A DNA stretch of 64,000 nt from IMG/VR virus record IMGVR_UViG_3300029787_000010, positions 32,001 to 96,000 of that record, one strand, 5' to 3'. Positions 1-64,000 of this stretch are shown here, one piece after another (within the stretch, counting starts at the first letter, position 1; the number at the start of each line of letters is the position of its first letter). This stretch comes from a virus. The position numbers were made by a program, and so were the translations under genes. The notes beneath the pieces were generated by a model. That model did not search any database, was not told the DNA's origin, and was given only the letters and a program-made list of their open reading frames with translations.

Positions 1-156
1 CGCCTCATTCAAGGCAGTGAGGGCATTGAGAATGACGAGGATGTCATCAAGGACTTGATGGGCTACTGTGCTATCCTGCTGGTCGCCATGCGCCAAGGGC
101 AAACACGGTTGGACGAGTACGAATACTTCAAGTTCAACCCCAAGTACAACAAGTGA
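1..156 (+). CDS. C-terminal fragment of a DUF1599/Nmad1-like (nucleotide-modification-associated, all-alpha NTP-PPase-like) protein
   Basis: Frame 1 is open from the window edge: RLIQGSEGIENDEDVIKDLMGYCAILL...YNK*. The R...ED...DLxGYxxL pattern resembles this family. Translated by hand; not in the ORF track. Confidence 0.55.
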   Translation, partial: RLIQGSEGIENDEDVIKDLMGYCAILLVAMRQGQTRLDEYEYFKFNPKYNK

Positions 157-165
157 GGTGATAAA

Positions 166-1155
166 ATGAGTGACAGGAATTGGGAAGCATATGCTAAATC
201 CACCTACCAGTGGAAACAGGGAGACGAAAAGTACCTGCGCATGACCAAGACCAGTCTTACCAGCGACTTCGGCTACTGCCGCTTCCAATACAAGAAGAAG
301 CGCATTGAGGGTCGCAAGTCCCCTACTACAGACGCCATGACCCGTGGGACAAATGTCCACGACGCCATGGAGGAGTTCTACATCAATGTCCGACCTGTTT
401 ACAAAAAGGCACACTCACTACTCAAGAAGCAAGACCGTGAGGGGGCCAAGGCTCTCCTTATGGACGCCCTTCCTACACCGGAGGAGCCGTACCACTTGGG
501 CGAAGAGCCCATCATTGAACAACGCATTGATTGGGAACTGGTTCGCCTTGAAGCGGACCCCGACCGATTCCTCCCCATCATCAATGAGTTGGAGGTCCAC
601 GCCTTCGTGGATGTCCCATTCAACTTTAACGGTGAAGAACTGAGCATCCCTGTGCACTTCGCAGGCAGTATTGACCGGGGCTACCACACCGAAGAGGATA
701 AGGTGGCCCTCATGGAATTGAAGACTGGTAAGTGGGTCGGGACCAATTTCAAGGTCCGAAGTATGAGGAAGGAGATGGCCTTCTATTGGGACTTGCTTCG
801 CAAGGCTGACCACCCCTTACAAGATGTCACGCATTGGGGTTGGTTCTACCCTGCTGGTTACAGGGAAGACGCAGCCGGCTCCGAGAACCATGTGGCTTAC
901 GAGAAGGTAAGTAAGCGATACCTCACAACAATCAGCAAAGCCGTCAACGAACTGATTGAGGCATATCTCACTGACAACTTCCCACCTCAGCCGTCCACCG
1001 GTAAATGCGCTTATTGCGATTTTGTAGACGAGTGCCCCGCATGGGCTGAGGGTGGCGACATCTACTGGAAAGGCGGGTGGGGCAACACGCTGACATCAAA
1101 GAGTGCTGCCCAACGACTCAAAGAATTGGAAGAAAAGAAGGAGGCGAAGAAATGA
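166..1155 (+). CDS. Cas4-like PD-(D/E)XK exonuclease with Fe-S cysteines
   Basis: N-terminal YC, RGTNVH, E..., GSIDR, MELKTG and C-terminal CAYCDFVDEC (1+3 Cys staple). SD GAGGTGA at 155-161. Confidence 0.85.
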   Translation: MSDRNWEAYAKSTYQWKQGDEKYLRMTKTSLTSDFGYCRFQYKKKRIEGRKSPTTDAMTRGTNVHDAMEEFYINVRPVYKKAHSLLKKQDREGAKALLMDALPTPEEPYHLGEEPIIEQRIDWELVRLEADPDRFLPIINELEVHAFVDVPFNFNGEELSIPVHFAGSIDRGYHTEEDKVALMELKTGKWVGTNFKVRSMRKEMAFYWDLLRKADHPLQDVTHWGWFYPAGYREDAAGSENHVAYEKVSKRYLTTISKAVNELIEAYLTDNFPPQPSTGKCAYCDFVDECPAWAEGGDIYWKGGWGNTLTSKSAAQRLKELEEKKEAKK

Positions 1156-1451
1156 ATGACGCAATGAACAAAATAGCCCAGTGCATTGAATACCATCTAC
1201 ATGACAAGTTTGGCATGATTAGCCAAATCAAATGGGAGCACATGGGAAAGGACAAGCGCCTTTCTGTATCATGTAACAGAACTCTCGCTGACTACTCGGG
1301 TGAGCAATCTAATCCTCACCCCTTCCTACTTGCAGAAATCGTGTTGAGCCCACGACTGATGTTGCCGGACGAAGACATTCAAATGAATGACATCATGCGG
1401 TCACTTGACGATATGATAAAGAGAGTGAAGAATCGTGCAGTTGAAACTTGA
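1152..1451 (+). CDS. Hypothetical protein (~99 aa)
   Basis: ATGA overlap with the upstream stop; fills the gap to the primase. Start moved from 1077 to 1152. Confidence 0.7.
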   Translation: MNDAMNKIAQCIEYHLHDKFGMISQIKWEHMGKDKRLSVSCNRTLADYSGEQSNPHPFLLAEIVLSPRLMLPDEDIQMNDIMRSLDDMIKRVKNRAVET

Positions 1452-2538
1452 TTATCCGCGAGAAGTCCTTGAACTCAGTACAGAAAAGGGAAGAGGCTAC
1501 AGGAAACTGGTCAACAGCAAAGAGCAGTTTGAACGATACTGGGCTGGTAAGAATGGTGTGTCTAACGCCTACATGACTGTGTATGGCTACCGTGCTACAG
1601 AAGCCCCTCACCATCGTAGGGTAAACCTCTACACGCCTATCATCCGGCACTTCGTGATGGACTTTGATGCTATCAATTTCCGAGACAGGAACCGTGCTAC
1701 AGTAGAGCCCGAAATACCACTGGAGCAAACGCTTCGCCTGCATCGGCACCTCCTTGAGCAAGACATCCGGCACGGGATTTGGTTCAGTGGAGGCGGCTTT
1801 CATGTGTGGGTGGCGCTGGATGAAACACTGACTCCGGGCGACGGCCCCCACCTATCGGCTGTCAAGGAGGCTGGCATTCAACTGGTCAATGATTGGGTCA
1901 AGGACATGGATTTGTACTGCTGTGACCCAATGGTGCCGTTTGATACGAGTGGCTTAATTCGCATCCCCAACTCTTTCAACGCCAAGCGTGGCTTTTGGAG
2001 CATCCCTGTTAGCACCGAAGACTTGGAGGCCGGACATCAGCACATTATTTTTGAAGCGATGGATGCCAAAAGCGGCTACCAAGAGTATGGCTCAAAAGGC
2101 ATCAAACTCACCATCCGACCAGTCACTGAAAAGGTGCAGATATTCAACAACTCGGACAAGGTACTGGACTTGCCAACTGTTCGTATGAACGGCGTTATCA
2201 TTCTCCCATGCTTGAATCAAGCAGCCTGCCAAATAGGTGGCAACCCGAGCCACGATGCTCGTGTCCAGTTGGTCAAATACCTCGCTAAGCGGAAGCGAAA
2301 TTTCATGCCGATTGAGCGGTTCACGAAAGAACAATTACAGGAACATGCTGACGAGATTGTTCAGTACCTCATGGGACTCAAATGGGCTGACCAAGATGAA
2401 GGAGTTACTCGTTATCAAGTCAGCACCGTCGTATTCAAAGACTACCCCCAAACATGCAAAATGCTGTGGGGCAAAGGTCTGTGCATAGGGAAATGCAGGT
2501 ATTGGGACAAAACCGGAAGCGGTGAGGTGATAGAATGA
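1435..2538 (+). CDS. priS: Archaeo-eukaryotic DNA primase, PriS catalytic domain fused to PriL-like Fe-S domain
   Basis: AEP motifs MDFD, SGGGFH, DTSGLIRIP. C-terminal LPC...SHDAR...YPQTC...GLCIGKC. Confidence 0.88.
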   Translation: MQLKLDYPREVLELSTEKGRGYRKLVNSKEQFERYWAGKNGVSNAYMTVYGYRATEAPHHRRVNLYTPIIRHFVMDFDAINFRDRNRATVEPEIPLEQTLRLHRHLLEQDIRHGIWFSGGGFHVWVALDETLTPGDGPHLSAVKEAGIQLVNDWVKDMDLYCCDPMVPFDTSGLIRIPNSFNAKRGFWSIPVSTEDLEAGHQHIIFEAMDAKSGYQEYGSKGIKLTIRPVTEKVQIFNNSDKVLDLPTVRMNGVIILPCLNQAACQIGGNPSHDARVQLVKYLAKRKRNFMPIERFTKEQLQEHADEIVQYLMGLKWADQDEGVTRYQVSTVVFKDYPQTCKMLWGKGLCIGKCRYWDKTGSGEVIE

Positions 2539-2768
2539 CCGAGGATTGGGAATATGAATTGTTGCTGAACATTGACGAGACTTGGAGAACGCGCGCTCAA
2601 TTCTGCAAGCCGAGTGATACGCTACGCAACATGTCGCACCATAAAATCGTCCGCCTCCTTACCAAATTGAGAGGGAAAGGCCTTGTTGAATACCGAAAGG
2701 TGAGCAACAAACACATAGAATACAGGCGTGCTTCAAGACTTCCCGACCATGCGGGGTGCCAAAGTTGA
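2535..2768 (+). CDS. Small basic winged-helix-like DNA-binding protein
   Basis: ATGA coupling with primase. IVRLLTKLRGKGLVEYR...IEYR is a typical wHTH C-terminus. Confidence 0.6.
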   Translation: MTEDWEYELLLNIDETWRTRAQFCKPSDTLRNMSHHKIVRLLTKLRGKGLVEYRKVSNKHIEYRRASRLPDHAGCQS

Positions 2769-3472
2769 CGATACCACTGGTAGCGGACAGCAATGAGCGA
2801 GGCCCGCTCTTTGAGGCTGTAGAGCGCATGGCCCGCAAAGAGGGCCTGCTTGTTAAGTCGCAGTTCTTACAGGGCATGGGTGACTACAAGGCCGGAGACG
2901 GGCATATTGAATGTAAGAGCCTCAGTGATTTCTTCCAGTCCAGTCACAGCGGTCACCTATGGAGACAACTGGATAACATGGATGCCAACTGCGGCCGGGT
3001 GTTTCTTGTGGTGCATGGCGACATCGCCAAGTACATCAAAATGGCACAGAATCAAGGGCGCAAGGTATCGTACTCACGAGTGACGAACGAACTCATGGGT
3101 ACCTTCGCACGCATCATGTCTGACTTTGACTGTCACATTTACAAGGCAAAGGACCATGTGGAAGCGGCTATGTTCATTGTGAAACTTCATCAAAAGTTGC
3201 ACAAACCAGCCAGCCGACATGGTGCTAAAGCAATTACGAGAGTATCAACCAATGATGTACGCACGGATTTGCTTCTCTCAATTCCCGGCTTTGGTCCCGA
3301 TTTAGTGAGCAAACTTATCCAAACTTGTGGCAGTATAGAGGAGATGCTTTATGTAGAGTCACTGAAACGGGTCAAAGGTATGGGCCCCGTACTACGGAAA
3401 CGACTCATTGAAGTTTTAACGAGCGAAGAGCCAGTTAAGGTGGAACGGACCTATCAAAAGAAGAGGGAATGA
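2756..3472 (+). CDS. ERCC4/XPF-family structure-specific nuclease with HhH domain
   Basis: GDY...IECKSLSDFFQS (ERKxxxD-like), GHLWRQL, then HhH motifs SIPGFGP and RVKGMGP. Confidence 0.88.
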   Translation: MPKLTIPLVADSNERGPLFEAVERMARKEGLLVKSQFLQGMGDYKAGDGHIECKSLSDFFQSSHSGHLWRQLDNMDANCGRVFLVVHGDIAKYIKMAQNQGRKVSYSRVTNELMGTFARIMSDFDCHIYKAKDHVEAAMFIVKLHQKLHKPASRHGAKAITRVSTNDVRTDLLLSIPGFGPDLVSKLIQTCGSIEEMLYVESLKRVKGMGPVLRKRLIEVLTSEEPVKVERTYQKKRE

Positions 3473-3473
3473 A

Positions 3474-4895
3474 ATGATGAATCACACTGCTGAAAAGTAT
3501 GAAGCCGTGCAGAGGTACCCTGTATTGAAGGGGTATCTCAGCCATTTTAGAGAGGTCAGTATAAACAACGAGATTCCCGGTCTTCTTTCGTTCTTCTTTA
3601 TATTGGGACAAGTGAGCCTACCCTTCGTCCGCATTCCCGTAGGCGGTAGCAACTTGTGTACACGGGTCAGTGTGTTTTGGCTACAGGACACAAGGACAGG
3701 TAAATCTGTTGCCTTTGAAACAATTCAAAAGGTATGTAGAGACATCGGTGTAGAAGCCATGGATTACAGTACGGGCACTGACGCTGCACTTGTCGGCTCA
3801 TTTGTCAGTGAAGATAGAGATGCGCCCCCCGTCCAGCGTAACGGTGTGCTGGCAGGGCGCAAGGCAATGAACTTTGATGAAGGCTCAATCCTGCTCAAAC
3901 CCAATCAACACTCCGAAGGGACTGTACTGTTCCTACAGTCTGCCCTCAACTCCGCTGGTACAGGTCGTAACATTCTCACCAAGCACCTTCGGGATGGAAC
4001 TATTACCATCAAGTCCGAAGTTTCACTTTGGATTACCACCTTTCCTCCGAAGGGTATCAAAGAACATGTTCTTGACAAAGGTATTTTTCAGCGTGTCCTG
4101 CTCTACTGGAGGGACTGGACGATTGAGATGAAGAAGGATGTTGCCTATCAACTGGCAGCAAGCGTTCACAAGCGTGTCAAACACGAGGTGTCCTACAAAG
4201 AAATTACCGACTTCTTTGAGGAATTACAGCAGCAACTCAAATCACGAGTATGTCACTTGGTTGGCATCACAGGGTTACAATGGGACGAAGCAGACGATGA
4301 TACTCAAGAGGAATGGGTTATGAAAGTCATGGACGAAATGTTTCTCATTGACGGGTCGTATGTCCCCGCTCTCATCAGTGCCATTGACGAATACTACTCA
4401 CTGGTAGAACAAATGGACCCCCATAAGCAAGGCGTCTGTGCCTCGTTTATCATGGGTCTACAGAATTACACCAACATCATCGCTCACCACATGGCCATGC
4501 TTGAAGGCACATGGGTGGTTCGGGGCGACCATATTGACATGGCTAAGGAGATTCTGTACGACTTGTATCACAACTTGATTCACTGGCTTGAGGCCGAAGT
4601 GAAAGTCGGTATGGGTGCCAAAGAAGCCAAGAACATGGAGATTGGCTGGAAGAAAGCCTACTTCGCCTGTGAAAAGGTGGACTTTGACGATTCTCGTGGA
4701 GACGGGTGGGTAGCCAAGTCGTCCATGTATTCTGCTTACGGGAAGCAACAGAACCTCAGTAGCAATAACTCTATCAACAAGCGTTACAACCAATACGGTG
4801 CGAAAATGTTTGAAGAAACAACCGAAAGCGGCGTCAAGAAATACACTCGGCTACGCAAGGACTACCGACAAACAAAGGTGGATAACGATGCATGA
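3474..4895 (+). CDS. MCM-like AAA+ replicative helicase
   Basis: Walker A variant QDTRTGKS, STGTDAALVG, Walker B NFDEG, Arg-finger-like IFQR, replication-block context. Confidence 0.75.
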   Translation: MMNHTAEKYEAVQRYPVLKGYLSHFREVSINNEIPGLLSFFFILGQVSLPFVRIPVGGSNLCTRVSVFWLQDTRTGKSVAFETIQKVCRDIGVEAMDYSTGTDAALVGSFVSEDRDAPPVQRNGVLAGRKAMNFDEGSILLKPNQHSEGTVLFLQSALNSAGTGRNILTKHLRDGTITIKSEVSLWITTFPPKGIKEHVLDKGIFQRVLLYWRDWTIEMKKDVAYQLAASVHKRVKHEVSYKEITDFFEELQQQLKSRVCHLVGITGLQWDEADDDTQEEWVMKVMDEMFLIDGSYVPALISAIDEYYSLVEQMDPHKQGVCASFIMGLQNYTNIIAHHMAMLEGTWVVRGDHIDMAKEILYDLYHNLIHWLEAEVKVGMGAKEAKNMEIGWKKAYFACEKVDFDDSRGDGWVAKSSMYSAYGKQQNLSSNNSINKRYNQYGAKMFEETTESGVKKYTRLRKDYRQTKVDNDA

Positions 4896-5037
4896 ATGCG
4901 TGGTGTGCAAAGTCCCCGAAGACAGGGACACTCTCTACGGCATTGGTGACCGTAGAGGGAAACTGGTGTGTATCTGTGAGTCTTGTTCAATTGAAATGAG
5001 AAAGGTCATAAAGAGCGTCATGGAGGTATTTGCATGA
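4888..5037 (+). CDS. Small zinc-finger protein (49 aa)
   Basis: MHECVVC...CICESC; overlaps both neighbours by a few bases. Start moved from 4798. Confidence 0.6.
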   Translation: MHECVVCKVPEDRDTLYGIGDRRGKLVCICESCSIEMRKVIKSVMEVFA

Positions 5038-5645
5038 GCGAAGTAATGGCCATTGATATTGAAACTGAGAACTTCTCTCACGAAATTGGAGGCTGGGGCA
5101 ACACTCACATGTTCTCCCCAACGGTCGTGGCTACATGGACTGGCGATGGCGGTACAGTCTACTGCAACAAATCACAGGCGAGTGAGTTCCTACCCGAAGG
5201 TGTCAAACTCAAGTCGTTGTCTCCCGAGGTACTTGGTCGGGACATTGAAGAGCACATCGCTAAAGGAGGTAGAGTGGTCGGGCACAACATCATCGGCTTT
5301 GACCTTCCTGTATTGCGGGACAGTCTTGATTGCTGGACAGCAGGGGACCTTCTTGGTAAAGCATCCGAAACGCTCATTGATACCTCGGCAAAATTGCGGT
5401 CGGCTTCTAAATCAGCCATCCCACTCTCCGACGCTTGTATTCACACGCTTGGCATGGACAAGACCATGAAAAGTCATGACGCTCCGCTTGAATGGCGGAA
5501 AGGCAACTACGGCAAGGTAGCCGAGTATTGCCTCAAAGACGCTCAACTCTCGTACGACCTGTGGAAGTTTGGTAACAAAGAAGGCTTCGTGAAAGCACGA
5601 TGCCGAGAAACCGGCTCAATCAAGGAGTACGAGGTTGAATGGTAG
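5034..5645 (+). CDS. DEDDy/DnaQ-like (RNase H fold) 3'-5' exonuclease
   Basis: ExoI IDIETE, ExoII GHNIIGFD, ExoIII YCLKD. Confidence 0.85.
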   Translation: MSEVMAIDIETENFSHEIGGWGNTHMFSPTVVATWTGDGGTVYCNKSQASEFLPEGVKLKSLSPEVLGRDIEEHIAKGGRVVGHNIIGFDLPVLRDSLDCWTAGDLLGKASETLIDTSAKLRSASKSAIPLSDACIHTLGMDKTMKSHDAPLEWRKGNYGKVAEYCLKDAQLSYDLWKFGNKEGFVKARCRETGSIKEYEVEW

Positions 5646-5656
5646 GAGAGGAACCT

Positions 5657-7153
5657 ATGACAAATGAAAAGAAACAAACAGCACAAAGCATGAACATCCG
5701 AGCAGCAAAGGCCATTGCCGATACGGTGCGGTCCACCTTGGGCCCAGCGGGTATGGACAAAATGATGGTGGATGGCGGTGGCAATGTCATCGTCACCAAC
5801 GATGGGGCTACCATCCTACAGCAACTTGACATCAGTCACCCCGGTGCGAAAATGATTGTGGAAGCAGCAAACACTCAAGAAAGCATGTGCTACGACGGCA
5901 CGACGACGACCACGATTTTGGCTGGCTCTTTGCTCGCCAACACAGAAGGCTTGTTCAACAAGGGTTTGCACCCGAATGTGGTATGCCGTGGTTACAGGCA
6001 GGCTGCCCAGTGGGCGGTGGAAGCCATCACTGAGACAGCACAGGGTAGTAGCAAAGACTTGCTGAATGTAGCCAAGACAGCCATCACGGGTAAGTCGTTG
6101 GAAAGCAGCATGGACCATGTGTCCGGACTGTGTGTTGAGGCAGTGGAGCAAGCCAACGGGGACATCAAGCGCATCAATGTAGTGTGCCAACCGGGTGCTT
6201 CATTGGAGGATTCATATTGCTTTAACGGGGTCGTTATCAACACGACCTTCATGATGCCGAGCATGAGCAAGGTGCCTGCAAAGAACATCATCCTGCTCAA
6301 CACAGGGCTGTCGTCAAAGAAGGATGACAGTGTCCAAGTCAATGTGCAGAATGTTGGCGACTTCAAGAACTACCAGCAGTACGCCACCAAGGATGTGTGG
6401 GAGACGAAGGTAGAAGCACTCACAGAACTACTCCCCGAAGGCGGGGCAGTGTTCTGCCGCGACAGTGTGAACGAACTCGTGGCCGCTCTCTTGTCTAAGA
6501 AAGGCATCAGTGTAGCACACCGTGTTCCACCTACTACCCTTGACGCCATGTCGGCGCTACTGGACACACCCGTCGCTCACACTGTAGAGGACATTGGCGG
6601 AGTAGCGCAGCCGACTGAGTTAGAACAGCGCACGATTGGTGACATGGATTACATCGTCGTGGCCGGCGAAGGTAATGTCACAACACTCGTTCTGCGAGGA
6701 GCCACCCGACAGACCCTTGACGAAACAGAGCGTGGATTTGACGACGCCATCGGCGTGGTCTGCTTGGCCTTCAACAGTGACCAAATCGTAACGGGCGGCG
6801 GCTCGTCCTACATCCATGCTGCGCTCGCTCTACGCAACCGTGCGGCCGAGATTGGCGGTCGGGCGCAAATGGCCATTGAAGCCTTTGCAGACGCCTTGGA
6901 AGCGATTCCTGCGACCATCGCTGAGAACGCTGGCTTTGACCCGTTGGACACGGTGCTGGCTCTACGCAGCGCCCACCTCCTTGGCAAGAAGGACTTCGGT
7001 CCGAACATTGAGGAAGGCGGTGTCTGTTCTATGATTGGGCTGAATGTGTACGAACCATTGGCCTTGGTGAAGCAGGCGATTCAGTCAGCAAGCGAAGTCA
7101 GCATCAGCATCCTGCGCATTGACGACATCATCGGGAAGCGTTCCGAAGAGTGA
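5657..7153 (+). CDS. Group II chaperonin (thermosome/TCP-1-like)
   Basis: STLGPAGMDKM, VTNDGATIL, HPGAK, YDGTTT, LVLRG, GGGS, LRIDD. SD GGAG-AGG before ATG 5657. Confidence 0.95.
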   Translation: MTNEKKQTAQSMNIRAAKAIADTVRSTLGPAGMDKMMVDGGGNVIVTNDGATILQQLDISHPGAKMIVEAANTQESMCYDGTTTTTILAGSLLANTEGLFNKGLHPNVVCRGYRQAAQWAVEAITETAQGSSKDLLNVAKTAITGKSLESSMDHVSGLCVEAVEQANGDIKRINVVCQPGASLEDSYCFNGVVINTTFMMPSMSKVPAKNIILLNTGLSSKKDDSVQVNVQNVGDFKNYQQYATKDVWETKVEALTELLPEGGAVFCRDSVNELVAALLSKKGISVAHRVPPTTLDAMSALLDTPVAHTVEDIGGVAQPTELEQRTIGDMDYIVVAGEGNVTTLVLRGATRQTLDETERGFDDAIGVVCLAFNSDQIVTGGGSSYIHAALALRNRAAEIGGRAQMAIEAFADALEAIPATIAENAGFDPLDTVLALRSAHLLGKKDFGPNIEEGGVCSMIGLNVYEPLALVKQAIQSASEVSISILRIDDIIGKRSEE

Positions 7154-7955
7154 TTTGCCCAGCGATGTGAGAGGCAACCTTGAGGGCTTCTTCATCCACC
7201 CCTGTGGTGAAGCCCCAAGCGTGCAGGTGAGACACCAGTGTTTCGGTGGATAGGTTAGCCCCGCTGTTGGCAGCAAACGGGCACCCACCAAGACCACCGA
7301 TACTTGAATCAATCTCGTAAATGCCGTTCATTAACGCAGCCCGAACCAACTCAAGTGCACGGTCCTCCTCACCATTGTGATGAAGATGAAGTGCTGCTCG
7401 CATACCCTCGTTCTTGGCTAACTCAGCCAATTCAGCGACCTCTTTACGAGTTCCTGCTCCGACTGTATCAGCGAAGACGATAGTGCCACCGAACATTTTG
7501 GCATCGCGGATGCAAGAAAGAAGTGTACTCATGCGAGGCACCCCGCTCCAAGGCGAACCGAAGGCCATACTAATGTAAACTCGGACATTCTCTTTGGGCA
7601 CTTTGTCCATGAAAGTTTTGTACATCAGTACAATCTCACTACGGGTCTTACCCATGTTCTTCATGTTGAAGTCCTCGCACGGCGAGAACACGATGTTGAA
7701 CTTCTCAACACCTGTCGCCACAGCACGCTCGTAACCACGCTTGTTCATGACCAGTGCACTACCACGGTCAAACACTTCCTCAGCATCAGCCATTTGCGGC
7801 ACAAGGCGAGGGTGAGCAAAACTTACTTCCTCTATAGACTGCAAGCCTGCGTCGTATAGGCTTGCGATTAACTGTCGCTTGGTTGCTGTTTCAACAGGCT
7901 GTTTCAGTGCTTGGAGTCCATCACGAGGACCGACCTCGTAGATGGAGATGTTCAC
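7128..7955 (-). CDS. hmgL: Hydroxymethylglutaryl-CoA lyase-like DRE-TIM metallolyase
   Basis: EVGPRDGLQ, VPQMAD, ADTVG, HLHH metal site, GGLGGCPFA catalytic Cys loop, NLSTE. Confidence 0.88.
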   Translation of the reverse strand: MNISIYEVGPRDGLQALKQPVETATKRQLIASLYDAGLQSIEEVSFAHPRLVPQMADAEEVFDRGSALVMNKRGYERAVATGVEKFNIVFSPCEDFNMKNMGKTRSEIVLMYKTFMDKVPKENVRVYISMAFGSPWSGVPRMSTLLSCIRDAKMFGGTIVFADTVGAGTRKEVAELAELAKNEGMRAALHLHHNGEEDRALELVRAALMNGIYEIDSSIGGLGGCPFAANSGANLSTETLVSHLHAWGFTTGVDEEALKVASHIAGQITLRNASR

Positions 7956-8107
7956 TGGATTCCCCTCCGCATGCCATTGAAGCAGGCTTGGTGAAAGGCC
8001 TCCTCGTCTTCAATATAAATCATGGTGTCAGTGGGGTCGGGCGTTGCCAACCAAATGGTCACAAAGCCTGCAATAAATGAGAGGATGAAGAGAGTCGGCA
8101 GCAGCAT
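7952..8107 (-). CDS. Small single-pass membrane protein (51 aa)
   Basis: Hand translation MLLPTLFILSFIAGFVTIWLATPDPTDTMIYIEDEEAFHQACFNGMRRGIQ*. Its stop overlaps the lyase GTG start (GTGA). Below the ORF-track cutoff. Confidence 0.65.
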   Translation of the reverse strand: MLLPTLFILSFIAGFVTIWLATPDPTDTMIYIEDEEAFHQACFNGMRRGIQ

Positions 8108-8128
8108 GTACAGACCGAGCGCGGTGTG

Positions 8129-8138
8129 AAAATTAAAG
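8129..8138 (-). promoter_or_regulatory. Possible TATA-like element (CTTTAATTTT) upstream of the membrane protein/HMG-CoA lyase pair
   Basis: AT-rich box about 22-31 nt before ATG 8107, which has no SD (leaderless-type spacing). Confidence 0.3.
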
Positions 8139-8399
8139 TTGTCGGCCTAAGTTGTGATTGAGAAGCATTTTTGACAGTGCTCCGTACTTCTTCGCCTTCA
8201 ATCTCAAGACTGATTTTTTAAGCGAGTTCTTTTTTCCTACAGGTCCCATGTCACCGTGCTTGCGCATGTAGCCACAGGTGGGACACTCGTGGATAACCAC
8301 CTGCTTCCCTTTGAGGTAGCGGGCTGAAATGGTGAGGGGCAGGGCTGTGGTCTTGCAGAACTCACAGGTGTAGGTCAGCGCATCAATGAGTGCACCCAT
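8133..8399 (-). CDS. Zinc-ribbon protein with basic C-terminus
   Basis: CEFC...CPTC. SD GGTGAG and TGATG coupling favour start 8399. Confidence 0.7.
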   Translation of the reverse strand: MGALIDALTYTCEFCKTTALPLTISARYLKGKQVVIHECPTCGYMRKHGDMGPVGKKNSLKKSVLRLKAKKYGALSKMLLNHNLGRQL

Positions 8400-9538
8400 C
8401 AACTCACCACATGGAGGTCCAATTTCGCCCATGCTGAACCCGTGTAGACGAACTTCCCGTAGTTGGTAGCGGCTACATTGACATTGATACCTGTTGAATC
8501 AAAGTTGAGGTTGTGTGCTCCGGACGGGTGATAGACCTCAATGATGTGTCCGTGAGGGAATGTGCCCGATGGGTTGAGGTTGATTGCTCCACTTGTTGTG
8601 ACTATCCAAATGTTCGGCCCGTCAAAGGTGAAGGTTTGGTTAGCCGATGTGGACAGCACTTTGACTTCATTCGGGGCCAGTCGCCATGTACCACGGGCAG
8701 GGCTTCCGCCTATGTCTCGCTGTGCACTGTAAAGCAGCACGCTATGTCCATCGGGACTGTGCGTCTGCCACATACCACCGAAAGGCGACGCCGCAAAGCC
8801 ACCACCCGAAGGTGATGCAAAAATTGAATCAATGGTCTTTTGATTGGTGTTGTCAATTGCGTTCGTGTTGGTGACTGAACCAGCCGCACCTGCGGTGAGA
8901 TGGTTGAAGTAGACTGGATTTGGCCGGACGAATATACGCTTGTCGTGTACGGTCGGCGTGTTGAGCGAGGCTGTCAACGCCCCTCCTGCTGACACCGTGT
9001 AGTGAAGGATAGCGAGTACGACGGCCTGTTGATTGTTGGCTGGTCCGGGTGCTGACAAAAATGTGTTCGGCACCTGTGGAGTCTCAGTGGCTGGGTCAGC
9101 CAGTGTCCCAAACTCGTACATGATGTTGTTATTCGCTCCCATGGCAGCAACATAAATGACGACATACGCTTCTTTGTTGACTGACGCGTGTGGTGTGGGG
9201 AGAGTTCCGACTTTGTTCGTGCTTGTTCCAATGACGGTGCTGGTGTGCGTACCACCCACGCCTCCGCCAAACTGGTAGACTACCCCGTCAAGGACAGCAA
9301 AGCCGCCCGACACAGTGATTGCGCCACCGGAGCCGACTGCTACATGTCCTTCTGTAGAGGAGCCAGTAGCGTTCCGAGTGCCCCCGTATGCCCCATCAGC
9401 CACGCGAAGGATGCCATTGCCGTGCAAGCCCTCGTAAGGATTGGTCAACGAGGGACTGGTCAAACCATCGCCATCTCGTAGCCCACTGCCACCAGTGAAG
9501 CCTTGAGCAGCGGTGTGTCCGGAGAGTGGATTAGACAT
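8399..9538 (-). CDS. Tail/baseplate structural protein (fibre-like)
   Basis: G/T/S/A-rich beta-type composition; end of the tail module. Confidence 0.6.
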   Translation of the reverse strand: MSNPLSGHTAAQGFTGGSGLRDGDGLTSPSLTNPYEGLHGNGILRVADGAYGGTRNATGSSTEGHVAVGSGGAITVSGGFAVLDGVVYQFGGGVGGTHTSTVIGTSTNKVGTLPTPHASVNKEAYVVIYVAAMGANNNIMYEFGTLADPATETPQVPNTFLSAPGPANNQQAVVLAILHYTVSAGGALTASLNTPTVHDKRIFVRPNPVYFNHLTAGAAGSVTNTNAIDNTNQKTIDSIFASPSGGGFAASPFGGMWQTHSPDGHSVLLYSAQRDIGGSPARGTWRLAPNEVKVLSTSANQTFTFDGPNIWIVTTSGAINLNPSGTFPHGHIIEVYHPSGAHNLNFDSTGINVNVAATNYGKFVYTGSAWAKLDLHVVS

Positions 9539-9539
9539 T

Positions 9540-9893
9540 TCAGTTCACCTCTATGATAGTAGCGAAACGCAATTCATTATTTTGCGTTTTGGTCACGGCT
9601 CGGTGCGTGTAGCGGAAAAGCACAGTTGTGTCAGTGGAGTCGGCTGGGTTTTGATATTGGACGCACACCTCTTTTAGTGGGATAGTAAATGTAGATGAAA
9701 GGGGCACGACTGCCTCTACGAGAAGAGAATGGTCGTCAACGATGCGCACAGTAGGTGTGGCTACAAAAGCGGGCCTCCCTGCGCCTCCGTCTTCACTGGT
9801 AGCCAGTGTCCCATCAAATCCAAAGACCACTTGGTTGATGCGGTCTTTCAGCGTGTCAATCAAAAATCGGTTTCCTTCTGTCAGTAGTGGCAT
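9540..9893 (-). CDS. Small baseplate/tail-collar-like protein
   Basis: LKEV...LFRY...VTKTQNNEL pattern typical of tail-collar/baseplate domains; position. Confidence 0.55.
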   Translation of the reverse strand: MPLLTEGNRFLIDTLKDRINQVVFGFDGTLATSEDGGAGRPAFVATPTVRIVDDHSLLVEAVVPLSSTFTIPLKEVCVQYQNPADSTDTTVLFRYTHRAVTKTQNNELRFATIIEVN

Positions 9894-9894
9894 A

Positions 9895-11304
9895 TCATCC
9901 TCTCCAAATGGTTATTGGTTTGCGCTTTGGATTCTGTATTTTGAGTAGATTGGCTTGCTCAGTCTTCGGACGAGTGGCTTTTCCACCTATGATGCTGCGG
10001 TCCCCTTGGCCAATGATATAGCCTTCTTGGCGAACCGTTGCAGCAGTGAGTTGCCAGCGAGTGGTAATTTGATAGCGAGCACTGGTTCCAAACTCAATCG
10101 TCTCCGTCTGCCGACTCTTTTCTTGGCTGGCTTCGCTAAGTTCCACGATGTCATTCTGTTGGAACCGCTGTAGTAAATCAGCGATACCCGTGTCCATGGA
10201 TGTGACACGGAGGTCAGTCTTCTTTTGTACAAGGTGGTGGGTGGCTGTCAAGACATTGTAGTTGTCGTTGTCCGTCTGTGTTTGGTAGCGGATAGCCTCA
10301 CCCGGCTGAACCGTAGTGGCCCTCACAACCTCGTGCAAAGTAGTAGCACCTTTAGCCCGATTGGCCGCTGCTAAAAACTTGCGACCAATGGCCCTTGCAC
10401 TTGCCTTGGACACGGCCGTAGGGGCGTTGATACCACCGGGTACTTCAATGACCCCAGTTTCTTGTGCACTAAAGTCATCAATTGTGACGCTATTGCTGTC
10501 ATTCAACGCTCTCGCTTTTCCACGAACCACGAGCCTATTTGGTAGGTGCTGAGTTTCGCTTTCGGTTTTCCCACCTGTAACGGCTACATTGCTGAGATAG
10601 TGAGAGCGGTTAGATTGGAGTTGATGTTGGTAAAACAGATTACCAAATCGGTCAGTGATGAGGCGGTGCCCATCATGTCTGCTCAAGAAGCGCATAGCAC
10701 TGACACCATCTATGCCATTGAAGTCTTTGGCCACGAAGGTGGTACTGCCACGCTTCCTGCTCACATTGACGGAGTTGAGGGAAGACGATTGACTGTCGCC
10801 AAGGCGTGCAGCAAGGTCGCTTGTTCGCAGTCCTACATTGACTGGCTGTGTTATTTGCACAGTCTTTGCACTCATCCCGATGTCCGTCAGCGCCCGACCT
10901 TTGAGGTTGGGCACCATGAGTCGTGAGCCTTTAGTGGCCGTCACTACTTGGTCAACAACGAGGTTTTCCTTCGTGTTGGAATCACTGGTGACCATGGCCG
11001 GCTTCGTCGCACCACTGGACAGTTTGCCGCCTTGGTGAAACACAACGCCCTCATACCGCATGTGCTCAGTCGGCGTGTGCACTAAGTCAATGGAGTCGTC
11101 CTGCTCAGTCAGCGTGTAAGTGCGCTGGTGAGTAGGTTGAAAGTCACTTTGCTTTGGTTTGGCTACACTACGCTTGGACGCAGTCTGCGTGTAGATACCG
11201 TGGCGAACAGCATTGTCCACAAACTTAGGCTTGCGGATGCGCTTCATGACCGTAGGCTGGGCTGCATCACTTCGCCCGGTGTTGGTGTTCTTTGCGACCG
11301 CCAT
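9895..11304 (-). CDS. Baseplate hub/tail-tip-like protein
   Basis: Hub-like C-terminal half (DRFGNLFY, NRLVVRG, VQPGEAI). SD GGAGTGA favours ATG 11304. Confidence 0.55.
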   Translation of the reverse strand: MAVAKNTNTGRSDAAQPTVMKRIRKPKFVDNAVRHGIYTQTASKRSVAKPKQSDFQPTHQRTYTLTEQDDSIDLVHTPTEHMRYEGVVFHQGGKLSSGATKPAMVTSDSNTKENLVVDQVVTATKGSRLMVPNLKGRALTDIGMSAKTVQITQPVNVGLRTSDLAARLGDSQSSSLNSVNVSRKRGSTTFVAKDFNGIDGVSAMRFLSRHDGHRLITDRFGNLFYQHQLQSNRSHYLSNVAVTGGKTESETQHLPNRLVVRGKARALNDSNSVTIDDFSAQETGVIEVPGGINAPTAVSKASARAIGRKFLAAANRAKGATTLHEVVRATTVQPGEAIRYQTQTDNDNYNVLTATHHLVQKKTDLRVTSMDTGIADLLQRFQQNDIVELSEASQEKSRQTETIEFGTSARYQITTRWQLTAATVRQEGYIIGQGDRSIIGGKATRPKTEQANLLKIQNPKRKPITIWRG

Positions 11305-11308
11305 GTTA

Positions 11309-14300
11309 TCACTCCGTACTGTGGTCACCCGTGTTGAAGTTCGTATCGCCGTCTGCGCCCTTGGGGTGCAACGATTGACTGTAGCGAGGCTCTACCGAAA
11401 AGTCTTCCTTTCGTGCAGCGTCGCTGCGGAAATGTTCCAAGGTGTTCTCACTCATGACAATGCGGGCCACTGGATTGGTAATGTCAGTCTTGTCATAGCC
11501 CGTCACATCCACACCCAAAATTTTGGGTCCGTTGCTGTCCGAAGCAGTGACACTCGTGTTGGGAGCGATGCTGTAGACCGGTGAATATGGAGGACTGCTG
11601 GGCGTACCTGTCCGTGCGGACGGGGCATCACTGGTGTAGATACCGTACTTACCTCCACCTGTAGCGAGGTAGAAGTTGCTGCCGTCTTGAGGGCTGCCCG
11701 TCTTGAGCATACGCTTACCACGGAACAACTGGGCATGATGCTTGTCCAGCGTGCGCACAGGGCGCACAAGGAACTCAATGCGACTGTCGGAGACATTGGT
11801 CTTGCCGTCAGTCGGGTCATGGTTAGCGTCTTGATATGGATTGGATGTAGAAGCAGTGTTAGCCTTGCCCCAACCCTCGTCGGAAAGTGCACCTTGTCGC
11901 ACTGACCAATCCATGATGTAGGTGCCACCAAGACTCCACATGCTGTGAGCATCCGAGATTTTCAAAATACCCTTGACAGGCTGGGCTGACCAACTGAGGG
12001 CTGTCATGTCCAAGTGACCAAGAGTCTGTGAGCCGACATCCTTTGCACCACGCAGCGTGATTCGCTGACCGACGCTTCGGTTGCTGTGTAGACTATGTGC
12101 CTCAGTTGACATAATGATGTACTCTTGACTTTCACCGTCGTTGAGTTCACTCATTGTGTCCACATCAAGTCCTATACGCACACCGTCTGCACCTACAGGG
12201 TCAGTCATATCTGTGTTAGCACTGACTGTTTCAATGCTCTCACTGACCATGGCCTCGGGCTTGAGAAGGCCTTCTTCGCTGTCCAGTTCCAACCTCGCGC
12301 TGATACCACGCTCAATCTCCTCCGCTTGAAGCACATCGTTGCGTGGACGATTGAGTCCTTTACCAATAGTCGGCTCACTTGTCGGCTGTGAGAGGACGAG
12401 GCCGGTTGGCTCAATTGATTCGGACACATCCATTAGCAGACTTTCATTGAAATGCGTGGGCCAGCGCACACCACGACCGTCTCCACGGTCGCCGACACGC
12501 ATGGAGTTAGCCGGATTGAACCAATCCACCGTACCCATGTCTGTAGCATCGTTGTTGACTGTGTTGCTGTTGCCGCTTTGACGGTCGTCGTAGGATGCAA
12601 ACAAACCTCGGTTGGCAGGTCGGTCATTACGACCGCCGTCTGTGTAAGCGTTCTCCGGGTCCCACGCAGGACTGATGCCGAAGCCACGGACAGGGAACCG
12701 GCGAACATCCTCACCACGAGTGTTGCCCCACCAGTCTACAAGGTAGTAACGATGAGCGTTAGCAAGTTCGTAAATCTCCTTGCCAGCAGCATCTCCTGCG
12801 TACATTTTCCGGACAGTAGACGGGTTGCGTAGAACACGCACAGGGCAGCCAAACGGCTTTGTCATTCGGCGACCGTCGCTGTAGCGAACCTGTCGCCCGA
12901 GTTGGTCTTCGTTGAACAACGCACTGATTTGCGTCAGTCGTTCAAGAATACCCGCGTAAGACGCTGGGTAATCTGTACCGGCCTTCCAGCCGTCCGTCTT
13001 GCTATCCTGTTGTACAAACGGCCCGTGGTAGTAACCAAGCAATGCGTTGCTGTTAGCCACTTCCAAGTAGCCCCGAACATACGGTGACCAACGAGGGCGA
13101 TTCATTGGTTGACGCACAGCCATGCGGTAGCCAAAGCAGTAGTTACGAGCATCGTCGGAATCGCTGGTCATTTGTGCATAGGTACGCTCATCTACACCAC
13201 TATTGTCACGGAAACTTACACAGTCCACTCCGAACAACTTGCCACCCCAACCAATCAGCGCCTCAAGGAATCCGTCAAGGCGACTGGAACCAGCGCCGCC
13301 ACGAGAGCCGCCGGGCCAATAGCCTGCAAAGTTGAACTTGTCCGAGCCGATTGTCCCACCTTGATGTGAAAGTGCCGATGTGGCGTCCAGTTGACTGGCA
13401 GTGAAAATGGCTCCAGTGCCACCTACGGAACTGGTGGTAGAAATGCTGATTTCCATTATTGGGAAACGGTTAGTGGTGCTGGCTCCGTCTACTCCGTTGA
13501 CCGTCGCTGGACTTGGATTGTTGGACATTTTGCTGTCATCAATGACACCCCAAAGTGTTGAAACATAGAGTTTGGTCCCATCGTCACTCCAGTCAATACC
13601 TGAAACCCAAGGGGTGGTATCACTGCCGGACTGAGAAACCGAAGCAGATTTGTTAAGGAAGTAAGTACGCAAGTCAAGTGTCACATCCAAACTGGAAGTA
13701 GAGGTGTCATAAGGTGTAGACAAAGTGTACTCTCGTACATAGCCGGACGCTCCACTCAGCCACATTTTAGTCCCGTCCGAGTTGAACAATATGTCGCTGA
13801 TTGTACTTGCGCTGATTGACGCTGATGTACCTTCGGTATCGCCACTGGCCACGATGTAGGGGCTGGCAGTGGAGAATTGACGAAGAGTAGAAGCATACCC
13901 TACGAAATACTTGGTACCGTCTCCGTTCCAAGCGGCGGCACGAATACCTGTTTGGCTTGACAAATTCTTACTACCGGTGAAAGTAAAGGTGCTTGACACA
14001 TCAAATGCGGATGCGAGTGTTGCACTTCGTATGCCGCCGCCATGGAAATCTGTGACAATCATCTTTGTGCCACTGGGGTCAATATCAAATCCGTCACAAC
14101 TGTTGAGGTCCGAATCTCCAAGGCCCGCACTCTGTTGGTCGTAAAGTCCGTCAGTATTGGCAATGTCAATTTTAGAGAAAAATACATTGTCAGTATCGTA
14201 ATCGTTATTGTTACCACGGTTAGAAACAATGATGTCGTCCCCAACTACGCGCATACCTGTCAACCATGTAGTCGTGGCATGAATTTGTTGGAAGTTGATA

Positions 14301-17300
14301 CCTTTGCGGTTAGCCGTCGTCCCTACTGAATCGGACACTGCTTGTAGTGAATATGAAATGGTTTCTTCATAGGGCGGCTTCAACCAGTTCATGCCAAGTG
14401 CAAACGGACCTTTGGAAGCAGCGTAAAAGAAATCATTGTAATGGACTGTTTCATAGTGCTCGGGGATGTTATTCAGTCCTTTCTTGAGTACAGGGCTGTC
14501 CACATCACCTGCTTTTGTGTAGAATGAACGGGAACCATCGTCCGAATAGTAGGTGAATGGTCGTCCGAGATTGGGGTGCCACATACACAGGAACGCATCG
14601 GGAAGATGAAGACTGTTTGTATCACGAGTACCAGTGTAAGTTTGTAAGAGGTTACGAGTGACTATGCTCTTATTTGAATCAGTGTAGATTTCATCAGCGA
14701 ACCGGTTAGCATAAGGCCCGGTCAATTTGACGATAGTGCCCGAACCACTGACAGTCAAGTTAGTCCAAAAGTTCGGAGTGATGTTGACCACTCCAGCAAA
14801 TTGCACAGGGGAGCCAAGTGTCGCGTGAGCCAATGTGCCCACACGGTGCGTGTAAGTAGCCAATTGCCTTTCTCCATTGGAGTCTATATATTCCAATTGC
14901 TCTCCGTAATACGGGTCTACTGGGAACAACTCAGCGTTAGTCACTGTGATTGTTTTAGCAGAATCGTCTTTCGCAGTAGCACGGGTGTTGGGATTGAGTG
15001 AGCGTATTCGGAAATGCTCAGCGTAGATGTCGGGGTAGCAAGTGGGGTAGCCTGCCAATGTAATCTGTGCACCAACAGCGCCGAATGTAGCCCTGTTCAA
15101 TTGATAGTAATGGTCGGGAGTGTGCCATTCTAAATGACGGAAGTATGTCGCTGCTGCCGCTCTTGCGCCGTCTTTGTGCAACTGTGCCCACCAAGGTACA
15201 GTGATGGTGAAGCCGGGCGTGGTTTCTACGAACATGTTCGGGTGGTATGGTAGCGAACGACGACTGAATGCGGGTGAAGCAGACTCCTCTACGCCCAAGG
15301 GATTGTAGAGAGCAAGAGGTGGAAGGTTGGTGAATTGACTACCTGCATCGGGCTCAATGTCCAACATCAGTTCGTTAAGAAGTATTTCACAACCACGCAC
15401 ATCGGCCATGGTAGCCTCAGCAAGAACAAGTGTGTAGCCGCCGTCTCCACTCGTAGAGTGCTCAATAGCGATGACCGTGTTGACCTGTTGACCCGTGAGT
15501 TCAATAACAGACCCATCGGGCACATTGTTAGCAGGCCCGTTCCGGTGATAGCCATTGAATTGTTGCTTAAACAAATTTGGCTGAATAACAATTTGGTAAG
15601 CACCTACTTCCATAGGGTCGGGGAAGTGATTGTTTTGAGTGTAAGTTCCAGCAGCCTCCAGCACAATGCTATGGCCACCTGTCTTATTGGCATCTATAGA
15701 AGCAGCAATACCGTAGCCTTCAAACTTCAATTTTGTCTCTGTGAGCAAGGTGAATGCGCCGCCGTGGATGTCCGATGGAGAAACGGATGCAGTTGGGCCG
15801 GAGAACCAAATCAAGGGGTCACGATGAGGGCGCTTTCCTTCGTCACTGAACTCTTCTTCAACTGAAATAACCGATGCTGCGGAAGCGGCCCTGTGCAAAT
15901 CATACAGTCGTTGATACGCAGGATGAGCGTAATGGCCCGGCATCATTGCCATGGTGGCGTTGACATAATGGTGACCCATGCGAGGGATTGGCATCGGTGT
16001 CAATTTAGGTGTACCCAATTGTGTCATTGGAGTGGTACCGACATTTGGCCAATCAATGGTAGGCATGTCCGGGCTGGCACCGCTGTACTCTGCATGGTCA
16101 CGCAGACGGCGAGCGGCAAAGAATCGGGTGCTACCGGCTGGCATGTAGTACGATGGGACAACCTTGAGTCCAGTCTTCCCAGCCACGAATGACGAGAAGT
16201 CGGGACTGTAGACGACGCCTGTGAACTTGTTTGTCCCCACCCCCGTATACGAAGCGATGACGCCTTTATCGGTCGTCGGGTCATAAACGCGCAGGAAATA
16301 CCGACCGCTACTTTGCTCGTTTGAATCTGTCCATGTAGCCGCTTCGGGTGTAGACCCGACGGTGATTTCTGTACCGCTGAAACTGGAGTAGGTCAGTTCG
16401 TCAACATCGTACCGATGCGTCATGGTCGCACCCATTTTTGTCACATGGAAGTGCAGGGCACGGTCGTGTGGCTCATAGGCTGTCTTGAGAGAAGCGTTAT
16501 CCGTATGTTGCTGCCAGCCCTGCGTTGAACTGTTAGGGAACGCAAGTCGGTCATTACTTACATCTGACCCATCTTGAGAAAGGTGTTCCCACCCATTGTT
16601 CTCCCAAGTTGGCCAAAGGCGAGGACCGGTGTAGGTATCAGCAAAGGTGTCCTTGACAGCCCCTTCTCCCTGCAACGGGTGCATAATACCGCCAGCCCCC
16701 ATCGTTTCGGTTTGGTAGCCCTGTATTCGGTCAAATCCGGGTCGCACGATGATGTTGCCCGGAATCTCGTTCGCAAGTGGTAGACGGATGCGCATGTTTG
16801 GTGAGACACCGTCACCGGCAAGCGAAGGGGCCAAGCCCTCAAGGTCCCGGTCGCTGACATGTCGGAAGTCATAGATGATGGTACCCAGTGGACTACCTCC
16901 TTCTAACCGGTGCTCTTGCCCTGTATCGTCAACGACCTGTAAACTTCGGAACTGCAATTCTTCGTTGGGTATGTTGAGTGCACTTTCTACAAGTGGATAG
17001 TTCAGTTCCAATTGCGGATGGCTCAATTCTTGCGCTTGGATAAGTGGCATCATGGCTTTATTTGTGGTTTCAAAAGAAAACCGATTGTTACCAAGGACTT
17101 TTTCACCCACTGTTTTGTAAGTTGAGGAGTCTTTGCGCACGACCCATGGTGTCATGCCCAGTCCACGAGCGTTGCTGGCAGGAAGCGTGAGGTTGCCACC
17201 GTCCATTCGCTTCCAAACGACATGTTCTTCAAGGAAATTACGAGCAGCCTGTCGCCCGTTGTAATACTTGTACAGACCTTCACTTGTGCTGTAATACTGT

Positions 17301-20300
17301 ATTTTGGTTGTCACACCCGTACACTCAACTCCATAGGTTGCACTGTCTTCGTGATTGGCGCGTGCCGGTACGATTGACTTATCCCAAAACAAATCACCTG
17401 TCGGACTGTGACAGGCATCGCCGCGACTAATGTGAGAAGCGGCTGTGACTCGTGAATGCCAGTAGGCTTCCGTGCCGACCGCTGGATAGGAGGTGGCTTT
17501 TTGTGGGAAAGAAGTTGTTGTATTGACCATAGTAGCCTCAATGTGAGGCCCGGCAGTAGCGTGTGAAACATAGCGGTCTTTGTTGTGTACCTTACCAGTG
17601 TTCCAAGCAACCGTGCCAGCATTAGCAAGCGTGGCACTTCGTTTCACATCCAACCAGTCCCCCATGGCAATAATGCCGTCTCGGTCGGTCTTTGCGATGA
17701 GTGGCAATTCGCTTTCGTGCGTCACAGCAATCAAGTGTCGGGAAGCAAGACCATGAACGCAACTTTCCGATGACAAAGTAGTGATGGTGTCTATAGAGCC
17801 ATGAGGGGAAACGCTGCCTATACAAGACTCTGCACTACCGTATGGAGAGAACCCTAAGAATGGGTGCCATGCACCGAGTCCGGCAGCAAAGGTGGAGGTA
17901 GTGCCTACTTCCAATGAGTTGAGATATGAGTATCGTTCACCTGCCCAACCTACTGCGCCAATCGGTTTCGTGCGGTCAACGGCGTCCATAAGTCCGTTGA
18001 AGTGCACTTGTGTACGCTCATTGATTGATTCATTGGAATTGTCGTAGCGATGCGTACCAGCCTTGGTCCACACATACACTTTGACATTTGGACCATTGAA
18101 TGTTGCAGAAGGTATGGCTGCCTTTGAAACTGGGTTGACAATGTTACTGTTGGAGGTAATCGTATTGACACCAAGCGTAAAAGTAGCGCCTGTGTACGAA
18201 ACATAGGGTGCAAACCCACTGACTGCTCCATCGCTAACTCTTAGCCAGCCGTATTGAGGTAGTGTGGTAGGAATGGCAGATGTCACTGTAAGGGTCGCCG
18301 CAGTTGGTCCGGAAGCATGTTCAGTGTAACCTGTGTTTTGAACTGCATCCAGTGTCACCCAACCGTAGCGGTCTTGCTTTGCAGCGTGCTGCATAGACGG
18401 TAAGAAGGTTCCACCAATCGCTTTCAATGGTTCAGTACCGGGGAAAGTGTTGATGGATGTAGCGACAACAGCCGCTAACTCTTCTGCATTTTGGCAACGC
18501 GTGGCATCAATGATGAAAATGTTATCAGTGTGGTCCATAGCGGCTTCGGAACCGTAAGTGCCAAGGTATGCTTTGGCCAAAGCAGAAGCAACACGGAACA
18601 CCGACGGGTTTTGTGATGTGCCCGAACCTGTTGCCAATCGCTGGGTGGATTTAGGATGCTTGATGTTACGGATGATATGGTTGTCCAAGAAATGCCCACC
18701 GGGATGGTAGCCGCCGTCCATGTGCCAAACACAGCCACTGGCATGCGTTGTCGGCAAAGAAGCGTGCCCCATCGCCACACCGGCAACATTGGTGAAAACT
18801 TCATTCATCAAATGAGCGTTTGCTGGAGGACTTGATGCTCCTAATTGACTTTGATAATAGCGCCCTTCTCCTGCACTTTGACCGTAATAAGTGGCGTTGG
18901 GTGAACCTTTAGTCGGCTCCCAATTTAAAATGAAATTGAAACCTTGGACATTGGTCTTTTGGTATTCTTTTGCAGGAGGTAACCTTGCTCCGAAGCCTTG
19001 GATAGAAGCATCTCCGTGCGTGATGATGTTTGGAAGAAGAGAAAGACCCGACACTGGGTGATTTGTGGGTACAGCACTGTAGCCGTTACCTGTTTCAATG
19101 ATGTTTGAAAGTTGGGGCTCAAAGGAAGCAAAGTTGTGAGGCACGGCTTGACCCGGTCCAAAGACGAGATAGGTGGTAGAATCGTCCGCTTGTGGCGTAG
19201 AGTCATAACGGGCATGAGGATGTCCAAAGCGTATGACAATGGGGCTTGGACGAGCGCAATTCACAGTGAATCCTCCTCCAGCATAAGTGACACCAGTAGA
19301 TGATGCATTGGTGTTGTTCCCCGCATCCAAGTCCGGACTTAGCATAGCGTCTTGATTGAAGAACGGCATGTGATTGCGACCGTTATGTTGGTTGAGGTAA
19401 GGTGTTCCGGGGAACATAGCCAGCATAGCGTTAGCGTCAAGTAATGCGTACGAACCTGCAACCTCACCTACATTTTGCATTCCACTCGCACCTGTTGGTC
19501 CATCGGCGTACGGATGCGTGTAAAACTCCGAGTAGTCATTTTCTGTACCGTCGTTGATGTCTACGGTCACGCCCGAGAAACCGCCGCCAAAGTACAGAGG
19601 TACCCACCGGTCGGGACTGGGCTTACCCCCACGGAAGTAAAGGAAAGGCTCCCCGTGTTTACTTCCCTTCGTACGAATGCCTTGCAGGTATCTACTCTTC
19701 GCAATGCTGTTTTGCTTTACCAGTATGTCTCCTGCCACAGCAGTTGTCAAAAAGTCGTCGGAATGAGAAACTATGGTTGCGTGGTAATGAGAAGTTGAGC
19801 CAGCGGTGCTTTGCACACGAGCCCAGTTTTCTTCACCTAACCAAAGTACAACTTGGTTCCCCCATGAGTTACTGTCATTTGAGGCCGGCGTTAATGCCAA
19901 GAACAGTAACTCGTTATTGCTATTATCTGTTTCAATGTGAGGAGTACCAGTGTTGATAGTGGCGATTTCAATCATTGGTGAGTTGACCATGGGTATGATT
20001 CGGTCGCCGGGCAACCTGTAGAAGTTATCTCCACGCAAATTTTGACGCCACAAATCAGTGCTGACAATGTTGTTTTGACTGTTGACCAAAACTGGAGTAG
20101 CCGTGTTAGCGTTTGGACCTCGGAACTTGGTGGTAATCGTCAACAGCGTCTTTGGTAAGTAGCCACAATCAATGCGCATACTGTCGTTGATTTGACTTGC
20201 ACTCAAATCAGCATCAGCGACAGAGGCTTGAATACCCAAGTCGGGGGTCAATGAAGACTCAAAGAGATGGTTAAGTGGTACGACACGGTCTTTGGAACTG

Positions 20301-23300
20301 TAGGCTTTGATTCGCACAGCGCCGGGCTTTACGCCCCACTCACCCAAAGTGCGCCCGTCGGGAGCGTAGAGTCCAGTGCAATCAAAGGTAGTGGCTGCCA
20401 CATCGTCTGTGTTGGGGTCATCCATGTTGATGGCAAAGTTGACGGCCGCTGCCATCACTTCGTCTGTTAAAACACAAGTGAAATTGATACGAGGGCTCAT
20501 GATACGAGTCACTTTTCCACTTTGATAATTGGACCCTATATTCTTGACACCATACAAAAAGTGCTCATTGGACCCGCCAATACCAGCCTTACCCTCATGT
20601 GAACGAGAAGTATAGTAGTAGACTTCACCATTGTTGCCCGAGCCCATGTCATTCAACTGAATCAGCCCACTGTCCGGCAGTCCGAGATAACCAAGAATAT
20701 CTGTGTGCGTGAACGAACCACCATTGTCGTATGGCGAAGCGAGCGTGAACTTCAAGTTGTCATTTGAGCCGTCCTTTTCAACGGAGATGGAAATGCCCAC
20801 AGCAGGAGAATTGTAGTTGTTCCAAAGGTTGCCCTTGAACGACGACTTCGTCCCTGCTGTATAACGCCCGTTGACATCACCTTTCCCGGCCATGTGCTTA
20901 CCGACAGTGAATCCGCCCTGCCCAACATCTCGGTCATCAAAGTAAATGACAATTTCATCGTCAAGTGTTTCGGGGAGATGTGTCAAGTCGCCTGCAAAAG
21001 CCTCGCCAAACTGCCTGTACACGAAGCGTACAGTGTGAGACTTACCACGATGGTCAGCGAGTCGGATGCCGTACATTTGCCCATCACCAATTTTGTCGGG
21101 GCGTATCTCATCGTCGGGGATGTAGGAACCAGCCAACTGATTGACCAAGCCATGCTGCTTTGTCCCAATGTGCTCGTTGTCTCCGTAGATGTGGTCAAAG
21201 CGGACATTTTCCCCATCGGGACCATAACCCCAGCGACTACAATCGGGTGCCCATCCGGGTATGCCAGCCTGTGTCAATCCGCCAAAATTGATGCGACCAA
21301 TCGCCTGTGACCCTACTCGGAGTCCGTTGACGATGACTTGACCACTTGCTTTGGGCTCAAAGTTTGAATCAACAACTGTGTTAGCACTGCGCCCAGTAGC
21401 GTGCTCAGTGGTTGATTCTGTGTTGAGGGAAACGCTGCTTTGAATCTCGGGACCAAAGTCCAAGTTGTTTCGGTATTCGTCCGAAGTTTGCTCAACAGGA
21501 AGGTATTCTCGTAGCGTGGTGATGGGAGCAAACGGGCGACCGAGACGGTTAATTGGCATAGGTGCAGGGTGCATATTTTCGCCATCCTTTTCATTTGGTT
21601 GACACCAATAGTTGCGGAAGCGGCCACCATGCCCAATCAAAAATTCCGGACGATAAGGCGTCTGTGCACGGGATGCGTCTAACCACACACAGAAGTTGCG
21701 ACCGGATGCACCGGGAACCGTTGAGTGGATGACAACAGAATAGCCTTCTTTCCCATCTTCATCAGTGACAATGCGTCCCAAATGTGCTCGCATGTAGCCC
21801 ATATGACTACCACGGTCATGGCTACCAAACGCTGTGTCTTTGTTCCAAAACGGAGCAGGGTCATGAGTTGAGCCCGTAGCCGCAAAGTCAGCGCGCTGAT
21901 GTCTTGCTGCTGGGTCTTTGATACGCCCTGTGTTGACAGAAGTCTCACCCTTACCCAAATCAAACCGCTCACCTTCACCCAAATACTGGTCCGCTGGACG
22001 CCGTGCGTGAGTGCGTCCGTTCTTAGCACCTGCTTGATTGATGAGTCGGACCACCTCTTTTGCGGCTGCCTCAATATCAGTTACACCTTCTTTGACACCA
22101 ACCTCGCCTAAATCAATAACAAGGCGGCGAACGAAGTCCATGTTCGTCCAATGCGGGAGATGCTGGAGGCGGTCCTCTTCGTGAGTGGATAAATCAAGTG
22201 TAGATGAACGAATGCCCTTCATTGACAAGAATGCAGGAATGACTCTCGTCCCATCGGGGGTATCAAAGAATGTAGCCTGCTCAGTAGTGTCTTTGAGCAT
22301 TTGCTGATGCAAAGTGTTGGCCTCGGATGTATCAACCGTGGCGTCTTGAGTTCGTGGCATGATTGAACTGACTTGAGGGGTTTGCTCATGATAACCAGTT
22401 GCGTGGCTACCTATCGCTACATTTGCGTTCCAAGTGCTGTTATGCGACATTGACGCTTCTACAAATTCGGACGACGCACTGCTTGCCAAGTTCTTGTTTT
22501 GTGAGGCGAACCCTGCTGCGACATCAATTCCGGAGTTTCGCTTGTCATTGTCGTGGGCCCCGGAACCTTCGTTGTCAGTGCCAATTTTGACAGCGGCTGG
22601 ACTTGACTGAACTTGCATGTGCAAATCTTGGAACGCTATGAACTCCCGGTCATGAGCGACATCGTAAAGCAATACCCTCGCATGCTCTTCTGTAGACTGG
22701 TATGGGTCAAGGTATGCTACGACAGGTATAGCAGATGACAAACCGAGTGATTCATAATTCATCTCAATCGTTTTATTCACATGCTGTACGAAATTGCGAG
22801 CCGTTTCCAAACAAGAGTTCCCAATCAAAAAGTTCTCCAATGGTAGACTGCTACGAGGTATAGTAGCAAGGTCGCCCTCTCCACCAAGGAATCCTTCCCA
22901 CACCTCGCCTTCATTCAATGTTCCACGACTCTTGCAGAAAAGGCCTTCCGTGGCGTGAGGGTTCGTGTAGTGCATGTTCATCCACACAGTGTCACCAGCA
23001 CGCAGTCCACCCGGACAATACGGATTTGCCCAAGCCGTATTGAGGAAATAGTTGGTATTCACCTCGGGGAAAATAGATGTCGTAGTGTGCACATCTATGA
23101 GTGTGATTTCAGTCCCAACTGGAGGATTAAAGCCCGAATCAATTGAAACCAGTGCTAATGAATTACCAGTGCGAGTGTTGTAATGAGCATGTTTAAAGGC
23201 ACTTGCGGTGGTATCATAGTACCTTACACGGTAAGCATAATTGGAGTTAGCAGTTATGTCAAGAGGGAAATCCGACCCGTCTTTCAATACAAGAGTAGGA

Positions 23301-26300
23301 CTACTAAAAGAAGAAACGATGCCTTTCGCACGCTTGTTTTTGATGCGTGCCAAATGTGGGTTGATAGATGGCCCTGCTCTAAACTCAACCGCACTGACAT
23401 ACTGTTTGAGCCCATAGTCAATGTTTCCACCCTGTGTCATGGCGTTCGCTCGGTCAAAGTAGAACGAATCCCGACCCTCATAACCTGCACTGGAGACTAA
23501 GGGGTTGTCAGCCACGCTTTGGTAATTGAGGTTTTCATTGTCAAGCGGTGGCATGACTTGCATGCCCACTTGAAACTCTCGTTTGAAGCCCGCTGAAAAA
23601 GCCCAGTTGTCATCAGCGGCAGCGTTCCCCGCCACTTCTAAATAGCCATTTGCAGTGTTGACCCCACTGTACATGACCCACTCACCATTAGCAGTGTACG
23701 CTGTCCGTAATCGCAAAGCGCCGTTGATGTTTGCCACAGTGACAGGTATTGATGATGGAGCGGGAAAGACCTTGTGATTCGTGACATAAACTCGGCGATT
23801 AGCAGCATCATATTCAGCACTGACAGTTGTGCCTTCTCGGTGGGTTTTGTCTACGACTGAAACAGAATAAGCACTGTGTAAGGCAGGGTCTTCCGGCGAT
23901 GTGCTCGTCGGTCGCCTCCCTACCGGATTCGGTGACCAAGAAGGAGCGGTATATGTAGCATCCAAATGCAACTTCATACTGTTGTCCGGTCCAACCAAAG
24001 CGTTGAAAAATTGGTCATGGAATAATGGAATCTCAACCATAGCACGAGTGCTGGCATACTGCGTGCCCAGTTGATAATCATGCTGAACGCTGTTCAATGA
24101 TTGGAACATACGGTCGTTAATTGTTGTACCATCGTGCACAACAGAACCCTCGTCAAACTTGTTATCCACATGTAAGTTATTGCCTACTGATATGCCAACA
24201 GCCGTTTTCCAAGCCGCAAAAGAATCCAATTCTCTTCCGTCAAAGTCCACGAAAGTGCCCAAGCCTCGTTGACCTGTACTTGAAGTAAAGGTAAATGCAG
24301 TTCCTGTCTTTGATGAATATGTAGCGTAAGCAAAAGCATTATCGGTACCAGTATCAGTGGAGACTGGTTGCTTGAAGTAAATACGCCCATTTTGAGGGAA
24401 GCAGTATGTGCCCCACGATGCCAAGTCAGTGGCGGCGTTGTTTAACGGAACAACAGTGATAGTGGTTGAGCCAAGTGCACTCACTTTAGTTACGCAATCT
24501 CGTCGCAGCGACCAGCCAAGGCGTGAAACAGCACTGGGACTAAAGGTGGGCTTTGTGTTGACAGCCCCTTGACCGGGACCGCCCATGGTCATGGTGACGA
24601 CAGGGGCACCGGGCATAATCTCCTTGACAACAAACGAGTCGGGCGCACCATCGCCTTTGACATTGACGGAGTTGGACAGTGCGTCAGCCACTAACCCATG
24701 TGCTCGCAAAGTAATGTCTTGTCCGTTCATGGACAACTGGAAATCCAATACTTTCCCACGGGACATGACATATTGTACAGCGACTTTATTGGGCGTTGTT
24801 GAGTCTTCCTCAAGCGTCAGCATTTTTGACAGTTGGTTGAAACGAGTGCGGTCATTGGGTTGAACAATAAGTCGTACACTTGCTCCTTGGCCACGATGAC
24901 TGACAATGTCAAACACTTCATTGATAGGAGTGCCTTGATTGCTGTTGCTACGAGATTGGCGTATGGGTTGGTAGAACAGTTCTTCTCTGTGAACAATCGC
25001 CGCTGTGCTTCCCGAAGAAATGGTGATACTGGTCGCTGATAATGCTGAAATCTCACCCAAATTTTGACCATGTAAACTGTAAAGCGGAACACCAACAGCG
25101 AACACAGTAGTAGCATCAACGCCACTGACGGTAAAGTTAGTAGTAGATGCCGCATAGCCACCTGCGTTATTGACGAGGACGCCTGTGCGGACACGACGAC
25201 CATGAGCAAACTTTGCTTTGAAATTACCATTGGAGTCAACCTCCGAACCAAGGTCTTCTACTTCGGACGGGGTTACAATCAATTTATGGAAGTAGGACGG
25301 ACGAGCGTTATCATCGTAGAACGCAGTGGGTATGATACTTGGTGCACTTTGTGGACTGTCCGATGAGTGAGACGGCAGGTAGTTTTTAGGTGATTTTGTT
25401 TCATCCAAAGCCCCTTCATGCAGCGTTCCTTCTGTGTCATCACCGATTAAGTCGCCGTCTTCAAAGTAAAAATCCGATGTTGCTCCAAACTCAATGACAC
25501 CACCGGGAGCGTAGAGAACAGCAGTGCCGGCTGCAATGTCCGTATGCATGATGTCCAGCACTCGTGTGCCCGAAGTCACCTCTACGCTGGCCTTGGGCAC
25601 GGTCTTGTTGACAATCAGTGCGCTGCCGTCAAGTGTTGTCCGTACAATAGCACCAGTCACTGCGGCTGTTTGGAAGGCTGAGGTGGGTGCCGAAGAAAAG
25701 GTAAGAGTGGCAGGTGAATGACTGATAGTCACAGTGATGGACGATGCTCCTGCAACTTCGGAGCCAATGAATACCTTGTCAGCCGTCGTTGTTCCTGTGT
25801 CCTTACCAAACGCTTTCGTGCTTTGTAAAGTGATGACATTGCTGCTGTAGTTTGCTGCCAAGCGACCTGTAGCAGCGTACTGCAAGCCCGTGCCACCGAA
25901 GTCAATCGCTTCGTAGTGAACTTGTACAAAGGGTGCATAATCGTGAGTGGCCAGTGTTGGGAGTTTAAGGATGGCAATACGAGGCTCCGACGAAGGTGTA
26001 AGGTGACGAGTATGCTCAGTTCCTGTCGGGTCCGTGTCCTGTAGACCTTTGAGTGCAAACGGCTCTGCATCAAATCCTGTGCCCCCAATAGCCAGTAGAC
26101 CACGCTTTGTGTCATCAATGCCAGCCATTCCATTTTCTACGACCTGTGTAGGGCTTGAAGTAAAGGTAGCGTGGCTAACTGAGAAATCACCAACTTCGTC
26201 ATGGAACGCTACTTCCGAGCCAGCCACGACGACATCTTTCAACTGACCATAGCGACCTGTAAAGGTGGCTTCCATAATTTGAGCAACGGCGTCTACTGAT

Positions 26301-27769
26301 TGTTCTACAAAGGCAGCACTTGCTTCGGGTAAAACACCCATAAAGGGGTGGCCAGCGACATGGTTGAGCGTGTGTCGCCCAGTATGTCCAATCAAGAACT
26401 TGTCATCCATCCGAGTCGTGGCCGAGAACTTGGTGTAGTCATTATCAGTGATAGCCATCGTTGTAGAGAACATGATGCCGTGATTTTGCAGGTCACTTTC
26501 ATCAATCAAAACTTGTCCTTGCCGGTGAGAAAATTGTGTTCCTGTTCCAACCTTTTGGTTCGGGTTGTCTTGACCCGCATCTACCAAACAATCCCCAGTC
26601 ACAATCACGCCAATACCTGCGCTGTGTGTCATCAATGCTCCACGACGACCCGTGCTGGCATTTGAAGCAAAGTCCAAATGAATGCTCTCTACAGTCATGG
26701 TCCCAGCAGAAGCATCTACCGCAGTGATGCGCATACGCTCGGGGGCTTCTCGGTTTGGAATACCAGTATCGTTGTCATAGCCCAACGGGTTGATAAGCAA
26801 GTTGTAAGGGACATGCGGTATTGAAACAGTAGAAGTCGTACCTCCGCTGTTTGTACGAGTCACAGCGTAATTACCAGTTGATTGGGGCGAAGTGGTCAAA
26901 GTAACTGATGACTCACCTGCCTTTCCAGTGAATGAGTCAACCAATGTTTGAGCAAGCGTAGTCCCAATGCTGATAGACGAAGACACACCTGTCTGCGCAG
27001 ATATGGAAGGTAGGTCAAGAACTGTCGTGAACGGCTCTACAGGCTCTTCAAATCGCCAAAGTCCAATTGTACTGTCACTCTTGATAGGCATTTCAAAACG
27101 AGAAGCAGCGTCGGAAGCCCCACGCATCCAGTGAATGGCTTCAATGACTCCACGATATTCACCTCCGGTACCGCCGATACTGAGGGTCGTAGGGTAGAGC
27201 ACAAGTTCATGGTCTTCTGTAAGTTGACGCTGTGCCACGACAGTACCGTTAATAGCCAGTGAAAGGACTCGCCGGTCAAAGGTCGCCGTGACCAGCATCA
27301 ATTCTCGGTGCCCCAAGTTAAGGGCCGTAAGGTCATTCTTCCCTTTGTCCTGCGCACTGAATGTGTCGTGTACATCGTCACCTGCTTGTGGAAAAGTAAT
27401 GCCGTCCCAATAAGCAATTTCGCCGTCGGGCCCGGACACACTTTTCGCAGTGCTCAGTGTAAATGTGTTGACAGCGCCGTTGTTGGCGTTTCGCAACTGA
27501 ACTTGGAAATGAGCCGGGCCCGGACTTGATGGGCTGCCGACAATGAGGCGGCAGATGTTTTCTTGTTCCCACACGATACCTCCCGAGTCGGGGATGACCC
27601 ACGCTTCAAGTGTAAACGAAGAAAGTGAATTGAGTGGTGACTGGTTGTTCAAATCACTCCCTTCGTGCAACTCACCGAAGTTGCTTCGGAAGTTCATGCG
27701 CGGGACAGTGACACCATCAGTGACGCCATTGAAGAAGAGAGCGTGACTTGGCTTCATCAATAACGACAT
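11309..27769 (-). CDS. Giant (~5486 aa) virion tail/adhesin protein: N-terminal LamG/ConA-like domain, repeated beta modules, beta-propeller-like insert
   Basis: Uninterrupted 16.5-kb ORF. FTLEAWV...IGG...GLWRFEE LamG signature; xDGTK propeller repeats near 13420-14370; TGATG coupling with the upstream gene. Confidence 0.8.
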   Translation of the reverse strand: MSLLMKPSHALFFNGVTDGVTVPRMNFRSNFGELHEGSDLNNQSPLNSLSSFTLEAWVIPDSGGIVWEQENICRLIVGSPSSPGPAHFQVQLRNANNGAVNTFTLSTAKSVSGPDGEIAYWDGITFPQAGDDVHDTFSAQDKGKNDLTALNLGHRELMLVTATFDRRVLSLAINGTVVAQRQLTEDHELVLYPTTLSIGGTGGEYRGVIEAIHWMRGASDAASRFEMPIKSDSTIGLWRFEEPVEPFTTVLDLPSISAQTGVSSSISIGTTLAQTLVDSFTGKAGESSVTLTTSPQSTGNYAVTRTNSGGTTSTVSIPHVPYNLLINPLGYDNDTGIPNREAPERMRITAVDASAGTMTVESIHLDFASNASTGRRGALMTHSAGIGVIVTGDCLVDAGQDNPNQKVGTGTQFSHRQGQVLIDESDLQNHGIMFSTTMAITDNDYTKFSATTRMDDKFLIGHTGRHTLNHVAGHPFMGVLPEASAAFVEQSVDAVAQIMEATFTGRYGQLKDVVVAGSEVAFHDEVGDFSVSHATFTSSPTQVVENGMAGIDDTKRGLLAIGGTGFDAEPFALKGLQDTDPTGTEHTRHLTPSSEPRIAILKLPTLATHDYAPFVQVHYEAIDFGGTGLQYAATGRLAANYSSNVITLQSTKAFGKDTGTTTADKVFIGSEVAGASSITVTISHSPATLTFSSAPTSAFQTAAVTGAIVRTTLDGSALIVNKTVPKASVEVTSGTRVLDIMHTDIAAGTAVLYAPGGVIEFGATSDFYFEDGDLIGDDTEGTLHEGALDETKSPKNYLPSHSSDSPQSAPSIIPTAFYDDNARPSYFHKLIVTPSEVEDLGSEVDSNGNFKAKFAHGRRVRTGVLVNNAGGYAASTTNFTVSGVDATTVFAVGVPLYSLHGQNLGEISALSATSITISSGSTAAIVHREELFYQPIRQSRSNSNQGTPINEVFDIVSHRGQGASVRLIVQPNDRTRFNQLSKMLTLEEDSTTPNKVAVQYVMSRGKVLDFQLSMNGQDITLRAHGLVADALSNSVNVKGDGAPDSFVVKEIMPGAPVVTMTMGGPGQGAVNTKPTFSPSAVSRLGWSLRRDCVTKVSALGSTTITVVPLNNAATDLASWGTYCFPQNGRIYFKQPVSTDTGTDNAFAYATYSSKTGTAFTFTSSTGQRGLGTFVDFDGRELDSFAAWKTAVGISVGNNLHVDNKFDEGSVVHDGTTINDRMFQSLNSVQHDYQLGTQYASTRAMVEIPLFHDQFFNALVGPDNSMKLHLDATYTAPSWSPNPVGRRPTSTSPEDPALHSAYSVSVVDKTHREGTTVSAEYDAANRRVYVTNHKVFPAPSSIPVTVANINGALRLRTAYTANGEWVMYSGVNTANGYLEVAGNAAADDNWAFSAGFKREFQVGMQVMPPLDNENLNYQSVADNPLVSSAGYEGRDSFYFDRANAMTQGGNIDYGLKQYVSAVEFRAGPSINPHLARIKNKRAKGIVSSFSSPTLVLKDGSDFPLDITANSNYAYRVRYYDTTASAFKHAHYNTRTGNSLALVSIDSGFNPPVGTEITLIDVHTTTSIFPEVNTNYFLNTAWANPYCPGGLRAGDTVWMNMHYTNPHATEGLFCKSRGTLNEGEVWEGFLGGEGDLATIPRSSLPLENFLIGNSCLETARNFVQHVNKTIEMNYESLGLSSAIPVVAYLDPYQSTEEHARVLLYDVAHDREFIAFQDLHMQVQSSPAAVKIGTDNEGSGAHDNDKRNSGIDVAAGFASQNKNLASSASSEFVEASMSHNSTWNANVAIGSHATGYHEQTPQVSSIMPRTQDATVDTSEANTLHQQMLKDTTEQATFFDTPDGTRVIPAFLSMKGIRSSTLDLSTHEEDRLQHLPHWTNMDFVRRLVIDLGEVGVKEGVTDIEAAAKEVVRLINQAGAKNGRTHARRPADQYLGEGERFDLGKGETSVNTGRIKDPAARHQRADFAATGSTHDPAPFWNKDTAFGSHDRGSHMGYMRAHLGRIVTDEDGKEGYSVVIHSTVPGASGRNFCVWLDASRAQTPYRPEFLIGHGGRFRNYWCQPNEKDGENMHPAPMPINRLGRPFAPITTLREYLPVEQTSDEYRNNLDFGPEIQSSVSLNTESTTEHATGRSANTVVDSNFEPKASGQVIVNGLRVGSQAIGRINFGGLTQAGIPGWAPDCSRWGYGPDGENVRFDHIYGDNEHIGTKQHGLVNQLAGSYIPDDEIRPDKIGDGQMYGIRLADHRGKSHTVRFVYRQFGEAFAGDLTHLPETLDDEIVIYFDDRDVGQGGFTVGKHMAGKGDVNGRYTAGTKSSFKGNLWNNYNSPAVGISISVEKDGSNDNLKFTLASPYDNGGSFTHTDILGYLGLPDSGLIQLNDMGSGNNGEVYYYTSRSHEGKAGIGGSNEHFLYGVKNIGSNYQSGKVTRIMSPRINFTCVLTDEVMAAAVNFAINMDDPNTDDVAATTFDCTGLYAPDGRTLGEWGVKPGAVRIKAYSSKDRVVPLNHLFESSLTPDLGIQASVADADLSASQINDSMRIDCGYLPKTLLTITTKFRGPNANTATPVLVNSQNNIVSTDLWRQNLRGDNFYRLPGDRIIPMVNSPMIEIATINTGTPHIETDNSNNELLFLALTPASNDSNSWGNQVVLWLGEENWARVQSTAGSTSHYHATIVSHSDDFLTTAVAGDILVKQNSIAKSRYLQGIRTKGSKHGEPFLYFRGGKPSPDRWVPLYFGGGFSGVTVDINDGTENDYSEFYTHPYADGPTGASGMQNVGEVAGSYALLDANAMLAMFPGTPYLNQHNGRNHMPFFNQDAMLSPDLDAGNNTNASSTGVTYAGGGFTVNCARPSPIVIRFGHPHARYDSTPQADDSTTYLVFGPGQAVPHNFASFEPQLSNIIETGNGYSAVPTNHPVSGLSLLPNIITHGDASIQGFGARLPPAKEYQKTNVQGFNFILNWEPTKGSPNATYYGQSAGEGRYYQSQLGASSPPANAHLMNEVFTNVAGVAMGHASLPTTHASGCVWHMDGGYHPGGHFLDNHIIRNIKHPKSTQRLATGSGTSQNPSVFRVASALAKAYLGTYGSEAAMDHTDNIFIIDATRCQNAEELAAVVATSINTFPGTEPLKAIGGTFLPSMQHAAKQDRYGWVTLDAVQNTGYTEHASGPTAATLTVTSAIPTTLPQYGWLRVSDGAVSGFAPYVSYTGATFTLGVNTITSNSNIVNPVSKAAIPSATFNGPNVKVYVWTKAGTHRYDNSNESINERTQVHFNGLMDAVDRTKPIGAVGWAGERYSYLNSLEVGTTSTFAAGLGAWHPFLGFSPYGSAESCIGSVSPHGSIDTITTLSSESCVHGLASRHLIAVTHESELPLIAKTDRDGIIAMGDWLDVKRSATLANAGTVAWNTGKVHNKDRYVSHATAGPHIEATMVNTTTSFPQKATSYPAVGTEAYWHSRVTAASHISRGDACHSPTGDLFWDKSIVPARANHEDSATYGVECTGVTTKIQYYSTSEGLYKYYNGRQAARNFLEEHVVWKRMDGGNLTLPASNARGLGMTPWVVRKDSSTYKTVGEKVLGNNRFSFETTNKAMMPLIQAQELSHPQLELNYPLVESALNIPNEELQFRSLQVVDDTGQEHRLEGGSPLGTIIYDFRHVSDRDLEGLAPSLAGDGVSPNMRIRLPLANEIPGNIIVRPGFDRIQGYQTETMGAGGIMHPLQGEGAVKDTFADTYTGPRLWPTWENNGWEHLSQDGSDVSNDRLAFPNSSTQGWQQHTDNASLKTAYEPHDRALHFHVTKMGATMTHRYDVDELTYSSFSGTEITVGSTPEAATWTDSNEQSSGRYFLRVYDPTTDKGVIASYTGVGTNKFTGVVYSPDFSSFVAGKTGLKVVPSYYMPAGSTRFFAARRLRDHAEYSGASPDMPTIDWPNVGTTPMTQLGTPKLTPMPIPRMGHHYVNATMAMMPGHYAHPAYQRLYDLHRAASAASVISVEEEFSDEGKRPHRDPLIWFSGPTASVSPSDIHGGAFTLLTETKLKFEGYGIAASIDANKTGGHSIVLEAAGTYTQNNHFPDPMEVGAYQIVIQPNLFKQQFNGYHRNGPANNVPDGSVIELTGQQVNTVIAIEHSTSGDGGYTLVLAEATMADVRGCEILLNELMLDIEPDAGSQFTNLPPLALYNPLGVEESASPAFSRRSLPYHPNMFVETTPGFTITVPWWAQLHKDGARAAAATYFRHLEWHTPDHYYQLNRATFGAVGAQITLAGYPTCYPDIYAEHFRIRSLNPNTRATAKDDSAKTITVTNAELFPVDPYYGEQLEYIDSNGERQLATYTHRVGTLAHATLGSPVQFAGVVNITPNFWTNLTVSGSGTIVKLTGPYANRFADEIYTDSNKSIVTRNLLQTYTGTRDTNSLHLPDAFLCMWHPNLGRPFTYYSDDGSRSFYTKAGDVDSPVLKKGLNNIPEHYETVHYNDFFYAASKGPFALGMNWLKPPYEETISYSLQAVSDSVGTTANRKGINFQQIHATTTWLTGMRVVGDDIIVSNRGNNNDYDTDNVFFSKIDIANTDGLYDQQSAGLGDSDLNSCDGFDIDPSGTKMIVTDFHGGGIRSATLASAFDVSSTFTFTGSKNLSSQTGIRAAAWNGDGTKYFVGYASTLRQFSTASPYIVASGDTEGTSASISASTISDILFNSDGTKMWLSGASGYVREYTLSTPYDTSTSSLDVTLDLRTYFLNKSASVSQSGSDTTPWVSGIDWSDDGTKLYVSTLWGVIDDSKMSNNPSPATVNGVDGASTTNRFPIMEISISTTSSVGGTGAIFTASQLDATSALSHQGGTIGSDKFNFAGYWPGGSRGGAGSSRLDGFLEALIGWGGKLFGVDCVSFRDNSGVDERTYAQMTSDSDDARNYCFGYRMAVRQPMNRPRWSPYVRGYLEVANSNALLGYYHGPFVQQDSKTDGWKAGTDYPASYAGILERLTQISALFNEDQLGRQVRYSDGRRMTKPFGCPVRVLRNPSTVRKMYAGDAAGKEIYELANAHRYYLVDWWGNTRGEDVRRFPVRGFGISPAWDPENAYTDGGRNDRPANRGLFASYDDRQSGNSNTVNNDATDMGTVDWFNPANSMRVGDRGDGRGVRWPTHFNESLLMDVSESIEPTGLVLSQPTSEPTIGKGLNRPRNDVLQAEEIERGISARLELDSEEGLLKPEAMVSESIETVSANTDMTDPVGADGVRIGLDVDTMSELNDGESQEYIIMSTEAHSLHSNRSVGQRITLRGAKDVGSQTLGHLDMTALSWSAQPVKGILKISDAHSMWSLGGTYIMDWSVRQGALSDEGWGKANTASTSNPYQDANHDPTDGKTNVSDSRIEFLVRPVRTLDKHHAQLFRGKRMLKTGSPQDGSNFYLATGGGKYGIYTSDAPSARTGTPSSPPYSPVYSIAPNTSVTASDSNGPKILGVDVTGYDKTDITNPVARIVMSENTLEHFRSDAARKEDFSVEPRYSQSLHPKGADGDTNFNTGDHSTE

Positions 27770-29064
27770 CAATTCACCCCTATTACATGGTCCGCACTGA
27801 CTACTTGTAAATCAAACCTGTAGTAGTTTTCCGCACCTTCTTTGCTCATGTGGAATGATTCGGGTATCACCGAAATGCCACCGCTATTGAGGGTCGCACC
27901 TCGCGCCGTAACCTTAGCCCACGCATCTCCAATGACATCGCCAATACCATCTATAGAAAAGCCAAACACATCTTCAATCACACTGGATTCGGGCTCACCT
28001 GTTTCTTCTTGGCCACTGCTGTCAAAAGCGCCGATGTCCATCGGCAGCGTACTCGGGCGAGTGTTGCGAAGCGAGCCCTTCTGCAAAGGAGACACTTTGC
28101 CCGCAGTGAGAAAAAAATTGCGTACAACAGGCGTAATGTCGTTTGAAGTGATGAGTGAGTTGTAGGGTATTTGGATGCCTCGTAAAAGGTCCTTGTCCTT
28201 TGTGCTATTCGCCAGCAAACCAAGCAAATTTTGGGCCTTATCACCTGCGCTCAAAACCTTACCTCCCAAGCCGTCCGAACTGGTTTTTTGAACTGCGATT
28301 GGGACCGGCCGACCTAATCCTGTATTCATAGCGAAAAACGGATTGTATCGCACAGCGTCGTTGACAAAGGTGTCCACCAATGTTAGCGTAGTACCCGAAA
28401 CGGAGTCATTGAAAGCATCAGTCACTTGCTTTCCACTCACGCCGTCCACGCTACTTGTTTTGGTAATTTCAGTGGTCAATTGAAGGGCATCCTGTACGAT
28501 AAGTGCTAATGTGCTGGCGGGGTTTGAGTTGGCTGAACTGTACATCACACCGCCAACCGGGACATCAATTTGCACTTTGCCTGTTTTTTCAGCCAAATTA
28601 AACGATGCGTTGACAGATGGTGTAGCGGAGCCGCCTGCACGGTTTGAAACAGAACTGTTGAATTGTAGGACTATGTAGTTGCCCGACAGAAGCGAAGCAC
28701 CACCATTTGGTGAGTTGTATCGCCAGTAGGCTGGCTGCAAGCCGATGAGCGAAGATTGTAGGTTGGTCTGTGTCGCAGTGTTTTGTACATTAACGACAGG
28801 TGTAGTTGTCGGCAATATGTTGGCGAAGTTCATGACGAGGGACGAAGGTGCAGAAGTAGTAAGGGCGCTCATAGGGTCGTCTTGAATGATGCCTTGTACA
28901 CTGATGACGATTTGGGGTATGTTGGTATCAATGGCTGCACGATAGGAACTGATAGGTACAGGGAATGCAGCCACTGTCCGCTCGGCCACGATGTTGATGT
29001 CGGTGGCGTCCACGAAGACCTCATGTCGGTCTTTCTCGCCAAAAATCAGTCGCAGCGGAATCAT
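27769..29064 (-). CDS. Distal-tail/baseplate-like protein, paralog 2
   Basis: Shares SAGDKAQxLLG..ANS, GIQIPY and RNFF.T with the upstream gene; lies downstream of the tape-measure position. Confidence 0.6.
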   Translation of the reverse strand: MIPLRLIFGEKDRHEVFVDATDINIVAERTVAAFPVPISSYRAAIDTNIPQIVISVQGIIQDDPMSALTTSAPSSLVMNFANILPTTTPVVNVQNTATQTNLQSSLIGLQPAYWRYNSPNGGASLLSGNYIVLQFNSSVSNRAGGSATPSVNASFNLAEKTGKVQIDVPVGGVMYSSANSNPASTLALIVQDALQLTTEITKTSSVDGVSGKQVTDAFNDSVSGTTLTLVDTFVNDAVRYNPFFAMNTGLGRPVPIAVQKTSSDGLGGKVLSAGDKAQNLLGLLANSTKDKDLLRGIQIPYNSLITSNDITPVVRNFFLTAGKVSPLQKGSLRNTRPSTLPMDIGAFDSSGQEETGEPESSVIEDVFGFSIDGIGDVIGDAWAKVTARGATLNSGGISVIPESFHMSKEGAENYYRFDLQVVSADHVIGVN

Positions 29065-29073
29065 CGTGGCACC

Positions 29074-30729
29074 TCACAGGATAAAGTCCGACGCAATCAT
29101 TTGTAGTCGGAAATTGTAAACATTGGATTGGGCTTGGTGTTCAAGTTGAAGGTCCGTGATAATCGCTTTGATACCTTTGGTTCTTGCACCATTTTGTGTT
29201 GAACTGAATGCGTCACTGGCTGGGTATGGGTTGCTGGAAGACAACTTGCTATCCGTTGATTTGCTCTTACCGTGTGTGATGAAAAAGTTGCGCTGCTCCT
29301 TTATCTCGCTGCTTGAAGTAGCGGAAGAATCGTATGGGATTTGAATGCCCAAGATGTAATCCCCCTTGTCGCTGGCTTCATAACTGCGTAAGTTCTCAAC
29401 AGCGGTCATAACTGCTTCGGAAAATTCGGAAGGAGTAGACGAATTGGGCTGAAAGTTTTGACTGTTGGCTACAATGCCAAGGAGGTCTTGCGCCTTGTCA
29501 CCTGCTGATTTGACCTTCTTACCAGCCCGACCACCAGTGAATCCAGTTGACTCAAACGACACAGCGTAGGGAATGTTGTCTTGAATGGTGCCTTCCAATG
29601 CCCCTAACTCTACATCGGTCTTCTGTGTAATCGTGAGGAAGGTTTGGTCCCCTCCAACTCCAGCAGATGTCACTGCCGAATAAACATCTCCGACTTCTTT
29701 CCCTCCAGCAGCGTCAACACTCCGACTGCACATTCCTCCGACATTGGTAGGCGAACTGCTGTTGAATGCATTCATTACGATGTGTGCCAAGACCTCACCG
29801 GGGTTGGTAGCAGTGCCTATACTACGGGCTGCTCCATTTTGGAAAGCGGGGGCCGTTTGGTCAAACATGTGATTGATTGGAATAACCACAACTGGCATGG
29901 TGTCATTCAAAATAGAAGAATAGGGGACATGAGTGGCTGCCAGTATTTTGACAGCATGGCCGTTTGTCGGCGTTGTGTTGGAATCGTTGAATAGTGTAAT
30001 GGTGTTGGAAGTGACGCTGCTGACAGCGCCGAAAAGGTTCGCAGCAGAACCGTTACCAGTTATAGTGAATGAGTTGGACTGAGCACCAGTGGTTTCAAAC
30101 CATTCACGCGGGTCCCCTCCAGTCACGGTAATGGTGCGAGTTGAACTATTATAACTGTCAACGACAAGGTTTGTCGTTCGGAAACGATTAACATAAGCAT
30201 ACGGCTCTTGGACAGAGCCACTTCGCCTGCTATCAAAGACGAAGCGAACATGACGACTTCCTACAGGTTCGTCTGTCTTGTACCAGTAGCCAACGGGTAA
30301 ATCAAAGTATTTCCCATGGAGATTATTGAGGTAAGCAAAATGAGTATTGCTGGGCGTAGTTGGTGGCATAGTCGGCAATAAAAATCCAATGTCTGCAAAG
30401 CGAGAGAATCCGGATTTAGTACCAGTTGAAGGAGGGAAAAGGTTCGTGTGCCCATTACCGGGAGGGTTAGCGAATGGAGCATCCGTACCAAAGTCCATCG
30501 TAGCCGTGGCAAACTCGGACTTCTCTTGCCCTTTGTCATCCACGAATGTTCCTTCCAACTCCAGCATGACAGCGGCCATGTTGAGGTCAATACCAAATTT
30601 CGCACCGTCCGTGAAAGGCGTTGTGATAGCCGAAGAAGTCCGGTCTACGACAAACTCCACCTTGTGAGCCAAGAGTTCAATGGTGTCACCATCCTCTCGC
30701 ACAAGTCGGACAGGCAATTGCTCTACCAT
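29074..30729 (-). CDS. Distal-tail/baseplate-like protein, paralog 1
   Basis: Same shared motifs; IDLN...LEGTF N-terminus and YNFRLQM C-terminus resemble tube-fold distal tail proteins. Confidence 0.6.
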   Translation of the reverse strand: MVEQLPVRLVREDGDTIELLAHKVEFVVDRTSSAITTPFTDGAKFGIDLNMAAVMLELEGTFVDDKGQEKSEFATATMDFGTDAPFANPPGNGHTNLFPPSTGTKSGFSRFADIGFLLPTMPPTTPSNTHFAYLNNLHGKYFDLPVGYWYKTDEPVGSRHVRFVFDSRRSGSVQEPYAYVNRFRTTNLVVDSYNSSTRTITVTGGDPREWFETTGAQSNSFTITGNGSAANLFGAVSSVTSNTITLFNDSNTTPTNGHAVKILAATHVPYSSILNDTMPVVVIPINHMFDQTAPAFQNGAARSIGTATNPGEVLAHIVMNAFNSSSPTNVGGMCSRSVDAAGGKEVGDVYSAVTSAGVGGDQTFLTITQKTDVELGALEGTIQDNIPYAVSFESTGFTGGRAGKKVKSAGDKAQDLLGIVANSQNFQPNSSTPSEFSEAVMTAVENLRSYEASDKGDYILGIQIPYDSSATSSSEIKEQRNFFITHGKSKSTDSKLSSSNPYPASDAFSSTQNGARTKGIKAIITDLQLEHQAQSNVYNFRLQMIASDFIL

Positions 30730-30730
30730 C

Positions 30731-31195
30731 TCAAATACCCCTGCTCACTCCACTGTTCTGCAACGAGCCGCCCATTTTGGAACGGAGTTGCTTAGACACC
30801 ATGGCCCCAAGTTCTTCTGCCAGTTTCTTCTTGTCACTGCGGTCAGTGATTCCGGAGACATCAATTTTGATAGCGCCGATGTTGACATTTTGGTTTTGTT
30901 CTACTGAGCCAGCCGGCTGATTTTGCGGAAGGGCATCGGTCTGCTGAGGAGGTCGGAACGCTGTCTGCTGTGCTTCTTCTAACACACCCTGCACATTGCG
31001 CATGGGCTCAATGCTTTGCATTTGGCGCAATGCCTCACGCAAATCACGAGTGCGGGTGTGTGAAACATTCATGATGCGATTGAATCCACTGAGTTCGTCT
31101 CGTAGCCGATTCATGTTTTTGGTGGAATCATCGCTGTATTCAGCGAAGCGACGCATGGAATCAACTGTGCGTGGGTCAAGGTTCTCGTCTACCAT
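30731..31195 (-). CDS. Very short tape-measure-like protein (154 aa)
   Basis: Occupies the TMP slot between chaperones and distal-tail genes. Helical N-terminus; TMP-like end QNVNIGAIKIDVSG...KKLAEEL. Confidence 0.5.
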   Translation of the reverse strand: MVDENLDPRTVDSMRRFAEYSDDSTKNMNRLRDELSGFNRIMNVSHTRTRDLREALRQMQSIEPMRNVQGVLEEAQQTAFRPPQQTDALPQNQPAGSVEQNQNVNIGAIKIDVSGITDRSDKKKLAEELGAMVSKQLRSKMGGSLQNSGVSRGI

Positions 31196-31201
31196 ACTTC
31201 A

Positions 31202-31468
31202 TCACTCCAGTGGAGGCACATAGTCATAGCCCAAATAGACTGCGTCGGTTCGTTGTGCTTCTTGCTTTTTTCTCATTGCCACTGCCCATGCCAGCAGTTG
31301 TCGTGCGTCTTGTGGTCCCAGTTCCCTCACTTCTCTCAGCCCCATGTTGTAATGTGTCATCAGCAAGTATTCGTTTCCTTCTCTTTGTAAGCGAAGCCAG
31401 TCAGTCGTTTGTTTACCCGTTATAAAGTCTACAACGACGCTGACTTCGCCTCCCGAAAACTGAGCCAT
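31202..31468 (-). CDS. Tail assembly chaperone, downstream (gpT-like) ORF, probably expressed by frameshift
   Basis: In the -1 frame, overlapping the upstream ORF by 40 nt; canonical slot between tube and TMP. Confidence 0.55.
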   Translation of the reverse strand: MAQFSGGEVSVVVDFITGKQTTDWLRLQREGNEYLLMTHYNMGLREVRELGPQDARQLLAWAVAMRKKQEAQRTDAVYLGYDYVPPLE

Positions 31469-31731
31469 TCTACGACTTGGTCGGGATGAGGCACCAGTTC
31501 TCTAAGCGCCATACCTTCTGTGATGGTCAAGTCCTTGAAAGAAATGTTGTCGGGCATATCAAGCCACATATCAAACGCAGCGAGCCAGTATTGAACAAGG
31601 TTGAACTCGGAAGCAGAAAACAATGCTGCGAGAGATTGAACTTCAAAGAAGGTCGGCTCATGCACAGCCACCTCTATAGTCTCTCCATCAATGTCAATTT
31701 TCGTCTGTTTGGTTTTCCTCGTCATACTCAC
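31429..31731 (-). CDS. Tail assembly chaperone (gpG-like)
   Basis: ~100-aa acidic protein downstream of the tail tube gene. Confidence 0.55.
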   Translation of the reverse strand: MSMTRKTKQTKIDIDGETIEVAVHEPTFFEVQSLAALFSASEFNLVQYWLAAFDMWLDMPDNISFKDLTITEGMALRELVPHPDQVVEWLSFREAKSASL

Positions 31732-31927
31732 TCACTTCGTCGTTTGAGGCAGCCTCTTCCGAGGGGTCCTCTTGAGAGTCTGTCGCCTGCTCTTGCGAGG
31801 GGGCGGTGTGCTCTCCAAATGGGTCATCCGAAGCACGACCTGCTTCGGGATTGAATACTTCGTCTTCAACAACTTCGGCCTCGTGCTCCGAACGAGGGTG
31901 TAGTCGTGAAGGGCGTTTCATGGGCAT
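31694..31927 (-). CDS. Small highly acidic hypothetical protein
   Basis: Fills the gap after the tube gene; E/D-rich; likely start MPMKRP at 31927. Confidence 0.55.
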   Translation of the reverse strand: MPMKRPSRLHPRSEHEAEVVEDEVFNPEAGRASDDPFGEHTAPSQEQATDSQEDPSEEAASNDEVSEYDEENQTDEN

Positions 31928-31935
31928 GGTATCAC

Positions 31936-33960
31936 TCAGCAATGGAAAAGGGTGTCGGTGCTAATGACCTTGACATTTTTTGGATGAATCATGACACGAG
32001 AGTGTAGCAAACCTTTGTCATCGGGAATAGGTATGGGAGCCTGTGTGATGACATAGTCGTCAATGAGGATGCGCATCAGTTGGGCTGAATTAGCCGTACC
32101 TGTACTTGGCTTTGTAAACACCATCTCAATAATTGATGCATCCGAGTTCACTGTGCCACCGACTTCCCGATGAGTGCGGAGTTCATGGAAAAGCAACGGG
32201 TCACGAATGATGATGTCCATTTCCAATTCAAACTCTTCACGACCTTCACGGATGACCGATGCGTTACGAGTGCCGCCGTAAGGAACTTGCTTGGTTGACC
32301 GCTTTGCACTGTCAACAGTTTCGGGCACGGGTGTGCCGCCAATGGTGTGGAAAGTCTCTACGCCGGTCTTGCCACGCAACTCAAAGGTAGAGACATAGCC
32401 AATGTCTTGGTCAAACGCCGTAATGGTACCGTTGTAAAACATGAACGGCTTCTCCGAGCCGGGAGCAATACCGGATTCTTTGCGCCCCTTGACATCGGAG
32501 GCTGTGTTTTGGAACATGCGGTGCGCAGTGTAACGGTCCCCCGGATTAGAAGCATCAAGACGACCAGTGTCAGTGTAACATGACAGTGCGTTGAAAATGC
32601 AACGATACTTGACCTCTGCATCAGTCGTCGCCGTCAGTTCCCACTCTACAACCTTACAGCCTCGGAAGATACGCGTCAATTGCTTAGAATCGGTGGACGA
32701 ACCGGGCGTGTTACTGCTTTCACTTGCGGCGTTAAACGACCCTACATCTCGGTTACGGATGCTGTGCTCAATGCAAAATGAAGGGACTGTTTCTGCTGAA
32801 AACAACAAGCGATGAACAGGGTTGTCAATACGGCCGTTTGCATCTACATCCGGGCTACCCGTTGAGGCATCCGATGCGAATCGGAAAGCCTGTACGCCGT
32901 CCGAAGTCTCATGTTGGTAGTAAATAGGGTCGTCAAGGAACAGTCGCTGGTCGCTCCCAACAGCCTCAATGGCCACTACCCGACGAATCTCGCTTGAGCG
33001 GGCTTGGTCAAAGTGATGGCTGTCACTGGTCAACGCAGATGATGAGTCCGAAGAAGGCCAGTATTGTGAAGCACTACCTTCCACGGCTTTGTAGTAAACT
33101 GTGGGAACAAGTGTGGTGTCGGGGAACAAAACATAGTCGCCAACAGCAAGTGTGTGACCGTTGAAATCAAGACTGTCCACATCAGCGTAGGTTTGACCGG
33201 GAGTGATAGGGCCACGCAGTGTCCCTGCTTTGCTATAGCCCGCTCCACCTATCATGGTCGCAGCGTCCACGACTTCACGACCGAGACTGTAGTAGAGCCA
33301 ACGAGGACTGTGTAAGGGCATCTCCACTTGGCCGCCTTGATGGTGAACTTTACCGGGTTGTTGAATAGCAGGTTGGCGACCAAGTCCGACGACATGGTGC
33401 TTGAGCAATTCCACTGTCGTGTCGGGCAAGACCATGTGCGAGGCCAATCCAATGAACTGGTCAATGGTTGACACCTCTTTCGCTGAACTTGGATTGTCGT
33501 GATGGGCGAAATCGGACGCACTCAAAGTCGGCATACCAAGAGAATGAATGAACAAAGCGTCGCCTGTTCCACTCACTCGGCTACTGGTGGTGTGCTCAAG
33601 AGCCGGAACCAGTTTGATTTTCGTGGCATTGCTCTCCACCGTGTGGTCTACGATTCGGTAGTTGCGACTGTTGAACCCGTCATTGTAAAAATCCGAAAAT
33701 AAATTGTTGGACGCACCTGCTTTGTGAAAAGTCAACTGCTGACCAATGAGCATACCGAGGGGCACTTTGAGAATCGGATTGCTTTCAAAAATGGTGTTAG
33801 CACCACCCGAGCCGACAAAGGTCAACACGGTGCAGTCCGGTGAACTGGTCGTCCATGTCGTTATCCAAGTACATGGCTCGCCGTGTTGGATGTAGATACC
33901 TGTCTCGTGACCCATGAGAACTTCCGAGACATCACCCTTGTACGCTTGGCTCGCCGACAC
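31936..33960 (-). CDS. Major tail tube protein with large inserted domains
   Basis: PSFCIEH, RIFRGCKVVEWEL, FMFYNGTI, EGREEFELEM tube-like motifs; position after the terminator. Confidence 0.72.
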   Translation of the reverse strand: MSASQAYKGDVSEVLMGHETGIYIQHGEPCTWITTWTTSSPDCTVLTFVGSGGANTIFESNPILKVPLGMLIGQQLTFHKAGASNNLFSDFYNDGFNSRNYRIVDHTVESNATKIKLVPALEHTTSSRVSGTGDALFIHSLGMPTLSASDFAHHDNPSSAKEVSTIDQFIGLASHMVLPDTTVELLKHHVVGLGRQPAIQQPGKVHHQGGQVEMPLHSPRWLYYSLGREVVDAATMIGGAGYSKAGTLRGPITPGQTYADVDSLDFNGHTLAVGDYVLFPDTTLVPTVYYKAVEGSASQYWPSSDSSSALTSDSHHFDQARSSEIRRVVAIEAVGSDQRLFLDDPIYYQHETSDGVQAFRFASDASTGSPDVDANGRIDNPVHRLLFSAETVPSFCIEHSIRNRDVGSFNAASESSNTPGSSTDSKQLTRIFRGCKVVEWELTATTDAEVKYRCIFNALSCYTDTGRLDASNPGDRYTAHRMFQNTASDVKGRKESGIAPGSEKPFMFYNGTITAFDQDIGYVSTFELRGKTGVETFHTIGGTPVPETVDSAKRSTKQVPYGGTRNASVIREGREEFELEMDIIIRDPLLFHELRTHREVGGTVNSDASIIEMVFTKPSTGTANSAQLMRILIDDYVITQAPIPIPDDKGLLHSRVMIHPKNVKVISTDTLFHC

Positions 33961-33963
33961 TCA

Positions 33964-34404
33964 TCACACCCCCACTGGGTCTGCTAACACGACCACCTCT
34001 ACTTGAAAGGTGTGGCGAAACAACCGCTTGGTCCTGTCACTCAAATCAGTCCTTGTCTTGAATATCATGCGGTCGTAATTGACACCGTCGCCTTTGCGGT
34101 CAACATGAATCAATCTACGAATCTCATTCTCCAGCGCCTGTAAATGCGAATGACTCTTAGCGGTGCGTACATCAACGGTGATGTTGATGCGAGTCATAAC
34201 AAAGTTGTAGAGCAAATCGGGCACATCCTCGTTGTGGGCTGTTTCGTACGCAAACACAAAGTCCGAACGCTGGAGGTCTTGACGCTTGCCACGCTCCGGC
34301 TTAACCGAAGCAATGTGCTCAATCACTGGCTTGATGTTATTGGTCTTTGCCCGGTTCCACTTTCGTAGCGTTTCAAGCACAAGGTCAACGGCCTCTTTTA
34401 CCAT
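33964..34404 (-). CDS. Tail terminator/completion protein
   Basis: 146 aa; INITVDVRT...RHTFQVEV; between adaptor and tube. Confidence 0.6.
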   Translation of the reverse strand: MVKEAVDLVLETLRKWNRAKTNNIKPVIEHIASVKPERGKRQDLQRSDFVFAYETAHNEDVPDLLYNFVMTRINITVDVRTAKSHSHLQALENEIRRLIHVDRKGDGVNYDRMIFKTRTDLSDRTKRLFRHTFQVEVVVLADPVGV

Positions 34405-34413
34405 GTGCCCACC

Positions 34414-36054
34414 TCACTCAAACACAACGACCTCAATGTAGCGGCGGAGGATAGCCTCGGATTCTTGCTTCCACATCGTGGCCTTCTGTGCCAGCGGGAT
34501 GTTTTCACTTCCTTCGGGGATGAGGACTGAGCGGTCATCTGCCATGAGCAAGTCTACGGCGACCATCTTTGTCGCTGCTTCTTCAATGGCCTGCTCCACA
34601 TAACGCTCACCGTAGATGTAGGACACCTTGATAGCGTTGAACTCAAAGAACGGGTAGGAGTTGTTGAAGTAAATGATACCCATCTCGGAATCAAGCCACC
34701 AGTCTTTGAGTCGGGCTTGGTCACCGCCAGCGTCGGAAAAGGCACCAATGTCCGATTGGAAAGCCTTCTGTGCAATTGTGTAATCAACACCAGTAGCCGG
34801 TTCCGCATTCATCCATTTCACACCAGTAAACGATGACGCTGTCTTACCAGTGTAGCCAAACACAACGGTTGTGCGCCCGTCGGCAGAAGCCGTGGCCACG
34901 CCGTAATCTGCAAATGCGCTCGTATCAACGCCGCTACCGGCGAGCCACACTCCCGAACCGTTGTACTGAAATGGGTTGCCGCTCCGGTCATCCGTATCTG
35001 AGAGCACCATGGCAGTGCTGTCAGTGACGGCAATTGTCGCTGACTCACCTCCCTTTGTTTGGCGCATGCTCGTGATTTTGAGTTTGCCATTACCGTAGTC
35101 GGAATTAGCAGAAGCGAAGAACTCATTGTCCACATTGACAGCCGTGTTGGTTGAACCAAGCGGGAGTGTGAATGCGACACCGTCGTGTTTGTGCTGCTGT
35201 CCACTCACCACATCTTCTGTGAAAGGGACAGCCGATTTGTTGACGCGGTCTTCTTTGTTGATAAGGTCAGCAAGACTTTGTGCCGTAGAGACTTTATCAA
35301 AACGACTGTCCCACTCGGTGCTACCCGTACCCACCTTGAGTTGAGCGAAGCCTCCACCACCCGGCGATAATGCGATGAGGTCGCTTTCCAAAGCAGTGTA
35401 ATCAGCGATTTCAAGACGAGCCTCAGCCGAACCAATCTCACGGTAGTTTTCGCCTTGCCACATCTCAAGGCGTAGAATCTGCTGAATGTTGCGGAAGAGA
35501 AGTGGAGTCGTACCGACATAGTCCGTAAAGTATCGGCGACGGTAAGGCTTGTAGGTGTCAAAGTTGAGATATTCGGCCGACACGAGGTAAGGTCGCCAAG
35601 CGTTATGCGTTACATTGTCAATGCGGTCTTGCACCTCTTTGATGCGCTGCTCCACATGGCTGCGCTTCATACCACGAATTTTACCGTTTGTAAATGAGGC
35701 TTGATTCTGCACATAACCGTTGTCCGTCGTTTCATACAAACCGGGATTGATGGATGAAGAAAACGCCAGTTTAACACCGCTTGCCGTTGAGGTTATCGCT
35801 GTGATTTCCCGCTCCAAGCCCATCGGGTCAGCGTCGCTGTAAATGAGAATCGTATCGCCAACCGAGAAGCCGGTTTCCCTGTAATCTGTACCAGTCACAA
35901 ATACTGCCGTAGCCTCGGCATTGGCTGCCATCAAAACGGCTTCTTGCGGACCGATACCAAGGAGGTCAGCAACTTTCTGCGCAGTGGTGTAAACAATCTC
36001 GGTAGGACGAAGTGGCCGTGTTTCGGGCTCACCGGGACTGAACACTACGGGCAC
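34414..36054 (-). CDS. Head-tail adaptor/connector protein with inserted domains
   Basis: YTTAQKVADLLG, QDRIDN, IKVSYIYG...AIEEAATKMVA adaptor-like motifs at both ends. Confidence 0.68.
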   Translation of the reverse strand: MPVVFSPGEPETRPLRPTEIVYTTAQKVADLLGIGPQEAVLMAANAEATAVFVTGTDYRETGFSVGDTILIYSDADPMGLEREITAITSTASGVKLAFSSSINPGLYETTDNGYVQNQASFTNGKIRGMKRSHVEQRIKEVQDRIDNVTHNAWRPYLVSAEYLNFDTYKPYRRRYFTDYVGTTPLLFRNIQQILRLEMWQGENYREIGSAEARLEIADYTALESDLIALSPGGGGFAQLKVGTGSTEWDSRFDKVSTAQSLADLINKEDRVNKSAVPFTEDVVSGQQHKHDGVAFTLPLGSTNTAVNVDNEFFASANSDYGNGKLKITSMRQTKGGESATIAVTDSTAMVLSDTDDRSGNPFQYNGSGVWLAGSGVDTSAFADYGVATASADGRTTVVFGYTGKTASSFTGVKWMNAEPATGVDYTIAQKAFQSDIGAFSDAGGDQARLKDWWLDSEMGIIYFNNSYPFFEFNAIKVSYIYGERYVEQAIEEAATKMVAVDLLMADDRSVLIPEGSENIPLAQKATMWKQESEAILRRYIEVVVFE

Positions 36055-36067
36055 TCATATTCCTCCC

Positions 36068-38638
36068 TCAAGCATCTTCCGGCGGGATGTCGTCTTCAGG
36101 GTAAAGAGGTCTACCCGTAGCCTGTTCATATTGAGCGGCAAACTTTTCTGCGTCTCGGTCCATTTCAGCCATTCCTTCCCTTTTCCTTTGCTCTCGGCGT
36201 TGGATGGTGCGGGGGTTATTTTCATACGCTTCATTTTGAAGTTGCAGTATAGCCGCTCTTTTTCTTTCTTTTTCGGCTGGACTGTCGTATTGGTTAGCCC
36301 GAAGTTCATCGGGAATAGGCGTAGGACCTTTCAAAATGCGTCGTGTCATGTCGTCTTGAATACCCTTGAGCAACTGCTCGCCAACGGACATCCACTGTCC
36401 AGTTTGGACTTCGTCATCATCGTCAAGTGCGCCGACACCTGCTTGAAGTCGCTGCAAGAAGTTCATGTTGGAAGGTGGCGCAGCCGTATCAGCCGTCGCT
36501 GCGGGTGCTGGTGCGTCGCCGCCGCCCATCAGCATCTCCTCAAGTTGTTCCTGTGAGAGTTGTGAGAAGTCCGGTTCGCCACGAATAGATTGGCCGGATT
36601 CTCGCATACCTTTTGCTCGTCGGCGTCGGCCACGGATTTCGTCTTGGCTTTCGGGGACGGTGCGGTCAAGTCGGCTGTCCGACTGTTCGCCGCCCATACC
36701 GGGGATTTGAACAGGTTGCCCTCGCCGTGTGTTTTGTACATCCGAGCCTGCCGTTGGTATGTTTTGACCTGTTCGGAAAGCATACTCAGTTCGCTTTGCT
36801 TCCGGAGAAAGTTCATCCATGCTCGGCCGTTGTCGCTCTTCGGTCGGTCGGCCACCCATTTGCACAAAGTTCGCACCAATCTCGTCTTCCTTCGCATCAA
36901 TTGCGCTTTGAATACGAGCCATTTGCTCACGGTAGTCAGCGGGCTTTTCTCGCTCGGGGAGCATGTCCAACTGACGGAGTTGAAGTTTGAGGCGACTGAC
37001 CTCCGCTTCAAGTGGACCTGTTTCCATCATGGCGCCTTGCTCCATCGCACGGCGACTTGCGTCCATTTGTTCAAACGCTCGGTCGCCGTAGATTTGGTCC
37101 ATCTCGCTCAAGAACTCGCCGCCCTCGCCTCGGAGATTTACCTGTTGAAGAGCATTTGACATGGCTTCGCCAGCCATTTGATTCATCATTGCCTCATCCA
37201 TTTCGCCTGCAAGAGCCTGTTGAATGTCAACCCGAGTGCGAGCAAGCGGGTTTCGGGCAATTTCTGCTTCTGCCATCTGTCGTCGCATATCGGACACTTG
37301 GACGGCTTGATTGCTGAGGCTTTGCATAACAGCGGACTTAAACTTGTCAAGCATTTCGGGACTGGCTTGTCCTTGACGGACCAAATTCTCAAACTCTCTT
37401 TGAATCTGCAAGTCCATACGCTGCTGAGCCGTGACCATGGGGTCCCGCTCTTGAGGCGCGGGACGCACTTCGGGAGCGTCAATGGAAATTTCCTTACCTC
37501 GTCCAACGAGTTCGGGAGCGATGCCAGCCGTAGTCGTCGTGATAGGCGTAGCCTGCTGCATAGCGTCTTGCATGACATTGTCCATCATGCCCTGCACTTC
37601 GCCGAAACTACCGGGGTTGGCAGCCGCTACCAAATCACGCTGAGCCTCGGGCGTCATGCGAAGCCCTTGCTCTTGTAGCATCCTATCCAGTTGTTGGAAC
37701 ATCACTGCACCGGGCTGGCTGAGTCGCATGGTTCGTGCGAGGTCGCCAACAGAATCCATGTCGCCCAAGTCGGCTCGTGTAGAGCCGAGTGCGCCCATGC
37801 TGTCGTCGTCAACGGAGAGTTCAAGACCTTGTGTAGTCAAAAACTCTTGAAACTTTGCAGGGTCATCTCGGATAGTGCCCAAAGCCTGTGCAATAAGCAT
37901 CTGTCGCATCTCATCGCTACCACCCCCGCTTCGTCCGAGTGACATGACCGTACTGGGGTCGGCTCCGAACATTGCTTGGAATCGCTCGGGCTCGGAACTG
38001 AGGAATCGGTTAAGGAGTTTTGGAACAGGAATCTCGTCTCGTGGACCTTGCTTACTCCGGAAATAAGGATGAACTCCACTGGGGTCAAACACTTGACCGA
38101 TGTTACCAAGTCCAGCACCTTCGTCGCCACCTTGGATGTTTTCGGAGATGAATCCTTTTTCTCGTCGCCCGCCCGTCTTGGCGTCTTCTTGACCTTGCAT
38201 GATGGTCCGACGAGCATCAAGGCCCGCTCGGAAACTGGCACCGATGTCGCGCTTCTCACGCTCGTCTTCGTCAGTCTCCTCAAAGGCTTCTCGTCGTGCA
38301 GCAGGGCGAGCAGGGCCCAATTCTTCACGACGGCGCTCAAAAAGTTCTCGTGCTTCACGAGCCATTCTTTGTGCTGCACCACTGCGTTTCTCGCTACCGG
38401 GAGTGATGCGCGTGCGTTCCATTTCAGCACGCCGCTCGGCTTGTTCTTCGGCTTCCTTCCTACTACGCTCTGCGGCACTTTCGCCAGTAGTCAATGGCAT
38501 CAGTTCGCCAGTCCGTGGGTTCCGATAAGCCTTCATTCCATTCGGCAATGTGACAAAGTTTTCCTTTTCGGGGTCGCCCTTGGGCTTCCTATCGCCTTCT
38601 GCTTTCCGAACAAGAACTCGTCCCATATCACTCACCAT
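36068..38638 (-). CDS. Large E/R/Q/M-rich hypothetical protein (putative internal head/ejection protein)
   Basis: 856-aa helical/low-complexity ORF with no Cys, inside the head-neck module. Confidence 0.6.
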   Translation of the reverse strand: MVSDMGRVLVRKAEGDRKPKGDPEKENFVTLPNGMKAYRNPRTGELMPLTTGESAAERSRKEAEEQAERRAEMERTRITPGSEKRSGAAQRMAREARELFERRREELGPARPAARREAFEETDEDEREKRDIGASFRAGLDARRTIMQGQEDAKTGGRREKGFISENIQGGDEGAGLGNIGQVFDPSGVHPYFRSKQGPRDEIPVPKLLNRFLSSEPERFQAMFGADPSTVMSLGRSGGGSDEMRQMLIAQALGTIRDDPAKFQEFLTTQGLELSVDDDSMGALGSTRADLGDMDSVGDLARTMRLSQPGAVMFQQLDRMLQEQGLRMTPEAQRDLVAAANPGSFGEVQGMMDNVMQDAMQQATPITTTTAGIAPELVGRGKEISIDAPEVRPAPQERDPMVTAQQRMDLQIQREFENLVRQGQASPEMLDKFKSAVMQSLSNQAVQVSDMRRQMAEAEIARNPLARTRVDIQQALAGEMDEAMMNQMAGEAMSNALQQVNLRGEGGEFLSEMDQIYGDRAFEQMDASRRAMEQGAMMETGPLEAEVSRLKLQLRQLDMLPEREKPADYREQMARIQSAIDAKEDEIGANFVQMGGRPTEERQRPSMDELSPEAKRTEYAFRTGQNIPTAGSDVQNTRRGQPVQIPGMGGEQSDSRLDRTVPESQDEIRGRRRRAKGMRESGQSIRGEPDFSQLSQEQLEEMLMGGGDAPAPAATADTAAPPSNMNFLQRLQAGVGALDDDDEVQTGQWMSVGEQLLKGIQDDMTRRILKGPTPIPDELRANQYDSPAEKERKRAAILQLQNEAYENNPRTIQRREQRKREGMAEMDRDAEKFAAQYEQATGRPLYPEDDIPPEDA

Positions 38639-38912
38639 GTTTCCCTAAGTTATAATCCATTTGCTTGCCACAAGTTCTGCACTTGTCAACCCAGCAGAAG
38701 TAAAGCATACCACAGTCCGTACAGCGAGTGCCTGCACCGATGTTCAAAACATCGCCAGTCTTGCGTGTACGGATGCGTTGCTTGGAAGTGATGCCATCAA
38801 GAGGTCGCTCCGTGTTGTGAACCGAGCCAACGCCAAAGCGTTCAGCAAAGCGGATGCCTCGCTTCTCAAGGCGCTCTACTTCGTCAAGTCCAATCGTCGC
38901 TTCATCCATCAT
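38628..38912 (-). CDS. Zinc-ribbon protein
   Basis: CTDC...CWVDKCRTC. SD GAGGTGG favours ATG 38912. Confidence 0.7.
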   Translation of the reverse strand: MMDEATIGLDEVERLEKRGIRFAERFGVGSVHNTERPLDGITSKQRIRTRKTGDVLNIGAGTRCTDCGMLYFCWVDKCRTCGKQMDYNLGKHGE

Positions 38913-38919
38913 AACCACC

Positions 38920-39093
38920 TCAACTGGTAGTCACGAAGATAAACACATTCCCAAGAATCACATGCGGGTCTGCTGACACGCAAGTGTTGGAGCCAATTGC
39001 CGTACTGATTTCAGTCGCAATCGCCGTTTTCTTCGTTGAGTCTTGAAAATCTCTCGGAGCAAACGGACCAAGGATGGTGACGCTCTTTGCCAT
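38920..39093 (-). CDS. Small hypothetical (57 aa), probably structural
   Basis: Hand translation MAKSVTILGPFAPRDF...VFIFVTTS*; SD GAGGTGG; fills the gap exactly. Below the ORF-track cutoff. Confidence 0.7.
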   Translation of the reverse strand: MAKSVTILGPFAPRDFQDSTKKTAIATEISTAIGSNTCVSADPHVILGNVFIFVTTS

Positions 39094-39103
39094 CTAAGCC
39101 ACC

Positions 39104-39412
39104 TCATCGGCGACCAATAGCAAGGAAAGTTCCAGCGACAGTGTTTCCGCCAACTACAGCAGGGACGATTGTAATCGTCGTGCCACTCACAGTACCAGTG
39201 TCTTGAAGGTTAAGGTTGGCGGGTGTACCGCCATCATCCGCAACAGTAGAGTCAACCACTTGAGGTGTGTTTGCGGACGGATTCAAAATAAGCCCATCAA
39301 TGCTGGTCATAATGCTGCTCAAGTCAATGCTTGTGTCAGTCGCTTCGTAAGAGCCGGTCGCTACGATTCGGTCGCCAAAGTAGGTTGGTCGGGGGTCAAT
39401 TGTTACTGCCAT
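39104..39412 (-). CDS. Putative capsid decoration/minor head protein
   Basis: Small T/G-rich beta protein downstream of MCP; shares the AACAGGAGATGA leader with MCP. Confidence 0.55.
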   Translation of the reverse strand: MAVTIDPRPTYFGDRIVATGSYEATDTSIDLSSIMTSIDGLILNPSANTPQVVDSTVADDGGTPANLNLQDTGTVSGTTITIVPAVVGGNTVAGTFLAIGRR

Positions 39413-39414
39413 GT

Positions 39415-39798
39415 TTATTCATCTCCTGTTGGGGTTTCTGCCTTTGCTTCTTCAAGAACTTCGGCTGTTGGTTCGGCTACGGGTTCCGGGTTTAAGAAAG
39501 CATTGACAGATTTGAGGAGAGTGGCTTTGGTGGCGTAGCCGCCGACCGCAAGTCCCTTCTCTTTCATCCATGCGCCAATGTCCTTCTTGGTCCAGCCAGC
39601 ATCGGGGATGCCGTCGTCGCCTTCGTCAACTGTGATGCCGTCGCCTTCAATCCGCCACCACTTCTTGTTCAAGCGGTTTCGGTTGGCGTCAAGGTATTCT
39701 TGAGGCACTTCCATGGGAACCCCACGGACTGCCATGATTCGCTTCATGCCGGGGACTCGCCTTTCAAAGTAAGGCCCAAGTGCCGTAATCGTGGGCAA
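39415..39798 (-). CDS. Small head-associated protein with HeH/SAP-like domain
   Basis: WTKKDIGAWMKEKGL...ATKATLL motif. TTG start after SD GAGGTGG (ORF-track start 39813). Confidence 0.6.
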   Translation of the reverse strand: MPTITALGPYFERRVPGMKRIMAVRGVPMEVPQEYLDANRNRLNKKWWRIEGDGITVDEGDDGIPDAGWTKKDIGAWMKEKGLAVGGYATKATLLKSVNAFLNPEPVAEPTAEVLEEAKAETPTGDE

Positions 39799-39809
39799 GG
39801 TTATCCACC

Positions 39810-40226
39810 TCACGACACGATTGCCATGAACAGCGTTCGGTTGTCAAGTGTTCCTTCTGCAAGCATGGTTGCCGTTGCACTTCCAACACCACTGAAATCA
39901 GTGGTGCAGGTAAGGGACTTTCCAGCCACGCCGGAGCCTCCGACCACCATTCCGTGGATTTTGTCAGCGTCTCCACCAATGGTGAAGACATTGGCGTTTT
40001 GCACAAGGGTAAACACACCCATAACGAGTTTGAGTCCACGGCCAGCCGTGTTGCTCGTATCGTTGTTGGTGGCTTTAAACCCGTCAAGGGAACCGGGATA
40101 GGTACCGCCAGCGGCACCCTTCAACCAGTCCGTGCCGTCAACGAGGGCACCTGCATAAAGGTCAATTTCAAAGTCTACGGCCATAACGCCGCCTGCGCCA
40201 GTTGTTCGTGTAAATGTCACTGCCAT
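39810..40226 (-). CDS. Putative capsid decoration/cement protein
   Basis: G/T-rich 138 aa directly after MCP, with an identical translation-initiation region. Confidence 0.55.
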   Translation of the reverse strand: MAVTFTRTTGAGGVMAVDFEIDLYAGALVDGTDWLKGAAGGTYPGSLDGFKATNNDTSNTAGRGLKLVMGVFTLVQNANVFTIGGDADKIHGMVVGGSGVAGKSLTCTTDFSGVGSATATMLAEGTLDNRTLFMAIVS

Positions 40227-40245
40227 TTTTCATCATCTCCTGTTT
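40221..40245 (-). repeat. 25-nt exact repeat AAACAGGAGATGATGAAAAATGGCA (copy 2), translation-initiation region
   Basis: Identical to 41439-41463; partial third copy at 39419-39430. Confidence 0.9.
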
Positions 40246-40259
40246 TTTTTTGTTCTCCA

Positions 40260-41444
40260 TCATGCCAAGTCTCGGATTGAACCGTGACCGCCAAAGAAAG
40301 TCGTCCATAGTTCTCCCATGGTTCGGTACAGTCCCTCTTGACCGAGGCGGTTGATGGCGAATGGGTCACCGGTTTCAATTCCGGATTCGTAGTATTGCGT
40401 TGGCTTAGCCACACTAAAGTGCAGGTAGTCCGTATCAAGGAAGTACATTCGGCTGATACCGTCTGCGGCGACATCCTTGGAAGGAATGATTGGAACGCCG
40501 TTGTAGGTAGCCACGATGAAACCGGCTTCAATACCGGGAACACCCTTCACACCGTTGAAGGTAGGGGTGACTCGCTTCTCTTCCATGAATCGCTGTTGTG
40601 CTTGGAGGAGTTGTTGGATTCGCATCAAAGTGTCGTAGCCCGTAAGGATAACCTTGGGGTTGCCACCACGGACCCAAATCTTCTGAAAGATGTCGTCAAG
40701 GTGGTCAAGACTGAGAACACGCTCCGTCAAACCAGCGTCGGCTGCGATGCTGACTTCTGCGTTGGACCAAGTGTTAGCACTGCGGTCAATGCTGTAGATG
40801 TCAAGGTCAGCAGCGTCGCTTACATGCGCAGTGTGAGTGGTGGAAGAGCCACCGCTCACGGTTGCGGCGTATGCAGTACCGGTGCTGTCCATGGTGCTTG
40901 AAGCGGTGACACGGTCCAAGGACTCGTAGTCGTTGCCGGCAGGGGTGTCAACATCTTGCGTGAGCATTTTGTTGATTTCTTCTGCGTGGTGCTTACCCAT
41001 TTCTTCCTTGAGGATGGAACGGATGTCGCCAAGTCCATCGTCCTTGTCGTTAAGGAAAATGGCCATTTCGCTCATGTCAAAGGTGTGAGCGATGGTCTTT
41101 GGCTTTGCAGCGATGTTTTGGAAGGTTGGCTTCGTCGTTTCGGGAAGCGTTCCGTTCTCAGCAATTCCGCCGCCCTTGGTAGAGTCGGGGCGAGCGGTGA
41201 CAACACGCCATCCGCTTCGGTCCCAAGGCTTCTTTGGAAGAATGGAGAAGGCGTTGAACTCTTGGTTCAATTGCGACCAAACTTTGCGTCCGTAGATGGC
41301 TTGGTAGGTACCAGCCGTGGTGGACAACATTGGTGCGTCAGCCTTCAAAAGTTCACTACCGGAGTAGGCGTAGCCCATGTTGGAGCCAGCGCCGTAGTAG
41401 TAGCGTTCCATGTCGTTAATTGTGCGTAGGTAATTTCTTGCCAT
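40260..41444 (-). CDS. Major capsid protein (HK97 fold)
   Basis: Follows the prohead protease. GIAENGTLPE, KPKTIAH, YNGVPIIPS, MYFLDTDYL are HK97-type MCP motifs. Confidence 0.9.
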   Translation of the reverse strand: MARNYLRTINDMERYYYGAGSNMGYAYSGSELLKADAPMLSTTAGTYQAIYGRKVWSQLNQEFNAFSILPKKPWDRSGWRVVTARPDSTKGGGIAENGTLPETTKPTFQNIAAKPKTIAHTFDMSEMAIFLNDKDDGLGDIRSILKEEMGKHHAEEINKMLTQDVDTPAGNDYESLDRVTASSTMDSTGTAYAATVSGGSSTTHTAHVSDAADLDIYSIDRSANTWSNAEVSIAADAGLTERVLSLDHLDDIFQKIWVRGGNPKVILTGYDTLMRIQQLLQAQQRFMEEKRVTPTFNGVKGVPGIEAGFIVATYNGVPIIPSKDVAADGISRMYFLDTDYLHFSVAKPTQYYESGIETGDPFAINRLGQEGLYRTMGELWTTFFGGHGSIRDLA

Positions 41445-41463
41445 TTTTCATCATCTCCTGTTT
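41439..41463 (-). repeat. 25-nt exact repeat (copy 1), MCP ribosome-binding region
   Basis: Identical to 40221-40245. Confidence 0.9.
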
Positions 41464-42869
41464 CAGTTAAATGCTCTCCCAGCCAGTTGGTGGACTTCGT
41501 CCCATGACATGTTTGCCATGTCTTCGGTGGAAGGAATGGTGATGGATGGTGCGGCTTCCGACTTGCGGAGCGTTGCACCTTCGCCAGTGGCGAGGCCGTC
41601 AATTCGTGCACTGAGGGAGGCAACTGCCTTCTCAATGGATGCGAGTGGGCCACGAGCGTCAAACTGGGAAGCACGGCGGGTTTCAACCTCAGCCGTTTGT
41701 TCCTTGGCAAGACGGTCAGCGAACACAGCGCCGAGGCTGCTCTTGAGTTGCTTCTCAACGGAAGCAGCCTTGTAAGCAGCGTAGGCTTCCTCAACTTGTG
41801 CTGGGGTCAAATCGCTCGGGGACAAGAATCCCTTAGCAACTGAGCCGCCGGAGCCGCTGTTGAGTTTGCCGATGGCGTTGGTGGAAGGAGAGCCGTTCTC
41901 TTGAGCACGGCCCTTGACTTGCCCAGCGAAGTAATCAGCGCCGTCGCCGATGGATTCGGGGGTAGAGCCAAGGTTGGCTTTGGAGAGTTCGTCAAAGTGC
42001 GAGCGAGCACCATCAGTGTCTACACCAGCGGATTTGAGAGTGTTCTCCATCCAGTGGAGGTAGTCTTCTGTAATCACATCGCTGTACTCACCTTTGTTCA
42101 TGCTGTGGCCGTACATGCCTTCCTTTTTGTCTTCGTCATCTGCCATTTCCTCACCTTTGTCTTCGGTTTTTTTGTCTTCGGTTTTTTTGTCTTCGGGCTT
42201 GTCGTCCTTCTCGTCCTTCTTGTCGTCCTTCATGTCAGCAAAAGGGTTTTCGCCCTTTTCCATGGCATCCAGTCGCAGGTTAATTCGGTCAAGAACTGAT
42301 GACAGTTCGCCCATTGCTTCGTTTTCGTTGGTCATTGTGGTGTCCTCCTTCAATATACGGAAGGTTGCTTCGGGGTTTATCCCTTTTTCACAAATGGTAA
42401 CCTCGTGTAGTTCCAGTTTGGAGATTTCCGTGTAGTCGCCATGTTGGCTGTCGGATTTGTTGACACGCTTGAAAGCCTGTCCTCCAATACTGAATCCACG
42501 AAGGGACCCTTTGCGAATTTCATTGGCAACTTCTCGTGCCTTCTCAATGTCATCACGAACTTTGATGACGACAAACAGACCAGCGTCATCAACACCGGAC
42601 TTCCAAAGTCGGCCACTGCTGTCGGTGTAAGCATCAATGACGCTGCCGACTTGGATGTTAGAGTGAGCCAACTGAACATTGCGGAACTCTTGGGACTTCA
42701 TGAATCCGTCAAAAGCATTTTTGAGTGCGCCTCGGGTAATCAAGTCCCCTTGCTTGTCCACCATTTCAACGGAGGCATAGCCTGCGACAACAAGGTCACC
42801 GCTGCTCTTGAGTACCGAGAGACTACCCGTCTGAGAGAACGGGGAGGTTCGGAGAGCAGTGGCCATCAT
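41463..42869 (-). CDS. Prohead maturation protease (HK97/U35-like) fused to scaffold domain
   Basis: VAGYAS..VDKQGD, LAH, LRGFSIGG, LHEVTIC..GINPEA; long acidic/helical C-terminal extension. Confidence 0.9.
   Translation of the reverse strand: MMATALRTSPFSQTGSLSVLKSSGDLVVAGYASVEMVDKQGDLITRGALKNAFDGFMKSQEFRNVQLAHSNIQVGSVIDAYTDSSGRLWKSGVDDAGLFVVIKVRDDIEKAREVANEIRKGSLRGFSIGGQAFKRVNKSDSQHGDYTEISKLELHEVTICEKGINPEATFRILKEDTTMTNENEAMGELSSVLDRINLRLDAMEKGENPFADMKDDKKDEKDDKPEDKKTEDKKTEDKGEEMADDEDKKEGMYGHSMNKGEYSDVITEDYLHWMENTLKSAGVDTDGARSHFDELSKANLGSTPESIGDGADYFAGQVKGRAQENGSPSTNAIGKLNSGSGGSVAKGFLSPSDLTPAQVEEAYAAYKAASVEKQLKSSLGAVFADRLAKEQTAEVETRRASQFDARGPLASIEKAVASLSARIDGLATGEGATLRKSEAAPSITIPSTEDMANMSWDEVHQLAGRAFN
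42156..42196. repeat. 15-nt tandem repeat (~2.7 copies) encoding EDKKT in the scaffold linker
   Basis: TTTGTCTTCGGTTTT x2 plus a partial copy on the + strand. Confidence 0.85.
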
Positions 42870-42893
42870 TGCTGCCGAATACTCTTGTCATGG

Positions 42894-42900
42894 TATTTAA
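42894..42900 (-). promoter_or_regulatory. TATA-like box TTAAATA upstream of the protease-MCP operon
   Basis: About 25 nt before ATG 42869/42866, which has no SD; archaeal leaderless spacing. Confidence 0.45.
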
Positions 42901-45900
42901 TCAGTATGGATGACAGCCTTCTCGTCTGTAAGTTCCAAATCGCCTTGCAGTGCGTCGTTTTTAGGAAACTTTTTCTTGTCTTCGGCCGATTCCTTCTCAT
43001 CACGCTCAATGTCACGGACATCGTAATCGGGCATGGTTTTAGCATCGTTGAGGTTCGTGGGACCACTGGGTGATTGGATTGGTGTAGCAAAGTCAAAGCC
43101 CAAACCTTTGGCTCCCCCGTGATAGTCGCCAACAGCACCAACGCTGCTCTTCTCCAACAGTCGCTCTAACAGCAACAGGCTCTTGCTAAGGATATGGCGT
43201 TTCTTGCGCTTCCATTCTGTGCCCTCTACTTTGTGAGGTTCGGTAAGTGGTTCGGCTGGTTCTGTAGATTCTTTGACCTCAGCCTTTTCTTCAATCTCCA
43301 ACTTGCCCTTGAGAAGCACACCGACAACTGGGGACCAAAACGGTCGTTGATTTTCACTAAGGCGAAGCACATGCGGGTTGTCAGCCTCGGGCGTATGCAC
43401 CGACCACTCGTCGCCCCGTACTGTCGCTTTGTAAACTACGGCACTGTCGCCGATTTTGATTTGAACATGCCTGCCCTTTCGGAACACTTCTACAGGGTGA
43501 TGATACAACTCACCCTTCGCCAGCATGGACAGGGATTCGGAACTAACCAGCCCTTCACCCTCGGCCTCGCCTTCAATTTTGGGAGCGTGCACGGTGTAAA
43601 CTTTCTGTCGCTCGGAAGCCTCAGTCTCTGTTACATTGGTGACATCTACACGCACCAAATCTCCAACATCATACTTGTCTTCACTTTGGAATGATGCACC
43701 CACATCCATGTAGTCATCCCCGTCATGCTTGACACGACGGTCACCTAAGTCTTCGCCGTGTGCGATAGGGCCGGTGCCAAGACGATACTGATACGGACCT
43801 TCGCCACGGCGGTCAAGCACCATAAGCACAACCTCCGAGCCGGGCTGGAGCATTACCCACTTTGGATGGCGTGGCTCACCCTTCATGTAAGCAGACTTAG
43901 CGTCCCGCATCAAAATGCGTGGACCTTCCAAGTTCTTGACAGCCGACTTCAAGCCAGCATCATCGGTGAGTTTCGTGTCGGATGCACTGGGCGTATGAAC
44001 CATCTCCACGCTTTCAAGTGCTCCTCGCAAAACCTTGATGCGCTCTTGGATGGGCATGTCGTAGGTGTCGCTGCCGTCAAACTCCAGTATGTCAAAAATG
44101 TGGATGACATCCTTTCCACGAATAGCGTCAATCACGAAGTCTTTGTCACTGACTTTCTTGAACGCAGCCTTTTCTTCATCCGACAGGTCTGCTTTGGATT
44201 CAATGTCGCCGTCCTTTTTGGTAACAAAGAAGCGGGGGCCTTCGGGAAAGTCGCTGACAATCCAGTCGCCCGTGAAGCCTTTCAAATGCTCCATGTCGTC
44301 CAATTCAAAAATGCGGTGCATGGCTTGCAGCGATGGCACACCGTCCGGCATATCCTTGCGGATAAAGTCCGGATTTGTGAGCGAAGCCAAGAGCGAAGGG
44401 CCATCCATCTTGTTACGCTGAGCACTGACTTGCTCATTATGCCTTCGGCCGATGGCGCTCTCCCGCATGCTACGAGGGCGCTCCTCGTTGGCTACTTCCG
44501 AACGGTGGTCCCCAAAGTAAGCACGATGCTCCGGAGCGAGCGCATGAGCGTTTTCCAAAGTAGGTGTGACCAACGATTCTTTTTGGGGCTCATCACGGCG
44601 ATAAATCTGCATGTTGCCGTCTTCATCAATGTGACAGCCAAGTGACACATCGTGAATGTGACCCCAGTTCATGCGATAGGCAGGACTGTCGTACAACGAC
44701 TGGACACCATCGCCGTCATGCCCGCCGGCTCGCCCGATGTGCTTGTACTTGAGTGCCTTTTCTCGCTTGATGTGCGTTGGTTTAACTGCCGGCTCGTGCC
44801 CTTCGGGCATGATAAGGAACGAATCAAGGATGTCCAATTTACGATGGGCCTTCGCATTATGCTTGTCTTTGACCTTTGTCCCCTTTTTGGGGCGTGGTTT
44901 TTCAGCAATAAAATCCCCATCAGCAAGAAGCAGTGCATTATCAGCCGTCTGTCCCTTATCGCTCAGCATCACATTTTTCAATTGATTTAGAGCATCATTG
45001 ATACGGGCTCTTCGTTGGTGGCGTGGAGCATTCGGGTGATTATCAGCAACTTTGTGGGGCTTGCCCCGAATGTTGTTTTCCAACATGATTTGATGCGGCA
45101 TGGCACTACGGCTCATCGCAGCAAACTTTGGCTGAGCGTCACCGTTCTCATCAATGTAATACGACAGGTCATCCTTGACATGGGCGTGAAGGTCGCCCAT
45201 TCCCCGTAAGTTAAGTTCCTCTATGCCGCCAACATTTTGCAGAAACTGGGCCACCGGCATGACATGAAACGCTTGTTCAGCGGGGAACTTGTCACGCAAT
45301 TTTTTGTGAACTGCTCTCAATTTAGCCACGGCTTCGTCCCGTGCAATGTTGGTCTTACCGGCTGCCTTGTTGCCTTCAAGGTCATACTCGGCTGCTTGCA
45401 TGCCCAAGGCCTCAAGCCAGTCTTCGGCTTCATTCTCCAACGACAAAGGCTCCCCATGCAATTGTGGTGCAAGATGCTGCACATTGAGTCCAATTTGAGC
45501 AAGGAGCAAACCCTTTCTACCAGTTTTGCTTTCCACTTCGTCAAAACTCGGATGCAGTGCCTGTAGTCCGTGCGCTTCGTGTGGGGCCTTGTTGGCAAAA
45601 GTGTTACCGTGTCGCATAGCCCAAGCCACGGCTGTGGCCGGACCCATGTCCGCTATGGGGTCAAAACCCTGCTCGTAGGCTGCTCGCATAACTTGCTGAG
45701 CCGCCTGCTCAATCACACTGTTATGGTTGGTCAAAATCTCGTGCATGGTGTCGTGTTCACGGTTTCGGGGTTCCTCTCCCGGTTTGACCTCTTCATAATG
45801 TTGGTCCAAGTCCTTCTCAAGCGCCCTCATTTCAGCGTAGAGTTCCTTCAAAGCCTGTGCCTTTTCGTCAATTTTTTCTTGGTGATGGGCACTGGTATCG

Positions 45901-48584
45901 CTGTTCCTTTCTTGCTCTTCAAGTAGCGCATCCAGTTCCTCTTGCACATCAAAATAATCATTGGTAATATGGTCCAACTCTTCTTCCTTTTGCATGGCCA
46001 GTCGGCGATGAGGAGTATCGTCCAATGAAGGCGCAGTTTCCATAACCGAATCTCGTTGGCGACGAAGGTCGTCCTGCAATTCTTCCTGCTCTTGGATTTC
46101 AGTAGAAATGATGTTCATGGCATTTTCTTTCTGCTCGTCCGTCATGTCTGTTGTGGGAACACGAGCAACTTGCTCCCGCAAAAACTGCAACCTGTCTTGA
46201 GAAGTCGCAATCTGCTCGTCTATCTCTACAGCAGCAGGGAGCGTTTGCTCGCCTTCACGCAGCGGCGAAATGTCCTCCCTCCGGCGAAGAATTTGGTTTT
46301 CTTCACTGGGTCTACGCATAACACGAGCAAACTCAGCCGCATCACCCGTCGTGTGGTGAGCGTCGTCGGGTACTGCCGAGCCGTGATGGATGCCCGACTG
46401 AGGGTTCCCCGGAGGAGCAGCCAGTCCCAAATAGGTCGGAGCAGCATGGTGATGACGGGATTCCAAGAAATCAACATCGGTGTTGCCCAAGTGATAGTAC
46501 GGGTTGCTGACAGTGACGAGTGCATTTTTCCTGTTCATGAAATGCTCGTCAAGGTGCGCACCGGCTGCTGCAAATCCTTCGCGTGTTCCGGCTGCGACCA
46601 AGTCATGAAACTCTTGAAATTGCTCATCGTGATAACTGCCCGACCACGAACTCTTGTTTCGTGCGGCATGACGGTTGCCTGCGAATGTTAAACCTCTGCT
46701 GACCCCTGCGGGATTCATAGCCGAAGCGAGGTCCGTTGGGTCACGAGCGATGTACTGCCCGTCAACACGCGATGCGTTGACTTCGGGCGGAGCAAACGGA
46801 GCAGCAAGCCCTCCAGTGTGGACCACGGCTCCGCCCCGACCGGAAATGGCCAAATTCTTCGCAGCCTCCTGTGCTGGCGTTAGTTCGGGTATCTCAGACA
46901 ATACACCTCGCTCACCCTCACCAACAACTTCGGGAGCCTCTACTGAGATGGGGCCTTGTGTGTGATGCGTTTTTCCGTCCGGCGTAGCAAACGCAGCGTG
47001 ACGCATGTCTTCCACCGTGCGGTAAGTTTTACCGTGACCGCCTGTGCCATGAAGTGTCCAGTGAGTCGCCAATGTACGAGGGCGGCCTCCGGTGTAGGCT
47101 TCCGGATGCCCACCGTTGCCCTCGGTTCTCACGGAGTGGTTGACATGAAATTGCAGGGCGTTGCGAATATCGTTTTGTGCCTTGAATGAAGAACGCTCCT
47201 CGTCAACGGCTGTCAAGAAGTTTTCAATGTCCTGTGGCGTCCATGTGACAAGGCTACTCTTTGGCTCCCATCCGCTGTAAAACGGATGCTCACCAGCAGG
47301 GTAAAACTCGTACCCAGCCTCATTCTGCTTCGGACGAACACCCGCTGCAAGAAGCAATTCTTTACGACTGATAGCACGAGCATCCAGTTGTCCGTTTTTG
47401 TCGCCTTCAACCTGCCTTCGGGTCAACGGCTTCAATTTAATTTCACCGTCTGCATCAACCTTCAAAAAATCATAACCGTGTTTCGGCTTTTGAGCAGTTT
47501 TGTACTTGTCTCGCCTGCGCGTCTCAATATCGGTGTGATACTTATGGTGGGCTGCAATCCCTTGATAAAACGAATTTCCAAGCGACCCAGTCATTCGGCT
47601 GTAGAAGAAAGTGCGACTGTCTTTGTTTGAAGGCGTAGGGACGATAGGCGAGCGTATGGGTTCACCCAAGTTCATCGGTGCTCGTGTAAAGTGCTTATGA
47701 TAGCCCGACTCTCGTTGTGCACGGCTGTACTTTGCTCGGGGCACTGAGTAATCCATATCAAGTTCCGGTATGCGCTGGTGGTCGGGTGATTCTGTCCCGT
47801 GTTCTTTCATATGTGCACGAGCAATCCGACGCTTGCCCCTTGTCATCCACTCCATGCCCTCAAAGTAGTCCTTCTCACCCAACTTCCACTCGGGGTCGTT
47901 TTGCCATTTACGCTCATAATCGTCAAGGTGCACTTTCCGGAAAAATTGTTTCAAAGCGGCTTCGTTTTGACCACCTGCAATCATGCCTTCCATGGCAGTT
48001 TTTGGCGTAGCGCCACCCAAGTTGTCAAGTGGCGTGTCCATCCACTCAGCAAAGTTGTCTTCGTAACGAGCGTGATGAGTGTGCTCGCTGTCCAATCTAC
48101 CCATAGCCATGTAGGAAAGAATCGGGTGTATTTGCCCGCCAATACCGGAACTCATGTGGTGCAGAACCCAAGACATTTCTGCATCAGCGTCCTCTTTGGA
48201 CTGGCCGGATTCGTAAAACGACCGCACTTTGCGGATATGCAGTGGTGCAATGCCGATTTCGGGATGGGCTTCCAAAAGCGGGTTGAACTCGGGATGGACG
48301 GGGGAAGTGTCGGCGAAGTGCCCGGCTTCGGAATAGGTCTGCTGAGTGGTAGGTGCATTAACACCTTCGTGTGTCCACCGTCCGCTCATGTCGCCCAAGT
48401 CTTGGACGCCCGTCATTCGCTCAGCATGCGGGTGAGCAGGAGCCAGCGTTTCTTGGATGAAAGTCCCGCCCGTATCGGTAAGTGTAGGGCTGGTTTCGGG
48501 GACGAGGGTTTGAGTGTCAATTTGAGCACTCGTGGCTTGGTCAGCCTGTTCAAACTGGTCTTTGAGAAGAATGTCGTCCGACAC
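42897..48584 (-). CDS. 1895-aa protein with C-terminal degenerate ATP-dependent DNA ligase-like (NTase + OB) domain
   Basis: FVIDA, IFDILEFDG...ERIKVL, ILMRDAKSAYMKG...KWVML and a downstream OB-like region. Motif I reads SDFPEGPR, lacking the Lys. Confidence 0.75.
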   Translation of the reverse strand: MSDDILLKDQFEQADQATSAQIDTQTLVPETSPTLTDTGGTFIQETLAPAHPHAERMTGVQDLGDMSGRWTHEGVNAPTTQQTYSEAGHFADTSPVHPEFNPLLEAHPEIGIAPLHIRKVRSFYESGQSKEDADAEMSWVLHHMSSGIGGQIHPILSYMAMGRLDSEHTHHARYEDNFAEWMDTPLDNLGGATPKTAMEGMIAGGQNEAALKQFFRKVHLDDYERKWQNDPEWKLGEKDYFEGMEWMTRGKRRIARAHMKEHGTESPDHQRIPELDMDYSVPRAKYSRAQRESGYHKHFTRAPMNLGEPIRSPIVPTPSNKDSRTFFYSRMTGSLGNSFYQGIAAHHKYHTDIETRRRDKYKTAQKPKHGYDFLKVDADGEIKLKPLTRRQVEGDKNGQLDARAISRKELLLAAGVRPKQNEAGYEFYPAGEHPFYSGWEPKSSLVTWTPQDIENFLTAVDEERSSFKAQNDIRNALQFHVNHSVRTEGNGGHPEAYTGGRPRTLATHWTLHGTGGHGKTYRTVEDMRHAAFATPDGKTHHTQGPISVEAPEVVGEGERGVLSEIPELTPAQEAAKNLAISGRGGAVVHTGGLAAPFAPPEVNASRVDGQYIARDPTDLASAMNPAGVSRGLTFAGNRHAARNKSSWSGSYHDEQFQEFHDLVAAGTREGFAAAGAHLDEHFMNRKNALVTVSNPYYHLGNTDVDFLESRHHHAAPTYLGLAAPPGNPQSGIHHGSAVPDDAHHTTGDAAEFARVMRRPSEENQILRRREDISPLREGEQTLPAAVEIDEQIATSQDRLQFLREQVARVPTTDMTDEQKENAMNIISTEIQEQEELQDDLRRQRDSVMETAPSLDDTPHRRLAMQKEEELDHITNDYFDVQEELDALLEEQERNSDTSAHHQEKIDEKAQALKELYAEMRALEKDLDQHYEEVKPGEEPRNREHDTMHEILTNHNSVIEQAAQQVMRAAYEQGFDPIADMGPATAVAWAMRHGNTFANKAPHEAHGLQALHPSFDEVESKTGRKGLLLAQIGLNVQHLAPQLHGEPLSLENEAEDWLEALGMQAAEYDLEGNKAAGKTNIARDEAVAKLRAVHKKLRDKFPAEQAFHVMPVAQFLQNVGGIEELNLRGMGDLHAHVKDDLSYYIDENGDAQPKFAAMSRSAMPHQIMLENNIRGKPHKVADNHPNAPRHQRRARINDALNQLKNVMLSDKGQTADNALLLADGDFIAEKPRPKKGTKVKDKHNAKAHRKLDILDSFLIMPEGHEPAVKPTHIKREKALKYKHIGRAGGHDGDGVQSLYDSPAYRMNWGHIHDVSLGCHIDEDGNMQIYRRDEPQKESLVTPTLENAHALAPEHRAYFGDHRSEVANEERPRSMRESAIGRRHNEQVSAQRNKMDGPSLLASLTNPDFIRKDMPDGVPSLQAMHRIFELDDMEHLKGFTGDWIVSDFPEGPRFFVTKKDGDIESKADLSDEEKAAFKKVSDKDFVIDAIRGKDVIHIFDILEFDGSDTYDMPIQERIKVLRGALESVEMVHTPSASDTKLTDDAGLKSAVKNLEGPRILMRDAKSAYMKGEPRHPKWVMLQPGSEVVLMVLDRRGEGPYQYRLGTGPIAHGEDLGDRRVKHDGDDYMDVGASFQSEDKYDVGDLVRVDVTNVTETEASERQKVYTVHAPKIEGEAEGEGLVSSESLSMLAKGELYHHPVEVFRKGRHVQIKIGDSAVVYKATVRGDEWSVHTPEADNPHVLRLSENQRPFWSPVVGVLLKGKLEIEEKAEVKESTEPAEPLTEPHKVEGTEWKRKKRHILSKSLLLLERLLEKSSVGAVGDYHGGAKGLGFDFATPIQSPSGPTNLNDAKTMPDYDVRDIERDEKESAEDKKKFPKNDALQGDLELTDEKAVIHTD

Positions 48585-48597
48585 ACCATCACCGCCT

Positions 48598-49020
48598 TCA
48601 AAGGCGGCTTTGGAGTTTCTGCACCGCTTTGCGAAGTTCGCTCAAAGCAAACTTATGCTCATCAGCACCGACAAGACTCTTTTGCACTTTTTGCGAACCG
48701 CCGTCAAGGAAGTGAGCATCCAAGGTGGAGAGAGCCGTAGGGTAGTGAGGGTTCTTGTCAAGGACATTTGATTTCTCGGAGGTAGCCCCTTTGTTGGCAA
48801 TGTCTTCTACACTGATGGTGCGTTGGTTGGTGCTGTAGTATTGGTTCTGCACACCGGTTTCACCGCCGACCTGTACATGAAACTGAACATCACCGAGGTC
48901 AGTGCCTTCTTTTTGAGTGAATCCAACGCCCTGCTCCTTGAGCAAACGCTGTTCCAACTCAATGGCTTCTTTCAACAGTTGGTCAAACTCGGGGTCCCGT
49001 GGTTCAAATCGTGGCTTCAT
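48598..49020 (-). CDS. Hypothetical head-module protein
   Basis: Tightly packed ORF between portal and the ligase-like gene. Confidence 0.7.
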   Translation of the reverse strand: MKPRFEPRDPEFDQLLKEAIELEQRLLKEQGVGFTQKEGTDLGDVQFHVQVGGETGVQNQYYSTNQRTISVEDIANKGATSEKSNVLDKNPHYPTALSTLDAHFLDGGSQKVQKSLVGADEHKFALSELRKAVQKLQSRL

Positions 49021-49024
49021 GGTA

Positions 49025-49408
49025 TCACTCTATTCCAGTTTGGTTACCGAGGGCTCCTGCGCTCTTGGCCTCGGCGGCAAGTTGATGAATATCATCCCAA
49101 TTCATCTCATGGAACGCTTGGTTAGAAGTTGGAATATCAATCCCATCACCGTTATCGTTCTTCAAGATGTCATAGTGAGAATCGCCTCGGAACATGTCGG
49201 GCATGACATCTACAGGTGCAGCCGTCTTGCGGGACACAAATCCAGCCTTTTTCAACAAGGCTGCTGGGTCGCCAACCAATCCTTTGAGAACTTCGTTCTC
49301 GGCTTTTAACACTTGCAGATTGCTGTCCATGACTTCCATTTTAGAAATCAATGCGTTCATCAACTGTTCTGCGACGCTCCCCTCATTGTCGTCAGTCAAG
49401 TTGTTCAC
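49025..49408 (-). CDS. Scaffold-like accessory protein
   Basis: Coiled-coil N-terminus. C-terminal IPTSNQAFHEMNWDDIHQLA matches the protease-scaffold end IPSTEDMANMSWDEVHQLA. Confidence 0.65.
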   Translation of the reverse strand: MNNLTDDNEGSVAEQLMNALISKMEVMDSNLQVLKAENEVLKGLVGDPAALLKKAGFVSRKTAAPVDVMPDMFRGDSHYDILKNDNGDGIDIPTSNQAFHEMNWDDIHQLAAEAKSAGALGNQTGIE

Positions 49409-49409
49409 C

Positions 49410-49757
49410 TCAAAGTGTTCGGTTGTTGCGCCGGCTCATGATAGGACCACGGCGTGAAGTACGAATAGTACCGGGTAGCACACGCTCAGTAGTTGCGTGA
49501 ACACTTTGCACTTCACTGAACTTACGCACAGGTACACCGCCTGCATAAATGTCGTTTACACCAGTTGAAGCAGGCGTAGCGGATTTGGTGATGGCCGAGG
49601 AAACATCTTCGGACAAGTATTCAGCAAACTTGCGCACTTGATTGATGTGGTCTACTGCGCTGTTTTGGTCGTTATTTTCCAACGCTTTGTAAAAAGCATC
49701 AACATGACTGCGCATTTTGCGTGCCATCGGGTCCAGTTTCAAGAGGTCCATGTTCAT
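49410..49757 (-). CDS. Hypothetical head-module protein
   Basis: Tightly packed ORF after portal. Confidence 0.7.
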   Translation of the reverse strand: MNMDLLKLDPMARKMRSHVDAFYKALENNDQNSAVDHINQVRKFAEYLSEDVSSAITKSATPASTGVNDIYAGGVPVRKFSEVQSVHATTERVLPGTIRTSRRGPIMSRRNNRTL

Positions 49758-49774
49758 CCCACTACTACCTTTGT

Positions 49775-49781
49775 CTTTAAG
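49775..49781 (-). promoter_or_regulatory. Candidate late promoter box CTTAAAG
   Basis: In the 30-nt gap after portal; related boxes at 52869-52885 and 59392-59398. Confidence 0.35.
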
Positions 49782-49787
49782 TTTGCT

Positions 49788-51518
49788 TCAAAAACCGCCT
49801 GTATTCCGGCGTGCTTGCTCTACTGGTCCGGCTGGTGGACCACGCTGTTGAACGCTGCCAATCGGTGAGCCGGAGCCGGCTGTTTGGAATCGCTGAGGGC
49901 TGGCAGGACCACGGTTTCGCAAACCTCGGCCTTCGCCGCCGGGGTTCATGGCAGCCATACCCGCATTCGCCTGTCCTGCTAACGCCCCTGCCAGTTGCGG
50001 AGGAATGTTGCGAGACGGTAGTCCTCCGGGTTGCGTCATTGGCTGAGGCCCACCGGGCATACCGGGCATACCGGGTTGACCGGGTTGACCGGGTGGCATC
50101 TCCTGCTTCTTGTAGACGAAGCGAATGTCTCTACCGCCTTCTTCAACAAGTTCTGCTTGGTAGCCAAGTTGAGCCATGCGTTGAGCAATGTTGACTTCCA
50201 TTTCATCTCGTCGTAGACGAGTGACTTCGTCCTCTTCTTCGTTGGGGTACAGCGTGAGTTTCCAATCGTGCACATCCATTTCTTGCATCAAGCGAGGGAA
50301 CAGGTTCTCAGTGTAGACTTTGTGCCCTGCTTCTACAGCACGATTGGTCACGAGGATTTGCAGACCTTCGTTGTTGAGGCCACCGGACTTACCTGTGTCC
50401 ATCATGAAGACATTGGACACACCATAAAACGCAGCAATACGGGTTCGCATTTCATCACGCACCGAGATGTATTGCATTTCTTCAAGCGTGTCCATGAACT
50501 TGACCCAGTTGACTCCGCCACGGCCATTTTGACTTTCAACAGCAATTTTAGGGATGTAATGAGGGTCGCGCTCCATTTTTTCATCCACGCCTTTCCAAAA
50601 AGACTTCATGGATTCTACATTGTCTGTCGTAATTGAAATCAGCCCACGAGGCACACGGCGTTTTGAATAAGCCGTGTACATGTAATTATCCATGGCCGTG
50701 AGTGTCATGGCCTGTCGCCAAATGGTGGCTACAGGAGAGCGACCATAGAGTTTGGACGGATGGTACTTGCTAACATGGATGACTTCGCCTTCAATGTAAT
50801 ACTGTGATTTACCCGGACCACCTGTGTTGACATGGTGCACATCCTCCAACTCGTGTCCACAGATTTCACAATTGTTTTCTTTCTGCGTGTAGCCACGAAC
50901 TTGGTCACGATGGATTGGGCAGACTTTGTAGCGACCACCACGCACGCCACGCTTATCAGCAACAATGCGCATAAAAATGGGGTCGCCTCGCAAAATCTCC
51001 TTGACACGGTAGAATTGAATTTCGTTGGACTCCGGGTCCACATAATACTCCTTGACCAAAACAAGGAAAGCATCGTCAACAATGTTCAAATCAAACTCAA
51101 TTTCTCGTAAAACATCAATAAAGCGTTGCTCCATGCTGTTGCGCTGTTCAATCAGCCACTTGGGGTAGACGAGATTGTCGGGGTCGGGCTTCTCTAATTC
51201 AGTAGAGTCGCACTGCTTACACACATCTACATCGTGCTGATACTCCTTGTCACAGACCATGCACTTTCGGTGATACGCTTTTTCCCAATAGTAGCCCCGT
51301 CGGAAAATTTCCTGCTGGAGTGTGGTGATAACGGTTCTTAAAATGACATTTTCATGTGCAACAGAGTACAGAGCAGGGATGGTAATACCCTGCATGATAA
51401 CGGGTTCTTGAATACCCGTCGTCCACAAGGGCATTTGTGGCTCGGGAGTGCGTCGGCGACGGAAGCGGTCAGCCAACCCGCTAAGGGCTCTTGAAACTCT
51501 ACCTTTTTCTTCTGCCAT
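49788..51518 (-). CDS. Portal protein with two zinc-ribbon insertions and a P/G/Q/M-rich tail
   Basis: EVIHVSKY...LYGRSP, VPRGLI, IAAFYGVS portal motifs; CMVC..CKQC and CPIH..CEIC; TAATG coupling gives start 51518. Confidence 0.9.
   Translation of the reverse strand: MAEEKGRVSRALSGLADRFRRRRTPEPQMPLWTTGIQEPVIMQGITIPALYSVAHENVILRTVITTLQQEIFRRGYYWEKAYHRKCMVCDKEYQHDVDVCKQCDSTELEKPDPDNLVYPKWLIEQRNSMEQRFIDVLREIEFDLNIVDDAFLVLVKEYYVDPESNEIQFYRVKEILRGDPIFMRIVADKRGVRGGRYKVCPIHRDQVRGYTQKENNCEICGHELEDVHHVNTGGPGKSQYYIEGEVIHVSKYHPSKLYGRSPVATIWRQAMTLTAMDNYMYTAYSKRRVPRGLISITTDNVESMKSFWKGVDEKMERDPHYIPKIAVESQNGRGGVNWVKFMDTLEEMQYISVRDEMRTRIAAFYGVSNVFMMDTGKSGGLNNEGLQILVTNRAVEAGHKVYTENLFPRLMQEMDVHDWKLTLYPNEEEDEVTRLRRDEMEVNIAQRMAQLGYQAELVEEGGRDIRFVYKKQEMPPGQPGQPGMPGMPGGPQPMTQPGGLPSRNIPPQLAGALAGQANAGMAAMNPGGEGRGLRNRGPASPQRFQTAGSGSPIGSVQQRGPPAGPVEQARRNTGGF
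50052..50096. repeat. 9-nt tandem repeat x5 encoding PG(Q/M) in the portal C-terminal tail
   Basis: ACCGGG(CAT/TTG/TGG) units on the + strand. Confidence 0.85.
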
Positions 51519-52837
51519 TACAACACCTCTTTCCAACCCATTACCGTGTCTTTGTCAACTGTCCATTCTCCCATTTTCTTTGCCAGTGCATCGGGGTCGT
51601 CTTTCCAGTTTTCATGCTGAACAAACAACCGGAGTTGTTCTTTGAGAAGGGGGTCCTGTTCTTGTAGGCATCGGAGAGCGGCCTTAGCCTGCATGGACTT
51701 AAGTTGCAGGTGAGGAAGGATGCCTTCAAGCACTTTTTTGACATCGGATTTGGATTGGAAATTAACACGGTGAACGCTACGGTTGCTGGTTTTGCCTACA
51801 CGCTCGTTAAGGCTGAGCATACCACAGCCCAGTGTTTTCTGCAAGCGTTCACAATGAATTTTACCACGGTCGCCAGTAGCGATGGCAGAAGCACGAACTT
51901 CTCCACGCTTGGTGATGTAGATTGAGCCGTCTGCGTCAAAGAAACCAGCGGCATAGGCCCATGGGTCTTTGACGATAATGCCGTGCGAAGTCAACACAGC
52001 ATACTCGCCACGCCTTGGGGCCTTGATGATGTCAATCTCCTCACCGTACATTTTGAGAAGTTGTGAAACATTGGTGGCTCCTACACGACCATCTCCTTTG
52101 ACGATGATGTTGGAAGCGATGGCCCGTGCACTCATATGCCCTTTGTCCACCAGTTCTTGCTTTGCCATTTGCAGAACATTTTGCTGCTGCTTGGTCAAAC
52201 TATCAATTTGATGTAGACCGCTGCGCCACATTTTCTTAGCGTCTTGTCGCTGTTGCATAGCATTGACCCAAGCATTTCGCTCTTCGTCGCCCCACACATC
52301 CTCAAACTCGTCCAGCATTTTGAGTGTTTCGTCAGCCACTTCCCACATGTTACAAGCCCGGCGCAGCGTACTTTCACGGGACTTAGAAAACAAACGGAGT
52401 GATTTCAAGTTCCTATCGGTAAGTCCCAAGTTGCGTATGGTGCTGTGATGGTCCTTCGCCCAAGGGATGGACTCCAAAGTCTTCTGCACCTCTTCTGCTT
52501 TCATAGTGCGCACGCTTTCTATAGCCTTGTCAATCTCGTCACGCATGTCTTTCATGTGCCGACGAGCACGCTTGAAGTTCTTGACCACATCATCGGCATC
52601 CTTGCCAAAGTGACTGATGAACCAAGAGTCTCCGTTGACAGGAAACTCATGCATCTCCACAAAAATATCCGGCTCTTCTACACGAGGGAGGGCTTCCTTA
52701 GCGATGATGACAGCCGTAGACGGGTCCTGTTTGACCAGTGGATGATGAGAAAGCGTAGAAGCGACCATGTTGCCCAGTTCGTCCCCCAAGTCAACGAAGT
52801 TTTCGCCCACGCCGACCTTTAATGATGACCACATCAT
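51518..52837 (-). CDS. Helical domain + winged-HTH + single-motif LAGLIDADG endonuclease-like protein
   Basis: YAAGFFDADGSIYI...LGCG...ILPHLQLK. Preceded by wHTH-like MSARAIA...VSQLLKMY...GEYAV. Confidence 0.8.
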   Translation of the reverse strand: MMWSSLKVGVGENFVDLGDELGNMVASTLSHHPLVKQDPSTAVIIAKEALPRVEEPDIFVEMHEFPVNGDSWFISHFGKDADDVVKNFKRARRHMKDMRDEIDKAIESVRTMKAEEVQKTLESIPWAKDHHSTIRNLGLTDRNLKSLRLFSKSRESTLRRACNMWEVADETLKMLDEFEDVWGDEERNAWVNAMQQRQDAKKMWRSGLHQIDSLTKQQQNVLQMAKQELVDKGHMSARAIASNIIVKGDGRVGATNVSQLLKMYGEEIDIIKAPRRGEYAVLTSHGIIVKDPWAYAAGFFDADGSIYITKRGEVRASAIATGDRGKIHCERLQKTLGCGMLSLNERVGKTSNRSVHRVNFQSKSDVKKVLEGILPHLQLKSMQAKAALRCLQEQDPLLKEQLRLFVQHENWKDDPDALAKKMGEWTVDKDTVMGWKEVL

Positions 52838-52888
52838 GCCCCCTCCATTGTGTTGAGCGAGGCCATCTCTTTATGACACTTTAGGTCC

Positions 52889-54394
52889 CTAAGCGACAAA
52901 AATATCATCTCCTCCAAACCGAGGGTTGGGCATACTTGGTGCCCCCAAGAACCATTTATCAAAGCCGGGCAAGTCATCATCATCGTCCAGCAAAATAACG
53001 CTACCCTTGAACTCCTTGGTGCCCCAGTTGGCAAGAGCCACAGCCATGGCCAAGTCGTCGTGGCTACCTACAGACTCAAGGCGACCGTTCCGCTTCATAC
53101 CAAAGCGACTGAGTTGAGTTTCCAAAATCCTCGTGTACTCTTTGCTCTTCTCATCACCCCAAGGCGTTTTGAGTTGCCCCTGCTCAAGTGCCAAAAGCAA
53201 ACTCATGAACATGGACTCCTTTCGCTGACGGGTGGTCATGAAGGTCTTGATAGGAATATCATCTCGCATGTCCCGCAGTTCAGCCTCAAACATGCGTTGG
53301 AAGTTGTTGCCTTCCAATTCAATGAGGTCCGGCTGGAACCGATTGTTGAGGATGAGCATGCGCTTCTTCTGCGCCATACCCCCAAGTCCCTTTTCGTTGA
53401 CAACATGAATGATTTGTTTTGTACCGTCGCCCGGAACGATGCGAATCACCACCATGGCAGTATAGTCGGCGTTTTTATCCGAAGCAATGGCTGGGTCCCA
53501 GCCGATAAAGTGCTGTCCGAAGAGTCCGGTTTTTTCACCATTTTCATCATAGTCATGTTCGGCGTAGTCCATAATTTTGAGATTCGGGTCACGGGCACTC
53601 TCCAACAAACTCATCGGGAACATACTGGAAGTGTCGTGAATTGGTTCGCACAAGTATTCACGAGCGAACCGAATGGCAGGCATGGAGGACTCACGCATTT
53701 TGAGGGCGTCCAAGTCCCATCGCTCCGGCCACAATGCTTCGCCTTTGTCGTTGATGGCAGGATATGTCTCTACCATGAAAGTGTCTTTTTCTTCTAACTC
53801 GGCGTACAAGTCGTCATAAGAAAACGGAGTGCCGACCATCATCATACGCCCCGTGTGGTGCAACACAGGAAGAAGAACGGTGTAAAACCAGTCAGCAGCA
53901 CGCTGCAACTCACCCGTGGTCGTTCCCCACAGAATGTCATCGCACACCACAACATCGGGGTGGAACCCACGGGTAGCACCACCGACCGACTTCGCCATGA
54001 TACGGCTGCCGTTGGTGAACTCAAAGTAGGATTTAGCCCACGGCTTACCAGTAGGTTTGAGATGCTTAAGCAAATCCGTGCCCTCAATGTTACTGCGAAT
54101 AAAGCGCATGTGCTCAAGCGTCTGCTCAAGACTGTGACTGAACACCATGATGTGTGTACCGGGCTGGAAGGCCCCAATCCACAAAGCGTAAGACATGAAG
54201 AACACGGACTTACCGTGGTCACGAGACGCCTTCACGCAGTAGTATTTGTTTTCATTCAGCCCTTTCTCCCAGCAGCCGTGGTGGTAGGAGTAGTCAAACC
54301 CCAAAATCTCGTGAAAAAAATACTTGAAACTCTTCTTGCACATCTCAGTGTCCACTTGATGAACGAGGTCTTTGATGGCAGGATTGTCGCTCAA
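52889..54394 (-). CDS. terL: Terminase large subunit
   Basis: Walker A ASRDHGKS, Walker B VVCDD, VGTP, REYLCE, nuclease GWDPA...DYTA...HDDLAMA. Confidence 0.95.
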   Translation of the reverse strand: MSDNPAIKDLVHQVDTEMCKKSFKYFFHEILGFDYSYHHGCWEKGLNENKYYCVKASRDHGKSVFFMSYALWIGAFQPGTHIMVFSHSLEQTLEHMRFIRSNIEGTDLLKHLKPTGKPWAKSYFEFTNGSRIMAKSVGGATRGFHPDVVVCDDILWGTTTGELQRAADWFYTVLLPVLHHTGRMMMVGTPFSYDDLYAELEEKDTFMVETYPAINDKGEALWPERWDLDALKMRESSMPAIRFAREYLCEPIHDTSSMFPMSLLESARDPNLKIMDYAEHDYDENGEKTGLFGQHFIGWDPAIASDKNADYTAMVVIRIVPGDGTKQIIHVVNEKGLGGMAQKKRMLILNNRFQPDLIELEGNNFQRMFEAELRDMRDDIPIKTFMTTRQRKESMFMSLLLALEQGQLKTPWGDEKSKEYTRILETQLSRFGMKRNGRLESVGSHDDLAMAVALANWGTKEFKGSVILLDDDDDLPGFDKWFLGAPSMPNPRFGGDDIFVA

Positions 54395-55395
54395 CCCTGC
54401 CCACCGCCCATATTGTCAATCGTGCGACGCTGCTGCAAGGCTTGTCCAAAAATACGCGAGTCGCTGGGCGGCTCCTCTTCTTCTTCGGCCACCTGTTGCC
54501 CAAGTTGCGCAGCCAAGTTTGTGTCTTGTGTGGTATGGTTGGCATGGTTCGGGTCAATTTGTTCACCTGCCTGCAAAACCGCTCCGGGACCCGGAGCCGT
54601 CTGCAACGGCCGAACTGGCTGAGGTAGTTGAGCCATTTGTGCGTTGGGGAACTGCTGGCCCAAAGACGGGCCTTCCCTTCGGTTATAGGTAGTGGCTCTA
54701 ATTTGGTCGCTGGTAGCAACAAGAACTTGTCGGAGAGCGTCCAAATTACCTGTTTCTGCAAAGCCTTGGAGGGTGGGGGCTATTTGGTTGATTTGTTCCG
54801 GAGTTGCCCCTTGATTCAACAAGTCACTGATTGCTCGCGCTGCGGCAGGGTGCTGTTTTGCGGCTTGCTTTTGTGAACGCAGTCGCTCTCTACCAAGAGT
54901 AGTGCCCAATTTTCTATCTGCTGCCATTTTACCCTTTTGCTGAGCAGCCGAGCCGGCTTGTGCTAAACGCTCATCCTCGTCAGCCAACATAGCAGCGTTG
55001 CGAGTGCGGACACTTATTGGATTGATGCGACTGGTTTCAAATCGCTGCCGACCTTCTTCTTGAGCCTGTGCCGCAAGGCGGTCTTCTCGCTCCTTCAATT
55101 GTGCACGCCGTGCTCGGGAAACAGTTTTACCAGCAAGGCCACGACCAACATCTGCCCCCTGCATCCCACCTGCATAGGCGCTGCCAAGCAAACTGCTGAT
55201 ATTGCGATGCTTTCCCGTTACTGCTCCTGCAATACCGACGAATCTTCCTAAACCGGCTCCCAGTTTTTCTCGCAAAGAAAGCGGGGCACGAGCACTACCC
55301 CTGTTCCCGCCACCCACATCCATCACATAGGACATTTTGCCACTGCTGTCAATTTGTGGTTTCAACGCTTTTTGAACAAGGACTTTCTTCATCAA
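54391..55395 (-). CDS. Hypothetical A/Q/R-rich protein with glycine-zipper-like segment
   Basis: LGAGLGRFVGIAGAVTG...AGGMQGADVGRGLAG; coupled to its neighbours. Confidence 0.65.
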   Translation of the reverse strand: MMKKVLVQKALKPQIDSSGKMSYVMDVGGGNRGSARAPLSLREKLGAGLGRFVGIAGAVTGKHRNISSLLGSAYAGGMQGADVGRGLAGKTVSRARRAQLKEREDRLAAQAQEEGRQRFETSRINPISVRTRNAAMLADEDERLAQAGSAAQQKGKMAADRKLGTTLGRERLRSQKQAAKQHPAAARAISDLLNQGATPEQINQIAPTLQGFAETGNLDALRQVLVATSDQIRATTYNRREGPSLGQQFPNAQMAQLPQPVRPLQTAPGPGAVLQAGEQIDPNHANHTTQDTNLAAQLGQQVAEEEEEPPSDSRIFGQALQQRRTIDNMGGGQG

Positions 55396-57605
55396 ACGCC
55401 ACCCCCAAAGGTGACCTTGACCGCCTTGACGATTTCGGGACCGACATTCCAGTCGTTTGCTACACGGTGCCAGTCGCCGTGCGAGTGGTAGATACCGTGA
55501 ACATCCATCACGCTGATGCCGAGTGATTTGGCTACAACACTGACATCGTCAGCCTTGGTGATTCGGGACCGGTATTGAGCCAGTGATTTAACCACGGTGT
55601 CTTGACTTGCTTCTTTGAATTGAATACGCTCCATGGTCTTGAGCAGGTCGCTAACCGTGCGCTCTTCGGAAGTGATGATGCTGCCGTCGTCCAGTCGTTG
55701 TTGCCGAGATACCCTTTGAGTGCCTTCAAAGTCTTGAAAGGACGGTTGGGGTAAGTTCGCAGAAGCCCGTGATACTCCCGGTGTGAGGTTCGTCAATTGA
55801 GCGCGGGCCGCTTCAATCTCTTCCATGCGAGTGGGCGCAGCAGCGTCCCCCATGGCTTGCCGATGCAGTTCCGGACTATCTGCATTGTTATCAAGCATGT
55901 TTCGTGTGACTTCATGTGCTTGGTCAGCCGTTGGCGAAACACCTTGGGGTATGCCGTGCACATGGCCAGCCCAATGGTCGGGCACAGACGAGTGAATAGC
56001 GTGGTGAGGGTGGTCTTTGTGGGCCTCGGGGAGTTTACCAGTGACTTGGGACCTTTGTCCTCTATGGTCGTCGGTATTACGAAACGCATTGGCGAATTGG
56101 AGGTATGCGTCGTGGTTTGCCTCATCATAAGCATGGTCTTTGTGGTCGTAGTCTGCGTTGCGAAAATTATCAAGTGCCTGCGCCCAAGCGTCCTGTTGGC
56201 TCTCCACTTGCCCCGATGCAACAAGGTTAAGTGAATGCATCCAAGGAATAGCGTACAAATCACGAGAACGATTAAGACCCTTATTCTTTGATGGGCCTTT
56301 GCGAGTTGCGATAGAGTCCCGAACCCGTTTGTACATGGGAGAATCCATGTCCACACCAAGTGATGCAGCAACCCCTCTCAAAATGGCCGGTGCCCGTGAG
56401 TTATCGTTTACTTGGTGTCCCGTCCCACCAATCAAGAATTGTGAAATGGGCATGGATGCGTATTGCCTGTACTTTTCTATGTCTTCCGGTTTAATTTCTA
56501 CCCCAATGTTACGAAGTTCTTGCATAATTTCGTTAGTACGAGATGCGATTTCAGCCGAATTTTCAACTTGGGCTCGCTTTTTACCACCCATTTTTCGTGT
56601 TGGTGTAGCGAACAGTGCTTTAGGAGCGAACTGCGCTACATCCAGCGGGTGGTAATTCTCAATGACTTTCCCCGACTTGTGTCCGGGAATCATACCGCTT
56701 CCATCTTCGCCAAAATGCTTCTTTGCTTCGGGCCCACTGAGTGCTTTGACTCGTCCAAAGGTCATGTTGTCAAGGCGAACTTTGGAGCCTCCAAGGTAAT
56801 GAAATCTGTCCTTGGGTGGCAACTCAACCCCTAATTGCTCTCGGTACATATTACGAAGACTTTCGTACAGTTCTGCTGTTGAATCATACATTGGATGCAC
56901 GCCACCGTCAATGAACATCCCTTTGTCAGCACCTTCCAAGTCATGCAAGTTCCCCATGTTTGCGGAGTAATTAGTTGGGCGACCGTCTTCGGTCCCGACT
57001 TGCCTTTGGCTGCGAACACTGTTCCCGTCAAAAGGTCCCGATGTGTTTAGTCGCCACAGCACGCTATTTACATCGGGTAACTTTTGCCCGGTTTTGTTGT
57101 GATTGTCAATGGCCCCTTGAAATAATTGCTTAACAAGGTCCATGTTCCAAATTGGAATGTTGTGTTCTTCTCCAAATCCGGGGTTGCGAGCATCCGGGTT
57201 GATACCCTCTTTGATAAGGTGACTCCGTATTACAGAATGCATGTGCCCCATCATGTAGTCAAGCGGGTGAGAACTTTCGGGCTCGGTTACACCATTGCGA
57301 GTGCGATGAAGAAGGCGACCTGTTTTGAAGTCGTGACCAAACGGCGGGTGGTGGGCTCGCACGCCCTCGGGCCCTTCAAACTGGTCGTACCAACCAATGT
57401 CTTCGGGTGGATTGAATACTTCTTTGGGTGACCAGTGGCGAATCGGATGCGTCTCATCCTCACCGATGTGATACAGACCGTAGGATTTGCGAAGCACCAT
57501 CTGCTGCTTCATGATGTTCCATGTGCGGTGAAGCGTGTCTACGATGTCAAACCTGCCACGGCTCTCGGCCAGCGAGTCCGACGAGTAGTGAACACGAAAC
57601 ATCAA
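55392..57605 (-). CDS. Hypothetical protein (737 aa)
   Basis: Long ORF overlapping both neighbours by 4 nt; no recognised domain. Confidence 0.7.
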   Translation of the reverse strand: MMFRVHYSSDSLAESRGRFDIVDTLHRTWNIMKQQMVLRKSYGLYHIGEDETHPIRHWSPKEVFNPPEDIGWYDQFEGPEGVRAHHPPFGHDFKTGRLLHRTRNGVTEPESSHPLDYMMGHMHSVIRSHLIKEGINPDARNPGFGEEHNIPIWNMDLVKQLFQGAIDNHNKTGQKLPDVNSVLWRLNTSGPFDGNSVRSQRQVGTEDGRPTNYSANMGNLHDLEGADKGMFIDGGVHPMYDSTAELYESLRNMYREQLGVELPPKDRFHYLGGSKVRLDNMTFGRVKALSGPEAKKHFGEDGSGMIPGHKSGKVIENYHPLDVAQFAPKALFATPTRKMGGKKRAQVENSAEIASRTNEIMQELRNIGVEIKPEDIEKYRQYASMPISQFLIGGTGHQVNDNSRAPAILRGVAASLGVDMDSPMYKRVRDSIATRKGPSKNKGLNRSRDLYAIPWMHSLNLVASGQVESQQDAWAQALDNFRNADYDHKDHAYDEANHDAYLQFANAFRNTDDHRGQRSQVTGKLPEAHKDHPHHAIHSSVPDHWAGHVHGIPQGVSPTADQAHEVTRNMLDNNADSPELHRQAMGDAAAPTRMEEIEAARAQLTNLTPGVSRASANLPQPSFQDFEGTQRVSRQQRLDDGSIITSEERTVSDLLKTMERIQFKEASQDTVVKSLAQYRSRITKADDVSVVAKSLGISVMDVHGIYHSHGDWHRVANDWNVGPEIVKAVKVTFGGGV

Positions 57606-58654
57606 GCCGTCCTCCCGCTACCCCTGCTCACAAAGTGGTGACCGGAGGCACCGGCAGAACGGAACTCATCAGCCTCTTTGTTGTCAGTGCCCCCTTGAGG
57701 CTGAGTGGTTTCACCATCACGGTGCCCAGCCTCACCTTCTTTGGAGGTACCCTTGCCGGACGGCGGTGCTTTCTTGGCTGACTCCTTGCGAGCGATGGCT
57801 CGCTTCAAGTCTCGCAAAATGTTGCGCAATTGGCTGAGGTGAAGGTAGCCCGAAGCCGACTTAACGAGCATCTGCATCTCTTGAAGTTCGGACTTCATGG
57901 TCATGGGCTTGAACTTTGTACGGCGTTCGGGGTTGTGCCCTTGATAGGGCAAGGAAATGTTACCGCGATTGGCCTGCATGGCTCGGGTACCGAGACTTTG
58001 GCGGTATTTGTCGGGAAACAAACGCAGAGGCTGCTTAGTATCAAGTCCAAGGTGGGACATCTCAACGGCTTTATCAGCATTAACCATGCCACCCTGTTCA
58101 GTACGAGGACTGAGTGTACGGGACTGTCGCTTGGCACGCATGGATGTTGCTTGCTTTTGACGAGAGCGGCCACCGGGGGGAGCCTTGAACTGCTGGGTGG
58201 AGAAGTCGCCGTCTCGCTTGAGCAGTTGGAAAGCGATGTCCATCGGCTCACCGGCCATGACAGTTTGCTGACCGTATGGACTAAGTGCCTGTGCACCAAA
58301 ACTGATGCTGGCTTCGGGAGAACCAGTGCCCGGCGAGCCAGTGAGGGCACTGAGTTCATTCTGTTGAGCCATAGGCGTTTCTTCCATCATGTCCTCTTCC
58401 GGCTCGTCCATCGGCATAGGAGTGGGCATACCCATGTCGGGTTCTTCCGATTCAATGTTGAACTTGAGATGGGGCAGTTCACGCGTCTTAACACGCTCCT
58501 CCTTCTCCTTCATTTTTTTGTCCTTCATTTGGTCCTCATGTTCAGGTGAACCCTTACCGTGCCGGTAGTCTTCGCCGTCCGAATAAAGGTGGTCCGAATC
58601 GGACCGGGGGGAATACATGCGGGTGTCAGTACCGGTACCCATGCTACTGGTCAT
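57602..58654 (-). CDS. Hypothetical low-complexity protein (350 aa)
   Basis: Coupled ORF; contains GEPMDIAFQLLK. Confidence 0.7.
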   Translation of the reverse strand: MTSSMGTGTDTRMYSPRSDSDHLYSDGEDYRHGKGSPEHEDQMKDKKMKEKEERVKTRELPHLKFNIESEEPDMGMPTPMPMDEPEEDMMEETPMAQQNELSALTGSPGTGSPEASISFGAQALSPYGQQTVMAGEPMDIAFQLLKRDGDFSTQQFKAPPGGRSRQKQATSMRAKRQSRTLSPRTEQGGMVNADKAVEMSHLGLDTKQPLRLFPDKYRQSLGTRAMQANRGNISLPYQGHNPERRTKFKPMTMKSELQEMQMLVKSASGYLHLSQLRNILRDLKRAIARKESAKKAPPSGKGTSKEGEAGHRDGETTQPQGGTDNKEADEFRSAGASGHHFVSRGSGRTA

Positions 58655-59361
58655 GCGCTACCCTCCTGTTCTAACAAGCCGCTGATGTCAATTTCGTCGC
58701 CTTCCTGTGTGAGCAAGGCTTCTTTGACGCGCTTCCAAGTATCGGGACTCTCCTTTGCCATTTCAACTTTGAGGATGTTGATGGTGTTTGCCACCATTTT
58801 CTCCTCGGGCTCAACCCACGCCTTTTGAAATGTGGTTAAGTCTTTGATGGACTCACGAATCTCTTTGCTTAACCTCACCATATCCGAAACAGCCCCATCA
58901 TCGTGGATGCTGACCTCGTCCATGTAGCGAGACAATTTCTCATTGAGGCGTTCAGTGTTGTGTCGCAAGATGTCAGCCTCTTGACCTACTTTGATGGACA
59001 CGATGGCTGATGCACTTTGCTTGACGATGGGCTGGAAATGTTCTTTCATGTGCTTGTAAACAGTAGCCTCACTGCAATTCAACTCTTGAGCAATCTCTTC
59101 GGTGGTCATACCTTCGTCAAAGTAAGCGACTTCGTACATACTTCGGTGGTCGTCCGTGCATATCACGCAGCGGTAGTTGGAACCTTCCAAGTTTTCACCA
59201 GCATGATTCCGCATGTGGCGCTCAGCCGTGTTGGCTCGCCACCCTTTGTCCCGGTCCATGGTGCGCACATCAGCGGTACCTTGAGCAAGATTCATCTCAA
59301 GTTCGTCACGGTCGGGGTCTTGGCAGAAAGGGCAAGAACGCTTGCTTTGCCTAACTCCCAT
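58651..59361 (-). CDS. Candidate terminase small subunit (two Cys2His2/HTH repeats + coiled coil)
   Basis: CPFC..R...HMRNH and CVIC..R...HMKEH repeats; TTEEIAQELNCSEATVYKH HTH; first gene of the unit leading to TerL. Confidence 0.55.
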   Translation of the reverse strand: MGVRQSKRSCPFCQDPDRDELEMNLAQGTADVRTMDRDKGWRANTAERHMRNHAGENLEGSNYRCVICTDDHRSMYEVAYFDEGMTTEEIAQELNCSEATVYKHMKEHFQPIVKQSASAIVSIKVGQEADILRHNTERLNEKLSRYMDEVSIHDDGAVSDMVRLSKEIRESIKDLTTFQKAWVEPEEKMVANTINILKVEMAKESPDTWKRVKEALLTQEGDEIDISGLLEQEGSA

Positions 59362-59390
59362 GCGTGGTCCATGCTACGCCCAACGATAAG

Positions 59391-59398
59391 CCTTTAGG
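59391..59398. promoter_or_regulatory. Divergent promoter region with near-palindromic CCTTTAGG
   Basis: Lies in the 58-nt gap between divergent ATGs at 59361 (-) and 59420 (+). Confidence 0.4.
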
Positions 59399-59419
59399 AA
59401 AGAGCAGTGAGGAAACACT

Positions 59420-59671
59420 ATGCCAAGACTGCCCAAAATGAATGTCAAAGTGGCCGGAATCCCTATGACAAAGGAAACGGCTGTTTCATTGTCAAAGGCT
59501 GCAAGAGATGTGGCTTTGCGACGAAAGGTAAGTCCGGAAGAGCGGGGTCGCAGACTCTCTATCTGCCAAGAATGCCCAAGTTGGACAGGCACACGATGCA
59601 AAGACTGTGGATGCATCATGCGAGCAAAAGCATCACTCAAATCGTCCACCTGTCCGCAAGACAAGTGGTGA
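59420..59671 (+). CDS. Small Cys-rich protein (DUF6171-like)
   Basis: RLSICQECP...CKDCGC...K...CPQDKW; SD GTGAGG; its stop abuts the convergent gene at 59672. Confidence 0.75.
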   Translation: MPRLPKMNVKVAGIPMTKETAVSLSKAARDVALRRKVSPEERGRRLSICQECPSWTGTRCKDCGCIMRAKASLKSSTCPQDKW

Positions 59672-59881
59672 CTATTGTTGTGAAATACGGGTGTAAATCC
59701 CCGTAGCGAGTAGAATCGCACCCATCATAGCGCCCATCATGTAAGCCATCATGTCCGATGAGAGTTTTCCCGAGCCGGTCAAGAGCACCAATGATAGCGT
59801 AACGATGATGGTCAGCACCTGTACCATCACCATGTCTACAATGACGCTCTTCTTTGGAGCAAAAATATCACGCGTTGACAT
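59672..59881 (-). CDS. Small two-TM membrane protein
   Basis: VIVDMVMVQVLTIIVTLSLVLL and MMAYMMGAMMGAILLATGIY; likely ATG 59881. Confidence 0.7.
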   Translation of the reverse strand: MSTRDIFAPKKSVIVDMVMVQVLTIIVTLSLVLLTGSGKLSSDMMAYMMGAMMGAILLATGIYTRISQQ

Positions 59882-59924
59882 GGCAAAGCCATGGTAAATT
59901 CCGGGCATACCTCGGTCATTCATT

Positions 59925-60572
59925 TCATCGTCCTCCCATCATACTGCGGGCAAAGGAACCAACGCCTCCGCCCACCTTTTGCATCATACCTTCGTCAGCC
60001 AAGGCTGCTTGGAGCGCACCGCCCATCATTGATTGTTGGGCCATCGCAAGTATTTGCTGTTGCTGCATCTCCATTTGCTGGATATTTTGCTGACTGGCAC
60101 TTTGCATTTGATTGAATTGATTGGTGACATTCTCCGCACTCATGGTTTGAAGGTTGGAAGGGAGGGAAGTTACATCCATTTTCATGGTCCCATCGTCTTC
60201 ATTGATAACAAAAGTAGCGTTTTTCATCACTTCCAGCACTGAAAAACTGACAAGGTCGTTCAACATTTGAACGAGTGTCGCCATTTGGGCTGACGCTACG
60301 AACCTGTCCATGGGTGCGACGGAGCGCATAAGTGCCAGTTGAATCTCAGCCTCGCTTGGAGGGGTAATAGGCTGCTGCATCATACCCGGATTCATACCCA
60401 TACCCTGCATCATACTGCCTCCAAAAGCACTTTGACCAAAGTTTTGCATGGTGCTTGGGGGCTGTTGATTGAAGCCAAAGGGCTGTTGAGGGGAATTGGT
60501 AGGTGCACCGAGGTTCAAGGCGCTATTTTGTTGCTGATTGTTGCCAAATAACATGTTTTCACCTACTTTCAC
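59925..60572 (-). CDS. Q/M/G-rich hypothetical protein
   Basis: Low-complexity termini, amphipathic C-terminus; start is GTG 60572 or ATG 60554. Confidence 0.7.
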   Translation of the reverse strand: MKVGENMLFGNNQQQNSALNLGAPTNSPQQPFGFNQQPPSTMQNFGQSAFGGSMMQGMGMNPGMMQQPITPPSEAEIQLALMRSVAPMDRFVASAQMATLVQMLNDLVSFSVLEVMKNATFVINEDDGTMKMDVTSLPSNLQTMSAENVTNQFNQMQSASQQNIQQMEMQQQQILAMAQQSMMGGALQAALADEGMMQKVGGGVGSFARSMMGGR

Positions 60573-61552
60573 ACTTGCCCTTGCACCGACTGAGGACCAT
60601 TCTCCTCTTCAACCTGTTGGACAGGAGGGGCACTGGGCAGCGTAATACCCATTTTACCCACTGCATCAAGTATGCCGGGTTGAGTATTTTGGTCAATTTG
60701 ACCCAATTCTTGCTGAAAAATCCTCAAATCAAAGACAACCATGGTCACATCGTTCATTTTTGACACCGGATTTTGGTAATGAAGGATAGAAATACCGCTT
60801 GTTTGGCGTGAATCCTGCTCTAATTGCTTGAAAAAAGCCTCATATTTGGACAAAAATTGGGGTGTATTGTCCTTCTTTTTGACCATAGAGATGGGTACAG
60901 CGACCGTAGAAACGCCTTTTTTGACCATTTCTCGCATACCGGACTTGCTGGAAAGGCGAACTTTGTCGTTTTCATCCTCCCATTTGCACAACAAATGGTA
61001 CAAATGGAGGTGTTCGGGGCAATAAGTACCCCGCATACTGCGCCCATCAGTCACATTTTCTTTGGCTACGAACGCTTGAACCTCTCCAGACACTGGATTT
61101 TTCCAATAAAGGTCCCAAAGGCTCTCACCAGTGCCCTCATCGCATATTTTTGAGTACAAATTGTCGTATTTGATGAGTTCAACGCAGTCACAACCGTCCA
61201 CAACGCATCGCTCATGCTGTTTATTGTACCTGTACTTCATTCCAAGCCACCGAAGTGGGTTAAAAATGCTCCTTTTGCTGGGTCGGAGCAACTTTCGGGC
61301 CTGCTTGATGTCTTTTTTGCGGGCTTTGCGTGAATCGGGGTGCCGACTGGGGTAAAAATTGACTTTTGGTACCTCAATGTTGCTTTTTACAGCCGCTTCA
61401 CGCATTCCTTGCTGCGCACCCTGCATTTCAAGCAGTTGTTCGTGGGTAAGGTTGCCCTGTTGCGATAATGCGACCATTTGATTGGCATCAAGTGCGTACA
61501 AATTGCCATTTCTTTGTTGTGGGACTTGCCCATACCGTCTTAATCCATTCAT
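60569..61552 (-). CDS. Hypothetical protein with putative Zn-binding Cys/His motifs
   Basis: CVVDGCDC...YCPEH; SD GAGGTGA; directly downstream of the GTPase. Confidence 0.7.
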   Translation of the reverse strand: MNGLRRYGQVPQQRNGNLYALDANQMVALSQQGNLTHEQLLEMQGAQQGMREAAVKSNIEVPKVNFYPSRHPDSRKARKKDIKQARKLLRPSKRSIFNPLRWLGMKYRYNKQHERCVVDGCDCVELIKYDNLYSKICDEGTGESLWDLYWKNPVSGEVQAFVAKENVTDGRSMRGTYCPEHLHLYHLLCKWEDENDKVRLSSKSGMREMVKKGVSTVAVPISMVKKKDNTPQFLSKYEAFFKQLEQDSRQTSGISILHYQNPVSKMNDVTMVVFDLRIFQQELGQIDQNTQPGILDAVGKMGITLPSAPPVQQVEEENGPQSVQGQV

Positions 61553-61563
61553 TTGTGTTCACC

Positions 61564-62280
61564 TCATGTTGAAAGCAAGTCTACCATCGTATTTTCTACA
61601 TTCCAGCCTATTCGGGTGGCCATCATACCCCTTCGGGTAGGTATGCCGGCTTTTTGTAAACGAATAAGGTCTTCCCGAAATGGGTCAAAAATACGATGTT
61701 CTCCAAGGCGCTGTTGTTGCCACAGAGTATTCGCTTGCTCATCCCACCACTTATCCGCCTTATTGGCGACTAAAAGAATGACTTTCGGCGTGTATTTTTT
61801 GCCTTTTAGCCAACTTTTTAGATTTCTGTACCGATATTGGCGATAAATGAGAGCGTCTACCAAGAATTTGAAGCCACCAACGGCATCAATGGTCGTGTCA
61901 CCCCCCGCCGAAGCCCTGTCATCAAACATAAACACCACCGCTTCTACCCTTCTGTTGACCATATCATCAACCCAAAGGTTCCAAAAACGCTGTTCACCAC
62001 CCAAATCAGCCGAATGAATGACACGGGTTTCACCCTTGTACTTGACTCGCTTACGACTGGGGCGAGGGAGAAGGAATTTTCCAAGCACCTTTGTGTGTGT
62101 AGTACGCTTGTCAAGTGCAATATCCTCCATTTCACCGGGTGTAGTCAAGTATTTGTCCAATGTCGTCTTACCAGCCATCGGTGGTCCGTAAATACCAACA
62201 CGGCGGGGAATCCAATAGTGGTAAAGTTCTTTGGCAAAAATAACGCCACCTACCATTGCGGAGCCCGCTGCTGCACTCAT
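61564..62280 (-). CDS. Arf/Sar1-like small GTPase (Ras superfamily) with hydrophobic N-terminus
   Basis: G1 GPPMAGKTT, G2-like RTT, G3 DLGGEQRFWNLW, AVVFMFD, G4 NKAD, G5-like MATRIGWNVE. Confidence 0.85.
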   Translation of the reverse strand: MSAAAGSAMVGGVIFAKELYHYWIPRRVGIYGPPMAGKTTLDKYLTTPGEMEDIALDKRTTHTKVLGKFLLPRPSRKRVKYKGETRVIHSADLGGEQRFWNLWVDDMVNRRVEAVVFMFDDRASAGGDTTIDAVGGFKFLVDALIYRQYRYRNLKSWLKGKKYTPKVILLVANKADKWWDEQANTLWQQQRLGEHRIFDPFREDLIRLQKAGIPTRRGMMATRIGWNVENTMVDLLST

Positions 62281-62522
62281 TCAAACCAGCCCATGACTTC
62301 ATTGGCCATCCAATTGACAGTGTGTTCCCAAAAACTCCAATTGTTGTGGTACTCAAACGCACTAATTGCCAACGCACTGATGAATGAAAAAATAATCGTC
62401 TTAACCCATCCCCATGTGCGCTCATAGGCAGTGTCCAAAGTGTTGGCCATGTGAATAGCACGGAGCGTTGACTCCGTCGCATCATCACTTGGCGTTTTGA
62501 ACAGCCAGCCCACAGACCTCAC
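62277..62522 (-). CDS. Small single-TM membrane protein
   Basis: WVKTIIFSFISALAISAF; 4-nt overlaps with both neighbours (alternative GTG at 62513). Confidence 0.72.
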   Translation of the reverse strand: MRSVGWLFKTPSDDATESTLRAIHMANTLDTAYERTWGWVKTIIFSFISALAISAFEYHNNWSFWEHTVNWMANEVMGWFE

Positions 62523-63055
62523 TCCTTCTTCTTGAATTTACCATCAGCGCCACGGTTGGCGCTGGTGTCTTTGTCGTCAAACGATACGCCCAAATCAAGA
62601 GTTTTATCACCTTTCTCGGGATTAAATGAACCTGTGTCAAGCGAGATGGGGTCGGAGAGGTTCATCGGTGGTATTTTGCCGGGATTGTTTTCCATCCAAC
62701 GAAGTTCTTGCTCAAGTTGTGCCTCTTGCATTCGCAACTCCATGTCCTGTCGTCGCCGTTCAAAGGTCATTTCCATAGAGCGGTATCGGTTCCTGCGCTC
62801 TCGTTCCATTTCGGATTGCCGAGCCTTGTCATCCATGCCCTGTTGAAAGAACATTTTGAAGAAGTAGTAGGCAATGCCTTGAACAAAGAAAGCGCCCATC
62901 GCATAGGTGAAAGCGTTCAACATTGTACTTTCTAAATCAATCCAAATACCGGCGTTAAAAACACCTATGGCAAGTCCGACATTTAACGACTGCATGAGGA
63001 TAAGCCCCATCAGCCGGATTTCACTTTGGTCAACGCTTTGGCTACCGCTTGTCAT
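62519..63055 (-). CDS. Two-TM membrane protein with coiled coil
   Basis: Two hydrophobic helices, then an E/R/M/Q-rich coiled coil; SD GAGAGG. Confidence 0.75.
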   Translation of the reverse strand: MTSGSQSVDQSEIRLMGLILMQSLNVGLAIGVFNAGIWIDLESTMLNAFTYAMGAFFVQGIAYYFFKMFFQQGMDDKARQSEMERERRNRYRSMEMTFERRRQDMELRMQEAQLEQELRWMENNPGKIPPMNLSDPISLDTGSFNPEKGDKTLDLGVSFDDKDTSANRGADGKFKKKE

Positions 63056-63090
63056 GCAATCCTCTCATATAACCCCAAAATGCACAAGGA

Positions 63091-63100
63091 CATAAAACCT
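63091..63100 (-). promoter_or_regulatory. TATA-like element (AGGTTTTATG) upstream of the GTPase operon
   Basis: In a 92-nt intergenic gap, the longest I found in the late block, about 36-45 nt before ATG 63055. Confidence 0.35.
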
Positions 63101-63147
63101 TCTAAGGTGGGCTGTACGCTGAGAGGTAGCGAAACAGCCCTTGAGTA

Positions 63148-64000
63148 TCAGTCTTCCTTGTCCTTTTTGTCGTCCCGCTTACCGTTGGTAGACGGGCCGG
63201 GGCCGGCTTTGGAACCAATGACGATGACCATGCCGTGAGCAGGCTTTTTCTTTTTGTCATCATCGGCTTTCGTCATGCAATGCATTTTGTTGACGCAGCC
63301 TTTCTTGCCACAGCGTTCGCACACACTGGCTTTCATAATGTTGCGTTCCATTACACCCAAGGTGGAGTTGATGAGATTGTTTCCAAGTGACATAGGCGTC
63401 CCCTTCTGTTTGATGGAAGGGGCCTGCATATTTGATGATGTCGGAGCCGACTGGAATTGCTTGCCTTGGAAAATATCCTTGTCAGCCATACCGCTCACAC
63501 CGACATTTTGCACACCGCCAACGCCGCCGGACTGTTGGCCTGCGAGTTGAAAGCCCTGTTGACCGCCTTGTCCTGCACCAAAGCCGGCCACGGCTCCTGT
63601 TGTACCTGCCGCAAAGTTTGGAAATTCTGTATCTGTAGGCGAAAACGGACCCATTCCCAACGCCATCATAAGTTCGGGAGCATAAGCGGCGGCGGCACCA
63701 GCGCCAGTGGCTCCGGTCATGACAGCACCCCGTTTTGCACGCTGACCCAATGTCAACGGAGCGACTGGCGCTTGTGCTCTCGGAGCCAACCTTGCAGCCC
63801 GTGCTTGGGCAGCATTGAAGGCTTGACGCTGAGCACCAAGTTGAGAAGGAGAAACATAGGGGGCTACATCACCAAAGGCATAACCAATTTCGGGATTATC
63901 TCGCTGTAACATGCCCCTTCGCTGCTGAGCAGACAACGCTTGATGGCGGGCCGCAGCCTCAGCCGCCTCCTTTTCTGCGGCTTCTCGTGCTGCTGCACGC
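63148..64000 (-). CDS. Hypothetical A/G/Q-rich protein, 5'-truncated by the window edge
   Basis: Frame stays open upstream of 63936 (RAAAREAAEKEAAEAAARHQA); Gly/Ala hydrophobic segment; CERC..C near the end. Confidence 0.7.
   Translation of the reverse strand, partial: RAAAREAAEKEAAEAAARHQALSAQQRRGMLQRDNPEIGYAFGDVAPYVSPSQLGAQRQAFNAAQARAARLAPRAQAPVAPLTLGQRAKRGAVMTGATGAGAAAAYAPELMMALGMGPFSPTDTEFPNFAAGTTGAVAGFGAGQGGQQGFQLAGQQSGGVGGVQNVGVSGMADKDIFQGKQFQSAPTSSNMQAPSIKQKGTPMSLGNNLINSTLGVMERNIMKASVCERCGKKGCVNKMHCMTKADDDKKKKPAHGMVIVIGSKAGPGPSTNGKRDDKKDKED

Follow-up and report, generated by a model that had tools for sequence, protein, structure and literature searches.

A tailed virus of 105 kb that infects abundant ocean archaea carries a six-gene block built around a very divergent Arf-type small GTPase. 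We tentatively propose, at a little under even probability, that this block is an operon complete in itself and encodes a GTP-switched membrane complex that reshapes or breaches the host membrane. The genes of the block are real and co-conserved, the unit is bounded by its own signals, and the GTPase has three membrane-protein partners. A search of the literature returned no description of the block in any searchable paper. The source genome is called magrovirus-like from its gene content, i.e. a tailed-virus gene set together with a thermosome, in agreement with the affiliation given in an initial sequence-only reading.

Organization and Boundaries of the Block

Within the window (the whole stretch of 64,000 nucleotides that was analysed), the ORF list places all six genes, g1 to g6, on the minus strand between 59672 and 63055, where they had first been read. 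Both junctions of g2 are 4-nt overlaps, its start overlapping the stop of g1 and its stop overlapping the start of the GTPase gene, g3. An 11-nt gap separates g3 from g4 and a single nucleotide separates g5 from g6, while the g4/g5 junction is an overlap if g5 starts at a GTG and a 14-nt gap if it starts at an ATG. At its 3' end the block meets a boundary gene outside the unit, a convergent ORF on the plus strand (59420–59671) for an 83-aa Cys-rich DUF6171 protein (Pfam DUF6171, E 2.2e-8; phrog_13558, E 3.5e-14). The stops of this gene and of g6 abut at 59671/59672, as the sequence-only reading had it. The start of the DUF6171 gene faces the divergent promoter region of the HTH/terminase block, and the gene lies on the opposite strand in 60/71 related loci.

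The gap before g1 is 92 nt long (63056–63147) and does contain the TATA-like box that had been noted there, TTTTAT at 63092–63097 (minus strand, read directly), 36 nt 5' of the g1 ATG. A TTTAT/CTTATG-type motif occupies the equivalent place in 40/45 distinct upstream regions, compared with 7% of random 55-nt windows. Closer to the gene, a Shine-Dalgarno-like GAGAGG (63061–63066, minus strand, likewise read directly) stands 5 nt ahead of the ATG, and GAGAGGG occurs at the equivalent place in many relatives. Between the box and the stop of the upstream gene (63148) sits a GC-rich hairpin, GGGCTGT...ACAGCCC (63109–63140, minus strand), read directly and from the folds of relatives, which is a candidate terminator-like or regulatory element; equivalent hairpins with other stem sequences fold in L007, L013, L028, L032 and L070 (−23 to −34 kcal/mol).

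The block stands first in the run of packaging and structural genes. As the minus-strand gene run extends upstream past it (genome positions 95148–104978), the block is set off by signals and not by strand. The earlier view that it forms its own transcription unit is supported by the promoter-like signal and by co-conservation, without a strand boundary upstream. Among greedy ORF calls of at least 50 aa, the other TM-like ORFs of the late strand are four isolated ones, none adjoining another TM-like ORF.

Conservation across Related Loci

The related set comprises 71 IMG/VR loci recovered via the GTPase. Co-conservation of the six genes had been set beforehand as a test, and 65/71 loci have all six with strand and order unchanged, which exceeds chance; the remaining 6 are cut at contig ends, or their sixth gene is not detectable. 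Gene by gene, g4 and g5 are present in 71/71 loci, g2 in 70/71, and g1 and g6 in 68/71 each. Across the 71 loci g3 is 58–96% identical and, with an identity range of 59–77% against 54–78% for the large terminase, the GTPase evolves about as slowly as the terminase.

The core of the block is found again in two distant lineages. In the independent L089 lineage five of the six genes have homologues in the same order, with a GTPase 38% identical to g3 and a small 2–3-TM ORF at the g6 position, while in the L073/L076 lineage g3 and g4 are retained, together with g1, g2 and a Q/M-rich gene in L073. The neighbours differ by lineage: glycosyltransferases and a serine recombinase in one (in L080, L085 and L089 the block directly follows GT4 and GT2 genes on the same strand), a thermosome in the other (adjoining the block in L073), which argues that the block moves as a unit. 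One distant lineage carries RNA polymerase A and PolB, and a search of it for terminase, portal and capsid genes found none. It looks like the 'group D' magrovirus-like elements, and in a sister contig of this group-D-like lineage the thermosome gene adjoins the cassette. The recurrence of the core in distant lineages, the upstream signals and the conserved order together establish the block as an autonomous unit.

The Central GTPase

By its motifs and predicted fold, g3 (61564–62280, minus strand; 238 aa) is a Ras-superfamily (TRAFAC) small GTPase, and motifs, alignment, AlphaFold2 and profile together describe it as a divergent one of Arf type. It carries G1 (G32-x4-GKT), G3 (D92-x-x-G95) and G4 (N173-K-x-D176). 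In an alignment of 23 sequences G32, G37, K38, T39 and T40 are invariant, as are D92, G95, N173, K174 and D176 among close relatives; with distant members included, D92, G95, N173 and K174 remain invariant and at least 90% retain D176. R59-T60-x-H62, in the region of switch I, is invariant. The family has two inserts of its own, at about 40–75 and 146–166, and invariant TTPGEME and RTxH motifs. Switch II keeps D-x-[GA]-G, and the residue that follows, at the position of the Arf catalytic Gln, is E in the window protein; close relatives have Q, D or E there, and distant relatives H, Q or A. A hydrophobic N-terminal helix (residues 3–23) is predicted in g3 and present in every family member; with a mean H of about 0.5 and a low moment of about 0.15–0.2, it appears more anchor-like than Arf-like, being hydrophobic with little amphipathic character.

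The AlphaFold2 model (pLDDT 75.7, pTM 0.76) has a small-GTPase fold, with a beta2-beta3 hairpin predicted at 75–92, and matches more than 500 small-GTPase chains in Foldseek at E < 1e-3, with Rab, Rac and Ras at E about 1e-6. The VIA structure comparison gives Z scores of 11–14 over about 155–175 residues, with Arf-family chains first and in 7 of the best 10 rows. Among the scores are Arl8B 13.9, Arl2 13.7, SRbeta 13.0 (rmsd 3.0, 160 residues aligned), GerdArfR1 12.8, Arf1 12.5 and Arf6 12.4. The margin of the Arf family over Rab and Ras is just 1–2 Z units. Profile A7, built from viral family sequences only and searched against PDB, has as its first matches GerdArfR1 (E 3e-6) and Arl8A/B (2.6e-4 to 3e-3), followed by KRas (0.011), Rab33B (0.014) and SRbeta (0.029). 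Profile and model therefore point to Arf-family proteins as the nearest known relatives of g3, by modest margins.

No curated cut-off in Pfam or NCBIfam is passed by g3. It scores 19.8 bits against TIGR00231 small_GTP (E 5e-4; cut-off 42.5) and 13.2 bits against Pfam MMR_HSR1 (cut-off 21.9), and the window protein has no match to Pfam PF00025 (Arf), a model passed only by the most distant profile match, P0085 (36.2 bits vs 22.3). PF00025 matches 14/14 control genomes, above the cut-off in 13, all the bacterial ones included, and is thus not specific. The sequence-only reading had seen a central small GTPase, which the invariant motifs and the modelled fold confirm, and had called it Arf/Sar1-like. 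The Arf family does come first by profile and by structure; g3, however, lies below the Pfam Arf threshold, so that the term denotes remote similarity and not curated membership.

The Five Partner Proteins

No known family or fold was matched by any of the five partners, and searches of Pfam, PHROG and PDB/structure found in them no resemblance to a holin, pore former, coat protein, GAP or GEF. Both g1 (62519–63055, minus strand; 178 aa) and g2 (62277–62522, minus strand; 81 aa) were assigned as membrane proteins from the ORF list, hydropathy and alignment. In g1 a strong TM segment at 15–33 (KD 1.88) and a weaker aromatic one at 44–66 (KD about 1.1) are followed by a long charged, helical-type region rich in E, R, Q and M and a Lys-rich tail. 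An earlier description as two TM segments plus a coiled coil holds for the first segment and, less firmly, for the second; the coiled coil is not borne out, heptad periodicity in the charged region being weak. Pairwise blastp relates g1 to L073 (E 1.5e-8) and L089 (6e-13), and its profile matches the independent L089 locus at E 3e-19 (small database), while Pfam, PHROG and PDB gave no match. The single-TM g2 is soluble and conserved in its N-terminal part (consensus MGxIFKTPSDDATE) and rich in Trp in its C-terminal part, and its profile matches the equivalent small ORF of L089 (E 7.6e-9, small database).

Alignment and AlphaFold2 describe g4 (60569–61552, minus strand; 327 aa) as a soluble Cys/His protein. 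Its 6 Cys and 7 His include the candidate metal ligands C116, C121, C178, H181, H183 and H186, and a basic conserved stretch spans about 60–95. Neither PDB nor Pfam returned a match, and the model (pLDDT 75.8) corresponds to no known fold (best VIA Z 5.1, best Foldseek E 0.18). In L073, L076 and L089 the gene directly 3' of the GTPase gene encodes a clear homologue of g4 (blastp E 3e-38 and 7e-32). The Q/M/G-rich g5 (59925–60572, minus strand; ORF list and alignment) has 215 aa from its GTG, although the true start is probably the ATG at 60554, giving 209 aa, since relatives begin at a MLFGNN-type ATG. It contains 14% Q and 13% M. Its N-terminal part is of Q/N/G type and disordered, a conserved PPSE motif is accompanied by helices, and the C-terminal part is rich in Met and Gly; its sole family match, SctB, is weak (E 5.8e-4, below cut-off) and probably compositional. 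From the ORF list and hydropathy, g6 (59672–59923, minus strand; 83 aa) has two TM segments at about 25–52 and 58–76, the second Met/Gly-rich. For g2, g4, g5 and g6, hydropathy and residue counts agree with the earlier descriptions (1-TM, Cys/His-rich, Q/M-rich and 2-TM, respectively).

The sequence-only reading had recognized no holin or endolysin. In line with the endolysin part, Amidase_2 and Phage_lysozyme (the two muralytic families tested) are absent from the whole 105-kb genome, and within the block Pfam identifies no enzyme family. Searches of g1, g2 and g6 against Pfam and PHROG gave no match.

Discussion

In the explanation that we favour, the conserved hydrophobic N-terminal helix of g3 would keep the GTPase at the host cytoplasmic membrane or bring it there, with the small integral membrane proteins g1, g2 and g6 in the same membrane. 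GTP-state g3 would nucleate or license the assembly of these three with the soluble g4, a probable metal-binding regulator or effector, and with the Gln/Met-rich g5, which may shield or bundle hydrophobic segments. The assembled complex would bend, vesiculate or breach the membrane, most likely releasing progeny; in capsid-less relatives it may release the element in vesicles. We infer that g3 binds the membrane, that the six proteins interact, that their timing is late and that the block acts on the membrane; a role in egress, lysis or vesiculation is plausible.

This explanation draws on the collinearity in 65/71 loci, the distant recurrence, the block's own signals, an Arf-nearest GTPase with a conserved N-terminal helix, the clustering of late-strand TM ORFs here only and the position at the packaging/structural head. 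It draws also on the ArvABC precedent considered below, on the lack of the two muralytic families and on a gap in current knowledge, as the means by which tailed archaeal viruses leave their hosts has yet to be identified (PMC10791045). Counting against it are the absence of any partner resembling a holin or coat, the variable catalytic position and the low-moment N-terminal helix. Moreover, the block of one distant lineage neighbours a thermosome and not structural genes, so that it need not be expressed late. Lysis cassettes of phages are usually fast-evolving and exchanged among genomes. The core-gene rates of the block, and its presence without detectable capsid genes, fit such a cassette poorly, and a general membrane-acting or vesicle-type function is the better fit. 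A narrower version, in which the cassette is the release machine long sought in tailed archaeal viruses, is doubtful. Here the GTPase would set the moment at which g1, g2 and g6 assemble into a structure that breaches the membrane or forms vesicles, and capsid-less group-D-like relatives would be exported in vesicles.

Core-gene rates of conservation are also expected of an essential intracellular function, such as a membrane platform that tethers replication or head-assembly sites, or an internal membrane compartment, with no rupture. Eukaryotic viruses exploit Arf1 for comparable platforms. The block's presence in group-D-like elements with PolB and RNA polymerase A, in which capsid genes were not detected, would suit this role, as would its place in L073 beside the thermosome, a gene placed in the replicative cluster by Philosof et al. 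(PMC5434244). In the window genome, however, the block shares its strand with the structural genes, a long way from the replication genes, and has no link to any replication protein. Nor is any prokaryotic tailed virus known to require such a platform, and we consider this reading unlikely. It is quite improbable that the complex takes over the host surface, altering the envelope (a superinfection block, or a change of receptor or glycosylation) and not releasing virions. Small membrane proteins are typical of superinfection-exclusion systems, and the glycosyltransferase genes preceding the block in L080, L085 and L089 would accord with a surface role, but that link is confined to one lineage. 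Exclusion genes are usually accessory and variable, whereas the block is universal among the GTPase-recovered loci and slowly evolving.

The place of SRbeta among the top structural matches, and an N-terminal segment that looks more like an anchor than an amphipathic helix, would suit a targeting system in which the anchored GTPase would be a receptor for ribosomes or hydrophobic viral proteins and the Met-rich g5 a TM holdase, g5 being Met/Gln-rich like the TM-segment binders SRP54 (M domain) and SGTA (C-domain). We regard this as very unlikely: SRbeta falls under Arf/Arl in the profile search (E 0.029 vs 3e-6), a Pfam search gave no SRX/longin-like partner and no SRP_SPB match, and the only obvious clients are the block's own three small membrane proteins. 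Finally, the block adjoins packaging genes and is flanked by genes with a common AWxxLK-type tag, as if the GTPase and membrane proteins were packaged and formed a channel in the recipient membrane at genome delivery. The tag, however, is absent from all six proteins, elements in which no capsid gene was detected retain the block, and a nucleotide switch inside a virion would lack an energy supply, which makes virion-borne entry proteins hardly credible.

Comparison with Known Systems

Like holin-based lysis cassettes, the block encodes small 1–2-TM proteins together at the head of packaging/structural genes, the site where lambdoid phages keep their lysis genes, and the two-TM, 83-aa layout of g6 is like that of class II holins, although layout proves nothing. 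It differs from them in the GTPase at its centre, in its core-gene conservation rates and in its setting, a host without murein. The Rab of Acanthamoeba polyphaga mimivirus (PDB 5XC5; Z 11.7 to g3) is likewise a virus-encoded small GTPase, but it is a recognizable Rab from a eukaryotic host, whereas g3 belongs to an orphan family, in an archaeal virus, with dedicated membrane partners.

Arf switch II reads DxGGQ (DLGGH in Sar1), with a catalytic Gln or His, whereas this position varies in the g3 family (E, Q, D, H, A). Arf-family proteins also free an amphipathic N-terminal helix when GTP binds, and their interswitch toggles between GDP and GTP states. Compared with Arl8, Arl2, Arf1, Arl1, Arl3 and Sar1, SRbeta, and Asgard ArfR such as GerdArfR1 (PDB 8OUN/8OUM), g3 shares the small-GTPase fold with G1, G3 and G4, a switch II of D-x-G-G type with a conserved, Trp-containing helix after it, and an N-terminal helix before strand 1. 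Unlike them, it is only about 17–20% identical, has its own two inserts and TTPGEME/RTxH motifs, has an N-terminal helix that is hydrophobic and not clearly amphipathic, and is encoded by a virus of non-Asgard archaea.

In the ArvABC (OapABC) system, an Arf-like GTPase with a Zn-ribbon partner drives Haloferax vesicle formation (PMC10927574). As in that system, which occurs in Haloferax and other Euryarchaeota, the viral block is an operon around an Arf-like GTPase with an N-terminal hydrophobic helix, and a Cys-rich, probably metal-binding protein is encoded just 3' of the GTPase. The role of ArvABC in membrane vesicle formation is proven. The viral block adds three integral membrane proteins and the Q/M-rich protein, and its five partners have no match to DUF2073 (ArvB) or DUF2072 (ArvC) at E up to 0.1. 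Judged by its gene content, the block appears to be a variant on these themes, a GTPase-driven membrane system with distinct partners. If the narrower reading as a release machine is right, it would also be a virus-carried membrane system of Arf type found beyond eukaryotes and Asgard archaea.

Organization of the six-gene block

The open reading frame listing bears out the six minus-strand genes proposed in the sequence-only reading, namely g1 (62519-63055), g2 (62277-62522), g3 (61564-62280), g4 (60569-61552), g5 (59925-60572) and g6 (59672-59923), with 4-nt overlaps at the g1/g2 and g2/g3 junctions and gaps of 1-14 nt at the others. The ATG at 60554 is the most likely start of g5 and matches the starts in relatives. 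Hydropathy agrees with the claimed single transmembrane (TM) segment of g2 and two of g6. For g1, described as a 2-TM and coiled-coil protein, we find a strong TM segment accompanied by a second, weaker hydrophobic one, and the coiled coil lacks a clear heptad register; from its very charged E/R/Q/M composition we would call this part a charged helical region.

The 92-nt gap before g1 contains a GC hairpin (63109-63140), a TATA-like TTTTAT (63092-63097) and a GAGAGG ribosome-binding-like site (63061-63066). Of 45 distinct upstream regions in relatives, 40 have a TATA-like motif at the equivalent position (random windows: 7%), and in closer relatives it is again preceded by hairpins, with differing stem sequences. 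At the other end the convergent gene is present as claimed: a single gene on the opposite strand, encoding a Cys-rich protein of 83 aa (DUF6171/phrog_13558; 59420-59671, +), lies between the block and the HTH/terminase genes and ends at 59671, with the g6 stop at 59672; its orientation is kept in 60 of 71 loci. On the basis of the conserved upstream signals and the convergent gene downstream, the block apparently has a promoter of its own and stops against the DUF6171 gene. The proposal of a separate transcription unit is supported at both boundaries, but strand alone does not delimit the unit, since minus-strand genes extend upstream beyond it.

Directly ahead of the terminase run, a 236-aa acidic protein (58651-59361, -) carries a sigma-70 region 4/LuxR-type HTH and a weak match to a small-terminase PHROG (E 0.002). 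It is present in 71/71 loci and could serve as a late regulator or be a small terminase. Nine ORFs, located at genome positions 96522-104052 (window 64522 onward, past the window end) and at window 57602-58654, share a motif of the [DE]xxAWxxLK type, usually close to the N terminus; the motif is found in none of the six block genes.

The GTPase and its partner proteins

The G1, G3 and G4 motifs of g3 are invariant in the alignment, and its AlphaFold2 model (pLDDT 75.7) has a small-GTPase fold. The best rows of a fold search independent of Foldseek were Arl2 (Z 13.1), SRbeta (13.0) and Arf6 (12.4). When Foldseek matches were re-scored, seven of the ten best belonged to the Arf family, including Arl8B (Z 13.9, rmsd 2.7, 157 residues), Arl2 and the Asgard Arf protein GerdArfR1 (10.1101/2024.02.28.582541), with Rab and Ras below them at Z of about 11.3-11.8. 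A match of sequence profile A2 to GerdArfR1 (E 7e-11) was discounted as partly circular, A2 containing the profile match P0085, which itself passes Pfam Arf. The PDB search was repeated with A7, a profile built of viral-family members only, and returned GerdArfR1 at 3e-6, Arl8A/B at 2.6e-4 to 3e-3, EF-Tu at 2.8e-3, KRas at 0.011 and SRbeta at 0.029. Two independent lines, the viral-only sequence profile and the structure comparison, thus place the Arf family nearest, by modest margins. The description of g3 as an Arf/Sar1-like GTPase stands to that extent, but g3 falls below every curated cut-off (Pfam MMR_HSR1 E 0.098; TIGR00231 E 5e-4). Several features set g3 apart from the Arf family: two inserts, with the invariant motifs TTPGEME and RTxH; a residue that varies across the viral family where Arf has its catalytic Gln; and an N-terminal helix whose hydrophobicity and low amphipathic moment make it more anchor-like than that of Arf.

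The g4 model is confident (pLDDT 75.8) and matched no known fold (best Z 5.1 in the VIA structure comparison; best Foldseek E 0.18). Its conserved residues C116, C121, C178, H181, H183 and H186 suggest a metal site, as read from the alignment of these positions. A complex prediction of g3, with GTP and Mg, and g4 residues 20-300 scored 0.02, which speaks neither for nor against binding. Searches of PHROGs with all six proteins and of the ESM Atlas with g4 and g5 found nothing, profile searches of the PDB with g1, g4 and g5 gave no meaningful match, and g1, g2, g5 and g6 matched no Pfam family. A match of g5 to the T3SS translocon protein SctB (E 5.8e-4, below the cut-off) was set aside as probably compositional.

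Co-conservation in close and distant relatives

Searching IMG/VR with the GTPase recovered 71 loci at 58-96% identity. A synteny check of these loci supports the claimed co-conservation, as 65 of them keep all six genes, collinear and on one strand; of the six exceptions, three are truncated at contig ends and the other three have no detectable g6. We compared window proteins with those of five near-complete relatives (L007, L025, L034, L042 and L062, in this order). Identities were 77, 72, 68, 66 and 59% for the GTPase, 78, 78, 71, 75 and 54% for the large terminase, and about 90, 84, 78, about 84 and 74% for the capsid protein. The GTPase values are comparable with those of the hallmark genes, which marks it as a core gene evolving at a hallmark-gene rate. 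Three relatives carry insertions of 0.6-1.05 kb between g3 and g4 (L029:6717-7317, L033:6717-7774 and L034:6717-7403) and many others have gaps of 170-240 nt there, so this junction tolerates insertions.

Beyond these loci the viral GTPase family is small and isolated, as a search of 1.84 billion representative proteins with its profile matched just 86 clusters. Scans of viral contigs with the profile matches P0085, P0007 and P0038 found no relatives. A scan of genome contigs gave three matches at 58-64% identity, on contigs of 8-16 kb from bins of Maricaulis, Parvibaculum and a Promethearchaeati MAG; we do not take them for cellular homologues, and they are probably mis-binned magrovirus fragments.

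Two distant lineages carry the core of the block. In the first (L073-L076), the GTPase is 30-35% identical to that of the window, and a thermosome gene is directly followed by genes for a membrane protein resembling g1, a small protein, the GTPase, a homologue of g4 and a protein rich in Q and M. The 110-kb L076 record (79% complete) contains the core of the block (G007:C1:34964-35530 and 38613-39527), an RNA polymerase A-like ORF of 1621 aa and PolB. It gave no match to the window terminase or capsid protein, nor to Pfam terminase and portal models, and the same models do detect the window's own genes. The record looks like the 'group D' elements of Philosof et al., which have DNAP, thermosome, resolvase and RNA polymerase A without a morphogenetic block (PMC5434244). 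In the second lineage (L080, L085 and L089) the GTPase is 38% identical to the window's. Genes for a 2-TM protein resembling g1 and a protein resembling g2 come first; one extra gene separates them from the GTPase, which is followed by a homologue of g4, a Q-rich protein and a small protein with 2-3 TM segments. GT4 and GT2 glycosyltransferases (just upstream) and a serine recombinase flank this set. The extra gene, present in all three loci (L089:5217-5999), encodes 250-260 aa and had no Pfam match. That the composition is kept while the neighbours change argues that the block is an autonomous unit.

The virus

The record behind the window is 104,980 bp long and estimated to be 98% complete. 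The window encodes a large terminase, portal, prohead protease, SU10-type major capsid protein and tail tube protein, together with a group II chaperonin (thermosome, E 1e-124), PD-(D/E)XK and ERCC4 nucleases and a family B DNA polymerase. A thermosome in a tailed virus of ~100 kb is the signature of group A magroviruses, which are assigned to Marine Group II archaea, and magroviruses rank with the most abundant archaeal viruses in surface ocean waters (PMC5434244). The structural strand also holds giant ORFs of 5487 aa (11309-27772, -) and 1895 aa (42897-48584, -), and at the late-strand end an HMGL-like (HMG-CoA lyase family) gene (7128-7955, -; E 1.5e-20) adjoins a 51-aa TM ORF. In two relatives' genomes the capsid protein matched as two adjacent pieces (G001, C1:93289-94380; G004, C1:32152-33246), covering query residues 1-184 and about 208/211-393 with ~25 residues absent between them; a deletion or small insertion in the capsid gene could be the cause.

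Discussion

These analyses show that the virus encodes one Arf-type GTPase together with three integral membrane proteins and two soluble orphans, as a signal-bounded and co-inherited set. The set is universal in the 71 related loci found with the GTPase and recurs in two distant lineages. None of the papers in the library searched links magroviruses to a GTPase, and among 451 protein clusters a single name is informative, the automatic JGI label 'GTPase SAR1 family protein'.

The best reading, which we hold tentatively, is that the block proteins would form a membrane complex, switched by GTP, that would bend or breach the host membrane, with release as its most likely purpose. Three points speak for this reading: the block heads the packaging genes, neither of the two muralytic families tested (Amidase_2 and Phage_lysozyme) was found in the genome, and for the egress of tailed archaeal viruses the 'main players' are described as 'completely uncharacterized' (PMC10791045). 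That the block evolves slowly and is present in apparently capsid-less elements fits a classical lysis cassette poorly and agrees better with a vesicle-type role or with a platform for replication or assembly; as a reading of its own, such a platform is unlikely. It is less probable still that the proteins take over the cell surface or exclude other viruses, and we doubt more strongly that they make up an SRbeta-like targeting device. Carriage in the virion as entry proteins is the reading to which we give the least credence. With its wide conservation, its slow evolution and a putatively membrane-associated GTPase at its centre, the block is a concrete and clonable candidate for the exit of tailed archaeal viruses.

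The finding adds viruses of non-Asgard archaea to the carriers of Arf-type GTPases that have dedicated membrane partners, and it bears on the pre-eukaryotic origin of GTPase-driven membrane remodelling and on the vesicle system of ArvA. In function the nearest precedent is the Haloferax operon ArvABC, where vesicle formation is driven by an Arf-like GTPase together with a Zn-ribbon partner (PMC10927574), although ArvB and ArvC are not homologous to the partners of the viral GTPase.
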